This document shows positions 1-64,000 of a stretch of 64,000 bases of DNA, one piece after another. This DNA is from Cycas panzhihuaensis (lineage: Eukaryota > Plantae > Cycadophyta). The notes below the pieces were generated by a model. The model saw nothing but the letters and a program-made list of their open reading frames with translations, had not been told where the DNA came from and ran no database searches. The stretch spans positions 181,109,741 to 181,173,740 of the forward strand of contig CM041465.1 of assembly GCA_023213395.1 (NCBI GenBank). The letters run 5' to 3'. The position numbers were made by a program, and so were the translations under genes. How positions within the stretch are numbered: position 1 is the first letter of the stretch; the number at the start of each line of letters is the position of its first letter.

Positions 1-299
1 AGAACCAAAAAATTTGTGGACTATTGGCTGCAAAAATCATACGAGGTAAACCCTCCATCTCTCAGATGCAACCTACTTTCTATATGTATTGTTGAGGACA
101 TAAATAAAGAATCTATTCTTTCAAGTATTTTGGTGATCATTATAGTAATAAGATACAATATAAATTAGGAAATGAATGTATGAATGATGAATTTGTCGTT
201 AGTGTAAAAATGGCTCAAATAAAACCCTTAGCCTTAGACCCCTAACCCTAAGCCTAACCCCCTACCCAAAACCCAATCCCTTACACTTTCCCAACCTTG

Positions 300-1997
300 A
301 CCTTCACTCTACCTCAAGTGTGGGTTCTGAGGTAGATAACCCTCCCCTATCCTCGACCCATCCCAAGGAAGGAAATAGTAACCCTTCCTCACCCTCTCTT
401 CAAGTATACCCACCCAGTAATAGATCCTCTTCCTTGGGAAATGATACACCCATGTGTAACAAGTCACTGACAAAGAAGGAGAGATCTGCAAAAAGTAGCT
501 CTCGAGACTTTGGTCTAGGAGACCGAGTAATTATCCCAAAAAATAGAAAATTTGGCCCATATATAAGAAATTGCATAGTCCATTTTTTAGGGAACAATTA
601 TATGGAACTATTCACTTGATCCAATGCATGGAATATTGGATTGAGAAAAGAATAGTAAATAGTTCACAATGGGATCTAGATTTCATATTAAATTTGAAAG
701 GGCTTGCATGGTATTGGTATCTAGCCCACCAAGCTTCCCTTCAAAAATGGGCAGATCTCCTAATAGCCTTTCGACTATGATTTGACCCCCTCAAGAAATT
801 AAGTGCCCCATCATTTCTAGTGGGAGACTGCCCTAGGAAACATATTCAAAGACTCAAGAAATTAAGTGCATTGCCCTAGGAAACATATTCAAAGACTCAA
901 GAAATTAAGTGTCCCATCATTTTTAGTGGGAGACTACCCTAGGAAACATATTCAAAGATGTAAAAACTATTGGGTATCACAAAGTTTTCCTAGAACTAAT
1001 TGGAGTCACTTATTTCTCCTACTTTAGTAACAATAGGGAAAAAATGGATGTTGGGGAAGGAGAAAACCCTAGAAGCATCCTGGCATAATCTCAAGGATTG
1101 TTTTATTAAGACATTCTTGTATTCATCCTATGACAAAACCATTGATGAATTGTTAAAATAGATTAGGAGATTAAGCATGGAGGTAGAGCAACCTAAAACT
1201 ATGTCATTAGCATGAACTACGAAAAGTAGGGAAACAGAAGAGGAGGAGGAGAATCATAACTTTCCTCCAAAATACACCAAGTTGGAATACAGTGAGTGGG
1301 ATATTGAGAATACCCCAACTCACCAAATCATTGACAAGAACAATGTAGAAGTGGAAAAAGTAAAAACAACTGAAATCAATTTGGGAACACAAAAGAATCC
1401 TCGAAATATGCTCATTGGAGACTATTGGGATAATAGAACAGTGGCACAGGCACAAGCCTTATTTGAGGAGTACAGAAACATGTTCACATGGTCTTACAAA
1501 GACCTGAAAGGCATCCCTCTAGAGATTGGGATGCATCACATTGATTTAATATACAAAGCAAAACCTGCGAAGCAAAGACCTTATCACATAAATCTTAAGT
1601 ACAAAGAGAATGTCAATGCAAAATTAGACAAAATGTTTGAAGTTGGTTACATATACAAAATCGACTACAGTGATTGGGTAAGTCCCATACTAGTTGTACG
1701 TAGGAAAAATAGGAAGATTCAAGTATATGTGGATTATAGCCAACTAAACAACGTAACAAAGAAGGATTTGTTCCCAATTCCCTTTGCAGCGAATGTATTG
1801 GAAATGGTTGGGGGTAATGATTCTTTTACAAATGGCTTTAGTGGATATAATGAAGTTCAGATCACCCTTAAGGATCAAGCCAAAACAACTTTTGTGAAAA
1901 AATGGGAAACTTATGTATATTGGGTAATGCCCTTCAACCTAACCAATGCACTTGCCACATTTCAGCACATTGTGATCAATATCTTTCAGAAGATGAT
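300..1997 (+). mobile_element. Gypsy element A, 5' part (gag remnant, N-half of RT); left boundary approximate
   Basis: ORF 1282-: FTWSYKDLKGIP...WVSPILVV...YVDYSQLN...[16 protein letters not shown] stops at IFQKMI where element B is inserted. Confidence 0.85.
790..958 (+). repeat. Local tandem triplication (~63-bp unit, middle copy internally deleted)
   Basis: ctcaagaaattaagtg...ccctaggaaacatattcaaaga starts at 790, 853 and 896. Confidence 0.9.
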
Positions 1998-2102
1998 TGT
2001 ATGGAAGTTAGCCATAACTATGGCTTGATCATGGAATAATAGGAATTGGCCTCAATTATAATTATTAGAAGTCGGTTTTATTATTATTAGGGACTACGTA
2101 TC

Positions 2103-2141
<39 letters not shown>

Positions 2142-2355
2142 GAAGTTAGTTTTATTATTATTAGGAAGTCAGTTTTTTAAAAGGTGATCAATTTTGACAC
2201 CTATAAATAGAGAATTATCATTCATTTGCAAATCATCTTTGTGAGTTAATCCATTTGGGATCTTTTCACCATTTAGCTCTTAAGAACTTCTATTCAACTT
2301 TCATTTCAATTTTCTTTTTTCTTTATGGAAGTAGATCCAATTTAGAATCACTTCA
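1998..2355 (+). repeat. B 5' LTR (about 120 bp deleted just after tgta)
   Basis: Colinear with 29668-30019; followed by the PBS. Confidence 0.85.
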
Positions 2356-2775
2356 AGTGGTATTAAAGCTTCATTTTAGGTGTATCAAGGATCTGCATTT
2401 CCGGGAGTATAAATAGGAGAATTTCAAAAAAATAATTGCAAATTTGAGCTGAGCAACCCTGTTTTGTAAATTTTGAGGGGTTATATTGCAAATTTTGGAG
2501 CGAACTTGCGAAAATTGTAAGGAATTTAGTTTCAGCTTGCTGTTCATCGCTGTCTTTAGGACCTAAAATCTACTATTGCAACTTCATATGGCTATAACTT
2601 TGGGTACAAGTGTTTGATTGTCCTAAAATTTGTTTGAATCTATACGTTCAATGTCTAGTTTTAGTTGGAAGTGGTTTTAGTTCCATTTTGTAATAGGTAC
2701 TATTGTAGTCCCAAAAAACCCTAATCGTGTGCCACCTTAAAAGGGCCATAATATTTGCTACTGAAGCGTTGGAAT

Positions 2776-2960
2776 TGTTGAACTCGCAACTTCTTCTTCA
2801 TATTGATAGAAAATAAAATGATACAAAATGATTTCACATACTTGATACAATGATAAAGAGATAATGTCTTTATATGGTGCAAGATGTCATTTGGGAGGGA
2901 TTGACCATTATTGCATTTAAGAGGGGCCAACTACTTAGATAAATGTACATTATTCCAACA
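2776..2960 (-). repeat. C 3' LTR
   Basis: tgttg...ccaaca; about 17 differences from 27634-27818. Confidence 0.93.
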
Positions 2961-5044
2961 CCCTCCCATAATGCACATTTCAATACATCAATATTTCAAA
3001 GGAAACAAAAAAAACTTTAACAAATATCCCTCCCTTAATATTTTATCCTTTGTTTTGGACTCCTAGCAAACTTCGGAGATGCTAAAACTCATCTTTTGGT
3101 AATGGCTTGCCGAAGATATCAACCTGTTGAAGTTCACTACTACTATATTGAAGATTGATTTCTTTAACTTGAACTTTCTCCCAGATGAAATGATGATGGA
3201 TTTCGATGTGCTTTGTTCTTGCGTGAAAGATGGGGGTTTTTGTCAACTTGATAACACTTTGGTTGTCACAAAATATTGTAGTTGATTCAAAGGTTCCTTG
3301 TCTTAAATCCTTGAGTAGTTGCTTCAGCCATATTGTTTCACAGGTAGCACTAATTGCTGCTTCGTATTCTACTTATGTTGATGATAGGGCAACAGTTGGT
3401 TATTTTTTTACTACTCCATGATATTATTGCTAATCCCAAAGTGAAACAATATCTAGATGTAGATTGTCCTTCTTGTCGATCTCTAGCCCAATCTGAGTCC
3501 CTATATCCTTTCAATCTGAAATCAGTAGCTTTGGTATAATTTAATCCCATATCTAAAGTACCTTTGACATATCTTAAGATTCTTTTAACTGCATTCTAAT
3601 AGACAACCTTTGGAGCATGCACATATCTGGAAACTATTCCAACAGAGTATGATATATATGGCCTGGTTGTTGTTAAATAGATGAGACTTCTAACAAGTTG
3701 CTTGTATAGAGTTTCATTTATCTTTGAACTATTTTCTTCTACTGTTAGAACACATCTTGCTTCCATTAGTGTGGCACAAGCATTACAATCTTCCATATTG
3801 AATCTCTTTAGTAGATTCTTGGCATATTTTGTTTGAGATATAAAAATAGAATTATTTTCCTAACTTACCTCAATGCCAAGATAATAATGTAAGAGGCCCA
3901 TATCTATCATTTCAAACTCATTTCCCATTTGAGCTTTTACCGAATCAATTTATTCTTGATCAATTGATTCTTGATCACTACCAATAACAATCATATCATC
4001 TACATATACAACAATAATGGTGATTAAACCATTTTCTCAAATTTTTGTATACAGCCTTGGGTCTGATTCGCACCTATTGAAACCATTTAGTCTGAGATGA
4101 TGATCTCATTTTGCATACCACGCTCAAGGTGATTGCTTTAGTCCATATGTTGCCTTTCTTAATTCGCATACTAGATGTTCTTCACCTTTCTTTGTATACC
4201 TAGGAGGTTGTCCTATATATGCTTCTTCATCCAAGTCTCCATTTAAGAAGGCACTTTTCACGTCTAATTGTATAATCTTCCATCCAAAATGAGCTACCAT
4301 TATAATAACAGTTTTGACTGTTCTTAATTTTGCCACTGGAGAGAACGTTTCCTGATATTCGATTCCGACGGCCTAAGTATAGCCTTTGGCTACTAACCTT
4401 GACTTAAATTTTTCAACACTTCCATCCAACCTTTTCTTGATTTTATAAACCCATTTACAACCTACAACTGATTTGTCCCTTAATGGAGGAACCAGTTTCC
4501 ATGTATTATTTTTATTTACTACCTTCATTTCTGCATCCATTACTTTTTGCCATTCAGGATTGTTAGAAACTTCATTATAATTTTCTGGCTTTATGGTGCA
4601 GACCATGGCTTGATGCATTTGAGATCTTATTTTTGGTTTAAAAATATCTCCTTTTGATTCTTCTACAGTCTTCAGGTACCACTTTGGGAGCTTCTTTTGA
4701 ACAATCTCTCTCAAGGATCTTTCACTATCTTCTTCAGAGGTAGATTCTGTTGAAGTGTTATCTTCTTTTGGAGTGTCTCCTTCTTGGTCACTTTTGTCAA
4801 ATATCTCTTCTTCTTGGACTATAGATTCTTTTATTGGTTCCTCAAAAAGAATTTGATTTTGAGAGATACGTGGTTGATCATTTTTTGTTGGCGTTTCTTC
4901 AAACGTAACATCTCTGCTAATAGACTTTATTATTTTTTGGATCTATACACTTGTTGGCCTTGGACTTTTCACTCTACCCCATTAAAATACATTTAATGCT
5001 TCTGTTATCTAGCTTGAATCTCTTTTGAGTAGGAATATGAACAT

Positions 5045-5590
5045 TGTTAAACCTTATGTTTATCTTATGTTTACATGTTAAGCTTTATGTACTTTATGTT
5101 AATGTATTATGTGTGCATTTTAATGTATTATGTGCACTTTTGTACTTTAGGGGTGACTTTATCACTTAAGTGATAAAGTACACACCCACTTTATGTCTAG
5201 TGACATAACGTTGTCACTTATGTCACTTGAGGGTCAAATGACCCCCTTGCACTTTTCCTCACATGAGCTTCCAATGGACACTTGTCCTACATGCAAGCAT
5301 GCATTGCATGATTGACACTTGTCAATCATGCAATAGCCTTTGGCCTCTCATCTCCCTCCATTTAATGAGGCCTCTCTTCATTGTTGCTCATTAAGAGTTG
5401 GAGCTTCTTGTTATTCTGTCAGTTTGCTAATCAAGCTGAGCATTCTTTGGTTGTTGGACCAATTCCAACACCACACTTATGGTATCATTGTCTTGCTCCT
5501 CTTTCTCTTTGTGTTTATGCTTAATGCATTTAATGCTTTTGTGTTTTGTTATGATCTTGGACCTATGAGGCCATTTGGCCCATTCTAACA
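5045..5590 (+). repeat. D 5' LTR
   Basis: tgtta...taaca; near-identical to 11570-12115. Confidence 0.96.
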
Positions 5591-7384
5591 ATTGGTATCA
5601 AAGCTTGGTTTACTTGAGCTTGGTTTGGTGGTGTTGTCCTCACCTGTCTTCAGTTGTGTACCTGTCTATACCTGTGTGTATGTTGTATCTGCACATACTT
5701 GGAGCCAGCACTCTGAAGTCTGTCCTCTCACTATCCTCTGTCCTTTTCCCAGCACGGGAGTCCACTCCTGCAAACGCCTCTGTCTTTTCTCTGCGCACAC
5801 GGAGCCGCACAGACTTAAAGCTAGCGAGGGAAGCCAGCGCACGAGAGAAGCTTTGGAATCCCAGTCACGGGAGATGCACGTCCTTGAGAAAACCTACACG
5901 GAAAACTGCCGAGCCGCAGTAGTCTCGCCTCGCACACACCTGAGCAATCACGGGTCACACGGACTGGTTAAGTCCTGCACGGACGAACAGAAGCACGGAA
6001 GGTTCGATTCAAAGCCGGACAGCCGCCGCCCTCACGGAAGTAATATAAATCGAAAATCGAAAATCAAATTCGATTTTAGATTAAAGACTTTGGCCCATAT
6101 GCATTCTAGCATATTCTTATGAATATGCTCTTTTTGATATAAGTTCATTTTCTTAAAGTTTTCTTTTTAAAAGAAATTTTTTTTTAAGAGGATTTTTTAA
6201 TCATTGAGGTCCATTACCTTAAGAAAGTTTTTAAGCTTTTCAGTTTTACTTGAAAAATGTCTTAAAGAGATGTTTAGATGTTGAAAGCTTAAATGCTTTA
6301 AGAAGCTATTTTTAGTGAGATTTATTCTCCTTTCTATAAAGTCTTTTTAAGTGGCCCATAAAAGTACTTTTTAGTACTTTAAGAGGATTAAAATTTTCTT
6401 GCTGGTTAGAGGACTCATTAAATGACTTATGCTAAGTCATTCTCCTCTCTTTAAAGATTAAAGTTACATGAATTAAGTGCTTGTAAAGACTCCCTGCGCG
6501 GTGTTCTATTGATGCAAAGTTGCAAAAAAGGTTGATTTCAGCCTTCATTTTTTGCTTTTTGTTAAGCTCTTTTAGCACTCATTTTAATGCTATTAAAGCA
6601 TTAAGAGCTTAATTGAAGTGGTTAATAAGCATGTTCATATTGTAAAGGTGACATTCATCACCATTTGAGCTGATTTTTTGGCACCTTGCATGGTGTCCCA
6701 TAGCCTTCAAAATCTCAAAAAGGAGGCTAAAATACTGGTACTTAATAAAATTACTCTTTCTGTTGGATTGTTGGGACTATTTTAAAGTCTCAACAACTTG
6801 GTACTTGGCGTTCGCTTGGTGTTTGGAGTACATTTCGTACACTTTGGCAAGTGGTTCTCTCTCTACATCAGCTTTGGAGCATTAAAACGAACCCACTTCT
6901 GCAATCGTCATCAAGTTTTTGCTTCATTTTCACTAAGTACTAAACTCTCAAAAGTACTTACATTTTGTACTCAAGCACTTCAACATCTTACTTGGATTTC
7001 AAAAGCACTTAAAACACTTAATCAAAGTGCTCATTATTCTCATGTACTTGCTTCTTAAGAAGCCTATCATTGTAAACTAAATCAAAGCATCCACACTAAA
7101 GTACATTATCCAAGTAAATGTACCTTAAAAATTCACTTTAAAACTTTCTAAAAGTGAATTTAAAATCTGGTTGGAGAGGCTCGAAAAAGGTTTAAACCTT
7201 GCCTCTGCTACACTTAACTTGGACCAACTCAATAGCCGAAGTCCTCCACCCCTCATCACTCCACCCAGTCGTTGGATCTTCTTGTAAAATCAGGACTGGT
7301 GGTGTTGTTAGAAGGTGGAACTTAAGTGACAAAGCTTTGAAGTTACCAAGTTATTTGCTAGCCTTTTAAGCATACAAGTGAAAC

Positions 7385-10300
7385 ATGGCTGCTATTAACA
7401 TGCTCAATCCATGCACAATAAGATTAACAGGACAAGGAAATTATCAAGAATGGAAAAGAATCACACAAAATCTCTTGATAATGAATGAATTATGGGGATA
7501 TGTTTTTGGAAGAATCCCTAATCCTACACTTGTTAACGATGATGAGGATGATGTTGATTATGAACGTGTTGCTGCTTGGGAAGCCAAAGACGAGATTGCT
7601 TTAGCATTTCTTCATATGATTGTGGATGTGCATGTAGATCAAAATATCTCTTCTGCTAAAACTTCTAAAGAAGCTTGAGACACTTTGTCCTCATTGTACG
7701 AAAGGCGAGATGAAGCTCGCATTCTGATGGTGAAAGCCAAACTGTATTCTGTTAAGTTTGTCAAGCCAATGTTGGCTTTTCTTTCCTCCATTAAGGAGGT
7801 ATGTAATGAACTGAATACTTTAGGTAGTACTGCAACAAGGGATGAGCTCATCACTTCCATCACCAAAGCATTGCCAAAGGACTATAACGGCTTCATTTCA
7901 TCTACCACTCGAGATGGTTCACTTAAGAAGATGACATTTAATGAACTTGAAAGCTTATTGCTTCAAGAAGAGCAGGTTTATGCTAAGGGCAATGAAGAAC
8001 CATCTACACCAGGTGCTTTCACGACCAAGTCAAAGGCCAATCAGATCTCCAAACCTGCATTCACAAAGCAGTTTGGAAACATGAACATTGGCTCCTCAAA
8101 GTCCAATGTTGTATGTCATTATTGTGGTAAACCTGGCCACATTGCACCTGATTGCGAGAAGAAGCAAGCGGATCTCGTCGACAACAAAGAAGAAGAATAG
8201 CCTCAAGGACAAAGACAACAACAGCCAAGGCAACAATATCAACAGAGATTTCAGCAGCCAGAACAGCAGCAAAATCCCCCTCGACCAAATCGAGATGCCT
8301 ATCGAGGAGGTCAAAGAGGAAGGGGGGGTCAAAGAGGTGGCTACCAACACCACTTTAATCAATTTGCCGATAAAGACAAACTATTTTGTGCATATCACTC
8401 ATCCAAGGTTGATCACACTTGGATTGTTGATTCAGGAGCTTCACAACATATGACAAGGAGTGGAGAACTCCTTTGCAATATTGAGGAAGGTAAAGGTCAA
8501 TCAGTGACCTTTGGAAATAACGAATCTGTCGAGATTTCAGGGATAGCTCCTTTCCACTCTTCAGAAAATCCTTCCTCCACATTTCCCAATAGTGATGCAT
8601 ATTTCATTCCTTCCATGGAGAAGAGTTTGCTATCTGTTAGCAAGTTGGACAAGCAACAGATGAGCGTTTTATTCAAGAATGGGAAATGTATCATTAGTGA
8701 CAAAGATGACCAGATTGTAGCTGTTGCATATGAGGATCAAAGTCTTTACAAATTGGATGCCAATAACATTACACTTGATTATGCTTATTCTGGTTCCATG
8801 GTCACTATATCTTTGTCAAAAATGCAATTATGGCATCAACGTCTACGTCACTTAAGCCTAGATAATCTTAAGCAGATGATGAACAAGAACATGGTATATG
8901 GGCTTCCGAAGATATATGGTTCAAAATGTCTTTGCGAGGCTTGCATAATGGGGACTCAGCATCGTTTGCCTTTTCCTAAAGGCAAAGCTTGGCGTGCATC
9001 TTATCCCTTGCAGTTGATTCACTCAGACTTATGTGGACCCATGTCCACTCAATCATTTGGAGGAGCATTGTACTACATCTGCTTCATTGATGACTTTTCT
9101 CATAAAGTCTGGGTCTACTTCATAAAGCAAAAATCAGAACCATCCTCTAAGTTCAAAGAATTCAAAGCTGAAGCAAAAAACGAATCTGGCTATTCAATTG
9201 GAACATTAAGGACAGATAATGGAGGTGAATTCACTTCAAATGAATTCAACCAATACTGCAAGGATAATGGGATTCGAAGACAACTTACAATTCCTCATAC
9301 TCCTCAACAAAATAGAGTCTCCGAAAGGATGAATAGAACTTTGGCCAATAAAGCCAAAACTATGATGCATGCGAAAGGACTTCCTCGAGCTTACTGGGCC
9401 GAAGCATTTCATATAGCTGCCTATGTGGCCAATCAGAGTCCTACTACAACAGTCACCAACATTACACCTGAGGAGGCATGGACTAGTAAGAAACCGACTA
9501 TCAGCCATTTGAAAACATTTGGGTGCACTGCATATATGCACATACCTGATCAACAAAGAACGAAGTTAGATAAGCATAGTCTCAAATGCATCTTTGTAGG
9601 ATATGCCATTCATAGCAAGGCCTACAAGTTGTATGATCCAGTTGGAAGAAACATGCATCTCTCAAGAGATGTAATCTTTGTTGAAGATGATCAGAAAGAG
9701 TTGGATGTGGCATCTATCCAACCCCCCATTGATAAAGGCAAAAAGATTGTTGAGGACTTCCCTCCCTCTCAATCTTCTACACCATGTACTTCATCTGCAC
9801 CTGCTGGACCATCCACTTCATCATCTTCTGCTCCACTTGAACCTCCCACATCATCTTCTGTTGATCAAACACTTAGACCAGAAGACATTAAGGTTCATGC
9901 TACTTCATTTCAAAAGTTACCTAAATGGTATACTCAAACGGTGCAGGACGTTCACATTATTGAAGGGAAACGTCCATCGAAATATAGGCAGCAAACAAAT
10001 TTTGCACTTATGGCTGAAGTGCTTTCTGTTGATGAGCCTTCCACCTTTGAGGAGGCTTCAAAAAATGACAATTGGAAAGCTGCCATGGATGAGGAGATCC
10101 ATTCTATTCACAAGAATGGCACATGGGATTTGGTCGAATTGCCTCCACATAAACAGGCAATCAGTTGTAAATGGGTCTATAAGACCAAATTTCATTCTGA
10201 TGGAACACTTAAGCGTCAGAAGGCACGCTTTGTGGCAAAGGGATTCAAACAAAAAGAAGGCATTGATTATGAAGAAACCTTTGCAGCAGTGGCAAATATG

Positions 10301-11560
10301 AACACCATCAGACTCCTTTTGGCCTTAGCAGCACAATGCAAATGGCCAGTTTATCAGACGGATGTGAAGAGCGCCTTTCTTAATGGCGATCTTCAAGAGG
10401 AGGTATACTTGGAGCAACCTCCTGGTTACAAAGAACAAGGCAAGGAGCATCTAGTGTGTCGCCTCAAAAAGGCTTTGTATGGCTTGAAACAAGCTCCTAG
10501 GGCATGGTATGCAAAAATCGATGACTACTTCTTGAGACATGGGTTTCATCGATCTACCTCAGATCCTAATTTGTACATCAAACATGAACAAAACCATGTC
10601 ACTTATATTGCCTTGTATGTAGATGACTTAGTGATCACTGGTGATGACACTAAGCTCATAAAGATTCTCCGGGATGATTTGAAGAGAAGTTTCGAGATGA
10701 CTGATCTTGGACTTCTCCATTATTTTTTAGGCTTTGAGGTATGGCAGCAGCTAGGCTATATCTTCATCTCCCAAGCAAAATATTCTTGGGACATCTTGCA
10801 GAGGTTCAGGATGCATGACTGCAAGACAGCGCCTACACCCATGGAGAACGGAACCAAGCTTACTCTTAATGAGGAAGCTGAACCAGTAGATCCCACTCTT
10901 TACCGTAGCTGATTGGTAGTCTCATCTATCTCACCAACACTCGTCCGGACATTTCATTTGCAGTTGGGATTTGTTCTCGATTCATGTCTCAACCCAATCA
11001 AGCATTGAAGAAGAAAGAAATGCATACTCAAGTACATCAAAGATACATTCTGACTTGGCCTTGAGTATGCACATAATGAGAACTTCACTTTGGAAGGGTT
11101 CTCTGATTCTGATTGAGCAGGATGCCAGGATAACAGGAGATCAACCTCGGGTTACTATTTTACCCTTAGTTCAGCAGTTGTTTCATGGAGTTGCAAGAAG
11201 CAACCAAATGTTACCTTGTCCTCCACTGAGTAGTACAAAGTGTCGGTAGCAGCTTGCGAGGCTATCTGGCTACGATGGATTCTTGGGGAACTTGGACTTG
11301 AGCAGGATCAACCTACCAACATTCATTGCGACAATCAGAGTGTGCTCAAGCTGACTAAGAATCCCGTCTTTCATGCACGGACCAAGCATATTGAAGTTCA
11401 CCACCATTTCATCAGAGAGCATGTACACAGTGGTGAGATCAATCTTCAATATCGACCAATAGAGCAGTAGACAGCAAACATCTTTACTAAGCCACTTGGT
11501 AGAGAGAAATTTGTAAAATTTAGAGATGGTCTTGTGGTCCGGCTTAACATGGTAAACAAT
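7385..11560 (+). pseudogene. D gag-pol (gag, CCHC, PR, GAG-pre-INT, INT, RT, RNase H) with a few stops and frameshifts
   Basis: [74 protein letters not shown]. 820-aa open stretch at 8450-10912; TGA at 7676. Confidence 0.93.
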
Positions 11561-11569
11561 AAGGGGGGG

Positions 11570-12115
11570 TGTTAAACCTTATGTTTATCTTATGTTTACA
11601 TGTTAAGCTTTATGTACTTTATGTTAATGTATTATGTGTGCACTTTAATGTATTATGTGCACTTTTGTACTTTAGGGGTGACTTTATCACTTAAGTGATA
11701 AAGTACACACCCACTTTATGTCTAGTAACATAATGTTGTCACTTATGTCACCTAAAGGTCAAATGACCCCCTTGCACTTTTGCTCACATGAGCTTCCAAT
11801 GGACACTTGTCCTACATGCAAGCATGCATTGCATGATTGACACTTGTCAATCATGCAATAGCCTTTGGCCTCTCATCTCCCTTTGTTTAATGAGGCCTCT
11901 CTTCATTGTTGCTCATTAAGAGTTGGAGCTTCTTGTTATTCTGTCAGTTTGCTAATCAAGCTGAGCATTCTTTGGTGGTTGGACCAATTCCAACACCACA
12001 CTTATAGTATCATTGTCTTGCTCCTCTTTCTCTTTGTGTTTATGCTTAATGCATTTAATGCTTTTGTGTTTTGTTATGATCTTGGACCTATGAGGCCATT
12101 TGGCCCATTCTAACA
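11570..12115 (+). repeat. D 3' LTR
   Basis: Follows the PPT; followed by TSD aacat. Confidence 0.96.
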
Positions 12116-13077
12116 AACATAAGTTGGGCTACCAAAGATTCTAAGATGACTTACATCAGGTTTTCTACATGTCCAGCTCTCTTCTAGAGTCAGTTTTTCA
12201 AAAACCTGTGTTGGACTCCTATTTATGAGATAGACAATTGTGTTAACAACTTCGGACCAATATGAGTTGGATACATTTTTCTCTTTCAATATGCATCTAG
12301 TATAATTATAGTTCAATTCATCCCTTCTGTTGCCCCATTTGATTAAGAAGTATAAGGGGTGGTAAGTTGTCTACAAATTCCATGCATTCCGTAGAAATGG
12401 CAAAATTCATTTGAGACATATTCCCCTCCTCCATCTGTTTTGAGGATCTTGATTTTATGCCCCCTTTCTAATTTCACTTAAGCCTTGAATTCTTTAAAAA
12501 TCTCTAATGCTTCTAACTTGCTAAAAATAAAAAACTCCCAAGTTTACTGGTATAATCATCATTAAAGGTGAGAAAATACCTTTTTCCATTGATAGAAGTT
12601 GGTGTGATCAACCCACGTATGTCATTAAGAATTAAATCCAATTTCTCTTGTGATTTCCAAGTGCTTTCCTAAAATGGCAACCTATGATGCTTCCCCAACA
12701 TGCAAATTTCACAAATAGAGGAATTGAAAGAGATATCAGGTACACCATTTACTATATTCAACTTTTTGAGCATTTCTAATCTGGTATTTGCAATGTGACC
12801 ATATTATAAATGCCACAATTCATTATTTGAGCTGAGTAGCTAGAGAATGAACAATAGAGATTTTTTCTAATAAGTCATCTTGAGGAGTTGATCCTATTGT
12901 ATTTCATCCTCTAACATTGATTGAGTTGTGAATAGCCAAAGAGAAGCAGGTTGAATAAGAATAGAGATTAATTCATACAGATTATCCGTCTCTATTCCTT
13001 CAACAATTACAAGGCCATTTTGTTTCATATCATAAATGAAACATTTACCATCTTCATCAAACATAGTACGAAGTGTT

Positions 13078-16000
13078 TGTTAAACTTTAACATGGAAGAC
13101 ATTCATCATCAACAATAACAATACCAATAAGCATAGATTAACTCAACATAATCAGAATACATTAACATACCAAAGCACCATAGATTCAACATGAGCCTTG
13201 ATGATTACCATCTTCCATATCCTACCTCAACCACCTTTATATACAAAACAGGTGGGAGGACATACAAGACAAGTAACGCATGTGGGACAACTACCTCTAT
13301 CGTAACCAATGACATTATACCAACTAACTTAACCAATAAGCTTCTATCTTCTCACATAATGATAAGTGACTCTTAGACTCTGATACTTAGGACTATAACT
13401 TTATTGACCCTAAGACACACCTTACATTAAACATTATATTCTAACACCTCCCCTTAATGTTTAATGTCAAGACCACACGAACTTATTACCAAAGACAACA
13501 TGACATTTAGTATTAAGGACTAACAACAAAATTAACACACACTAATATAAGATTTGACTTGAAGTATTGTTCGAATTTCCAGTGCCTCAGTCTAGGAATC
13601 TTCCTGAGGATGATGTCATGAGCTTGGTCTTCGACTAAAAAGCAACAGAGTCTTTTATCCCTGTGCATCATGATTGTTCCATCCCCTCTTGTTTCTTGCT
13701 TGATGTCTGCTACAATATCTGACTGTAAGTGCAATCTACTTTGATTATTATCTCTAGGATCAAACATGACAACATATGATTTGGACCCCATGGAAAAAAT
13801 GGATTCCTCTTTGTTTGTCTTCAAGACAGCATGTATGATCAACTTCTCAAGCCAACAAATGCTCTCTTGAAAGGAGAGAAGAGACAATGATTTCTTTTCT
13901 ATCTCCACCTGTGCAGGTACTTGTTCTGAATCAATAAAATATTTTGTTTTGTCTTCATCACCCAAGAGATCTTTTGTCGTACCAAATACGATGAGGATTT
14001 CTATTACGATCACATATACGTACCTCCCAATTATGATTACATAAGAATAGTGTAATATCTTAACATGATTGCCTCTCTTGACCAAGTATCCTGCCCATAA
14101 CATGCAACAATCTTGGTAGACAAGATTTTGATCAAATGATACTCCAACTATGTTCTTCCTTCTTTTGAATGAATCTTCTAGAACCAATGTAGGATATGTT
14201 AACATAGTTTGAATTCTTTCAAGGATAAGCATAGAAAAAGCTACCATGTCAAATGCGGTCATACAAAGTCTTGTGCATATGCATACAACGATGTAACCTG
14301 ACATTGTTTGGAACCTAGCAACAAATTTATCAACATAGATTAAAGCGATATAATCCACACTTTCCACTAAGCCAGTTGAGTTTCCATATTGAACCACCTG
14401 TAATAGATCAATTTCAAAATTTTCAATGTCCATCCTTTCACTCTTTCCTGTCAACATGCTGAAACTCAAGATGTTTGATGGGATAATTCTCTTCTCAACC
14501 TTTAGTTCTTTATTTTCATCTTCTTCCTCAGATCCTAAGCAACGATCTAAGGTTAGATCACCAATAAGTTCACTTGCAGAGATTACTTTGTCACAACAAT
14601 TATATTCACTTATTTCTTCATCAATAGAGAACCTATTTTTAGAAATAAGTTCACATACCTTTTCACCTTCCTTATCATCAAATGAATCTATAAGAGATTC
14701 ATTCTTATGGAAACTGACCTGATTACATGCATTATCCTTTTTGATTTTCCTCTTCAATTTCTTTTTCTGATTCTTTGTCAGGTTATTGTGTGTAGCATGC
14801 ACTTCTTCCTTTAGACTAGCTATAATTTTTTATTTCTTTACCTTCATTCATTGGTTGTTGGTTTGTCAACTTGGAATCAAATTTCTCTTTTATGAAGTTC
14901 CATGATTTCTGTGCCCTACAAGTAGTATTTTAGGTGAGGCAAAAAATATCACTGAATTTTATGCAGCCTCCTTGTGTGGACATGAAAGAAATCCATTGAA
15001 ATACTAATGTGTCCTTTTGTTCCAGCACTGGTGATACATCATTGTATCCTTCTAAAACAATCTCCCATAAGCCAAGGGAGATGAGCCAAGACTTCATGTT
15101 TTTTTACCATTCTAAATAGTTGTCTTCTGTTAACAGAAGATGAGCATGACCCATTTTGATAACCTTACAATCAAACTGCTATTGTGTCTAGTTATGAATT
15201 TTCTTAGGACTGCTTTTGTACTTGAAATCAGAAACTCGCCAATTAAATGTGACAAGAAATGTTCATTGGACACTACATTTGCTTCAAACTAATAGTCCAC
15301 AATAAAGATATTTAAGGGTGAGGATTTTATCACCTTGCTCTTAGGGAACAAATCAATTTAGCCATTGAAGTTTCTTTAAACTGTCCATTCTAACTCCACT
15401 AGAATGTCTCTTGACAAGTGTTAGTTGCCTTACCATCAACGAACTTTTCTTTGGCCTTGGCGATTCCAACTCAGAGGCATCTATGCCTCCACCTGACTCT
15501 AGCTCCACCTAAACAACTGGAGTATTCCTAAGCCCATCTTATCATGTTGTTGTCCTTCCTTACATCTTAGTCGACTATGCTCACTCAGGACTACAATCTG
15601 CTATGAAAACATCCTCTTCTAGAATTCAATCGGCTAGACTTCCCTTGCCAAAACAGGGACCTTCAAGTAACTTGATATCAAATGTCAGTCTGGACTGACC
15701 ACATATGAACAATGATTAACCTCCAGGCGAGAGAATGAATAATGATAGACGTTAACTGCTACCAGTAATAGTCCTGAGGCATCCAATAAAAGTCCTTTTA
15801 AGAGTCGATATGCCCTAAACCTGAAAGTTGACTCTAATGCACCCTCTGGCCAACAATTGCCTCTAACCAAGAAGCAGGCAAATGAGCATCTCTAGAATGC
15901 TGACGTATATAGTTCAAAATGCCAGCTTTTGCATGTCCCAGTAAAATCCTGGGAGGAGGTAAAACAAGACCCAAGCATTGGCAGACTTGAATGGTCAAAT

Positions 16001-17463
16001 GATATAACCAGCTGATTTAAATCGTAGGGGCTGCAATGAATGCTTTACAAAGAAAGTTCTCTCAAAAAATTGCTTCATTCCTAGCATCCGTCCATTATGA
16101 ATTTGGATGCAATAAATTCTAAGATCTCGTGGCGTTATTCACCACGGCTCAGAGTAGAATTTCCTAACAGTTTGCCTTTAATACTTCGATCGACTGCAGG
16201 GCTATATACTACGCGAACAATCCTCTCTATAGCATAGATCAATTATCTTTATATAGTCCAGTAGATGTCTTGATGAACGCAGACAGCACTCGGCCATAAA
16301 ATCTAACAGCATGCCTCCAGCTCCACATGCCTTTTCTCAAATCTCCCTATGGGTTGAAAAGTAGCTCCCTAACTTAGCATCATCTCTACTGATAGTTTCT
16401 TGAAGGGTATTCCCTCTACACATATCTTGTGAGTTTGCAGTTATTTGGGAGCTATGTCACAACATGAATAAATACAGAAGACATATGTGCACCATCAAAC
16501 AGAAACTCATAAGCAGATTTACTGGCAACTATTATGTCACTATTTGCTTGTTGCAACAATATCTTGTGTAACTTCAATTGTAGTTTCACCAATATTTGCA
16601 AAATAACTCATGCGGGAAGCTTTTGCATACCAAGCTTTTTTGCAGACTTGGTCAAAGAAATGATTATAATTCTTGGACAATAGATCATATGAATAGACAA
16701 GCCACTCTCTGTCAAAAGCTTATTCACCTTGATGTAGGATCAAATGGCCTCAAATAGTTTGAAAGAACCAGAAGAATGCCAATGGATAATAGATATAAAT
16801 GTCACCTCAACAACCAAAGCTAAGGGCTATGAATCAACAGAAAGAAACTTCATGACCATGCTTCACACCAAAAACTTCACTCGCAACCAAAACAAGCTTA
16901 AGGGAACAGAATTACCTAATACCAAAATCTGTCTTGTATCAATACTTGGCACACCTTGCTACACTGAGGGCTTTAGGACTTCACCTTCCCAATAAAAATC
17001 TTCAATCCAGCAACCAACTTAACAGAACCACCTGCACCCTTATCAAGCACTTGATGAACTTGCATGACAACAGCGTTAACATGCAACCTGCTTTGATACC
17101 ATGTTAAACTTTAATATGGAAGACATTCATCATCAACAATAACAATATCAATGAGCATAGATTCACTCAACATAATCATTAACATACCAAAGCACCATAG
17201 ACTCAACATGAGCCTTGATGATTACCATCTTCCATATACTACCTCAACCACCTTTATATACAAAGTAAGTGGGAGGACATACAAGACAAGTAATGCATGT
17301 GGGACAATTACCTCTATCGTAACCAATGACAGTACCCCAACTAACTTAACCAATAAGCTTCTATCTTCTCACATAATGATAAGTGACTCTTAGACTCTAA
17401 TACTTAGGACTATAACTTTATTGACGCTAAGACACACCTTACATGAAACATTATATTCTAGTA
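13078..17463 (-). mobile_element. Element E: pol-less Copia-type LTR element
   Basis: LTRs 13078-13446 and 17102-17463; TSD gtgtt/atgtt. PBS (rc gctttgatacca) ends at 17101; PPT (rc cctcccctt) at 13447. No PR, INT, RT or RH motifs inside. Confidence 0.92.
13513..15154 (-). pseudogene. E ORF: Copia Gag N-terminus fused to a basic patch and an unknown hydrophobic domain (429 aa still open)
   Basis: From ATG 15154: MGHAHLLLTEDNYLEW*KNMKSWLISLGLWEIV...AQKSWNFIKEKF (Gag-N-like). A frameshift near 14825 leads into ORF 13513-14802, which ends just before the PPT. Confidence 0.75.
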
Positions 17464-18343
17464 ATGTTTTCTTTCTTAATTGAGATACAAAGAGAAGATT
17501 CTTCTTTAAGCTAGGAACATACAAGACATTTCTAATTTTCTTGATCTCATTATTTATTTTTATGGATATAGTTTTTTTGCCTTTGATGTATAAAGAAAAT
17601 TTATCTCTCAATTCTACTAATTTGTTGAGAGAGTATGGTTGAAAATTGTCAAACCAATCCTTCCTTCCTGTCATGTGATTTGAAGTGCCTAAATCTATGA
17701 ACCAATTCTCATTGTTATGAATACATGAAATTAGGGCATTGATAAATGCAGCAACCTCACATGTACCTTGATCATCTTGAACATGAGCATCTGGACAAGT
17801 ATGTTTACAATATTCTTGAAAAAAACTTTTTCTTTATCTTTGAAGCAATATTGTACACATAGTGAAATCCTTTAGAAATAATACTTTGCATATTATAAGA
17901 AATCGAAACAAGCCTTAAACTTTCTAAGCAACTCTCTTCAATTATAATGACCAGATCCATCTTTGCTAAAAGAGCACTTCCTCTAGGCTTAGAATGTACA
18001 CTTGCTTGCAAAAGATCATTCTTCAATTTCCTCAAAAAAAAAGGTTTCAACTTTGAATTGAATTTCCTTTATGAAAATGGCATTGAATTACCTCATTTTA
18101 TAGCGCATACTATAGTACTTTGAGGCAGGATTAAAGTTTAGACAATTTAGAAAACAAACTTCTGGAACTAAAGATGTTAATAAAAAGGCACAAGAACCCT
18201 TTTATAACGACAAAGTTTGATTTAGCCCCTTTTAATAATTAGCAGTTGGTCGCATAGGCCGCTCATTTAACCAAGGACTATCTCGCTAGGGTGTTAGCAT
18301 ACTCGCACTAAAAATCCAATTTAGCTAAATTTAATAAAAACCT

Positions 18344-18346
<3 letters not shown>

Positions 18347-18382
<36 letters not shown>
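18347..18382. repeat. (AT)18 microsatellite
   Basis: Read directly from the sequence. Confidence 0.95.
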
Positions 18383-18384
<2 letters not shown>

Positions 18385-19719
18385 TGAAGAACCAAATGAA
18401 ATGTGGACAAAACTGTGTGATGCTTTTGAGAAAAAGAAGACAAATAGACACGTTGCCCTGATGTTGGAGTTTCAATTCACATGTCGAAGATGAGAATAAC
18501 ATTAGATCCTACCTGAATAAGATTACACACTTGAAGAATAAGCTAGAAGAACTAAAGCAAAATTCAATCGATGATACGTTGTTATTCGCGATAATCATGT
18601 CGAGTTGCCAATTGCCTTTTCCAATTTTTAGATCATATACGGTAGAGATGAGGTGCTAGAGGCAGAGACTTTTGATGGTCTTAGAAACCTTATTCTAGCA
18701 GAGGATGCCAAGCCGAAACATCATGAAATTCTTGGAGGTTCCAAATCAAGTCAGGCTTTAGCCATGAAGACTCAGAGGAAAGAGGCCACTCAAGAGGAGA
18801 AGTTCACATAGAGGTCTAGAAAATGTTTTCGAAAAAAGAAGAAATTCAATGGAAAATGCAACTACTGCAAAAAGGATGGTCACAAAGAGAAGAATTGTGG
18901 TTCAGGAGACGTGACAAGCACAAAATAAACTAGGATGACAAAGGGAAGAGCGTTGTTGCTCATTGTATCTGGGAGATAACCTTATCAGCTGAGTCTAATT
19001 GGAGAGATTATTGGATTCTTGACTATGGAGCACAAAAGCATCTCTCTTACCAGAAACGCAACTTTGATACGGGGGACGAAAATCATAGTGATGCCGAAAT
19101 CATCTTTGGAGATGCTCGCATATTGCTAGTGGAAGGTATCGGCGAAGTTTCCATTGCAAGTGGTAAGTTTATCGAGGTATATTATGTACCCAAGATGCAA
19201 TTGAACCTTCTTTCAGCCCGGGAGATCTACAAACAAGGTATGAAGGTGGAGCTATACCATGATAGATGCTTGATTAAGGATTTGAAGCAAAATTTCTCTG
19301 TCATTGCTACTGGAAAAGTCAAAGACAACTTTAGGTTGTTTAAGAAATTTGAATCTCAGAAGAAGTCTTATGCCTTTGTCACCAGCACTAATGATGTAAG
19401 TTTTGGCATGATCATCTAGGACACCCTAACTATAGGAGCATCGCACTACTGAAGAGGTTGAAGATGGTAGAAGGATTGCCATGAGTTTCCTGCTTAGATG
19501 GTGTTTGTGAAGGGTGCATGTATGATAAGCGTCATCGATATCCTTTTGCTCGGGGTAATGCTTGGAGAGCCATGGAGAAGCTGGAGCTTGTGCATTCAGA
19601 TATAATGGGACCACTCCCAAACCCTTTGATATTAGGAGCTCGTTACACCCTAGTGTTTGTAGATGATTACACTAGGAATGCCTAGATATACTTTTTGAAG
19701 CAAAGGTCAGAGGTGTTTG

Positions 19720-22700
19720 TGTTGAAAATAACATGGAAAGCATTCATCAATAAACACCAAACAATATCAATGGATAAGAATCACAATGAATGAACTCAAC
19801 ATCAACAGATTACATCAGAACACCAACCATACCATGGACAACATGAGTCTCCATGATGACTTGATAATACATACTACCTCAACCACCTTTATATACTAAA
19901 TAGGTGGGAGACTATACAACACAAGTAATGCATGTGGGACAAATACCTTTGTCCTGACCAATGACATTACACCACTAACTTGACCAATAAGATTTTATCT
20001 TCTCACATAATATTATGATGACCCTTTGACTCTAAGACTTAGGACTTTGACTAATAATCCTAGGACCCACTTTACTTAACCACACACACACATTAAACAT
20101 TATATTCTAACACCTCCCCTTAATGTTTAATGTCAAGACTGCAAGAAGTGACTGAATACAAGAGACTAACATGACACTTTGACACATCTAACACACATTA
20201 ACATGAGACTTGACTTGAGTTTGAAACCATAGAAACTAAAGACAACATGACAAGACTGACATAGGACTTGACTTGGCTTGTCTTTGAAGTAATGTTTGAA
20301 CTTCCATCTCTTGAATCTTGAAATCTTTCTGATGGCGATGGCGATGTCTTGAGTCTTGTCTTCATCCAATGCACTACAAAACATGTATGTCTTGATTGCT
20401 ATGTTGTGTCCTATTTCCTATTTGATGAATCTTCCTGTGTACTCCTGGGAGAGGTATGGTCGCCCTAGAATGAATATGAAATAAATTGACTTCTCCTTGT
20501 GGATTTCCAAACCTGCCAAGATGATTGATTTTTCAACCCATTGATCACTTCCTAGAAGAGTGAGCAATAATGATCCATTTCTGAATTTCCCTTGTTCAAA
20601 AACAAGATACTTTGTTCCTTTCATGTTATCCAGGAATTCATTGTGCCAAGAATGATGAGAGTCTCCATTATGGCCATATGCACGTATTTCCATGTTATTG
20701 CTATACAAATGTGAAGCTTTACTTTGATGTGATTGAGCTTCAAGGTCAAGAATCCTATCAAAAAGCTACAGTGATCTTGATGCACAAGATTTTGATCATA
20801 TGATATTCTCCCCATGTTTCTTCTTTCTTTGGAAGAATCTTCCAATGACCTTGCAGGGTAGGCCATCATAATTTGGATTCTCTCAAAGATGAACATAGAG
20901 ATTGAATTGAGAGATATTATGGAAAGTCTCCAACACATGCATATCAATGTATATCCAGACATCATTTGTATCCTAGCTGTAAATTTGTTGGCACAAACCA
21001 GAATGATATTATCCATACCTTTTGTTAACCTACTTGTGTCTCCATGAACTATTATCGGTAAAAATTGATGCCTGGAATCTTCAACCTCCAAAGTTGGTTC
21101 TTTGATGAGACTTAAGGTATTTGATGGAGTCAAGACTTTGTCATGCTGCTTTTCCCTTTTTTCTTTCCTCTTCAACTTCTTCCTTTGATTCTTTGCCCTT
21201 TTGATACTCCACGCACTTCTTCGTGTCCTTTTCATGCACTCATTAGCGCTTCAGGCGCCTCACCGAGTCGGTATTTTGCAGAACCTGGACAATGAAATGA
21301 TAGGAAGAAGGAAGGTTATCCTTATCAAAGGTTGCAAGTATTACATCGATAGCAATTATGTTTTTCCGTTTGAAAGTTTCCTCCCCTTCTTCGTGAGCCA
21401 TTTCAGTACCCATAACTGTTTTCCAAAGTTTTTCCAGTACGAATAAGCTCTTCATCTTAATTTTCCAAAAGCGAAAATTGATTCCAATATAATATTTGGG
21501 TAAGGGAAAAAGGAGATCTGATAACCAGTATTCATTTTTTTCAGGTACAAAGACTATGACATCACTCAACTCCATGATGTATGAATGAAACGATCAAAAA
21601 AATATCCACTTTGGCCAAAAAAGTCTAACAAATCAAAAAGGTACTTGAATCCCCATAATAGAATTCATCAGTATTTCACTCTGGCAAAAGATCATAGAGA
21701 CCACACCAGAACACAACAGTTGCAAAAGACTCTTGTTGTGGGATGCATGCAGGAAGCACACTTATTTGCTTAAGTTCTCTACAGGACGGTCTCACAGCAT
21801 CTCAAAATGACTATCCACTTCTGGTTGGAACCCTCAGCATTCAAGATTACTACAGCCTTCAAAGTGGCAAATGACATAGCAGATTTATGTCAAACAACAC
21901 CAGACCGTTCAATGCCACTTCAGTCTCATAATTGTAAGTTGTTTCTACAGCCTGAGAGAGCATCAGTTCCAATAGATGTTAATGACACAAACACACAAAC
22001 AGTGTTTGGAACGGAATAATTGCAGATTGTCCTTAGGAAACTAGAATCTGTGGTCAACTTGCTTAGAAGAACAGTCCCTTTTCTTACAAATCAAAGCTCT
22101 GACTTTAGATCTTGAAGACTCATTCCTCAGCCAAACACAGATTGCTCTTGATCATTTTATCTCTGCATTCTAATTTTCCAACTCAGTTCACTTTGATAAT
22201 ATGCTTCAAATCTAACACTTGGCTGCCAGAGACACATTATTACATATCCAATCAGGCAGTGGCACAACGAACTTACAACACTACTGTTTGCAGCAAGGAG
22301 CTGACTCAGCCAGATCTTTCTTCTGAATTCTGAAGTTTCAAGACCTCTAGTTGTGGATGGGGTAGAACCTATTGCAAGTTCACATCAAGGACAGTACCTG
22401 TAAGGAGAAGGAGCTGGCATAGCATTCAGAGCTGTAGGTGCCACTTTAGTGCATCATAGTTTGGGAGTATACAGATTTGAATCCTGGGATATACAGTGTT
22501 GTTCACCTTTCTCAGAGAGGTCCTTCTTATACTCTTCAGTTTGGACTTCAAACAGAAAATTACATTACTCAAGGGCAGGTGCAGATGTCAAAACCCGACT
22601 CCATTCTCAGACTAATGTCATACAGGTATGTAACAGTAATATTCTAATGGTGCAAGAGTGTATTCGTAATAGAAATTTCAGTAAGGCTTTAACAGGATTA

Positions 22701-24374
22701 GGGCAGCATCGTAAAGTGGACTATACATAAGTGGATGCCCTGTACATCTTTCAGGGGTAATTGTTCAGCAAGTCTTCTAATTGTTGCTCTACAACCGTAT
22801 AGTCCCTTTGAATGGAGATTTTCAAAACTGTGATAATTGCAAAGTTCTTTCAACTGTAGACTTCACTTGGTTTGAACTGGAGACACAGTGGATAGGTGTT
22901 ATGATTACAGTTTAGTCTATGCCTTTTCAAATTTCTATGTCAAAGTTCACAGCAGCAGAATTCGTATTTGGTGGAGAAACTCGCATACCTAGATCGATTA
23001 GCACACTTATTTACTAACGTGGAACATCAACTGTATATGACATATCGTGCATGCACCGCCCATAAAGTGGATGCTTCAGAAGCATGAGTCTCCTTTTTTT
23101 GTCTCCTAAGCTCAGATTGGGAGATATTCAGATTTCATCTTCAAAATTTTTCAAAAACTGAAATCTACTGCACACTATTTTCTTTATAGGCAGGAGAACA
23201 GAATTTCCCGGGATTTGCATCAAAACTTGGCACTGTGGGGTTTCATCTTCTTCACTCAGAAACTCAAGGCATGCTAGCCTCGAGTCAATCACCCACTATC
23301 TCAAAGATACAGTCCTTGGCTAGACTTCCTTCTCTCTCAGAAGTCTGCCGCTACCTAGAAGAGTTCGCTATGAGAAGATACCAGTCTGCAGTGTTAGAGA
23401 CCCTATACAGAAATTATGAGTCCAATTCTACAGTGGTTAGGGCTTTGTAGATGATCGTGGCTGACCACTCAGAGGCCCTTACTGTGGGCTACAAACGACC
23501 TTCTACTCAGGCTAGTTCCTCCACACAAGACTAGTCAGAATCAACCATGTGCAACTTTCCCATAGATGGCAGTCTATTAATCTTCCTTCAATCCACAATA
23601 GTTAGCATACTTTTCTTTATCTATGGCTGGTAGAGTTTTAGACACTAATTCATAACTTCAGTAAGACTGATATAAAGGATCTCCTCTTCTCTTTTGCATA
23701 CACAAAATTATACCGAGAATTTTCAGAAACAATATTAGATGAGATGGTAACTTACTCCAAACTTTACCAGCCACTTCTCAACAAACCAGAATAACCAGCT
23801 AAGAGATCAGTATTACCCGGTCCAAATTTCTGTTGACCCAATACTTGGCACACCTTGAATTAATGATGACGTGAGCCTTTACCTCTTAAATCTTCATTCT
23901 GTCAGCGACCCTAATGGAGTCACCTTCCTTCCTTATCTGCACACAAAAGTCTTAGCAAGCAACTTGCTCTGATACCATGTTGAAAATAACATGGAAAGCA
24001 TTCATCAACAAACACCAAACAATATCAATGGATAAGAATCACAATGAATTAACTCAACATCAACAGATTACATCAGAACACCAACCGTACCATGGACTCA
24101 ACATGAGTCTTCATGATGACTTGATAATACATACTACCTCAACCACCTTTATATACTAAATAGGTGGGAGACTATACAACACAAGTAATGCATGTGGGAC
24201 AAATACCTTTGTCCTGACCAATGACATTACACCACTAACTTGACCAATAAGATTCTATCTTCTCACACAATATTATGATGACCCTTTGACTCTAAGACTT
24301 AGGACTATGACTAATAATCCTAGGACCCACTTTACTTAACCACACACACACACATCAAACGTAATATTCTAACA
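19720..24374 (-). mobile_element. Element F: pol-less LTR element of the same family as E
   Basis: LTRs 19720-20112 and 23978-24374 (about 10 substitutions and 2 small indels); perfect TSD GTTTG. Perfect PBS TGGTATCAGAGC (rc 23966-77); PPT at 20113. Inserted in G's integrase. Confidence 0.95.
20166..21575 (-). pseudogene. F ORF, homologue of the E ORF (frameshifted)
   Basis: Gag-N-like NFRFWKIKMKSLFVLEKLWKTV, then KNQRKKLKRK...MSGY...ERIQ...LEDS...DQNLVHQD...RKISRFKRWKFKHYFK, which aligns with E. Confidence 0.78.
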
Positions 24375-27300
24375 GTTTGATTGCTTCCGTGACTGGAAAG
24401 CAATGGTGGAAAACGAAAGTGATAAGAAAATTAAATCATTAAGAAGTGATAATGGCAAGGAATATGACAATCATGTGTTTAATCAGTTCTGCCACGATCA
24501 TGGTATAAAGCGGGAATTTACGGTCCTGTATACCCCACAACAGAATGGAGTTGCTAAAAGAAAAAACCATACCATGATGGAGATGGCAAGGCGTATGCTG
24601 CACACTAAAAACCTACCACCGATGTTTTGGGCAGAGGTTGTGGCAACTACTATTTATATTTTGAATTGGGTACCCACTCAAGCAGTTTGTAGCATGACCC
24701 CTGAAGAAAAATGAACCAGTCAAAAGCCTGTCATTAGCCATTTGAAAACCTTTGAGTGTATTGGATATGGCCACATCCGATATGACACTCACAAGAAGTT
24801 GGATCGAAATGGTTTGAAGTGTATCTTCATGGGGTATTATGATCAGAATAAAGCTTACAGACTATGGGATCCACATTGGAGAAAGATTGTGGTTACTCGA
24901 GATGTAAAATTCGACGAGTCATCAAGGTATCATGCTGATAAATCGTCAGAAGAGCCTTTTTACCCCCCATTACTTCTGTTCACAGATTCGTCAAGCAAAG
25001 AGGCTAATGAGTCAATCGATGGAATACATGAGGAGGCAAGACCAAGTGGGTCAAGTAATAGCGAGGAGTCGTCACGAGAAGAAGCACCTCTAGCAACGGG
25101 TCCTTCTATACCATTATGGGCAAGGAAGACTTGAAGATTCTAGCGTGGCAATGCATACCCTTACTAATGAGAGATAAACAAGAAGTCAACATGCCAATCG
25201 AACTCTGTTGGTAGACACCAACAACCCCAGTGATTTTGATTCGTTTGATGGGGCGAAAGGAGATCCATGATGGAGAGTTGCAATGGAGGAAAAGTATGGT
25301 TTGTTGATAAAGAACGATACATGGGATTTGGTTCCGCTCCGTCCCACAAAAAACCTCATTGGATGTAAATGGGTCTGTAAGATGAAGTTCCACTCTGATG
25401 GAGAGGTGGACAAGTACAAGCTTGTTACTCAAGGGTTCAAACAGAAAAAAGGAATTGACTATGAGGAGACGTTTACACTAGTCTCCAAGATGACAACGGT
25501 CCAGTTGATCATTTCCTTAGGAACTGCTTATGGTTGGGAGTTACACTAGATGGACATCAAGTGTGCATTTCTTAATGAAGATCTAAAGGAAGAGATACAC
25601 CTGTCGCAACCTCTAGGATTCATTAAGGAAGGCTAGGAGCATCTTGTATGTCAGCTAAAGAAATCAATCTATGGCCTAAAACAAGCACCATGTGCTTGGT
25701 ATAAGAAGATTGATGCCAAGTTAAAAGCTGAAGGTTTCAAAATTTTTGAACTCGACCCGAATTTGTATGTGAAAAGGAGGGACACTTCAATAGTTGCTTG
25801 TGTGGTGTATGTGGATGATCTAATCATCAGTGGCAACTGTGGCAAGACTATTGTAGAAGTCAAGTCCAATTTGGGAGCTTCTTTTGACATGACAAACCTC
25901 AAGAGACTTCACTATTTCTTAGGCATTCAGATCAAGCAAATGGACGATTGAATTGTGTTGTTGCAATCGCAGTATATGAAGAACCTACTAGAGAAGTTTG
26001 GGATGTAGAATTGTAAACCTATTGCAACACCATGTGTTAAGGGTGCAAGATTGCAGAAGCATATGGCCAAACCCTCTGTAGATGGAACGAAGTATCACTA
26101 ATTGGTAGGGAGTCTGATCTACTTGACTCATACCAGACCAGATATCGCCTATGTTGTTGGATTGGTATCCCGATACATGCAAAATCCTCAGGAGCCACAT
26201 TGAGTTGCCACGAAGCGGATTCTGAAGTGCCCGAAGGGGAAAATCAATCTTGGTCTCAAATATCGTCAAGGTGAGGAGACAAGGTTGCATGGCTACACGA
26301 ATGTTGATTGGGGAGAAGGCTCTAGCGATCGGAAGTCCATTGTTGAATACATATTTGGTGTCGGTAATGGATTTGTTTCATGGCAGTCAAAGAAGCAGCA
26401 AACAGTGGTGTTATCTTCTACAAAGGCTAAATATCAAAGACTCAGTGCTCGTGCGAAGGACGCTATATGGTTGTAAGGTCTCTTGGAGTTTCCAATGGAC
26501 ATCCAATTATCTTTGTTGATAATCAGAGTACCATTCATTTGTCGAAGAAGCTAGAGTTTCGTACACGTATGAAGCATATCAAGATTCAACACCACTACAT
26601 ACGTGAACAGATCAAGTCAGGGAAGTTGTAGGTCGACAATTGTCCAAGTGAATTCCAGATTACAAATGTGTTCACCAAGCCACTTACTGAAGATCAATTC
26701 ACAATGATGCGCACCGGATTAGGACTCACCGATGTTGTCTTTGAGGGGGGATGTATCGACAAGGATAAAGAAGCTGCAAGATAGTCCTAGCCTTCGTGAT
26801 AACACAATTGTTACAAGTTGCAGGCTCCCCACATTCACATTAAGGGGGGATGTTAACGTGGCAGTTGTATGCTAAGCCACCAATTAATGTTCATGTGGTT
26901 TAACTAATGGTGATTAACGAAAAGATGTCAGAGATATTTGAAGGGTCACAACCCTTGTCGAGTGACACCTCTTGGAAGGATATATATATATCCTAGAGCC
27001 CTTGTATTTCCATAGATCATTGGAGTGTAAGCAATGTGATCCAAAAGGATCTTTTGTGGTGGGTTTTTTCCTGAAAGGGTTACCCATGTAAATCCTGAGT
27101 ACTGTAAATATGTATTCTGTGTCTATATTTGTTTTCTTGTTGTGTATGGTTAAAGATTCTGCGGATAGGAACATATGTGTATGATTTCATGTTCCCAAAC
27201 AAAACGATAGGAGGAAAAACTCCACAGTAAATAGGTCAAGCCACCAAAAATGGATGAAGAAAAGCAGTCTCCACAGTGATGGTGTCAACAAAGACAACAT

Positions 27301-27633
27301 AACAAGGGCGACTCACAAGCAGAAGACATAGAACAAGTGCCACGAATGACCAAACAACGAACCATGAGCAAATACATATGCAACTCACAAATGAAGCAAA
27401 ACAAGCTACATATAAATGGAGCATAGTCACATGTAGAGACAATCAATGGTAATGAACCATGAACAAATGGGAGCACACAACCTTCAAGTACGTCAAACTA
27501 CATACATAACAGAAAATAGGTAGTTCTTCAAACCCTCACAGGTAATGACAAACTGGAAAACTGGCGATCTGCAAGAGGTACTGACTTCACCTTCTCACTG
27601 CTTCTTAATCATTCTCAAACCGCTTTGATACCA

Positions 27634-27818
27634 TGTTGAACTCGCAATTTCTTCTTCATATTGACAAAAAATAAAATGATACAAAATGATTTCACATACT
27701 TGATACAATGATAAACAGATAATATCCTTATATAGTTCAAGATTTCATTTGGGAGGGATCGACCATTATTGCATTTGAGAAAGGCCGACCACTTAGATAA
27801 ATGTGCATTATTCCAACT
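27634..27818 (-). repeat. C 5' LTR
   Basis: Adjacent to the tRNA-iMet PBS; followed by TSD ggaat. Confidence 0.93.
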
Positions 27819-28189
27819 GGAATACTTATTTAGGGGACTTCATTTTGAGGTATAATTCAATACACTTGGAGATAAATTTAAATGGTAGACATTAGAAGAT
27901 AATTAAGAGGCCACTCGGGAGGTTGTAAAAGTTGGAGTTTCGCCCAGGATTTCAGAAATCAAGGACTATCGAACATAAGGAAAGAATGGATCAAGTTTTT
28001 AAGGACCTTTAAAGTCTTAAGGAAAATTTTGAAAAGTAAAAGAAGAGATACATAAGCTATCCATTGAAGTAAGCAACACAACAAAATTGTTAACAACAAA
28101 GGATTTCAGGAAAAAAGAGAGCACCAACGGTGGCAACGACAAAGAAGAAAAATAGAAAAAAAATATAAAAGATATGGGGAAGGAATATA

Positions 28190-29386
28190 AGAAATACGAG
28201 GACCACTAGCAATCAATCTTTCGCCATAATTTAAAGGTACTGGTCTATCCCTAAGATGGTAAAATTGAAGCAGACAAATAGATAGCAAAAACAAAAACTA
28301 CTATCAATGAACTCCGTATTAATAACATACGTGTATAGATCAACTTCGCCATAGACCATCTAACGGGATCTATGCATCATTGGGCAACATTCTGGAAAAG
28401 GAAAGGAAAAGCTTACAATTTCAAATATCTTGTGGAAGCCTTTCAAGAACAAATAGAAGAATTCAAGAGGGCTAGCACCTCCTTCACTAAGGGTCCTCTA
28501 CCATATATCAGTAATCCACGACCCACAATACGAGCCAAGGTTCTCTACTCTAGAGTAAATATGTCAAATGAAGTGAATAGCATGATGCATCAAGAGAAGG
28601 TTAAATATCAAATCACTCAAAGACAATTCAATGTCATGATAGCGCCTGAAGTCCCAAGCTTGAAATCCAAGAAAGTCAAGCCTAACAAGAGTAAGGAACC
28701 TTGAGCTATCAAGATAATAGTTCTAACACAAATAGATCCTCGGGCATTACGCAAAGGGAGCAAAAAAGCAAAAAGGCTAGGGAAAAGGCACTCAACATTT
28801 GCCACATAGGCAAAAACCATTGGAGCAAAGGGAACTAATACATGAAGGAAAAGAATGCAAAGAAGACTCAAAGGAGGGGCAATCTTGTGATAAAGAGTCA
28901 ACTTGCACGAAAGAACCAAAAGAAAAGGATAGCCAGCCTAAAGTCTCTCACCAACCATGTTAGAGACACCACAAGCTAACACCATCAAGCTCTTTGGTTA
29001 CCTCAAAAAGCAAAAGGTTGTGATTCTCATCAATCTAGGCAATGCTCATAACTTAATCGGCACTCGGATAACCAAGAAATTAGGATTGAATATGAAGAGA
29101 GAAGTCCTACACCTCACACCCAAGAGGACAGAGCTTAGGTAGGGTTGAGCACCAACGACTTCACATAGGTAATTACGAGTTTTTGAGTGATTATTATCCC
29201 ACTTTTATAGAAGGATTTGATGTAATCTTAGGTATCAGATGGCTATGGACACTTGGGACTTACACCCTGAATCATGATAGGGGTTTCATCAAGTTTAGAA
29301 TCAATGGCCAAAAACACCAGCTAACAAGAAGTCACAACCCAACACTAAATGTTGAAACTATAGGAGGCAGCATGAGGAATAATTAA
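28190..29386 (+). pseudogene. B gag/protease remnants
   Basis: TIKLFGYLKKQKVVILINLGNAHNLI (cf. LIDSGSTHNFI) and GFDVILGIRWLWTLG. No RT or INT before the PPT. Confidence 0.75.
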
Positions 29387-29539
29387 GTTATTGGGCAAAA
29401 ATATCAACCTTCTAAGATTTGCACCCCAGGATCAAAGGACATACTTGCAGAAAGAAACACAAAGAATGATTCACTAAGACTAGGTTGGCTTCTTCACTAT
29501 AATATTCTTCCAAACCAAGGAGTTAAAGGAGGGGCATTA

Positions 29540-29755
29540 TGTAGGACAAGGGATGACTGCCCAGTTGCCCCGACCTACCTCAAGAGAGCAGCATAAGCCA
29601 TTATCAACGCTTTGTGGGTGAAGCATGTTTTGAAGGAGCAAGAATTGTTGTGGATGTATACTGTTAATGGAAGTTGGCCATAGCTATGGCCGGATCATAG
29701 ATTAATAGGAGTTGGCCTCAATCATAATTACTAGAAGTTGGTTTTATTAGGTATC

Positions 29756-29801
<46 letters not shown>

Positions 29802-30019
29802 CATTGGAAGTCGATTTTATTATTAATAGGAAGTTATTTTTTAAAAGGTGATCAATTTTGACACCTATAAATAGGGGATTAACATTCATTTACAAATCAT
29901 CTTTGTGAGTTAATCTATTTGGGGTCTTTTGACCATTTGCCTCTTAGGAGCTTCTACTCAACTTTCATTTTAGTTTTCTTTTGTCTTTGCGGACATAGAT
30001 CCAATTTAGGATCACTTTA
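29540..30019 (+). repeat. B 3' LTR
   Basis: Begins tgtagg after the PPT; ends atcacttta. Confidence 0.85.
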
Positions 30020-33000
30020 GATCAGAGAGAAAGTAGTAGTATTCCTTGACGACTAGACCCTATACAAGTTAATGAAGAATCACATGGACAATCTCAAAGA
30101 AATATTGCAGACATGCAGAGAAAATAACCTCTGCCTCAATTCAGAGAAATGCACTTTCTTGGTGACGTTTGGAAACTTGTTAGGGCACATTGTGAGCAAG
30201 GACAGATTGTTAACCGACCCAAGCAAAGTTTTGACAATTCTGCACTTCCCAACTCCACTAACATGGAAGCAATTAAAAGGATTCCTAGGATTAATGGGAT
30301 ACTACCAAAGATTTATCAGAGGATACACATGTATATCTAGACTTTTGGAACAATTGTTGAAGAAGGATGCGAAATGGGAGTGGGGAAAAGAGCAACAAGG
30401 CACATTTGAATCCCTAAAATTTTCCATAGCATCAACACCTATTTTGTGATTTCTAAATTAGGGCAAAATATTTCATGTCCATGTAGATGCATCGCAATAT
30501 GTGATTGGTCGTGTGCTAGCCCAGCTTGGCAAAGCAAATGTCAATCACCCCATCTATTTTGCTAGCAGGAAACTAACTCAAGCAGAACAAAATTATATGA
30601 TAATAAAACGAGAGAGTCTTGGAATGGTTTATGCTTAGTAGAAGTTTCAACACTATCTCTTACCAAATCCATTTATATGTTTATGTGGCACCAAGCATTG
30701 ATGTACTTAGTGAATAAACCTATATGAGAGGAAGAATTAGTAGGCGACTTATGTTATTCTAGGAGTTCACCTTTAAACTCTTGGTTAAGCCAGGAAAAGC
30801 CCATGTTATACCCAACCAATTATCACAAATCAAGAATGCAGAAGAAGCAATAAGCATAAAAATTATTATCCAAATGTAGCACTCTTCAGTATAGATGCAA
30901 TTCCGACAGAGTGGTACAAGGGGATTCCTGAATATCTTGCAACAGGCGAATTCCCACTAGACATGGGAAAAGACGGAATGAAGACACTTGGTTTGAAAAA
31001 CAGAACCATACTAGTTGATCCATGAAGAATTGTATCACCTTGGCCTTAACGAGGTACTTCGTCATTGCATTAAACTGCACGAGATCGAACAAATCATGAG
31101 CCAAGCATATGAAGGTGTGGCAGGAGGTCATATGGAAAAAATGGTGGGATGGCAGAAAGTGCTATCAGTCGGATTTTGGTAGCTGACAATGTTTGAGAAT
31201 ATTAAGAAATAGATCAAAAAGTGTAATTGCTACTAGCAAGTAGGGAAGCTAAGCCGTTAGGACTTTCGACCTCTCAACCCAATCCTACCTTTGGCACCAT
31301 TCGAGAAATGAGGCCTTGATCTCGTTGGGCCTATCAAACCAATAGCCCGACATTCCCAAGCTCAATACATTCTTGTTGCCATGAATTATATGACCCAAGT
31401 GGATGGGCACAAGACCATTAAGGAAAGTTGATTTAAAAAGTACAACCAGATTCTTGTACGAAGTGATCATCACACACTATGGATGTTCGTTGGAGATTGA
31501 TGGAGATTGTGAGTGACCAAGGTGCATATTTTCTAAATCAAGTGATAGAAGAATTGACATATGAATTCATGATCAGTCACTGAAAATCCACACCTTACTA
31601 TCCCCAAGCAAATGGACAAGTTGAAAGCTTGAACAAAATCATTGAGAATTGTCTTCAAAAAATATACGATGTAGGCAGAACTGATTGGGCAAAAACTACC
31701 ATCAGTGTTATGGGCCTTCAAAACTACATACAAGAGGACGACTAGACAAACACCACTCTAGTTGGTGTACAGAATGGAGGCTATTCTCCCAATTGAATTC
31801 AAGATACCAAGCCTGAGAATTGCCATGGCTTGTCGATTAGATGATTTCCATTCCTTACAAAAGCGACTACAACAACTAGTGCAGCTTGAGGAGAAAAGGC
31901 ATAAGGCAAAGTGGTTACAAAATATCCAAAAATGTGACAAAAAGCATGGCATGACTGCCACCTAAAAACACTTAAGTTTTAGTAAGGTGACCAAGTTTTG
32001 TTGTATGATAGTAAGTTTCGTACACAACCAGGGAAATTGAAGATGTTGTGTATCACCAATAAATTCTTTGGTAATGGCTCAGTCAGACTGAAGGAAATCG
32101 ACAAACCACAACTGCCAACCTTGGTCAATGGTAGTTGGTTGAAACCCTATCATAGCTAGGGCACAACAAATCCACCAGAGGAATCGATTCGTTGTATCAT
32201 ACGTGTTGCTTGACGTTGGAAACAGTCAAGGCTATCTCGGTGCCAGAATGTGATTCCAGCTTGGTACATAAACCAAAAGAGAAAAAACATAAAAATCAAA
32301 AAATAGAAAAAATAACGGTAAATCTTATGATGCAGTTAAGCAATATGACAGTATTATGAAAAAAAAAATGATGATGAGAAAGAGATATATATTAAAAGAA
32401 AAGGAAGGAAAAAATAAGAAAATCAAAATAGAAAAACTCATCATTGAAAAATTTACACAAAAGTTGAACTTTAAGTATACGTTCCTCCAAAATACACCAT
32501 GCATTCCAAAAAGGAATAGTATCGGGAATGTATATAACAGAGGAACACAAAGTGACAAAAAGAACTATACGTTCCTATAAGCATTCTAGTACAGTATAAA
32601 CGAGCAAAAACAAATGCCGAATCACCAAAATTGAGACTCATTTCAATGTGACCAAGTTCCAAAGTGACAAGCATCACCCGAAAAACACATCCCAATGGCA
32701 ATGACACCAGTTCCTAGTGCAGAACAGTCATACGTTCCTCCAACAAACGCACAAAATGTATTCAGGTTTTAGTGCAAAAACCCTACCTTTTCCTCTTGTT
32801 AGTCATAAGTACTACTTTCTGATTTTCCATTAGTGTCCAGAATGAAGATTTCAAGGTGTCAGGAAAATTATTTGCCCAAATTGAAGGCAAAATTGGATGG
32901 GTTACCAGCCTCATTCAAAACAAGGGTCAAACAAGCAAGATGGGGAGAATATATAGATCTGGCTCTGTTGTACTAGGACCCAGAACTAATGGAAAGCATC

Positions 33001-34850
33001 TTATTGGAATTAAAGAAAAATATCAAATGCATTCAGTTAGATGTTGAGATTATTCACACCATTATTGGACTTCCCAAGGAGTGAAATATCCCAACATCCA
33101 TAAAACGGTCATAAGTGGACCGTGAAACTTGGATAAGAGGAATGTGCAAGGAGAACACCAGATATTCTCGAGAGTAATCTGAGTGATAGATATTAGGGAT
33201 GTGAGACTTCAATGGCCAACAAAAGTGATAGTCACCTGATTTTTATCCAAATAAAAGTGCACATACATTCTAGGAGGTATGATGCTAGTGTTACCTCAAA
33301 TCCATGATGGAGTGCAAATTAATTGATCAGAATTCTTGGGCATGAACATGACATGGCAAATCAAGGAAGTGACTACCCACCCCTTTAGACATCCTCCCTT
33401 GTTATTAGATGCGTTGATACATCAGTGCTCGTAAGTACAACCTCCTCAACTACCCATTCGACCACAAGAGCCATTGATCAAGCAGTGGGTGGACGAATTC
33501 CTTAAATCTACTCAAGATAGGGAAGTGAAAAGAAGGGATAGGAAGGAGATGACAAGAATCTTGAAATGGTTACAATAGACACTAAGAAGTCCAATTTAGC
33601 ATCGCTCCAAACAGATGGTGAAAAAGAGCACCAAACGGAGACATGAAGAGGAAGAAGAAGTGGAGACCAAGCCCTCATTGGAGGAATGGGCCCCAACTGA
33701 GGAAGAATTCTCTCCCATTATGGAACTAAGAGAAACATCCTCCCAAACAGCACTGACAGAAGGAAATGGACAACAAATCATCCAGATGGTGGAGGCAATG
33801 GAAGCAATCTACAAGGCAAAAAAAACCCCTTTATAGGAGAAATTAAAAGAGAGTGATGCAGTTATAGCCACCCTCACCCAAATTAATGAAGATATACTAA
33901 AGGCCAATGAAGCTTCAACAAATCCAAGGCAATGGGAGCAGCATTGATACAAAGTAGGGGGTGAAAAAATCAAAAATTTTGAAAATTTTAAATTAAGCAA
34001 GGATGCTCAACCAATTTTGCTGAGTTGGGATAGATGTTGGTGCAAATTTTGGTACTTAGACCATTTTGGATCATAGAAAAGTGGGAACATATGCTTATTC
34101 TGACACAAGGAATGCATGAACACATCACTAGAGGGACGCACATGTAAACGTATGCTAGAAAACCACAGAGAAAATGACAAAACAACTGTCAAGGAACGCA
34201 TGATAGGGTACGTTCCTGAAAAGAATGCATGTGATGCAGAATGCATAGAAGGGAACGTATGGCAAGCACGCCCAAATCAAAGACATACATTTTAAAGATG
34301 TTGACTTTATAAGTGGATACATGTCCATACGATCATATGGACATAATAAAGTGTAATGAATGAGTGTTTGGTAGAATCATAATGAAAGGGTGCTTTGTTA
34401 TGAAATGGAATGGTTGTGACCATAAGTCACAACCATTCCCCAAAAGACATGTAAATTTTTTCCACCATTTTGGTGTGAAAGCTAAGTTATTTGATCTTAT
34501 GTCATACTCTCAAGGATGAAAGTCAAGTTAATGAGTCATCTAATATGTTCTCTAGTGTGAGAGTCAAGTGTTTGAGTCTTGTGATACATTCCCAAGTGTA
34601 TAAGTGTGAATATTGAAGCATATGTCATGATTCATGGTGGAACGCATGTAGGATGCGACCATTTTTAGTGATGTAAGGACATTGGCAATGATATTACTTA
34701 ATATAATAACGAGTTACATGGAATACTAAGTATCTTGTGCATAATGGTAATTTCATGGTGAATGTATGATGGATTATTAATTGGTATATGGCATAATGAT
34801 GATGTTATGATGTTTTCTTGTTATGATAAGTGTATGAGAAAGTGATGATA
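30020..34850 (+). mobile_element. Gypsy element A, 3' part (RT C-half, RH, INT, extra ORF, 3' LTR from 34035); right boundary approximate
   Basis: LNSEKC..LLGHIVS..LKGFLGLMGYY; HVDASQY; PFEK*GLDLVGP; YPQANGQVE; EAILPIEF. The 3' UTR/LTR junction ggatagatgttg is shared with J. Confidence 0.85.
32842..33945 (+). pseudogene. Decayed extra ORF downstream of A's pol (plant-mobile-domain-like, with a coiled-coil tail)
   Basis: MKISRCQENYLPKLK...LDVEIIHTIIGLPKE resembles the PMD motif TLEDV.xILGLP. The tail IATLTQINEDILKA matches J's IATLTHINEDMLRA. Confidence 0.6.
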
Positions 34851-34853
34851 TAA

Positions 34854-35171
34854 CTATGTTGACCAAGCCCTGACTAGACTATTGGTTAGTGATCCCTTGA
34901 CAAGTGTATTCTCGTAAGGATAGTGAGAGAAGTCAACTAGAAGATGTCTAAAAACATGCCAGAAGCCCTCAATGCTTAGGTCTAATAAAATTTCTCCATC
35001 CTTTAAATAAATGATCCTTCTATCAATGTTGAACTTTTCAGCACATAGCAAAACTAGATCGTGAATAGTTGCAAACCTCTGCCATAGAGGCCATTTAGAC
35101 CCAACCAGATTGCCATAGCTAAATATCCTCTCTCCTTTAATATTCATAAAACTTCTCCAAATCCATTTCAA
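34854..35171 (-). pseudogene. Fragment of another retroelement accessory ORF
   Basis: DLVLLCAEKFNIDRRIIYLKDGEILLDLSIEGFWHVF resembles TE extra-ORF/PMD-type sequence; no boundaries defined. Confidence 0.4.
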
Positions 35172-35780
35172 TATCGAGTTTAGTATATGTAATAAGTGGC
35201 ATCTTTCTTAGGGTTTCTAATTTCGAGCTCATTTTCTATTTATTACAAAATTTTAAATTTCAAGATTCAAATAGATTAATAAACGATTTCAATGTTACCT
35301 TCGATATTTGGGATGATCTTCGTAACCTGCTTGCTTCATGGCACCCTGTTCTCCATGCTTTCTCATTTGAAACTCTTCGTAAATGGCGTGAAGAACTTGT
35401 GAGAAGATGATCTTGATGTATCATCATTCACACGATTTTGTAATTAATACAAGTTGCATATCCTTTTGTTCCATTATGTTTTGCACAATCTCACTTCACT
35501 TGACCTTTGATTTTCAAAAAGAAAACTCACAAAAGTGTGAAGTCACCTAGCAGGGCTCATCATCCACTTTCCTTTTATCAAACTAAGCTCTCTTCAACTC
35601 CACATTGGTCAACATCACTCGACCTTATGATTTGAGGAATTGAAGTGTGGTTTGTGAAATACAAAGGCTTCTTGAAAATGGCTTCAACATTTCGTGACTT
35701 CGCATCCTGAGAAATCAATAGTCACCTTTGATTCCTGCTTTCAACTGAATTCAACAATCTCCCTAACTTTAGTATTCCAC

Positions 35781-38700
35781 TATTAAGACAAACAGTTGAT
35801 ATGAAAATAGCCTTCATGATTAAGAGAAAATAAAATCCTCATATATATACATCATGTGTAACATGTGTAGTTATTAGAGTTTATGCATGTATGCCACATG
35901 TCACAATTACATAAAAGAGGGATTTGACATATAACCCTCATGATAACATTAGAAATGAGCCTAAAGATAAAACATTATATTCAACACCCTCTCTTAATGT
36001 TTTATCTATTTTTCATTAATTCTAGGTCTATCTCTAAAGTATTGAAACTTGCTTTTAGCAAGTGGCTTTGTGAAAATACCAACAACCTGTTCTTCACTGA
36101 CACAGTGGAGTAGATCCAATTCTTTGCTTTGCACCTTTTTGCTTATAAAATGATGATGAACTTCAATATGTTTTGTTCTGGCATAAAATACTGGATTTTT
36201 TGTCATTTTGATAACACTTTGATTATCATAAAAAAAAAGTAGTAGGATGAGTTTGCTCTTGTTTCAAATCCTTTAGGAGCTATCAGATCCATACAGCTTC
36301 ACAAGTGGCATTGACTGCTATTTTATATTCAATTTTAGTGGATGATAAAGCTGCATTTGGTTGTTTCTTACCGCTCCATGACATTACTGTTGAACCAAGT
36401 GAAAAACAATATCCTGTTGTAGATTTTCTATCTTGGTTGTCTCTAACCCAGTCTGAGTCACTGTGTCCATTCAGTTGCATACTAAATATCTTAGTATAAC
36501 TTAGGCCTATGGTTAGTGTACCTTTGATATACCCGAGTATTCTCTTTGCTACATTCTAGTGTGAAATCTTTGATTGTTACATGCACTTAGAGATTACTCC
36601 AACTGAGTACAAGATGCCAGGTCTAGTGGCTGTGAGATAGATGAGACTGCCTACCAATTGCCTATACAATGTTGTATCTTGAGCATCTGTATCATGAATC
36701 AAAACACACCCTATCTCCATTGGAGTAGACCAACTGTTACAATCTTTCATTCTGAATTTTTTTAGAAGATTTCTAACATAGTTTGATTGTGATATAAAAA
36801 GTGAATTCTTCTATTGTTTAACTTCAATCCCAAGATAATAGTGAAGAAGACCTAAATCAGTCATTTCAAATTTTTTCTCCAATAGGTATTTTATTTGTAA
36901 GATAGACTCATCATCATTGCTTGTAATGATCATGTCATCTACATAAACAACAATGATAGTGATCAACTCATTATTTATTTTGATATATCGAGTAGGATCA
37001 GAACCACTTTTACTAAATCCATTTTGATTGAGATGTTTGTCCAATTTGGCACACTAGGCTCTCGGTGCTTGCTTTAGACCATAAAGAGGCTTTTTTAATT
37101 TGCAAACAAGATGTTCTTCTCCTTTCTTTATATAGCTAGTTGGTTGTTGCATATATACTTCTTCCTTGACACCTCCATTCAAAAAGGCACTTTTGACATC
37201 AACCATCCTAGCCGAGCTACTAAAGCTATAACTATTCTCACAGTTATTAACTTTGCTATAGGAGAGAAGGTTTTATCATAATATATTCCAGCAATTTGAG
37301 TATATCCCTTTGCTACTCTAGTTTAGCCTTATATTTTTCAACTATTCCATCGAATTTCTCCTTAATTTTATATACCCATTTACAGTCAATAATGGGTTTA
37401 TCCTTTGGAACACTAACCAATTTCCAGGTTTTGTTTTTTGTAATAGCATTCATTTTAGTATCCATTGCTTCCCTCCATTCAAAATGATCACTTACCTCTG
37501 CAAAACTTTCAGGTTCAATTGAACAAATTAAACTCTGATGTTTTTGAGACCTTGTTCTTTGTTCAAGCACGTCTCCTTTTGTTTTTTCAATTGTTTTGAT
37601 ATACCATTTAGGCATTTTCTTTGAACATTTTCCCGTGGTCACTTGGGAAGAACCCTGTTTAGGAATATTTTATACTTCTCCCAAACTTACTTCATAAGTG
37701 TTATCTTATGTGTTTCCTTCAGAACGTTCTTCGTTTGACTCGTTTGAGTTTGCCAAAGTGATCTTCGGCCTTTCTTCAATTGGAACAATTGACTTGTGAA
37801 GTTCCTCCACCTATCTGCAAATTATCTTGTCTCCTTGATTAGTTTGTTCATCAAAGACAACATCCCTGACGACATAGACCTTGTTTGTTTTTGGGTCTAT
37901 ACATCTATAAGCTTTAAACTTATCACTATAACCAATCATAATGCATTCTATGCTTTTGTTGTTTAGCTTAGTTCATCTTTTATTTGGAATATGAACATAA
38001 GCTTTACAACCAAAAATTTTAAGATTACTTACATCTACCTTCCTTCCTGTCCAAGCTTCTTTGGGAATTACTTTGTCCAAGGCTTGAGTTGGATTTCTGT
38101 TAATTAGGTACATCGATGTGTTAATAGCTTCTTCCTAGTATGTTTTTGAGACTACTCTTTCATCTATCAAACTTCTAGCCATTTCCATTATTATGTTCAC
38201 GTGTTCTACTATTCCATTCGATTGAGGTGTATAGGGAGTTGTCACCTGTCTTTGTATTCCATGCAACTTATAGAAATGATGAAAATCACTTGATATGTAC
38301 TCACCTCCTCCATTAGAATGAAGACTCTTGATTTTGCATCCACTTTCTAATTCAACTTGGGCCTTAAACTCTTTGAAATAATCTAGAGCTTTAGATTTGC
38401 TGAAAAGAAAGTATACCCATGTTTTCCTGGAGAAATCATCAATAAATGTAAGAAAATACCTTACACCATTTATAGAATTTGGAGTTATGGGTCCACACAA
38501 GTCAGTATGAATTAACTCTAATTTCTTTTCAGCTCTCTACGTCCCCTCCTGGAATGGGACTTCATGTTGCTTAACCACCATACAACTTTTAGAAACAAAG
38601 GAATTAAATGTTATATCTGGAAGTCCATTCACCATATTATAATTTTATAATAATTCTAATCTTTTGTTTGAGATATGCCCATATTTAGAACGCCAGATTT

Positions 38701-40228
38701 CATTAGAAGAAGTGCAAATAGCAAGAGATTTTACATTAGAAGTTAGCAGAATGAGAGCAGCAATTAATTTATATAGATTATTAACTTCTCTCCCTTTTGC
38801 AATTACAGTACCATTCTTTTTCATGTCACACACAAGACAATTTCCATTTTCATCGAAGATGACTTAGAGTCTCTTCCTTTTAAGCTAAGATATAGATAAT
38901 AAATTTTTCTTTAGACTTAGGACATAGAGAACATTACCAATCTCCTTGACTTCATTATCAACTTTGATAGCTATTGTCCCTTTTCCTTGAATATGAATAA
39001 GAAAATTGTTGCCAAGTTCAACAGATCTGTCAAGAAAATAGGGTCTCAAAGATTCAAACCATTCTTCTTGCCTAGTCATATGGTTTGATGCCCTTGAGTC
39101 TATATAAGGTCATCATTGAAGCTTAAGCTCATGGCCAGTGTTGCGACAAATGTAGTTTCTTCATCCTCCTCTTCATATTGTTCATTGTTGTAGATGCCTT
39201 CAACCCTTTTCTCTCTTTGAATGTCTACAAGTCTCTAAGGACAGCGATTAGAAAATTGTCCAGATTGACCATAATGAAAGCAATTTGATGCTCTACAGTG
39301 GCTAGAGAAGTGACCATATCTTCCACAATTAAAGCAAACTCTAGACTCCTGTTGAAACAAGATTGTCTTTGAGAGTAGTAATTTTTGTCACAAATTCTAA
39401 TACTATATGTCCTTCTCTCAGGTGAAGTTTATATAACTCTTCTCTTAAGGATATTGTATGGGCTTCATTTTTTTGACTAAAGAGAGAAGTTAGGGCTTTC
39501 CAAACATTTGCTAATGTGGTAGCTCCAACAATGTGGGTTAATAGAGAATCCCCAATAGACAACATGAGAGTTGCATGTGCCTACTTATTCATTTCTTCCA
39601 AACTAATTTGGTCTACAATTTCGAAGGGTTTTTTTCCTTCCCCTATGACCATCTTCTAGGCAATTTTTGCCCTCAAAAGTCCTTCCATTTGCAATTTCCA
39701 AGTATTAAAATTTTGCCATGTGAGTTTATAAGGATCAATCAGAGAGAAAACTAATGGAAGCCATATTGTTGAAAGAAAAGAAATGAAAGTCTATAAAACA
39801 AGAAGTACTGAGAGAATCTAGCAAAATACCATACAATTGTACGATTATACGGAAATGAATAGATTTTTATGGTTGCACAAATTTAAGAAAAAATGGTGTC
39901 AAATAAAAGCTAATAAAATTTGCTTTTCAAATCTGAAAAAAAAAAAATTATTTTGACCAGTGAAACTCTTGGAAAATGGCTCAAAAAGTGTACGGCCATT
40001 TAGGCCTTTTTGGAGAAAAATGCCTATATCTTTACAATTCTTCAATGAAATTTGACAAACTCGAACTTGAATGAACCGTATTCTTCAAACAATAAATTTA
40101 AGACAAATTTTACCCAGAATGATTACTTCTTTTGAGAGAAATCTGCAGTTGATCTTCCAAACCAACATTTCTAAAAAACAAAGGAAAACACGCCTTTAAG
40201 ACACCATGATAAAGCATTATATTCAACA
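35781..40228 (-). mobile_element. Copia element H (C family, decayed)
   Basis: TSD TCCAC (35776-80 / 40229-33). 3' LTR 35781-35986 plus PPT; 5' LTR collapsed to 40207-40228. Gag, PR, INT (CGPI..FIDDFSRKTW), RT (YVDD) and RH fragments; the PKWY linker is shared with C. Confidence 0.88.
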
Positions 40229-40259
40229 TCCACATACTTTGTATTTCACATTTCGTCAA

Positions 40260-43200
40260 TATGCTTGCACAAGTTGTGAACCCGAAAGTCCAAAGATGGC
40301 TGGTCATGGATTTTTAGCCAACCTAGGCCTCCTCAAGTGTCTCGTTCCAAACTGTTGTGGTGGAACTCCAATTTGACAAGTAAGCAATGGTGTGGACTAC
40401 TTCTGCCCAATATGACTATGTAAGACCTTGAGTGTGCATCATGGCCTTAGCCTTACTAACAAGAGTTTTGTTTATTCTTTTTGCCACACCATTTTGTTGA
40501 GGTGTATAAGGGGCAAAAAATTGGCATTTGATATCATTCTAAATACAAAACTAATTGAATTCCTTAGATGTGTACTCCCCATCATTGTCAGAGTGAAGTG
40601 TCTCAATTCGCATGCCTGACTCATTTTCCACTACAAGTCTAAATTCTTTAAACTTATTAAGTGCTTATGATTTATATTTGAGAAAATAAGCCCACACTTT
40701 ATGCGAGTAATCATCAATAAAGGTGATGAAAAATAAAGCTCCACCAAGTAACTGTGTAGACATGGGTCCACAAATATCTAAATGGACCAATTGTAGTAAG
40801 TGTCATGCTCTTCAAGCCTAACATTTTTTAAAAGGTTCCTGATGTTGCTTCCCTATAATGCAAGTTTCACATAGGCAATTACCCGCTAAGATTTTGGATA
40901 AGCTATACACCATGTTATGTTTGAACATCAATCTGATGTTGTCTAGGTTCAAGTGACCTAGTCCTTCCATGCCATAACTGAGTTTTATTTGGAGAATGTG
41001 AGACTAAGGCATGAGATTTGCCAAATGTTACATATAATTTGTAGAGGCCATAATCCTCATGACCAATAGCAACAATTTGGTCTTCTTTGTCTCTAATGAT
41101 ATATTTCTTGCCTTTAAACAATACATTCATCTGTTGTTTGTCTAGTTGGTTAACAAAGAGTAAGTTTCTAAGCATTCCTAGTACTAGAAACACGTTGCCA
41201 CTAGGAAATGTAGGAGCAGTAAATTGATTATTAAGAGGTGCAATTATATCAACACCTGAAATTTCTACAGTGATGTTATCCCTAAAAGTCACTATTTTAC
41301 CCTTGTTTTCTTGTATATCAATTAACAAATTAGCATCACCTATCATGCACCTAATTCGACAACCCACGTGTTCTCATTTTAACAATCACTATAAACACAA
41401 AAGAGTTTATCGCTCTGATTGTGCTATGTTGCATGGCCTTGAAAACCACTACAAACTATCCCACTTGGATTATCACAATGACCACTTTAGAATGCAGTTT
41501 GAGTTGGTCCTTGCGGGGGTTGATGTTATTATCGTTATTGATGTTGTTGTTGTTGTCGTCGTAAGTCACTATGTTTCTTCTTGCATTCAAGCTGAATGTG
41601 GCCTGCTTTGCCACAATAATGACAGATGTCAATCTTTGATTTGGTTGAATTAATATTAAGACTACCAAATTTCTTCTGAACATTCTGCTTGGGTTGAAAT
41701 GGCTACTTCCCCTTAAACTTGACTATGAAAGCACCCGATATGCTTGCTAGTGGTATGTGCTCCAATACCACATGACTGCCTAAGATCTCTTGGAGAGGGA
41801 GTGTGCCAAGAGATTAAGATGATTAGCATCACATCAATATCACTATGAGGATAAGCAACTAAGTAAGCATAAACTCAAGATAGAAATGGAGGAGTAAGAA
41901 TTGTTCCTATCTCCAAATAACAAGATTAGCTTGTATTCAAATGAGCAACATAACAATACAATCCCTCACTCTCATATTTTCTATGCTCTACATAAGAAAT
42001 GGTCCTAATATATAGAGGAGGAGGAGGAACCTTAGAAGGCTACATATTTAACACTTGTCAAACATGCATGCCTTGACCCATGTGCACTCACATGTGCAAA
42101 AGTGCATGAGGGGTACATTGCTCCTCAAGTCACAACATTGTGCTCACTAGAAAGAATGTGGGTGTGTACTTCATCACATTAGGTGGTAAAGTACCCTTAC
42201 ATAAAGTACATAACATTACAATATAGAGTACATGACTTAACATTTAAACATAAAGGTCTAACACTTACCTCATTCTACCGCACATAGTTTTTCTCCTTTT
42301 GCAACAATAAACTTTCTAACTCGTTGAAAGTTAGAATAGACAGAGTGCCATTTCGAAAGATGTCTGAAATAAAGTTGTTATACTCTTTTGGAAGAACATG
42401 AATTGTAGCAGTAATCAAGTTTGCATTGAAAGTTAGCTTTCCAAGAGTCATTAGCTGATTGCTTATAGCTTTTATAGAAGACAAATAAGCCCCCATGGGC
42501 ACAACAAATTGCAAGTTAAATAGCTTAGCTTTATACATTACAATTCAAGCATCATCTTTTCGTTCATATAATGAAACAATTGTATCCCAAGCTTGTTTGG
42601 ATGTAGTTGTTGATTTCATATTCTGATCAACATTATCATTCACAGACAAATGAATAAATGCAACTGCAACTTCATCTTTTACTTTGAAAGCAACAAGTGC
42701 AACAGGATCAACAAGAATCAAAGTGTTTGGATTTGTTGGATCTAGTGTTAGTTTGGGTTTGGCGATAATGCCAAACACATAATCCCATAACTCATTCATA
42801 ATTAACAAGTTGTTTGCTTGCTTCTTCCATGCCAGATAGTTTTCAATGCCTGTTAACTTAACTGTGTTTGCATTAAGCATCTGAGTTGCCATGATTAAAT
42901 ATTGTAACTGAAAAATAAACTTGGAAACCATTATGCTGTTTGAGTTTCAATATATATCTCAAATTATTAAGCACTAGGCTAAAAATTATGAAGATTGAAT
43001 GGAGGGCTTCACTCGCAAGTCGTCCAGCCTAATGACAAAATCAAATGTTGGCCAAGTTATCAGAATCAGTACAATTGAGGCAGGGTTGATTTGCATAGTA
43101 TACCATACTTTCTTCAGTGCTCATAGCACTAATAACACCCTTTTTGAGCCTCCCCACCTTACGTCTTAATTGTCATGCACTGGTCATAAAATTTATTGGT

Positions 43201-43430
43201 CCCTAAGGAATGCACTGAGCTTAAGACTTTGCTTTTTTTGAATTTTTTAAGCTGATTACAAGTGGATTTTAATGCTGCTTTAAAACATGCCTTGGAGGCT
43301 TTTTTGAGGCTGCCATGGTGGTTGGTGATGAATTCATGGATCTCGACCTTGCTCACAACTAGTTTGATCACCACAAATTGCAGATGAGCCTCCTTTGTTG
43401 CCATTGCCTTTAGCATGAGGTTGAAATGCA
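40260..43430 (-). mobile_element. Copia element I (D family; truncated: leader, gag, PR, part of INT); boundaries approximate
   Basis: MATQMLNANTVKLTGIENY..LLIMNELWDYVFG..TFNELESLLLQ matches D gag. INT remnants at 40270-40900. No flanking LTR pair seen. Confidence 0.8.
41745..42263 (-). repeat. Solo LTR related to the D LTR, inserted in I gag
   Basis: gggtgtgtacttcatcacattaggtggtaaagtaccc is the rc of the D LTR core. The I gag reading NEV|SISGAF rejoins across it. TSD ambiguous. Confidence 0.7.
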
Positions 43431-44312
43431 AATATCAATTTCAATTATGTATTTTCAATTTATAAATGTTAATAATTGTTTCAATTCTATATTTCCTATT
43501 TCAAATATGCATGTGTGTGTGTACAGAAAGTGCGTAGGCACTTCTACATTTCCAGGATTTTTTGAAACTAGCATTTCCACGTTCCCCCATTTCACGCTAC
43601 TTAGACATTGTGCCATGATTGTAACAAAATGCAACAAATTCCCTTTAAATAGGTTGACTTTTAGGGTATTTACACCCATAAATCATGCATGAAAGAAATA
43701 GCTCTCCTCGACCCATAGGAGGCTCTACATTGACCACCTAATCATATCAAAAGACCTTTCACTAAAACCTGTGGAATGGATGGAGGCCACGCTAGATAGG
43801 TCCCACACCTCCCCTAGCTACAGAAGATGATTGTTGGAATATGTCCTACAACTAAAACAAATGGAAGTAGTGAAAAGGTTCCTATCATTCTAATAGGGCC
43901 ATACAACACCCTAATGATAATGCAAGGGATGTGTCCACCCAACTCTATACCACAGCAAAAAACTCTACCTTTGGGTAGGAGGAATCCATTTTTTTCTAAT
44001 TCTTATTCTTCTAATGTTTGTCAATACATAATATCTACACTTGCTTTACTGATGCACATCTTACCTGCCACCAGAGCTGATTTTTTATAAAAGATTTCAG
44101 TAGTGATCCTCTATATAATATTTTGTGCATGCCAACACAACTGGGTTTAATTTGATATAATCGAGCAAATATTCTAAGAAAATGAAAAGAGCCAGGTGGG
44201 GGTGGGGGGTGGCAGGGAGGGGAATCAGACTTTAAAAAAAGCATTTGTACAATCACAGGTGCCGTAAAATGACAAAATTTTCTTGAGCCTCATTCTAAAT
44301 GAAGCAACTGAC

Positions 44313-44371
44313 CTCAATTTGGCATTCATTGTCTCACATCTCTTGCAAAGCCAAGCTTTCCTTAGTCCATC
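44313..44371 (-). CDS. AUG4: AUG4 internal exon f
   Basis: DGLRKAWLCKRCETMNAKL(R); 59 bp; tgtag/gtcagt borders. The next exon (VLEH/NxLL..TYT) was not found in the window. Confidence 0.93.
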
Positions 44372-44658
44372 CTACATGAACCATAAAAGATAAGAATTGG
44401 AACAACAATTCACACAAGTTTGCCAACCTTAAAAGCTGGAAACAAAAAGATAAAGGCAAAGCCTGGCTTCAAAGCAAGAGCATGCTATTGCAGACATCAG
44501 GTTTTCCAATATAAAAGAATGGAGCATCAAATCTAGCTACAGGCATATATATAAAATCTTGTCCCTTTAACTTTGATGAAGACAATTTCCCCCATTTTTC
44601 TCCTTTCATACAATATGGTTTCAAGATATATCTATGAATATACAGTTGGACAACGTAC

Positions 44659-44730
44659 ATATTGATGCTGGTGTTGCAGCTTGAAATCTTTCACCAGCTT
44701 AAGTAGCACTCCAAGTATTTGCTCCAACAC
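44659..44730 (-). CDS. AUG4: AUG4 internal exon e
   Basis: VLEQILGVLLKLVKDFKLQHQHQY; 72 bp; AG/GT borders. Confidence 0.93.
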
Positions 44731-44955
44731 CTGAAGGTAATATACTCACGACATATATATCACTCAGAATCGTAAGAAAAAAACACATAAAAAATCAAAA
44801 ATTAAAACCGAAAGAAGGCCAAACAGAAAAATAGTGTAGACCGTTACAAGTTAATCACCAAAACCTACAACAGTAAGAAAAAAATTATTAGAAAACTATG
44901 TATTAAAACGCAAATACTAAACAATATTGAACTCCTATGATATGCAGTCACATAC

Positions 44956-45049
44956 ATTGTAATATTCAGCAAATTTTCTATCTGCAGAATAAAGGTCCTC
45001 AAGCAAAGCTGCCTCCTCTCTTTCAATCTCTTCAACAGCTGACTTCACT
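44956..45049 (-). CDS. AUG4: AUG4 internal exon d
   Basis: (R)VKSAVEEIEREEAALLEDLYSADRKFAEYYN; 94 bp; AG/GT borders. Confidence 0.93.
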
Positions 45050-45633
45050 CTGTTACAATGAGCATGAAACAGTTACAGCTAGTAGGTGATTCTACAAATA
45101 GAACACAATTTCACAATATAAGTTTCACTAAAGGAAAAGTATATCTGATCTCAAACATGACACCAAAATTATGCATTTCTAACCTCCATTTTAGATAAAA
45201 TGTTTATCACTCAAGGTCTTAAATACTCACTATCCAGTTTTGAAATCATTAGATGCATATAATACTAAACATAGCCATGCAGAGAAAGGTATCCAGAACA
45301 TGTCCTTCAATGTTACATTGAGAAAAGAATTTTAAAATGCCTAGCATTATGCTAAAAATAATATGCAACAATCATTTGTATAATGTGTAATGAGAGCAAT
45401 ATCCAATATTTTTAGCAAACCAATGCACCCAGACAACTTGCACAATAAAACCAAAAAAACAAATTTTCACAGCTCCTGCTCCACCAGCTGTTGCACTCTC
45501 CACTTGCCACCCGCTCACCTACCAGTTGGTGCCCCCTACCCCCATCCATCCTTAAAAAAATAAAAAAATGTGCTAAACAATCCCCCCTTTAAAAAAGTTC
45601 TAAAACAGATTGCACAGTTGCACCCAAACTGAC

Positions 45634-45679
45634 CTTTCAGGAAGCCGCAGACTCTGAGAAGGGTTGGTTCCAGACATAT
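45634..45679 (-). CDS. AUG4: AUG4 internal exon c
   Basis: (D)MSGTNPSQSLRLPE(R); 46 bp, phase 1/2; ctccag/gtcagt borders. Confidence 0.88.
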
Positions 45680-45826
45680 CTGGAGCAGAAACAGATCAAT
45701 GTAGATGAGAAAACAAAACAAAAACGAGCAGCAATGTCAGATGTTAAGAAGAATCTCTCAAAAAATTTAGCGTTTACATCAAGTGAAACACCAATCACAT
45801 TAAAATGCAAACCAATTCTAATGTAC

Positions 45827-45926
45827 CTATTTCATCCATCATAAAGGCTTCAGAAAGCTTGTCACATTTAGCTTTCAAGCGTGACTCAATCTCAAGAATC
45901 AAAGACATCTGATAGCCAGTGCTATC
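45827..45926 (-). CDS. AUG4: AUG4 internal exon b
   Basis: DSTGYQMSLILEIESRLKAKCDKLSEAFMMDEI plus 1 nt; AG/GT borders; frame continuous with exon a. Confidence 0.92.
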
Positions 45927-46540
45927 CTGCAAAAAACAAATAGCCATTAATATAAATGACCCTACATAGCAGAATGGTATTCATTATTCTACCATATTTG
46001 TTATTCCAGAAATATTACATGCAATCTCTCATCCCCAGATACTTGATTGGCTTTCAAAAACTGGCTTGATCCCAAAGCTGTGAAATTTTCCTTTTTATTT
46101 TAAGATAAAGTAGCATGTAGGCACAAGTAATCCTTTGTAAGATTTATCCTCTCACAGACCTAGTGAAAGTTCAATGCCTCCGCTAACCTTACTACACCTT
46201 CAGAACTATCATAGAAATTGAAAGCATAGACATGGGAATATTTTATTTCATGTAGTTAAAAAGCCAATAGATTCCTCTTATGATGAATCTCATATTAGAG
46301 GCACTTCCAAAAAAGAGCAACCATAGTAGGTTGAGCAAGAAGTCCCAAGGTAATTGTGGTATTGATTCCCAGAATAAGTGTATCCATGCTTGGGGCCTAT
46401 GTAGAATTGTTCATGGATGCCATGCAACTACATGGGAAATTGAATGACTCGCCATCAGTTAGCAAATGCATCATCTGAAATATATCAGAGACCACCCCCA
46501 CTTCATCACAGACATTTGCATAATAAATCAAAGACCCTAC

Positions 46541-46906
46541 CTCAGCAAAGGGTGCTCGTAGTAGATGGGTCTGTCGCAACCATGCAGGAGTCACTCCTAG
46601 AAAACGGTTGGCAACTCCTCCAACACCTGGCTCTGTAATTTCAGAACTATACGATGAAGTTGTCATGTTATTATTGCCACCACCAAGGCTATTGGTTGAA
46701 TAAGTATTCACACTAGTAGAGGTGGTTGAATTAGAACTGGAGCTAATGGTGATACTAGTACTTGTGCTATCAAGAGAGCTCCTGGAAATTATACTCCATT
46801 TCTCTATCTCCTCCTCTGGTATTTCCCCGTCCTTTGAAAGAAGGGGAAGCCTCAATCGTTGGGCAGCCTCTGCAACAACTAGACGTTGTTCCAGAGCTTC
46901 ATACAC
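46541..46906 (-). CDS. AUG4: AUGMIN subunit 4 (HAUS4-like), internal exon a
   Basis: Translates VYEALEQRLVVAEAAQRLRLPLLSKDGEIPEEEIEKWSIISRSSLDS...GGVANRFLGVTPAW...APFAE, matching plant AUG4 as I recall it. Canonical cag/GT borders; 366 bp, phase 0/0. Confidence 0.93.
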
Positions 46907-47514
46907 CTGCAACACTGTCAGAGCATCAAACTAAAATCTTACTGAAATGCAATCAAAGAAACAAGCAATCATCACAGTCAAACTTTAAAATGTTAAAACT
47001 TCAAACTCAAATCCAATATTCACTGCTTCTTCCAGACAACAAACCAACAATGGAACTTGCCAGATGTAACATGATAGATTTTGAATGTTAGACTTAAGAT
47101 GTCCCCTAGTACAGAAGCAGTGCATGAATGTGTACAACTCCAGTGGTTAGTATAATACAGTCAATTTTTCTCCAAGTATGGAATCAGTGTATGCATGCAT
47201 ACAACTCCTGTGATTAGTATAAGACAGCCACGTTTTTGCATACCATGCAGTGTTTAATAAACTACAAGAGTTTTGAGCATGTTAAATATTGTTATTGTCA
47301 TAGCCCAGTGTATGCACATACTACACAGGAACATATTAATCTTTTAGAGAACCAGATCTCTCCAATCAATAACCCATTACCCATATTTTTATTGACCTGA
47401 TATGTATACAGAAATACATCCACTCATTTATGGCCAAACCAAAAACAGGAAAATCAAGCAAAAAGCAAAAGCATCACTCAAGACATGGCTCACTGAATGG
47501 GCAAAACTCCAGTG

Positions 47515-50500
47515 TGTTATCAACAGAAGATACAAAATTACTTCCCTTCAAATTGATGATTTGACTCACCCCAAAATTGGGTTTATATGCTATACTTTCC
47601 ATCAGTTCCCACAGGATAGGAACCAAATGGTTGCAGCTCATCCTATGGTTGATATTAACTAGTTATCTAAAATCAGTTTACACAACTAATGATACTTTAC
47701 TTGCACATTTGATTGCCTGGTTAAATTACCAAATTAGTTAAGCATGATGACTTCCATATTGTAGATAAACCAAACTTTGTTATGGATAAACCGAATCAAC
47801 TTCAAAGAATAAACCAAAATGGTTGTTATGAATACAAATTGGCTAATGGTACCAATTGGCTAGATACCGATTACCAGTTCTTGTCATGGATAATCCAAAT
47901 TCACTAGAAACCGATTTCTGTATTGTGTGCAGCAATCCCTTGGATAACCGCTCTTTGTAGTTTGAAAATCAATATTCCTGTTGTTTAAACCATACCTTGA
48001 AAATTGGAAACCAGTCTTCTTTTGGTCTATAAACCGATTCCAATATGATAATCAACTTGGCCATTTAGGGCTGTACTTTTAACCCCTTACATCTCCCCAA
48101 TCATTAGTCTCCTAAGTGTACTTGCTCAAAGCACACTAAAACATTTCTTTTGAGGTTCATTCTGCCACTTCCCCCTCTTCAAATGAATTTTTTCAGTGTT
48201 TCTCTGTCGGGTGCTTTTCGGTTTCTAGTCCCATCCTGACATTTACCAAAATCCTATACTATTTTAAATAATCATGGTTTGAAGTTGCGGCTGCTTATTT
48301 TATCATGGTATTCAGCTTTCCTGGTCTCTCCCATTGATAATATGTTGTAAGTTTGCCCGCTTTTTTTTGTTGTCTGCTGCTTGAAATACAATTTCAATCT
48401 ACTATCATTAACCAATGTGGGCAACACTGTGACATCTTCATTGTTTAGCTGTACTGATCCATTGGGTCAAATTTTCTACATATACGGACCCAACCATCAC
48501 ATTTTTAGCTTCCCAAGATGTGCACGAAGCTTGCTATCATAGAGAAGAACCACATGTCCTTCATGGGAAATTAGAGATTTGAAATGGCAGTCATGCCATG
48601 CTTTCTTCTACAATTTCTTCAATACTATGCTCTATAGAGACTCTCTTCTTTTTTCCTCCAATCTTACGAGCTCATCTAGTCATTTATGTAAAGACTCATG
48701 TTCCCCCACTCAAATAGTTATGGTGGTTCCCAAACTTGGAACTTGATATTCAAAGAGAACAATTGCTTCTAACTCATAAACCAACCAAAATGGTGTTTGC
48801 CTTGTGGCTTGTTTATATGTACTGTAAAATACCCATAAAATGGAGTGCAACTTTTCCACCAAAGAAAATAGACCATTTTGGCAATTTTTCTATAATGCAT
48901 TCCCAATTATTTTGTTGGAGCTCTCAACTTGTCTGTTTTCCTCTTGGGTAATATGCAGTGGACATACGATGCCACCGATGGTGTATAACCTTACGAAGAA
49001 AATGACTCCTTAAAACACTGATTAATTCACTAAGGCAATCAACACACATAATGATGATCTTGTATAAAATCCTAATACTCAAGGCATCAACATTTCATAA
49101 TATGCATGCTTCAACTAATTTAGTTACATAATCAATGGTGACCAAGATGTAACATGCACTGGTTATTTGTGTAGTTGGTTTGATAGTTCCACAAAATCCA
49201 AACCACAATTTTTAGAGGGTGCAACAGATTAAATGGGGTTAAAAAGTTCTTTTTTAAAATTGCAAGTTTTAACCCATTTTCTACATCAACAAACATTATG
49301 GGCCACCATAATTTAGTGTACAAGATTTTATGTCCTCTGGCATCATTGACTACATGCCCTCCAATTGTTCCTTCGTGTACTTGCCTTAAAATTTGGGCTA
49401 CACTTCGTGCTTTGATACATAGCAAGGCAAAATATTACCCAACCCCTTCTTATATAAATTCCCTTGGTCTAATTATATGGGCTTTGTTAAAAACCAGCTT
49501 CACCATGCACTATTACCCATTCATCATGGCAAAACTCCTATGGCTAGGTATTTTGCAATTCCTGTGTACCATTCTAGAACAACATCAATGTGAAATAGTT
49601 TTGCATATGGAAAACCATCATTTATTCTAGTGGCCTCCTACCCATTTTAAATTCTTGGTAATTGATCTAGAATTATATGAATTTTTCCTAGCTAAGTGAT
49701 AATTTGGAATGAGGACTTTTGAAAAAACCACCACCATTTGCTTATTTGTCCTCGCAATAATAGCTTGTTAATTAGATACATTAAACCCGATGATTGACAT
49801 AAAAATTGAATAGAGTTGATAACAAATAGTGCTTGAATTTTTGTAGGGCATAGATCATGACTAATCTTTCCTCTTTCAGTTACCATATAGCTTTGTTCAA
49901 TTCTAGTTAATTTTTGGGTAGTGAAGTACCCTAGATGGTTGATCTTTACATCAAGAGGTTGAATCAATACACATCCACTAGCATGGAGAGATGCATCTGC
50001 ATGGTGGACATGGACCTTTCTTGACCACTAAAGATACTTAAGAATAGTTAGTGCATATGCCATCATCAATTTTGAATCGCCAAATGCCATTCGTTCACTA
50101 GTTTACCATGTCCATGGCATATCTTTCAAAGCAATCTTTCAAACGGTTATGAAATGCAAGCATAATTTTTAATGAATCCCCTATAATATCTTATGATACC
50201 TTGCTCAAGTGTAGTGGATATATGGTATACCCTATGATGACTTCTAGTTTTGTTGGATCAATTAATAATTAGTTAGTACTTTGTGACAATATAACTTAAT
50301 AACTTTATAAATAAGACTATGAAATTCCATTTTCAATTTAAGGCATAATCTTCTTCTTTGACATATTTCCAACATTTGTTGTAAGTTCTACAAATGATCA
50401 TCCAATATTTCCATATAATGTCCAATCATCTAAAAAACTTACTACTTTGCTCCCAATCATTTCTTTGAACATGTTTGATATTATCCCTTGGAAGGTAGCC

Positions 50501-51714
50501 AAGGCATTTGTTAACTAAAATGTCATCTCTTGATTTGCAAACATTCCACATCCTATTACAAGCATTCCTTTCAATTGATCATCTAATGCAATATTAACTT
50601 GGTTGTATCCACTCCAACTCTAAATGAGTATTCTGTGCATCCTATAAGCTTTTCTAGTATGCCTTCTATAAATAGTATCAAAAATAGATACATCCTTAGC
50701 TAATTTATTTAAGACATTGTAATTAACACACACACACTCTTTTCCCTTACAATAATCATGAGGTCTACCCATTCAATATTATCTACCTTCTAAGAATCCA
50801 ACTTGCAATGTTTCATCCAACTTGGCTTTAACTCAATCCTTTACCATAGGATTCATCTGGTGTGGGCATTGTCATATACATTTTATGCACTTCATTAGCT
50901 CAATTTTATGTAGCCCCAACTCTTATGGAATCCCTTTAGGATCATTCAAATGAATCTTTGTAGTCGATGAATAATGTTGAAGCCCTTCTAACCATATGTG
51001 CCCCAATCATCCATTGTGGTTATAATATGTGGTAGTTCTTCTATCTCTATATTTATTTGTCAAGTTTTCAATTCATCATAATACACTCTTGTTTTGTCTT
51101 CGTTTAAATTACGAGTAGGAACCTCATTAGTTCTTCTTTTTCCATATGATTGGTGAATTACGATGGAAAGCTTCTACTCTCCCCTGGATCACCATCCTCC
51201 GTGCATGTACTATTTGTTTCATCCTGCAGTTCAAGTTTAGTGTCATCTTCCCAATCAAAGCCTCTCAGTTGCAAGCACAGACAATTATATGTTTTCTCCT
51301 TCGGTATCCTTAAATTTTGTTAAAACAATGTTCACACTTTTAGCCTTCCCCTAGTAGTGAAATGTATGTAAGAAATTAGTCCATAATGTTTCCTAGTTTG
51401 TCGCTTGTTGTTTCATCTAATTTTCCACCTAAGTTCTTGCAATTTTAGCCATTATAGCTGCTAACAATTGCCCATAATTTTTTTCTGTGGACCTTATTTC
51501 CTTCATTCCATTTTACAAACTTAAGATGTTTCTTCAAGCCTTCACTATTAATGAAAAATACCAGTGGAATTTCCATTTCCCCATGGAATCACAATTTAGA
51601 ATATTTCCTTAAGGTCACCCACACATCACTATCTCACCTATGTGCTATGTATCAATAGCATGCAAGTTCGTTTAGTGTTAGAGGAAACAATGTTCTCTAG
51701 TTTTTACATTTGTG
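47515..51714 (-). mobile_element. Gypsy element M (old; PR-RT-RH-INT remnants, 3' LTR ~47515-48091)
   Basis: QVHEGTIGGH, LMYLINK, RT remnants at 50400-50950. PPT ggggaga + tgtaag at 48091. Cut at 51714 by K. Confidence 0.75.
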
Positions 51715-54515
51715 TGTTGAAAAATCATGTCGATTGCAACTTGAATTAAAGGCGACCAATTGGTTGCAATGTCGAGTGGAATGATGATGATTCCGGATGC
51801 AGTTATGTCAACCTCCTCGGCAATAACAATTCAAGCAATTGCAACAGAAGCAGCAAACGGTTGGAAGCAGTTGCAACCAACCATAAACCCGCAACTATTC
51901 TAGTACATTGGAATTATAGAATGACTTATGGAAATATAAATAATGTAATGGGTAGTTGTAAAATATATGCATGTGCATGAGTTAATTGTTGGAATCAGAG
52001 TACTAAGCATTGTGTGCCTGTACATATTGTAAATAAAGTCCTATTGTATTGCATCAGCTGCAACCTTATGCACTGTTCTGGGTTGCATTCAGTTGAGACA
52101 TGACCAGATGTGACCCATCATTAATACAATGATCATGGTTTGCGTTCACTTCGGTTGATCTTTGTGCTACTGTGCTATTCTAATTACAAGATTGTTATGT
52201 AGTAAATGTAGGCCAGCAAGCACACATTGGTTCTGTTGCTTTCTGAACAAGGGCAAAGGATGATGAAAGTTGTAATGGACAAAGCCTAGTAAGTCATCGG
52301 GTCCTCTTCCATGCCACCCAAGGTCAAAGTAGAATCACGTCGTGAACATAGAGAACGTTGGGATAAAGACAGACTCCAGACTGGAATGCCTAGGCCCAAA
52401 TTTGTATTGACGCCAAGGAAGCAGGTGAAGAGGCGGCCATCTGCAAACTCAAAGGAGAAGGGAAAGTCAAGAAACAAAGATGAATCAAGCAAACAAAAGA
52501 TGGGTGTGGAAGCAAACGAGAGGATTGTCAAAGAGTAGGCAGTGCAAAGTAAAGATGACCAAAGGTGTGCAGTGGAAGAGGAACCTATAGACAAGAAAGC
52601 AGTACAAATAGATTCAATCAAGGAAGACCATGTTGAGGGTGAAAGTTTGCAGCAAAGTTTGAAAGAAGAAGATTTCACTACAAAAGATACCTTGCAAGAG
52701 GAGGTATTGAATAAAGATTTTCCCCAAAGTGAAGATTGGTAACAGAACTTGGTCAGAGTACATATTTCAAAAAAAGTTCCAACATAGGAGGAAAATCTAA
52801 TTCAATTAGGAGTATACAACATAGCAGAACAAACCCAGAACCACCATTTAATGGAAATCAAAACTCTAAGTCACATAATGAGTCCCCTCTTTAAGCTACC
52901 ATTGGGAAGTCCAGGAAGTAGTACAGGAGAAGCACGAGGGATTCAAACACTGCCAAGAGGCACACAAAGTGGGATATTAGGTGGAACAAGCCAAGAAGGT
53001 ACGACACCTTATATCATTATGTAGAGCAACTCTACTTTTTCAACTCTACAATTTGATGGATCTATGGAACCAGGACATCATTTGGCTTTACTTAAAAATA
53101 TGATTCAAATTTAAAAAATTGTAGATCAAAATGAGATCAAAGCCTAGTTCTTTTCAACATTAAGAGGACCAACAGTTGCATGGTTCTAGTATGTAGTAGC
53201 CCAACAATTAGGTTGGGATCAATTGTAGGCTCAATTTTTGGATAGATTCCAAAAACTCGAGGATCCAACAGCCATATTACAGGCTTTGGAAGAAATTTGA
53301 CAATATCTCAGAGAGTCAGTAAATGACTTTAATGGAAGGATGCGAGTTATTATGAATAAAATACAATCTGTTATGGCAATAAATCCTATGTTTGCCATGA
53401 AGTATTTTGTGTAGGGATTCATATCGCAACTCAAAGACAAAGTAATGTTGCACCCAAAGAGCAATTATGAGCAGGTAAGAGAGTTAGCCTTAAAGTTTGA
53501 AGATCAAATGAAATCAGCTTACTCTCAAATGCCAACACAATCTTCAATACCATCAATATACTCTCCAATGATGGGTGCTGGAATACAATTCATACAAACA
53601 CAGCAAATGGGTACAAACCCAAAAATTGAGGCTTTGAAGAAGGAGGTTGAAGCATTGAAGCAACAGTCGCCAGTCTCTATTTTAACAAGTATGTAACAGA
53701 ATCAAAAAGTGGAGAAGCTACATGCAGAATTATAACATTTATGCATGGAGAAATCAAGAGAAAATATTTGGTGCCCCCCACCTTGTAATCAGCAAGGACA
53801 CTTGAAGAATGAACATAGTGAACTTTCAAAATGGTGTGAGAATTGCAAACGAAACAACCATAATACTCGGGAGCGTTTTTTCAGGCAAAAGCATAATGAA
53901 GGAGAAGTCCACAACGTATTCTTGCATAAGGCAAAATGAGGAGCGATAAAGCAATATAAAGGCAAAACAAAGCAAATTCATTGCTTTCTATATCAAAGAT
54001 GGGGGCATTACAAATTCAAATGCTCGGTAGAGAAAAAATGAGGAGAGTTTATTTGTGAAGAATGCAGACCGATAGATCATGAATGGGTAAATTGTCCAAA
54101 GAACGCTAAAGTGCAGAACGCCAATATGGTGGATGTTATTTTGGACAAAGAAGTACTAGCGTATCTACAAAAACATAACGGCAAAACAATAGGGCCTCCT
54201 CTTTAGGACAATTTTCCAAACCCAACAATAGAGAAGTATCAACTTTAGAAGATTCTTCAAGAGGCCATGGGCAAAGTCCAGCAAGAGCAAAAATTCAACG
54301 GCTAGCAATATAAAAGAAGAACGGTTCAAGGGCAGTCTGCACAAGAAGGTATGAATCCCTAGCAGCAGTTGCAAATAGTTAAGGATTTGCTTACTGAACT
54401 AGGAGTTTCAATTCCTATCTCTATCATCTTTAAGTGGTGGGAAGCTGGCTACTTCCAACAGTTAGTATTGCAGCAAATTGAGAAACCTGTGCTTAGTGCT
54501 ATCAAGGATAATGGG
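51715..54515 (+). mobile_element. Gypsy element K (5' LTR 51715-52226, PBS, gag), interrupted by L
   Basis: LTR tgttga...cacaca; PBS tggttctgttgc at 52228. MPPK... start as in J; FDGS..LRG..VAWF gag; degenerate zinc knuckles at 53770-54100. Confidence 0.78.
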
Positions 54516-57500
54516 TGTAGCATCCCAAACACCTTGTAATTTGGTCAAAACTATATCTTGTGACCATTTAATCAAAGGCCTTTGAACCACGATTCCAACA
54601 ATTCAAACGAAAGTCAATTCCGACATTTGTAGCAAAAGTTATGGCCATTTGAAGTTTTCAGCCTACCAGTCTTTTGGGGAAGTTATGGCTAACTTCTAAT
54701 CTTGGTTTTGGGCGGGTTTATACCCCTTTTCTGACCAACTTCTACTTATATCTTTTGGCCGCCTATTTAAGGAGGATTTGCAGCTTCATTTGGGCATCAT
54801 CAAAAGGAGTTTGGAATGCCATATCTTCGGCCCTTCGGGGAAGCTTTGTGGAGGGAACCTCACCTCAAAGAGGGATTTATTATCGACAATACTTGCGGGA
54901 TCATTTGATTGCAACAAGTGGTATCAGAGCCTCATTGGAAGCTATCCTAAGGAGAAATTTTGTCAATTCAACAAGAGAAATCAAGGAAAAAAAAGCAATT
55001 TTTTTGGTCGAAAAAGCTTCCACACAAGGGAAAACTAGCCTAGATTCTTCCCTAGAACAAAACTAAGATGAGGAAGAACCCTTAACAAAATGGTGAACCA
55101 ACCATCAAAAATAGTAGCAGATGTATCCCAACATGTTGATACACTCAACAACGAGATAACACGGATCAATGGCACTGTAAACAAGATTAAAAGGGATATT
55201 CATGAACTCATGACTAAACTCATGGGGAGACGAAAGGATCTAGGCCCATTTAGCCATCAAAAGTCAGAGGAAAGCACAGAAGAAGAAGAGGAAGTAGGGA
55301 GAGAAGACAAATTTCAGAGACAATTCAACAGAGGATCCCAAGAATACAGAGAACAAAGAGATTTTCAACAAAAGAATCAGAAGAGTTGGGAGCCAAATTC
55401 TGGCCTCACAGGAACAAAGTTTTCATTAGAAAAATTTGATCCAGACAGATCAAGGGATATCTGAAGTTGGATATTACAGATGGAGACCTACTTCCAAGTT
55501 TATGATATACCAAATAGAGAAAATGTTTTAACCACCTCATTTCACTTGTGTGAAAAGGCCCTCCAATGGTTCCACTGGTGGAAGAAGGTCCACACAAATA
55601 TTTCTATTGACCCCTAGGGTTCCCTCAAAGCAGGATTGATAAATCAATATGAAGACTCGTGGAACACAAATTACTTTGTTGACTTATAAATCTGCTCCTA
55701 TTGCAAATTCTCACTTGTCAAGGGTTTTCACTGTAGTCTAGGGTGTGTGCAGGTGGTCAACATACATATTCTTTAATTAATCATCCACATAAGTCCACAA
55801 TTCACATACATTCCACATGCATTCCACAATAGGTACACATACTTGTTCACGTAACTCTTGTATTACATTAGACAATAGTCAAAATTACATCAACTGGGGT
55901 CCATTCGGTCTTAATTGGTGAATTGTACCAGATCAGGAACCGTTGGAACTCACTAACTTGGCTTTCACATCCATTCCCACAATTGGATGTGCTTAAATAC
56001 ACTATGCATTCCTGTTTCAGAATGGTTGCGTCTACAGTCGCAACCGTTCCTTTTCTAGAATGGATGCATGTTCAACCCTTAACCATGATTCATTAGGCTC
56101 TTAATACATTCTCTAATATGTACAGTTGTCCATGTGTCTCATGTGTTCCGTCCATCGTTCCTTTGCTAGGCCAAAACCATTCCTTCTTCCATTCGGTGCG
56201 TCCCTGCATTCCTCGTCCATTCCTGCGTATAGCATGTGTTCCTATAATGGAATGCACTGTTTTCTGTGCATTGTTTCGTCCATTCCCTGTTCTGAATGCA
56301 TGCCAAATGGTAGCCCTGTAAAATACCCATAGTTTTCTCTGTTATTTGTCATGCATTCCCCCTAACAGATGCATGGGTGTCAATTATAACTGCAACATCT
56401 ATCCAAGGTCAACAAAAATGGTTGAGCATCTGTGCTCAATTTCAAAATTTTCAAAATTTTGTTTTTTTTCTCCTCTCCCCCTTTTTGCAATTAGGGTTGC
56501 TCCTGCAGTCCTGGTTGTCCTGTTGGCTCAGTGGCTCTTAACATGTCCTCGTTGATATGTGTTAAGGTGGCTATTATTGTGTCTTTCTCTTTAATTCTCT
56601 CTTGTAACTCCACTATTCGTGCCTTGTATCCTTCTTCCAATTCTTGCAATAGCTAAATAATCAGTGTACCCTTTTCACTTAAGGGCGTTTATGAGAAACC
56701 TTCCCCTAGTTCTGAAACTGTCTGTGGAAGCTCTGCTTCCCATTCCTTTGGTAGCTCCTCTATTTTTAATTGTTCTCTACTTCCTTTTGGGCCCCTTTTA
56801 GTTGCCTGCTTTTGCCGAAGTGGAAAAGAGGTCCCTGGCTTATGATGTACCCATTACTGCTTTGACCTGATGCTTCATTCCTGGGTACCACTTGGCATAA
56901 TATTAATCCATTTTTTATCATATGCTAATTTTCTTTGCCTAGTTACATTCCCAACTCGAGATGCAAGGTGTAATATTCTTTGACTTTTGTCTAGGTGTAT
57001 GATTTTTGTGAGTTACGGTTAGTTTTTTCTCTGTTTTTTAGTTTTTTGGTATTTTTTGTTTACATATCGAATTGAATCACATTTCGGTATCAAGGCAACC
57101 TTATTTGCCTTCAACTTAAAGCAACACATTATGGTACAACCAGTTGATTCCCTTGGTGGATTTGTCACTCCCTAGTTGTGATGGGGTTTGAGTTTATTGC
57201 CCTTGACCATTTCAAGCAGTAGTTGGCATGCTAGTTTCTTCAACTGGATAGTACCATTCTTGTACATCTTCTCAATCATATATGGGCCCTTCCAATGCAT
57301 CTTTAATTCTCCCTGGGGTGTTTGGGATTTGTTGTTGAATAGCCATACCCAATTACCTTTTTTGAAATACAATGTCTTGACATGGCAGTCTTACTTTGTC
57401 GTTTTTTGCCTTTTCCTTGGTGTGGTATGCTTTGTTGGTTTCTTCTTATGGTCCTTTAATTGATCTTCCCCTTTGCCATTATGACTTGTAGTATTGCGGC

Positions 57501-60500
57501 TCTCAAAATTGTTGTTATTATCCATGTAACTAAAAGAGAGTAAATTGCAACGAAAAGAAAAGGGTTGCATTTCATATGTGTCATCCATCCAAAATCGGAT
57601 CATATGATTGGTCTCGTTCTCGTCGGATGATGCTTCAGATGGTAATTCCCCATATACATTTGGTTCGTACTCCTGGGCGTTATTCATATGGCTAGTTTCC
57701 TTCGTCGTGTGGTATAGATTAGCTTCATCGAATGTAGAAGAAGTTTCTTGAGTGGCAATTATCGTACTGGATGTTGTATCTGGAATGACTTCTACCGTAT
57801 ATTTCCCTTTTTCCAACATAGGGAGGACAACTTTGTTTCCCCCATCTGTGAGGGTAAATGTTACATCCTTCCAGCTTTGTAAGCACTCAGTTTGATATAA
57901 CCACGGTCTCCCTAGTAGTGTTGGATAGGTAACCATGTCTTTTACAGTGTCCATGATCATAAAGTCAACTGGAAAGATGATACCGGCCACGTTCACTTGG
58001 ATATTTTCTAGTCGCCCCACTAGTTTGACTAGTAGTTCGTTAGCCAATTTTAATGAATAGTTAGTTGATGCTAATCGTGGACTCCCAAGTATTTTCCATG
58101 TTTGGGTTGGTAGGACATTCACTGTTGCTCCTCCATCCACAATGACATTTTTGAGATTGATTCCCAAAATGCTAATATCTACTAAGGGATCCAAATCACA
58201 AGATGGTTTGATTTTATTTAAACTTCTATAAGCTTCCTTTGGGTGTATTTTCCCTTCTTTGATCCATTCGATGACCTTCCCTAATAGGATGGTTAAATTT
58301 AGTCGATTCACCAGATCTTCCATTAGTAACAACTTTTGTAGGAATCCTTTCGTTTTCGGGTTCCCTTTTGGGTTTTCTTGCACTGTTGGTTCCTCTATTT
58401 TCTTATTCTTTTTTCTGTACACTTGTTTAACCTCTGGCTTCCCTAGGGGTAACGATTTGAGTCCTCCTTCCTGTGTGGGTTCTTCTAATGCTTTCTTCGT
58501 AGCGGCAAAGCGATCAATTTCTATCTTAAGGTTAGGATAATCATCTTCATTTCTTTGATTCTGTAAGTTAACATTTTTTGGAGATTCGGGTATGATTGTT
58601 ACTCCATTTAAGGCCTTCCCCTTACCTTTGCATTCTTCAGTAGTATGAGTGATCAAACCACAATTCTTGCATAAGTATGGGCACTCTTTTTGAATTTTTG
58701 CTATTGGACAATCTGACTTCTAGTGTCCATACTCCAAACATATCAAACATCTGCCCAACGAAGGTTTTTTTCTTGGGTTTTCTAATTGGGTTCGAGTTGT
58801 GTATATTGTACAAGTGTTCATACTATTTCTTCCTCGCCCTCTCCCCCGGGCATTGGAACCTCTGGTGTTAAAATAACAATCACATGTATTGTGTGTTCCT
58901 TGGTCGCAGATATAGCACCAAGTGTTTTGTTTTCGATTCCTTGCATTACATTCACATTCCTTGGTGGTATGGGTGCTTTCTTCACAAATATAGCACCATT
59001 TCTCTATCGGAGGTTCTTTTCCCTTATGTGTTTTGGAATCTTCTCTCAGATTGTCTTGTTGTAATTTTAGCCTAGTTACTTCTTTCCTTAAGGCTTCTAC
59101 CCCCATGCTTTCTTCTATTTTTGTCATTCGGAAGAGAGGTCTATTCAAATTCTGGGTTTTCAGCTCATTGATCTCCTCTTGTAATCTCATCACTAGAGGG
59201 TCATATGCTATCCTTTTCGTGTCTATCTCCTTTTTGAAATCCAACGCCAACAATTGTGAATGCTTGTATGATTTCAATGGTGGGATGCCATTGCATTCCT
59301 TAACTTAGTGTTTAATCCATTCACAAAAAAAGTGTGCATGCTTAAATCTGTAATTTCTTCATTGGTGGTCATGGCGGCAGCAATCATGTCTATTCTGTTG
59401 ATATAGGTCAGGACTGACTCTTCGGGTTATTGTTGGATTTCTCTCAATGTTAATTCAATAATATCATTGTTTTTATACTTTAGAAATCTTGTTTCAAACT
59501 CTTTTTTGATTTCACTCCATGATTTATTCTGGTCTAGTTGCTTGTACCATGCCAATGGTACGCCTCTTAGTGAGTATGTGAATCTTTCTTTGGTTTCACC
59601 TTCATCCATAATTTTCTCAAGGTTAATCAATCTTTGGAATAAATAGATATGTTCAGCAGCATCGATTGAGCCATCGAAGATGAGTTTCTCAAACTCCCTA
59701 TGATGCATCGTTGTAAGCTTCTCTTCCTCTTCTTTCTTTTGAGGTGGAACTGTTATCTTCTCTTCGAGGAACTTCTTATAAAGTCTCCTTGGTGACGTTT
59801 CTTCCCTACTATTCTCCTTCCCAAATAAAGGATTGCATATTAGTGATTTTAGTTGAATAATCCCTAATACTCCCAGTATTTCTGCTGCTACCAGAGCTGT
59901 TATTATATATGACTAATCTCTGTTTCCCTCTAATGGATCTTCAAAAAGTTGTTTGATCAAGTGGTTTTCCCAATATGCCTAGGGACCTTCCTCCGCCTTT
60001 TCCTTGTTACGACTCAGGTCCTTCGGAGTAGAGTCCAAGCTTTGTTCCGTTTCAAGATTATTTGTTTCTTCTTCCTCTCGTTTCATCTCCTTCCCTTCAT
60101 TATAATATGTTCTTGGAGCAGGTGTGATTGACATGGGCTCCCCTTGGCCTCTATTTTCTATTCCTCGTGGTGTCTGGGGCTCCACTTGCCTCGGATCCTT
60201 CTACTGACTCATTTTGGCCTTCGTTCTTTTTAATACTTAATCTCCTTGCTCTCCTTATTTTCTTTTCTCGAGACCATCTTAAGGCTCTCTGTCTGCTTGA
60301 TTCTGGTATCTCTGAAAGTTTTGCTTGTGACTCTTCCATCTTCGAAGGCCATTTAGGTGGCATTGGAAGGTCCCCCTGGCTGTCTAGGCTTAGTTAGAGA
60401 CTACCATCACTATGACAACCAGGGTGACTTGTTTTTTGCACATGAATATTTTGGTTTCTCTTCCCTCCGCTTAGTGGACTTAGGCAACGAAACCAATGTT

Positions 60501-63500
60501 GACTTATAAATTTGCTCCTACTACAAATTCTCACTTTTCAAGGGTTTCCACTGTAGTCTAGGGTGTGTGTAGGTGGTGTGTAGGTGGTCAACATACATAT
60601 TCCTTAATTAATCATCCACATAAGTCCACAATTCACATACATTCCACATGCATTCCACAATAGGTACACATACTTGTTCACGTAACTCTTGTATTACATT
60701 AGACAATAGTCAAAATTACACTGATTGGGGTCCATTTGGTCTCGACTGGTCAAACGTACCAGATCAGGAACTGTTGGAACTCACTAACTTGGCTCTCACA
60801 TCCATTCCCACAATTGGATGTGCTTAAATACACTATGCATTCCTGTTTCAGAACAGTTGTGTCTATAGTCGCAATCGTTCCTTTCCTGAAATGGATGCTT
60901 GTTCAACCCTTAACCATGCTTCATTAGGCTCTTAATACATTCTCTAATCTGTACAGTTGTCCACGTGTCTCATGCATTCCGTCCATCGTTCCTCTGCTGG
61001 GCCGGAACCATTCCATCTTCCATTCAATGCGTTCCTGCGTTCCTCGTCCATTCCTACGTATAGCATGCATTCTTGTAATGGAATGCATTGTGTTATGTGC
61101 ACTGTTTCATCCATTCCCTGTTCTGAATGCATGCTGAATGGTAGTCCTGTAAAATACCCATTGTTTTCTCTGTCATTTGTCATGCATTCCCTCTAACGGA
61201 TGCATGGGTGTCAATTATAACTACAAAATACTTCTCCCAGTTAACTAGATTGCAACATATAGGATCCGTTCAAGCATACACAAAACAATTCCTAGCCCTC
61301 CAGTGCATGGTTACTGATCGAACACCGGTCGAACTCATTGTTGAGACCTACATCGGGGGACTCAAGGGACCCATCAAATACTGCATAAAGACAATGGGGG
61401 CCTCAAACATAAGAGAAGCCATCCGACATGCAAGGAACATTGAAGTAAAATTTAGAGAAGGTAGATCAAACTACATTGGAAGAAGTGACCCGCCAGTTTA
61501 CCAAAACACTAATTGGACTAAGTCAGGAACTAAAGCAAATCCTCCCCTCACAGGAAGAAACCCAAATGAAGCAAGCAGAGTATCAAGAGAGAAACACCTT
61601 AAGAGATGAGCCTGCTTTAAATGTGGAGGGAAATGGAATAAAGACCAATAATGTCCATCAAAGAAAGTCTTTATGATCCAAAATGACAAAGTAACAGCCC
61701 CAAGAGAAGATCAGGAAGAAGAAAATATTCCAAAAGAAAACGAGGAGGCCGAAGTAGAGGAGCTTCTAAATCTGGACACCAAAAATGTGCAAATATCACT
61801 ACAGGCCATCATGGAACAAAGTAACATGCCTCAAACATTACGTTTCCAAGGGATGATACAAGGATCACTACTCACCATCATCATCAACAGGAGCACCCAC
61901 AATTTCATAAATTGACCTACCGCAGAGAAATTGGGCATACCCATCAAAGCACTCAACACTTTCTAGGTTGCCATCGCAAACAAAAAATCCATGCCTTGTG
62001 GGGGGTATTGTCCAAAGGTGACCCTTTAGATTAATAATTACTCAGTAACCACCGTCATGTTTGCAATGCCGATATGAGGAGTTGACCTGTATTAGGGGTA
62101 CAATGGCTACAAACATTAGGGAATGTAGTCACTAATTTCATAACACTAGTCATGAGCTTTTGACAGAAGGGGAAACGTTATACGTTGCAAGCACCTTCTG
62201 CACCCTAATTCAATTGGTGATGTCCCACCATATGGAGAGGCTGTTGAAAAGAAATCCCACCACATACATAATGACATGTTATAAGATTGCAGTAGAGGAC
62301 ATTCCGATGGAGGTATAGGAAGTCATAAATGAATACAACTCAATTTTTGAGGAACCGCCATTGGGGCTTCCTCCTAATCGTGGATGCCAACATGCCATTG
62401 AGCTAGTACCAGGAACTCTAGTGGTCAACATTCGTCCTTACTGCCATAACCAAAGAGGGAGATAGAGCAAATAACCAAAGAACTCTTACACCAAGGACAC
62501 ATCGCGAATAGCACAAGTCCATTTGCATCTCCAGTTATACTTAAGTGGAAAAATGATGGGACCTATCGAATGTGTGTTGACTATAGGATACTGAACAAGA
62601 TCACTGTCAAGAATCGCTATCCTATCCCAAGAATAGATGACTTGTTGGATGAAATACATAAGGCAAAATACTTTTCAAAGACTGATCTTCAGTCAAGGTA
62701 CTACCAGATCCGCATCAAAACAGAGGACGTGTACAAGACAGCTTTTCACACTCATGAGGGCCTATTCGAATTCAAAGTTATGCCATTTGGTCTAACAAAT
62801 GCACTAGCAACATTCTAGAACACCATGAATACCATATTGAGATCCTTCTTACGGAAATTTGTGCTAGTTTTCCTTGACGACATCCTAATCAATAGTGCAA
62901 TGTGGGAGGAACACATAGAACATATCAAGGCCGTTCTCTGGATCTCACAAAGCAATCAACTATTTGCCAACAAGAAGAAATGCACGCTTCGGAAAGAGGG
63001 GCTCGAATATCTGGGACACATTATCTCACAAGAGGGGGTCAAGATGGACCCCAAGAAGGTCCAAGCTATCATTAACTGGCCCACTCCCAAGAATGTCACA
63101 GGGGTCAGAGCCTTCCTAGGTGCGGCAAGATTTCTTAGGAAGTTCATAAAAGGGTATGCTCACATTACATCACCGCTAATTGATCTGACTAAGAAGGATG
63201 CGTTCGATTGGAACCCCTTAGCACAGGACGCTTTCCAGGGCCTCAAGAAAGCAATGATCATTGCTCTTGTGCTCACGACTCTAGATTTTTCCCAGCCTTT
63301 CAGCCTTGAGTGTGATGCATCAGGAACTAGGATAGGAGCAGTCCTCCTCCAAAATGAACGGCCATTGGCATACGAAAGTTGAAAGTTGAATAGCAGGGAG
63401 CGATTCAAATCTATCTATGACAAAGAAATACTCGCAATTATGCATGTTATTCATCAGCGGCGCCAATATTTACTCGGAAATAGATTCGTGGTCAAAATAG

Positions 63501-64000
63501 ATCACGGCAACCTCAAATACTTCCTTAACCAAAAAAATCTCTTAGACAAACAAAAAAATGAGTGAGTAAGGTTCAAACATTTGATTTCAGTACTATATAC
63601 AAAAAGAGAAAAGAGAACGTAATTGCAGACACATTGTCACGGATATTGAAAGACAATGGTAAGCAAGATCAAACTGCAGAAATCTCTCTACAAGCAATAT
63701 CGATGGCCACTCCTAGTTGGACCCATGAACTAGTCCAGGACATTCAAAATGACTCTTTTTTTAGGAAGATATTGGATGAGATCAAGACCCATGAGAGTAC
63801 CAAGTACAGTCTACAAGGAGGTTTGACTCTATGGAAGGGAAAGATATTTATTCCAACATCATCAAAAGTAAAAGACATCTTACTAGAAGAAGCATATTCC
63901 ATGCCTAGTGCAGGACACACAGGGATTGGAAAAACCTATCGCAAGGTACGAGACTCCTCCTTCTGGAGAGGGATGAAAGCTGATGTTCTCAAATTCGTAT
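54516..64000 (+). mobile_element. Gypsy element L (chromovirus-type gag-pol), running off the window
   Basis: LTR 54516-54916; perfect PBS tggtatcagagc at 54919. Gag 55090-55676 + 61229-; PR ~61850-62150; [27 protein letters not shown]; RH ECDASG; INT GHxG at ~63915. Confidence 0.92.
55677..61228 (-). mobile_element. Element J: internally deleted Gypsy of the A/K family, inserted in L gag
   Basis: LTRs 55677-56397 and 60497-61228; TSD TACTT; PBS TGGTTTCGTTGCC (rc 60483-95). Contains gag with CCHC knuckles, PR IVDGGATVNVL, and only the INT C-tail WKGPY; no RT, RH or INT core. Confidence 0.93.

Follow-up and report, generated by a model that had tools for sequence, protein, structure and literature searches.

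TR-GAG elements, as originally described, carry a single ORF beginning with a Copia-type Gag, together with a primer-binding site (PBS), a polypurine tract (PPT) and a 5-bp target-site duplication (TSD); they are shorter than 4 kb (1–6 kb in the HMM screen, where a Retrotrans_gag/UBN2 HMM match at E < 1e-5 was required), and TR-GAG1 carries UBN2 plus Zf-C2HC (PMC4350172). In the non-autonomous families of sugar beet, degraded fragments of RT, RH or INT are reported to persist in the absence of full coding capacity (PMC13570524). In wheat, variants of RLG_Sabrina encode unique short proteins in place of Gag-Pro, two of them resembling viral capsid proteins, and the non-autonomous RLC_Angela has a fully broken CDS (PMC9744471); RLG_Quinta contributes Gag (PMC11302176). 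The means by which non-autonomous LTR elements come to outnumber their helpers are still debated; such elements are usually read as cis signals accompanied by decaying filler, or as Gag donors. We describe here two elements, E and F, from a 64 000-nucleotide stretch of Cycas panzhihuaensis DNA (hereafter the window), whose coding capacity was predicted from the sequence alone to be unusual.

Anatomy of two Copia-derived elements

E (13078–17463; 4386 bases) and F (19720–24374; 4655 bases) both lie on the minus strand, each nested inside another Copia pol, and are Copia-derived LTR retrotransposons, with an LTR pair, PBS, PPT, 5-bp TSD and Copia-type Gag. The 3′ LTR of E (13078..13446) adjoins the TSD copy GTGTT at 13073–13077 and is abutted by the PPT (13447..13458), around which 43 bases are identical in F; the PBS (17090..17101), presumably of the initiator-Met type, lies directly against the 5′ LTR (17102..17463), which is followed by ATGTT. 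F is organized in the same way, with its 3′ LTR at 19720..20112, the abutting PPT at 20113..20124, the PBS at 23966..23977 directly against the 5′ LTR at 23978..24374, and the TSD GTTTG at 19715–19719 and 24375–24379. The PBS sequence is TGGTATCA(A/G)AGC in the two elements, flush with the 5′ LTR. The LTRs are identical at 343 of 362 aligned bases in E (94.8%) and at 383 of 393 in F (97.5%). All of the hallmarks in the original prediction are thus present, albeit with an exact TSD only in F: that of E has one mismatch, and its outer LTR end carries two changes. The interval first proposed, 13513..21575, is the span of the ORFs and not that of the elements. A 19-base motif in the leader (16940..16958 in E, 23839..23857 in F) is identical in the two copies and was found twice, compared with no occurrence in 100 shuffles; it is a candidate packaging or dimerization signal.

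The open stretch of E (13513..14829) counts 438 codons from stop to stop rather than the predicted 429, and ends about 65 bases short of the LTR. Its Copia Gag N-terminus (Gag-N; 14830..15154, about 100 amino acids) is in a different frame from the rest; it contains two stops, and the frame is broken at its 3′ end. The ORF of F is split into three pieces: the first holds the Gag-N, to which the Gag profile matches (21243..21593), the second, of 209 codons, holds the basic patch and the middle domain (20621..21250) and the third holds the RNase H-like part (20283..20600), with one internal stop. The predicted single sense ORF is therefore intact in neither copy, while its predicted end just before the PPT stands; pol in the complete Copia copies of the window also ends there. 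We infer that Gag-N and the rest belong to one frame because P0003, an independent copy, reads across the junction, and such a single fused frame very probably existed in active ancestors. It would have comprised about 545 codons, compared with about 1330 for a Ty1/Copia gag-pol.

The Gag-N of E and F each match a 72-sequence Copia profile (E about 1e-5 among ten targets) over profile positions 10–100 only. In Pfam, that of F gives Retrotran_gag_2 (E 0.02) and DUF4219 (E 0.09), both short of the cut-off. No zinc knuckle was matched by Pfam in the four E/F pieces scanned, as predicted for this truncated Gag, and a profile search of the family gave no match to a capsid C-terminal domain (CTD). 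The retained part equals in size the Copia capsid N-terminal domain (NTD), residues 1–90 (PMC11835246). The basic patches predicted in both copies were also found (KNQKKKLKRKIKK in E, 14737..14775) and are shared with P0002 and P0003; they are candidates for RNA binding or nuclear import. The proposed protein alignment between E and F was recovered, with 35% identity over 189 residues and 32% over 102 (tblastn E 1e-38).

Origin of the domain behind the Gag N-terminus

Standard searches left this domain blank, in line with the prediction. Pfam matched no PR, INT, RT or RH in the four pieces scanned, a PDB profile search with the family returned no pol match, the Copia profile detected no pol in hmmsearch and hhalign against Copia pol gave a probability of at most 1.5%; the family profile comprises only seven rows. 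The 72-sequence gag-pol profile matched none of the 12 E/F frames outside Gag-N, which disposes of an off-frame or antisense pol as the source of the ORF; the other five frames of E carry 15–49 stops each. Of 63 member-by-domain tests, the four with p < 0.05 are spread across INT and RT, and none falls on RNase H. No homologue of the E/F protein was present among 4017 candidates of comparable length from a set of 5.8 billion proteins, and only five, all unnamed Logan singleton protein fragments, among 1.84 billion representatives; an alignment-based search gave back only two of the alignment's own members. Pattern scans of metagenomes yielded 215 matches with zero relatives, a 20-base PPT/LTR pattern found two metagenomic loci, both without the ORF, and the viral contigs scanned gave no match. 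Neither the E protein nor P0001 has an Atlas entry. AlphaFold models reached mean pLDDT values of 31 and 37, and Foldseek on the latter, a model too poor to be informative, returned nothing at E ≤ 0.001. Our literature search did not bring up a gymnosperm family of this kind, which Repbase, conifer TE libraries or REXdb may already contain.

A resemblance to pol emerges once position is taken into account. The last 125 or so residues (aa 300–424 of E, 13558..13932) are collinear, and nearly gapless, with the C-terminal half of Copia RNase H, and three nested C-terminal segments each align best at the extreme end of the 1343-column gag-pol profile. When anchored, this match is significant in six of six shuffle tests (p 0.003–0.013), with the reversed profile at null level; nine decoy segments score 9.7–17.9 compared with 27 for the tail. 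Against 60 individual Copia RNase H sequences the median z is 3.6, with 46 above 2 and a reversed mean of −0.53. The idea arose from inspecting the sequence prior to testing, and the unanchored match is not significant (27.0 versus 25.3 ± 2.8). A collinear multi-domain chain brought no gain over its nulls, and an off-model cell (aa 225–290 on RNase H, z 2.5) scores as high as the on-model one. Most of the acidic columns, which we take to be catalytic, are lost in the best alignments. An RNase H origin for this segment is likely on this evidence, as a probably catalytically dead remnant.

For the middle domain the case is evenly poised between an integrase origin and some other source. When the family profile is compared without gaps to the whole polyprotein, the best match places aa 162–226 (14152..14346 in E), the most constrained segment of the protein, on the integrase core over 65 columns, with SGH...IQ...T.P...ERKN in register. 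The same pairing is the top cell (z 3.0) of a 64-cell segment-by-domain table, with 64 reversed controls peaking at 1.26. Unanchored, the gap-free match is not significant against the best of all shuffles (p 0.28–0.46). The integrase Asp column, presumably catalytic, is R, G or K in all five rows of the best alignment. An earlier by-eye reading of the middle, as the C-terminal half of RT or as protease plus pre-integrase, gained no support from domain and profile tests.

It is unlikely, in our estimation, that a foreign or newly arisen protein replaced pol behind Gag-N and that the pol resemblances are chance. The blanks in Pfam, the PDB and the 4017 candidates, the five Logan singletons, the non-significant unanchored tests and a middle that by eye fits PR, INT and RT about equally would all suit such a replacement, and the unique short proteins of the Sabrina variants offer a precedent (PMC9744471). 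The almost gapless, collinear fit of the tail to RNase H, precisely at the expected end of pol, argues against it, and the domain is probably not foreign. What had been called unrecognized can accordingly be divided into a C-terminal third that is likely RNase H-like and a middle that, less surely, resembles the integrase core. The predicted absence of PR, INT, RT and RH holds for intact domains, with in-frame remnants of RNase H and integrase likely. A degenerate in-frame Copia pol, the outcome that the original prediction had set against its own reading, is partly what we find, through the tail and, less surely, the middle.

The prediction had also offered an env-like membrane protein. Env-like extra ORFs of the SIRE/Athila kind are separate ORFs between pol and the 3′ LTR, with conserved transmembrane helices. 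The composition of the E/F domain is Cys-rich and hydrophobic, and one 19-mer of E has a mean hydropathy of 2.53 (another, 1.92). This 19-mer nevertheless holds R and E in E itself, homologues have K, H and E there and reach only 1.45–1.95 in their best windows, and its segment is rich in V and I, as in β-strands; hydropathy windows showed no conserved transmembrane helix and no shared peak. In addition, there is no upstream pol, no Pfam env or fusion family matches and the domain follows Gag-N in frame rather than as a separate 3′ ORF. An env-like function is very improbable. The capsid-hijacking protein that the prediction also offered is a possible reading.

Constraint on the reading frame

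Between E and F, amino-acid constraint is genuine, if moderate. MG94-type maximum-likelihood ω is 0.45/0.43 on 280 codon pairs (p 2–3e-5) and, for a core of 153 codons, 0.49/0.47 (p 0.003–0.004), as expected from the predicted purifying selection. In a DNA-only alignment, identity is 60, 68 and 54% at codon positions 1, 2 and 3, respectively (2 versus 3, p 6e-4), and the observed gap of 0.198 between positions 2 and 3 in the protein-guided alignment was reached by none of 600 stop-free neutral simulations. A neutral branch of the E/F length would be expected to bring 10.8 stops per 321 codons. The constraint is concentrated in two segments, with ω of 0.15 on 74 codons (the aa 162–226 segment) and 0.18 on 91 codons (the RNase H-like part), whereas the linkers (0.67 and 1.13) show none. 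On the RT copies of the window, used for calibration, synonymous sites were saturated, so that ω could be placed no more closely than far below 1.

We may wonder whether the frame was kept open chiefly for the RNA, translation to within about 65–170 bases of the LTR leaving a short 3′ UTR and a stable RNA, with a protein that does little. The end of the ORF at the PPT, an overall high ω that approaches 1 in the linkers, recent variants that look neutral, and LTRs that are more alike between E and F (298 of 361 aligned bases identical) than the ORF DNA (about 61%) are consistent with this. Yet neither the observed codon-position pattern, which the stop-free neutral simulations did not reproduce, nor the low ω of the two segments fits a frame kept for its openness. 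With 37 and 41 ATGs in the 2-kb leaders of the two copies, it is not obvious that the genomic RNA could be translated in a simple way, and no paper combining all elements of the idea came up in our literature search; we regard it as improbable.

Selection could also be purely ancient, dating from when the protein was in use, the present copies being dead relics of a later expansion without need of the ORF. Both window copies are broken and, to judge from their LTRs, old. No recent within-family selection was seen, since among 25 variants present at a 20–80% share in a 189-base stretch eight are synonymous, compared with 7.1 expected under neutrality. This variant test is small, 40 of its 49 listed rows come from runs of other organisms, and seven of 27 variants lie in CG/CHG contexts, of the methylation type that arises after insertion. 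Moreover, the 2092 records compared over 261 bases list no indel, and among the 15 of 48 joints listed, the three ORF deletions with known junction letters have net lengths of 36, 36 and 39 bases. On balance, we consider a purely ancient selection decidedly improbable.

Abundance, possible role and known systems

DNA runs of many organisms contain the family in abundance. In all four DNA runs queried with 1861 bases it is multi-copy, with 3413, 3523, 4230 and 1809 contig records (records, not copy number), and five family contigs occur in one run guessed to be RNA; a look-up of the runs that contain the family listed none of RNA. Among the elements of the window, to which the comparison was limited, no autonomous helper was found: the host element H has a PBS abutting its LTR and a similar LTR start, as in the family, and its LTR alignments score near shuffles (50 versus a maximum of 46, and 45 versus 55).

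The predicted non-autonomous status agrees with a constrained ORF devoid of intact enzyme domains. Our reading of E and F as an abundant Copia-type family whose shrunken gag-pol frame aids the entry of its own RNA into helper particles has, in our view, about an equal chance of being right or wrong. An ancestral gag-pol would have shrunk to the Gag NTD, the basic patch and dead integrase-like and RNase H-like pieces. The Gag NTD would co-assemble with the helper Gag, the patch and the dead pieces would hold the element's own RNA, and this RNA would thereby enter the particles of a complete helper element; the mechanism in this detail is tentative and less likely than not. A broader proposal, rather unlikely as a whole, is that of a widespread gymnosperm parasite in which gag-pol became a capsid NTD with a pseudo-integrase and a pseudo-RNase H, selected in lineages about 40% apart in DNA, docking in helper capsids and putting its own RNA first for packaging or integration. 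A family that has lost the capsid CTD, the nucleocapsid and all catalytic activity and still keeps such a fusion under amino-acid constraint would point to particle parasitism by an active route that relies on a protein; if the remnant is merely filler, this is one more TR-GAG-like family. In either case an abundant repeat of large plant genomes is concerned, which domain-based classifiers would leave unclassified.

With Ty1/Copia gag-pol, E and F share the Gag N-terminus, the type of PBS and PPT and a likely Gag–INT–RH order ending at the PPT, whereas their frame is well under half as long, their capsid CTD, zinc knuckle, PR and RT are undetectable and their catalytic residues are mostly gone, so that the intact PR, INT, RT and RH of an autonomous element are lacking. 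Sabrina, Angela and Quinta are likewise high-copy and helper-dependent, but Sabrina and Quinta are Gypsy elements, and the available passages on the three do not describe a Gag NTD fused to dead pol pieces. Decay is patchy in the sugar beet families as described there, whereas the remnants in E and F escape standard searches, share a frame with Gag-N and are constrained. TR-GAG elements are the most similar: they too are non-autonomous, with a PBS, a PPT, a 5-bp TSD, a Copia-type Gag start and no intact PR, INT, RT or RH, and E and F belong to a multi-copy family without intact enzymes, the unity of its frame resting on P0003. Compared with the TR-GAGs as described, E and F, at 4.4 and 4.7 kb, exceed the 4-kb limit and lie within the 1–6 kb of the HMM screen, retain only about 100 residues of Gag without a zinc knuckle, fall short of the 1e-5 threshold (best Pfam match Retrotran_gag_2, E 0.02) and carry 300 additional constrained residues. 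They are probably best read as a TR-GAG-like non-autonomous family with a shrunken gag-pol kept under selection and probably serving the entry of its RNA into helper particles.

Anatomy and nesting of E and F

The two related minus-strand Copia-type copies, E (13078-17463) and F (19720-24374), each have an LTR pair (343 of 362 aligned bases identical in E and 383 of 393 in F) and a PBS that abuts the 5' LTR, and their PPT is the same. The original prediction listed these features together with target-site duplications; all are present, although the duplication, exact in F, has one mismatch in E. E separates protease from integrase in the pol of a minus-strand Copia, and F lies in a plus-strand Copia integrase. 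Since each interrupts the coding region of another Copia, both moved as units, and these insertion sites, together with the PBS, PPT, LTR pairs and duplications, bear out their predicted retrotransposition.

The leaders (1950 bases in E and 2378 in F) are alignable over their first 230 bases only. This part holds an identical 19-base motif (16940-16958 in E and 23839-23857 in F), about 120-145 bases past the PBS, which is a candidate packaging signal; a second, weaker copy lies about 745 bases into the F leader. The LTRs of E and F (13078-13446 versus 19720-20112) are 82.5% alike, compared with about 61% for the ORFs and unalignable distal leaders, which suggests constraint on the LTRs or LTR exchange.

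Both copies belong to a four-level nest (2776-27818), in which Copia H (LTRs of 185 bases, 168/185 alike; TSD GGAAT) contains Copia B, E and a plus-strand Copia (approximately 18.4-27.1 kb) that itself contains F. The youngest-looking Copia of the window (5045-12116) has LTRs that are 97.8% alike, a 903-codon open pol stretch and a PBS 2 bases from the LTR. Two more Copia copies lie at 36009-42859 (minus strand), one nearly complete and the other lacking RT in the window. At 55677-61229 an LTR pair (90% alike) encloses Retrotrans_gag and aspartyl-protease ORFs on the minus strand and lacks any RT ORF reaching 140 aa; this is likely to be a Gypsy-type GAG-Pro non-autonomous element. A minus-strand 177-codon ORF at 46397-46930, with a low-complexity Ser/Thr stretch and no Pfam match, may be a host exon or a pseudogene piece.

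Of the 21 listed runs, 20 contain part of the E stretch, in each case less than half of its words; they come from 11 studies and carry 15 coded organism labels. The four runs examined each gave 1809-4230 contig records over all 30 bins, a measure of abundance rather than copy number. Searching 1.84 billion representatives gave five protein relatives, all Logan singletons with 40-76% identity. A neighbouring RT has its closest full-coverage matches at 60-61% identity; among them are rows whose names begin with Gb_ and PITA_, the prefixes of Ginkgo and loblolly pine, so the host is likely to be a gymnosperm.

Reading frame and selection

E has 438 open codons, rather than the 429 first counted; the Copia Gag N-terminus ahead of them, about 100 codons long and containing two stops, is in a different frame. 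The coding region of F is in three pieces. The predicted single sense ORF thus does not describe the present copies. It probably describes their ancestors, for which we infer one frame of about 545 codons because in P0003, an independent homologous protein fragment, the end of Gag-N runs on into the basic patch without a break.

For the 280 codon pairs of E and F, dN/dS (omega) comes to 0.43-0.45 (p 2-3e-5, with an interval of about 0.30-0.65), and the 153-codon core gives 0.47-0.49; counting methods give 0.34-0.84, varying with the assumed transition bias. The values for single segments are 0.15 (aa 160-235 of the E stretch), 0.18 (aa 316-424, gappy alignment) and 0.06 (22 Gag codons), with 0.67 and 1.13 in the linkers. 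When E and F are aligned on DNA only, identities at codon positions 1, 2 and 3 are 172/287, 196/288 and 157/290 (position 2 versus 3, p 6e-4; 1 versus 3, p 0.18); of the 11 gaps, 5 have lengths divisible by three, and the same holds for the summed lengths of two adjacent pairs. This codon-position pattern was reached in none of 600 stop-free neutral simulations put through the same alignment procedure. Neutral simulation predicts about 11 stops on an unconstrained branch; that E alone remained open since its insertion has a chance of 0.25 and is unremarkable.

Recent variants were taken from a 261-base stretch (40 of 49 variant rows). Twenty-nine with a share of at least 20% in the DNA sequencing runs X1 or X3 were kept, and four of these, at positions where nearly every copy disagrees with E, were then dropped. 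Eight of the remaining 25 are synonymous, compared with 7.1 expected under neutrality; among the best 40 of 438 rows, 24 fall in the ORF, 9 synonymous and 15 not. The purifying selection originally proposed therefore holds for the deep E/F split, whereas none is seen among the recent variants.

Origin of the region behind Gag-N

Pfam, PDB and Copia-profile searches (the profile built from 72 of 120 Copia proteins) matched only Gag-N in E and F, as expected from the claims that protease, integrase, RT and RNase H are missing and that the domain is unrecognised. Targeted comparisons, however, point to remnants of RNase H and, less surely, of integrase. The family columns of aa 300-424 align best with the extreme end of the Copia polyprotein, collinear with the C-terminal half of RNase H over about 110 columns. 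This match has an anchored p of 0.003-0.013, with reversed and decoy segments at null level, and a median z of 3.6 over 60 proteins, compared with means of -0.5 to 1.2 for other domains; without anchoring it is not significant. We consider RNase H ancestry of this segment quite likely.

For aa 162-226, the top gap-free match is the integrase core (unanchored p 0.28-0.46); its z of 3.0 is the highest of the 64 cells in the segment-by-domain table, in which an off-model cell reaches 2.5. Integrase ancestry here has about an even chance. hhalign against Copia domains gave probabilities of at most 1.5%, and the two integrase windows each outscored every one of the 12 nulls, a result shared by three further windows; a collinear multi-domain model of the whole chain failed to beat its nulls. 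None of the five rows retains the integrase Asp column, four keep the Glu, and in the RNase H alignment only the last acidic column is kept; these columns are presumably the catalytic positions.

An env-like membrane protein had also been suggested, but the hydropathy of E and its homologues offers no support for a conserved membrane helix, and structure predictions (pLDDT 31 and 37) gave no usable fold. The feature is real: a moderately constrained ORF that probably encodes a pol-derived fusion rather than a membrane protein of foreign origin.

Proposed mobilization and comparable elements

In LTR element biology, the enzymes missing from a non-autonomous element come from a helper. As the E/F family moves without enzymes of its own, a helper would supply them. 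The host element H resembles E and F in LTR starts and PBS spacing, but its LTR scores are near-null, and no helper was found. An internally deleted gag-pol may have retained its frame and then been remodelled, with constraint relaxed but still real; PMC13547354 offers a precedent of accessory TE proteins with higher dN/dS than core ones. The retained Gag piece has the size of a capsid NTD, and plant Copia Gag matches the Drosophila Copia capsid structures, where the NTD (residues 1-90) forms the central spokes of the capsomers and the CTDs lock the periphery (PMC11835246). With an NTD but no CTD, the E/F protein would build no shell on its own and might enter a helper lattice, into which the basic patch and the dead, putatively nucleic-acid-binding pieces might carry its own RNA.

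No description of this family turned up in literature searches, which did not extend to supplements or repeat libraries. It operates like TR-GAG or 'semi-autonomous' elements (PMC4350172, PMC9744471, PMC11302176); TR-GAG elements have a detectable capsid domain and E and F do not, so we do not assign them there. The family also overlaps the sugar beet class bearing decayed pol fragments (PMC13570524).

What the first reader, a model, noticed from the sequence alone, without database searches (positions are those of the whole stretch)
15180..23800. Interchangeable ~2-kb cargo slot between the conserved leader and gag in E and F
Seen: E (~15180-16900) and F (~21600-23800) are homologous on both sides of this segment: LTR, PBS and a ~200-bp leader including caatacttggcacaccttg on one side, the Gag-N ORF on the other. 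The segments themselves show no colinear similarity. Neither has a long ORF, TE motifs or tandem repeats, and both read as complex, coding-like sequence rather than AT-rich decayed DNA. Inference: this may be a slot that accumulates short captured host-mRNA fragments by template switching during reverse transcription. Such a mosaic could generate siRNAs against host genes or act as a decoy against silencing. This is the best candidate for an undescribed system here, but no donor gene can be confirmed by eye.
Basis: partly seen in the sequence, partly recalled or inferred. Interest (0 to 1): 0.8.

Follow-up and report, generated by a model that had tools for sequence, protein, structure and literature searches.

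The report
Jumping gene hoarding host RNA scraps
Two related plant jumping genes each carry a different 2-kb passenger stretch at the same spot; one holds a broken piece of a host peptidase gene and the other two short pieces matching probable host transcripts, likely picked up as RNA while the element copied itself, which is a known process seen here in an unusual, repeatedly used position.

Summary
E (13078-17463) and F (19720-24374) are complete, pol-less copia-type LTR retrotransposons on the minus strand. Their internal 5' segments are unrelated (z -1.0 against shuffles), while leader (z 20) and downstream ORF (z 66) are homologous. Correction: the gag-N pieces are not alignable either. 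Host cargo is now shown in part. E 16285-16737 is a decayed piece of a PPPDE/DeSI peptidase gene (Pfam E 3.9e-6) in the element's sense, matched by two well-covered contigs of a probable RNA run. F has two ~60-nt islands matching long contigs of that run, with unrelated flanks. Only about 27% of E's and 6% of F's cargo is assigned. Summed contig depth hints that cargo turns over among family copies; it falls towards the leader in E but not in F, so polarised gain is not established. Intron loss, junction microhomology and small RNAs were untestable: no host genome is held. Best reading: Bs1-like RNA capture by template switching into a tolerant 5' untranslated slot, mostly neutral. New variant of a known process. 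The scan noted a similar host-gene mosaic before, beside an animal Gypsy element (e1-9590561).

The parts
13078..13446 (-). E 3' LTR; 5-bp flank GTGTT at 13073-13077
   Evidence: 94.7% identical to the 5' LTR over 361 aligned columns, K2P 0.055
13447..13456 (-). E polypurine tract
   Evidence: sequence
13513..14829 (-). E ORF2, 438 codons without a stop, no known family
   Evidence: no Pfam hit (48), no homologue (12); same frame best in 13 of 13 windows (47); homologous to F (31, 42)
14830..15152 (-). E copia gag N-terminal piece, broken by stops and out of frame with ORF2
   Evidence: DUF4219 E=0.0059, below the curated cut-off; translation
15170..15949 (-). E cargo, gag-proximal part, donor unknown
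   Evidence: no family hit; summed contig depth 251-967 in X1 for 15153-15884
15950..16257 (-). E cargo block B, donor unknown; found at other loci with different flanks
   Evidence: table 8: X1 records 3 and 4 fit only 15948-16253 and 15954-16257; X6 record 27 starts at 15954
16285..16737 (-). E cargo block A: decayed 3' part of a host PPPDE/DeSI peptidase transcript, sense to the element
   Evidence: Pfam PF05903 E=0.024, 0.0017 (28), 3.9e-6 across the break (53); X24 record 22 and a second contig; right end from depth arithmetic
16831..17083 (-). E conserved leader with the 19-nt motif at 16940-16958
17084..17101 (-). E primer binding site (tRNA-iMet type; assignment recalled)
   Evidence: sequence
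17102..17463 (-). E 5' LTR; outer end mutated; flank ATGTT (4 of 5 to the left flank)
19720..20112 (-). F 3' LTR; target-site duplication GTTTG
   Evidence: 97.5% identical to the 5' LTR over 393 columns, K2P 0.026
20140..21224 (-). F ORF2 homologue, frameshifted; 209 open codons within 20621-21250
21225..21624 (-). F copia gag N-terminal piece, not alignable to E's; far deeper in DNA runs than F's leader
   Evidence: depth 5372-47924 in X1 versus 745-1386 for the leader
21625..23716 (-). F cargo, 2.1 kb, mostly unassigned
21963..22023 (-). F island 1: 61 nt matching a long contig of the probable RNA run, other sequence on both sides
   Evidence: table 7 (255+ loose letters before and behind); chance E about 2e-6 at 80% identity
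22480..22537 (-). F island 2: 58 nt, same pattern
   Evidence: table 7; chance E about 7e-5
23717..23959 (-). F conserved leader with the 19-nt motif at 23839-23857
23960..23977 (-). F primer binding site
   Evidence: sequence
23978..24374 (-). F 5' LTR; flank GTTTG

Best explanation
E and F are two diverged members of a pol-less copia-type LTR retrotransposon lineage whose 2-kb stretch between leader and gag differs completely and contains a decayed host peptidase gene piece (E) and short matches to probable host transcripts (F), likely captured as RNA by reverse-transcriptase template switching. Shown: complete LTR elements with target-site duplications and no pol; unrelated cargos; the PPPDE piece in sense orientation; other loci sharing the leader-cargo junction. 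Inferred: a helper element packages the element RNA together with host mRNAs; reverse transcriptase jumps onto an mRNA and back; captures survive here because this untranslated stretch lies between the signals needed in cis (LTR, PBS, leader) and the ORF; repeated rounds and recombination between copies replace the content piecemeal, so old sub-lineages end up with no cargo in common. The pieces then decay as mostly neutral passengers.
For: Cargos unrelated while flanks are homologous. PPPDE profile positions 96-129 matched at E=3.9e-6 when read across the break, versus 4.2e-4 in one frame. The same stretch is matched by X24 record 22 (1027 nt, depth 33.8; 17 differences in 150 nt; 255+ unrelated letters beyond 16285) and a second contig of depth about 50. 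That contig differs from the window by two small indels of net length 3, so its frame is continuous where the element's copy is broken (table 4). X24 covers the element backbone at only 0-6 in 11 of 12 bins of 13567-15030, the reverse of the three DNA runs, which argues that it is RNA and these contigs are host transcripts. Two islands in F with loose letters on both sides and depth about 31 and 41 (my arithmetic bins) versus 3-6 for element-like contigs. No terminal inverted repeat over 8 nt or direct repeat over 7 nt at the cargo borders. Diverged copies bridge the leader-cargo border (X6 record 31, 16741-17030, 37 differences), so cargo travels with the element. Mechanism in print: PMC5131818, PMC13317346 (passages).
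Against: Only about 450 of 1660 nt (E) and 119 of 2090 nt (F) are assigned. Only one donor is named, below Pfam's curated cut-off (27.2 versus 29.2 bits). The island contigs are unnamed and could be other repeats or family variants; X24 is RNA only by the tool's guess. phmmer of one F frame against 1.84 billion proteins, and two word-based searches of cargo frames, found nothing. Intron loss and microhomology untested. E's cargo shows no coding signal overall. In F a plus-strand frame is the most open one (22 stops; best in 11 of 23 windows), which may mean antisense pieces.
Confidence: 0.62

Rival explanations
1. The host pieces entered at DNA level, as filler DNA in double-strand-break repair or through nested DNA transposons (Pack-MULE, CACTA, Helitron), and were then copied with the element.
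For: Intron loss not tested. One 102-nt stretch inside block A (16454-16555) is not matched by the X24 contig (table 5). Block B is bounded on both sides in genomic contigs (table 8).
Against: No TIR or TSD at the cargo borders. The skipped 102 nt do not have splice-site ends on the sense strand (AT..CA on plus). Block A is sense to the element and is matched colinearly by a probable transcript over about 420 nt.
Confidence: 0.14
2. The slot is a polarised record: new host pieces are added next to the conserved leader and older ones are pushed towards gag.
For: In E summed contig depth falls from gag to leader side: Spearman -0.85 (X1), -0.75 (X6), -0.50 (X12, p=0.07) over 14 bins. The piece still closest to a host transcript is next to the leader.
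Against: In F the trend has the opposite sign (+0.40, +0.47 over 23 bins) with the trough in the middle. Both F islands are far from the leader. No repeat separates the pieces. Some copies lack the 19-nt motif region (table 5). The tool warns that contig depth is no copy number.
Confidence: 0.12
3. The cargo is kept by selection because it yields small RNAs against host genes or shields the element from silencing.
For: Both sub-lineages hold about 2 kb of cargo at the same place despite complete turnover. Donor genes of captured pieces are more methylated in a conifer (PMC13477047, passages).
Against: No small-RNA data here. The same paper found no methylation advantage for capturing elements and no loss of expression of syntenic donors. 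The named donor has no known link to silencing (my knowledge). Block A differs from the X24 contig by about 11%.
Confidence: 0.07
4. The two cargos are one ancestral 5' UTR or intron that diverged beyond recognition, with no capture.
For: E and F are only 63-75% identical in their conserved parts, and even the gag-N pieces no longer align. Most cargo is unassigned.
Against: Cannot explain the PPPDE block or the islands. It may still describe part of the unassigned sequence.
Confidence: 0.05

Closest known systems
Maize Bs1
   Same: Plant LTR element carrying pieces of several host genes and copied further with them (PMC13317346 and PMC5131818, passages).
   Different: Bs1's three pieces form one chimeric expressed gene and its 1-5 copies share the switch points. 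Here the pieces form no ORF, sit upstream of gag, and differ wholly between two copies of an abundant family.
LTR-mediated retroposition by template switching (Tan et al. 2016, PMC5131818)
   Same: Partial host mRNA copies inside intact LTR ends; several parental genes; further rounds as a non-autonomous element.
   Different: There the retrocopy replaced part of the element's ORFs in all Drosophila cases; here it lies in the untranslated stretch before gag and the downstream ORF stays largely open. Microsimilarity at junctions untested here.
TR-GAG non-autonomous elements (definition from PMC8704663, passages)
   Same: Two LTRs, PBS, PPT, one coding region starting with a copia gag motif, no pol; 4.4-4.7 kb.
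   Different: Only about 100 residues look like gag; no zinc knuckle or Retrotran_gag hit; the remaining 438 codons have no known relative.
TE gene-fragment capture in gymnosperms (PMC13477047, passages and section 26)
   Same: Copia elements carrying host exon pieces are common in large plant genomes; 13.68% of capturing TEs hold two or more pieces.
   Different: That survey used BLASTN E<=1e-40 and would miss ~60-nt pieces; the passages I read describe no fixed capture slot.
Long form of wheat Veju TRIM (PMC13317346, passage)
   Same: Non-autonomous LTR element lengthened by foreign DNA, attributed to abnormal template switching.
   Different: One insert of unknown origin, not a mosaic with turnover.

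Membership tests
LTR retrotransposon (non-autonomous) | Two LTRs with TG...CA ends and a 5-bp target-site duplication | tested here: met
   F: exact, TSD GTTTG; E: one LTR end mutated, TSD 4 of 5
LTR retrotransposon (non-autonomous) | PBS after the 5' LTR and PPT before the 3' LTR | tested here: met
   tRNA-iMet assignment recalled
LTR retrotransposon (non-autonomous) | No pol domains inside | tested here: met
   no RT, integrase or protease hit in 18 frames (all six frames of the 5' internal parts, three sense frames of the ORF2 parts)
TR-GAG | Single ORF encoding a full GAG protein | tested here: not met
   only DUF4219 at E=0.0059 in E, none in F; ORF2 has no gag hit; works like a TR-GAG but not filed as one
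LTR-mediated retroposition (Tan et al. 2016) | Partial host gene copy inside intact element ends | tested here: met
   PPPDE block
LTR-mediated retroposition (Tan et al. 2016) | RNA origin shown by loss of introns | not testable with these tools
   no host genome held; colinearity with a probable RNA contig is only suggestive
LTR-mediated retroposition (Tan et al. 2016) | Microsimilarity at the switch points | not testable with these tools
   donor sequences and pre-capture element not available
LTR-mediated retroposition (Tan et al. 2016) | Several parental genes in one element | tested here: inconclusive
   two islands on contigs of different depth in F, donors unnamed; block A and block B in E
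LTR-mediated retroposition (Tan et al. 2016) | Further copying of the chimera | tested here: met
   diverged genomic contigs bridge leader and cargo, and every cargo bin is covered in X1 and X6
Bs1-type chimeric gene | Captured pieces fused into one long ORF | tested here: not met
   longest ORFs 68 and 108 codons; best frame changes along both cargos
Nested Pack-type DNA transposon | Terminal inverted repeats and TSD at the cargo borders | tested here: not met
   +-60 nt around approximate borders; Helitron ends not tested
Polarised acquisition array (CRISPR-like logic) | Newest pieces next to the leader | tested here: inconclusive
   E trend fits, F trend opposite
Polarised acquisition array (CRISPR-like logic) | Repeats between the pieces | tested here: not met

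The most novel reading that the evidence does not exclude
An abundant plant retrotransposon family has a dedicated capture slot behind its leader that keeps taking up host mRNA pieces in order, newest next to the leader, and so stores a datable record of the transcripts present where the element replicates; the slot may be spliced out to express the ORF and may feed small RNAs against the donors.
Probability: 0.12. Interest if true: 0.85.

Novelty: new variant of a known kind. Interest (0 to 1): 0.47.

Why it matters
Known cases of LTR capture are mostly single events in low-copy elements. A high-copy family in which one fixed untranslated position is refilled again and again would be a Pack-MULE-like vehicle working through RNA. 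It would give hundreds of natural switch points to test the template-switch model in plants, show which host mRNAs are co-packaged, and let donor-versus-cargo silencing be measured within one family. Pieces of about 60 nt fall below the cut-off of the one gymnosperm survey read here, so this kind of cargo may be undercounted.

Tried and rejected
No whole genome for this window, so no host-exon BLAST and no full-length family copies. No RNA holder listed among 24 runs; X24 was an addition, RNA by guess. Parts of both cargos without X24 cover (E 15031-16250; F 21625-21909, 22575-22764) prove nothing. Exact scan of metagenome contigs for the 19-nt motif: 8 loci, all matching only the motif, no other BLASTN or TBLASTX similarity: chance. 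Word-based protein searches: ORF2, E 16210-16749, F plus frame: 0 hits each, limited length ranges. phmmer of one F sense frame against 1.84 billion representatives: 0 hits; the other frames were not searched this way. PDB: three sense frames of 15000-23979 none at E<=1; PPPDE stretch one chance hit, E 1.1. Pfam: apart from PPPDE and DUF4219, only chance-level hits in 18 and 39 frames; one search left out some plus-strand stretches that one search covered. ESM Atlas gave no result. AlphaFold of ORF2 from a two-row alignment: mean pLDDT 33.8, not used, no fold search. Leader folding no better than shuffles (z 0.27 and -0.85). Rfam none. One long decayed ORF as cargo: rejected, best frame changes along both cargos. 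Original Bs1 papers not held. Five paper searches listed no paper on a fixed leader-gag capture slot; the phrase 'between PBS and gag' occurred in none of the 15 listed of 22; the library lacks most subscription journals. No look-alike among earlier scan windows.
Full report
Setting. The window is AT-rich DNA (37.4% GC, CpG observed/expected 0.33) made of nested LTR retrotransposon remains. No host genome is held. The PBS type and copia domains point to a land plant (my inference); I did not identify it.

Anatomy. Both elements lie on the minus strand. E spans 13078-17463 (LTRs 94.7% identical, K2P 0.055; flanks GTGTT/ATGTT) and F spans 19720-24374 (97.5%, K2P 0.026; flanks GTTTG/GTTTG). E sits beside a minus-strand copia pol remnant (Pol_BBD at 17393-17833); F interrupts a plus-strand copia pol between Pol_BBD (18934-19416) and the SH3 domain (24715-25131). 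Order in each: 5' LTR, PBS, about 270 nt of conserved leader, cargo, a short copia gag N-terminal piece, ORF2, PPT, 3' LTR. No pol domain was found in 18 frames.

The observation. Against 40 dinucleotide shuffles the leader scores z=20.4 and ORF2 z=65.6, but the cargos z=-1.0 (same strand) and +0.4 (opposite). The unrelated interval is about 14810-16830 versus 21225-23716. No tandem or credible dispersed repeats, no Rfam family, no long ORF. A deficit of stop codons exists in F (235 versus 264+-10, 0 of 300 shuffles) but not in E (205 versus 210+-9). The best-scoring frame changes along both cargos but is constant in 13 of 13 windows of ORF2.

Host piece in E. Pfam Peptidase_C97 (PPPDE/DeSI) hit the sense strand at E=0.024 in the first scan of 18 frames and 0.0017 in 1 of 39 shorter frames. 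Read across the frameshift near 16636 with X at the breaks it reaches E=3.9e-6 (27.2 bits, cut-off 29.2, profile 96-129), against 4.2e-4 for the first frame alone. Independently, run X24 (RNA by the tool's guess; 30 contigs laid) covers 16251-16738 at depth 17-60. Record 22 (1027 nt, depth 33.8) fits 16556-16705 with 17 differences, fits again before 16453, and leaves the element at 16285 for 255 or more unrelated letters. A second contig (depth about 50 by subtraction) leaves it at 16651. Record 22 differs from the window by indels at 16603 and 16636 of net length 3 (table 4), so it is in frame where the element's copy is broken; by eye the result follows the plant PPPDE motif as I recall it. 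X24 covers the backbone at 0-6 in 11 of 12 bins of 13567-15030 (21.9 in one), whereas in X1 the backbone is 608-12535 deep and block A 60-179. This reversal argues that X24 is a transcriptome and these contigs are host mRNAs.

Islands in F. Of 63 X24 contigs laid, 42% run on into unlike sequence. Two have 255 or more loose letters on both sides: 21963-22023 and 22480-22537 (table 7). From the bin means their depths are about 31 and 41, assuming one contig each; the eight X24 pieces listed have depth 3-6. At the minimum 80% identity such matches have chance expectation of about 2e-6 and 7e-5. By eye the 30 loose letters shown per side resemble the window for at most 8-20 further letters; for island 1 they continue an open frame in the element's sense on both sides, for island 2 on the upstream side only. 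The donors are unnamed: searches of two F frames found nothing. Only 6 loose ends per run were shown (557 more hidden over all runs), so more islands may exist.

Turnover among copies. The tool warns that summed contig depth is no copy number, so this is a hint. In E it falls from the gag side (525-967) to the leader side (51-89) in X1, with leader 529-1235; Spearman -0.85, -0.75 and -0.50 in X1, X6, X12. In F it is U-shaped, lowest at 22480-22669 (52-81 in X1), and the trend has the opposite sign (+0.40, +0.47). X1 and X6 agree with each other (0.88 in E, 0.62 in F). Two genomic contigs fit only about 15950-16257 and have other sequence on both sides, and a third starts at the same border (table 8), which fits block-wise exchange but also a host exon. 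Two of the three transcript-matched pieces lie in the shallowest part of their cargo, as expected of recent gains; island 1 does not. Polarised gain is therefore not established.

Mechanism. Shown: complete pol-less LTR elements, unrelated cargos in the same position, a sense-oriented broken host gene piece, cargo shared with other loci, no DNA-transposon ends at the borders. Inferred: co-packaging with host mRNA in a helper's particles, template switching by reverse transcriptase out and back, survival of captures because this stretch is untranslated and flanked by the needed signals, and piecemeal replacement over many cycles. The cargo puts 36 (E) and 41 (F) ATGs before gag, which would hinder scanning; the 19-nt motif contains a splice-donor-like site on the sense strand (by eye, consensus recalled), so the slot may be an intron. 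No X24 joint listed shows such splicing, and several genomic contigs skip the motif (table 5), so this stays a guess. Small-RNA or decoy function was not testable.

Comparison with what is known. Bs1 carries pieces of three maize genes as one chimeric gene (PMC13317346, passages). The template-switch model with multi-gene chimeras and further copying is described across animals (PMC5131818, passages). Capture of exon pieces by TEs, Copia included, is very common in gymnosperms, and capturing TEs showed no methylation advantage there (PMC13477047, passages and section 26; supplements not read and may list such families). Captured sequences are usually in the sense of gag-pol (PMC7264820, first 10,000 of 24,095 characters). 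Non-autonomous LTR families reshuffle internal modules (PMC13570524, passages). TR-GAG definition from PMC8704663 (passages); the full-gag criterion is not met. What differs here: the position upstream of gag with the ORF left largely open, full replacement of the cargo between two sub-lineages, and an abundant family. My five searches listed no paper on such a slot, but the library is incomplete.

Verdict. A real feature; the capture reading is supported for three pieces, and most cargo is unexplained. New variant of a known process. Interest 0.47; 0.85 if ordered, dedicated capture were shown (probability about 0.12).

Noticed in passing
window 13513-14829 (-) and 20140-21250 (-): ORF2: 438 open codons in E, conserved in F (38% identity; codon positions 1/2/3 identical at 0.59/0.70/0.53 over 174 codons), starting with a basic patch and rich in hydrophobic stretches. 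No Pfam hit, no homologue, AlphaFold unusable. An unknown protein domain behind a truncated gag.
   Followed up: partly
window 21150-21624: F's gag-N piece is several- to sixty-fold deeper in DNA runs than F's own leader and does not align with E's gag-N; it may be shared with, or borrowed from, a much more abundant family, perhaps the helper.
   Followed up: partly
window 15950-16257: Block found at other genomic loci (about 83-87% identical) with different sequence on both sides: a host exon or an exchanged cargo block. Not identified.
   Followed up: partly
window 23773-23910: Five joints in X1 and X6 contigs skip or replace 74-132 nt that include the 19-nt leader motif, so the motif is not kept in all related copies.
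   Followed up: no
window 16940-16958 and 23839-23857: On the sense strand the 19-nt motif holds a splice-donor-like site; 36 and 41 ATGs lie between PBS and gag. The cargo could be a 5' UTR intron.
   Followed up: partly
window 21627-23714 (+): One antisense frame of F's cargo has only 22 stops in about 696 codons (0 of 300 shuffles as low in any frame). It may be the shadow of sense coding pieces or antisense captures; no homologue found.
   Followed up: partly
window 22097-22247, 23418-23591, 23600-23858: Low-depth X24 contigs 92-96% identical to F, one bridging cargo and leader: weak transcription of the family or DNA carry-over.
   Followed up: no
window 5045-12116: Separate copia element with 547-nt LTRs (97.8% identical) and a 903-codon pol frame at 8201-10912; its LTRs give no BLASTN hit to those of E or F.
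   Followed up: no
window 55677-61229 and 2001-30017: Further LTR-like pairs: 733 nt at 90% around gag and aspartic-protease hits; 354 nt at 86%, 27.7 kb apart, enclosing the nest that holds E and F.
   Followed up: no
window 18347-18382: (AT)18 microsatellite between two oppositely oriented copia remnants.
   Followed up: no
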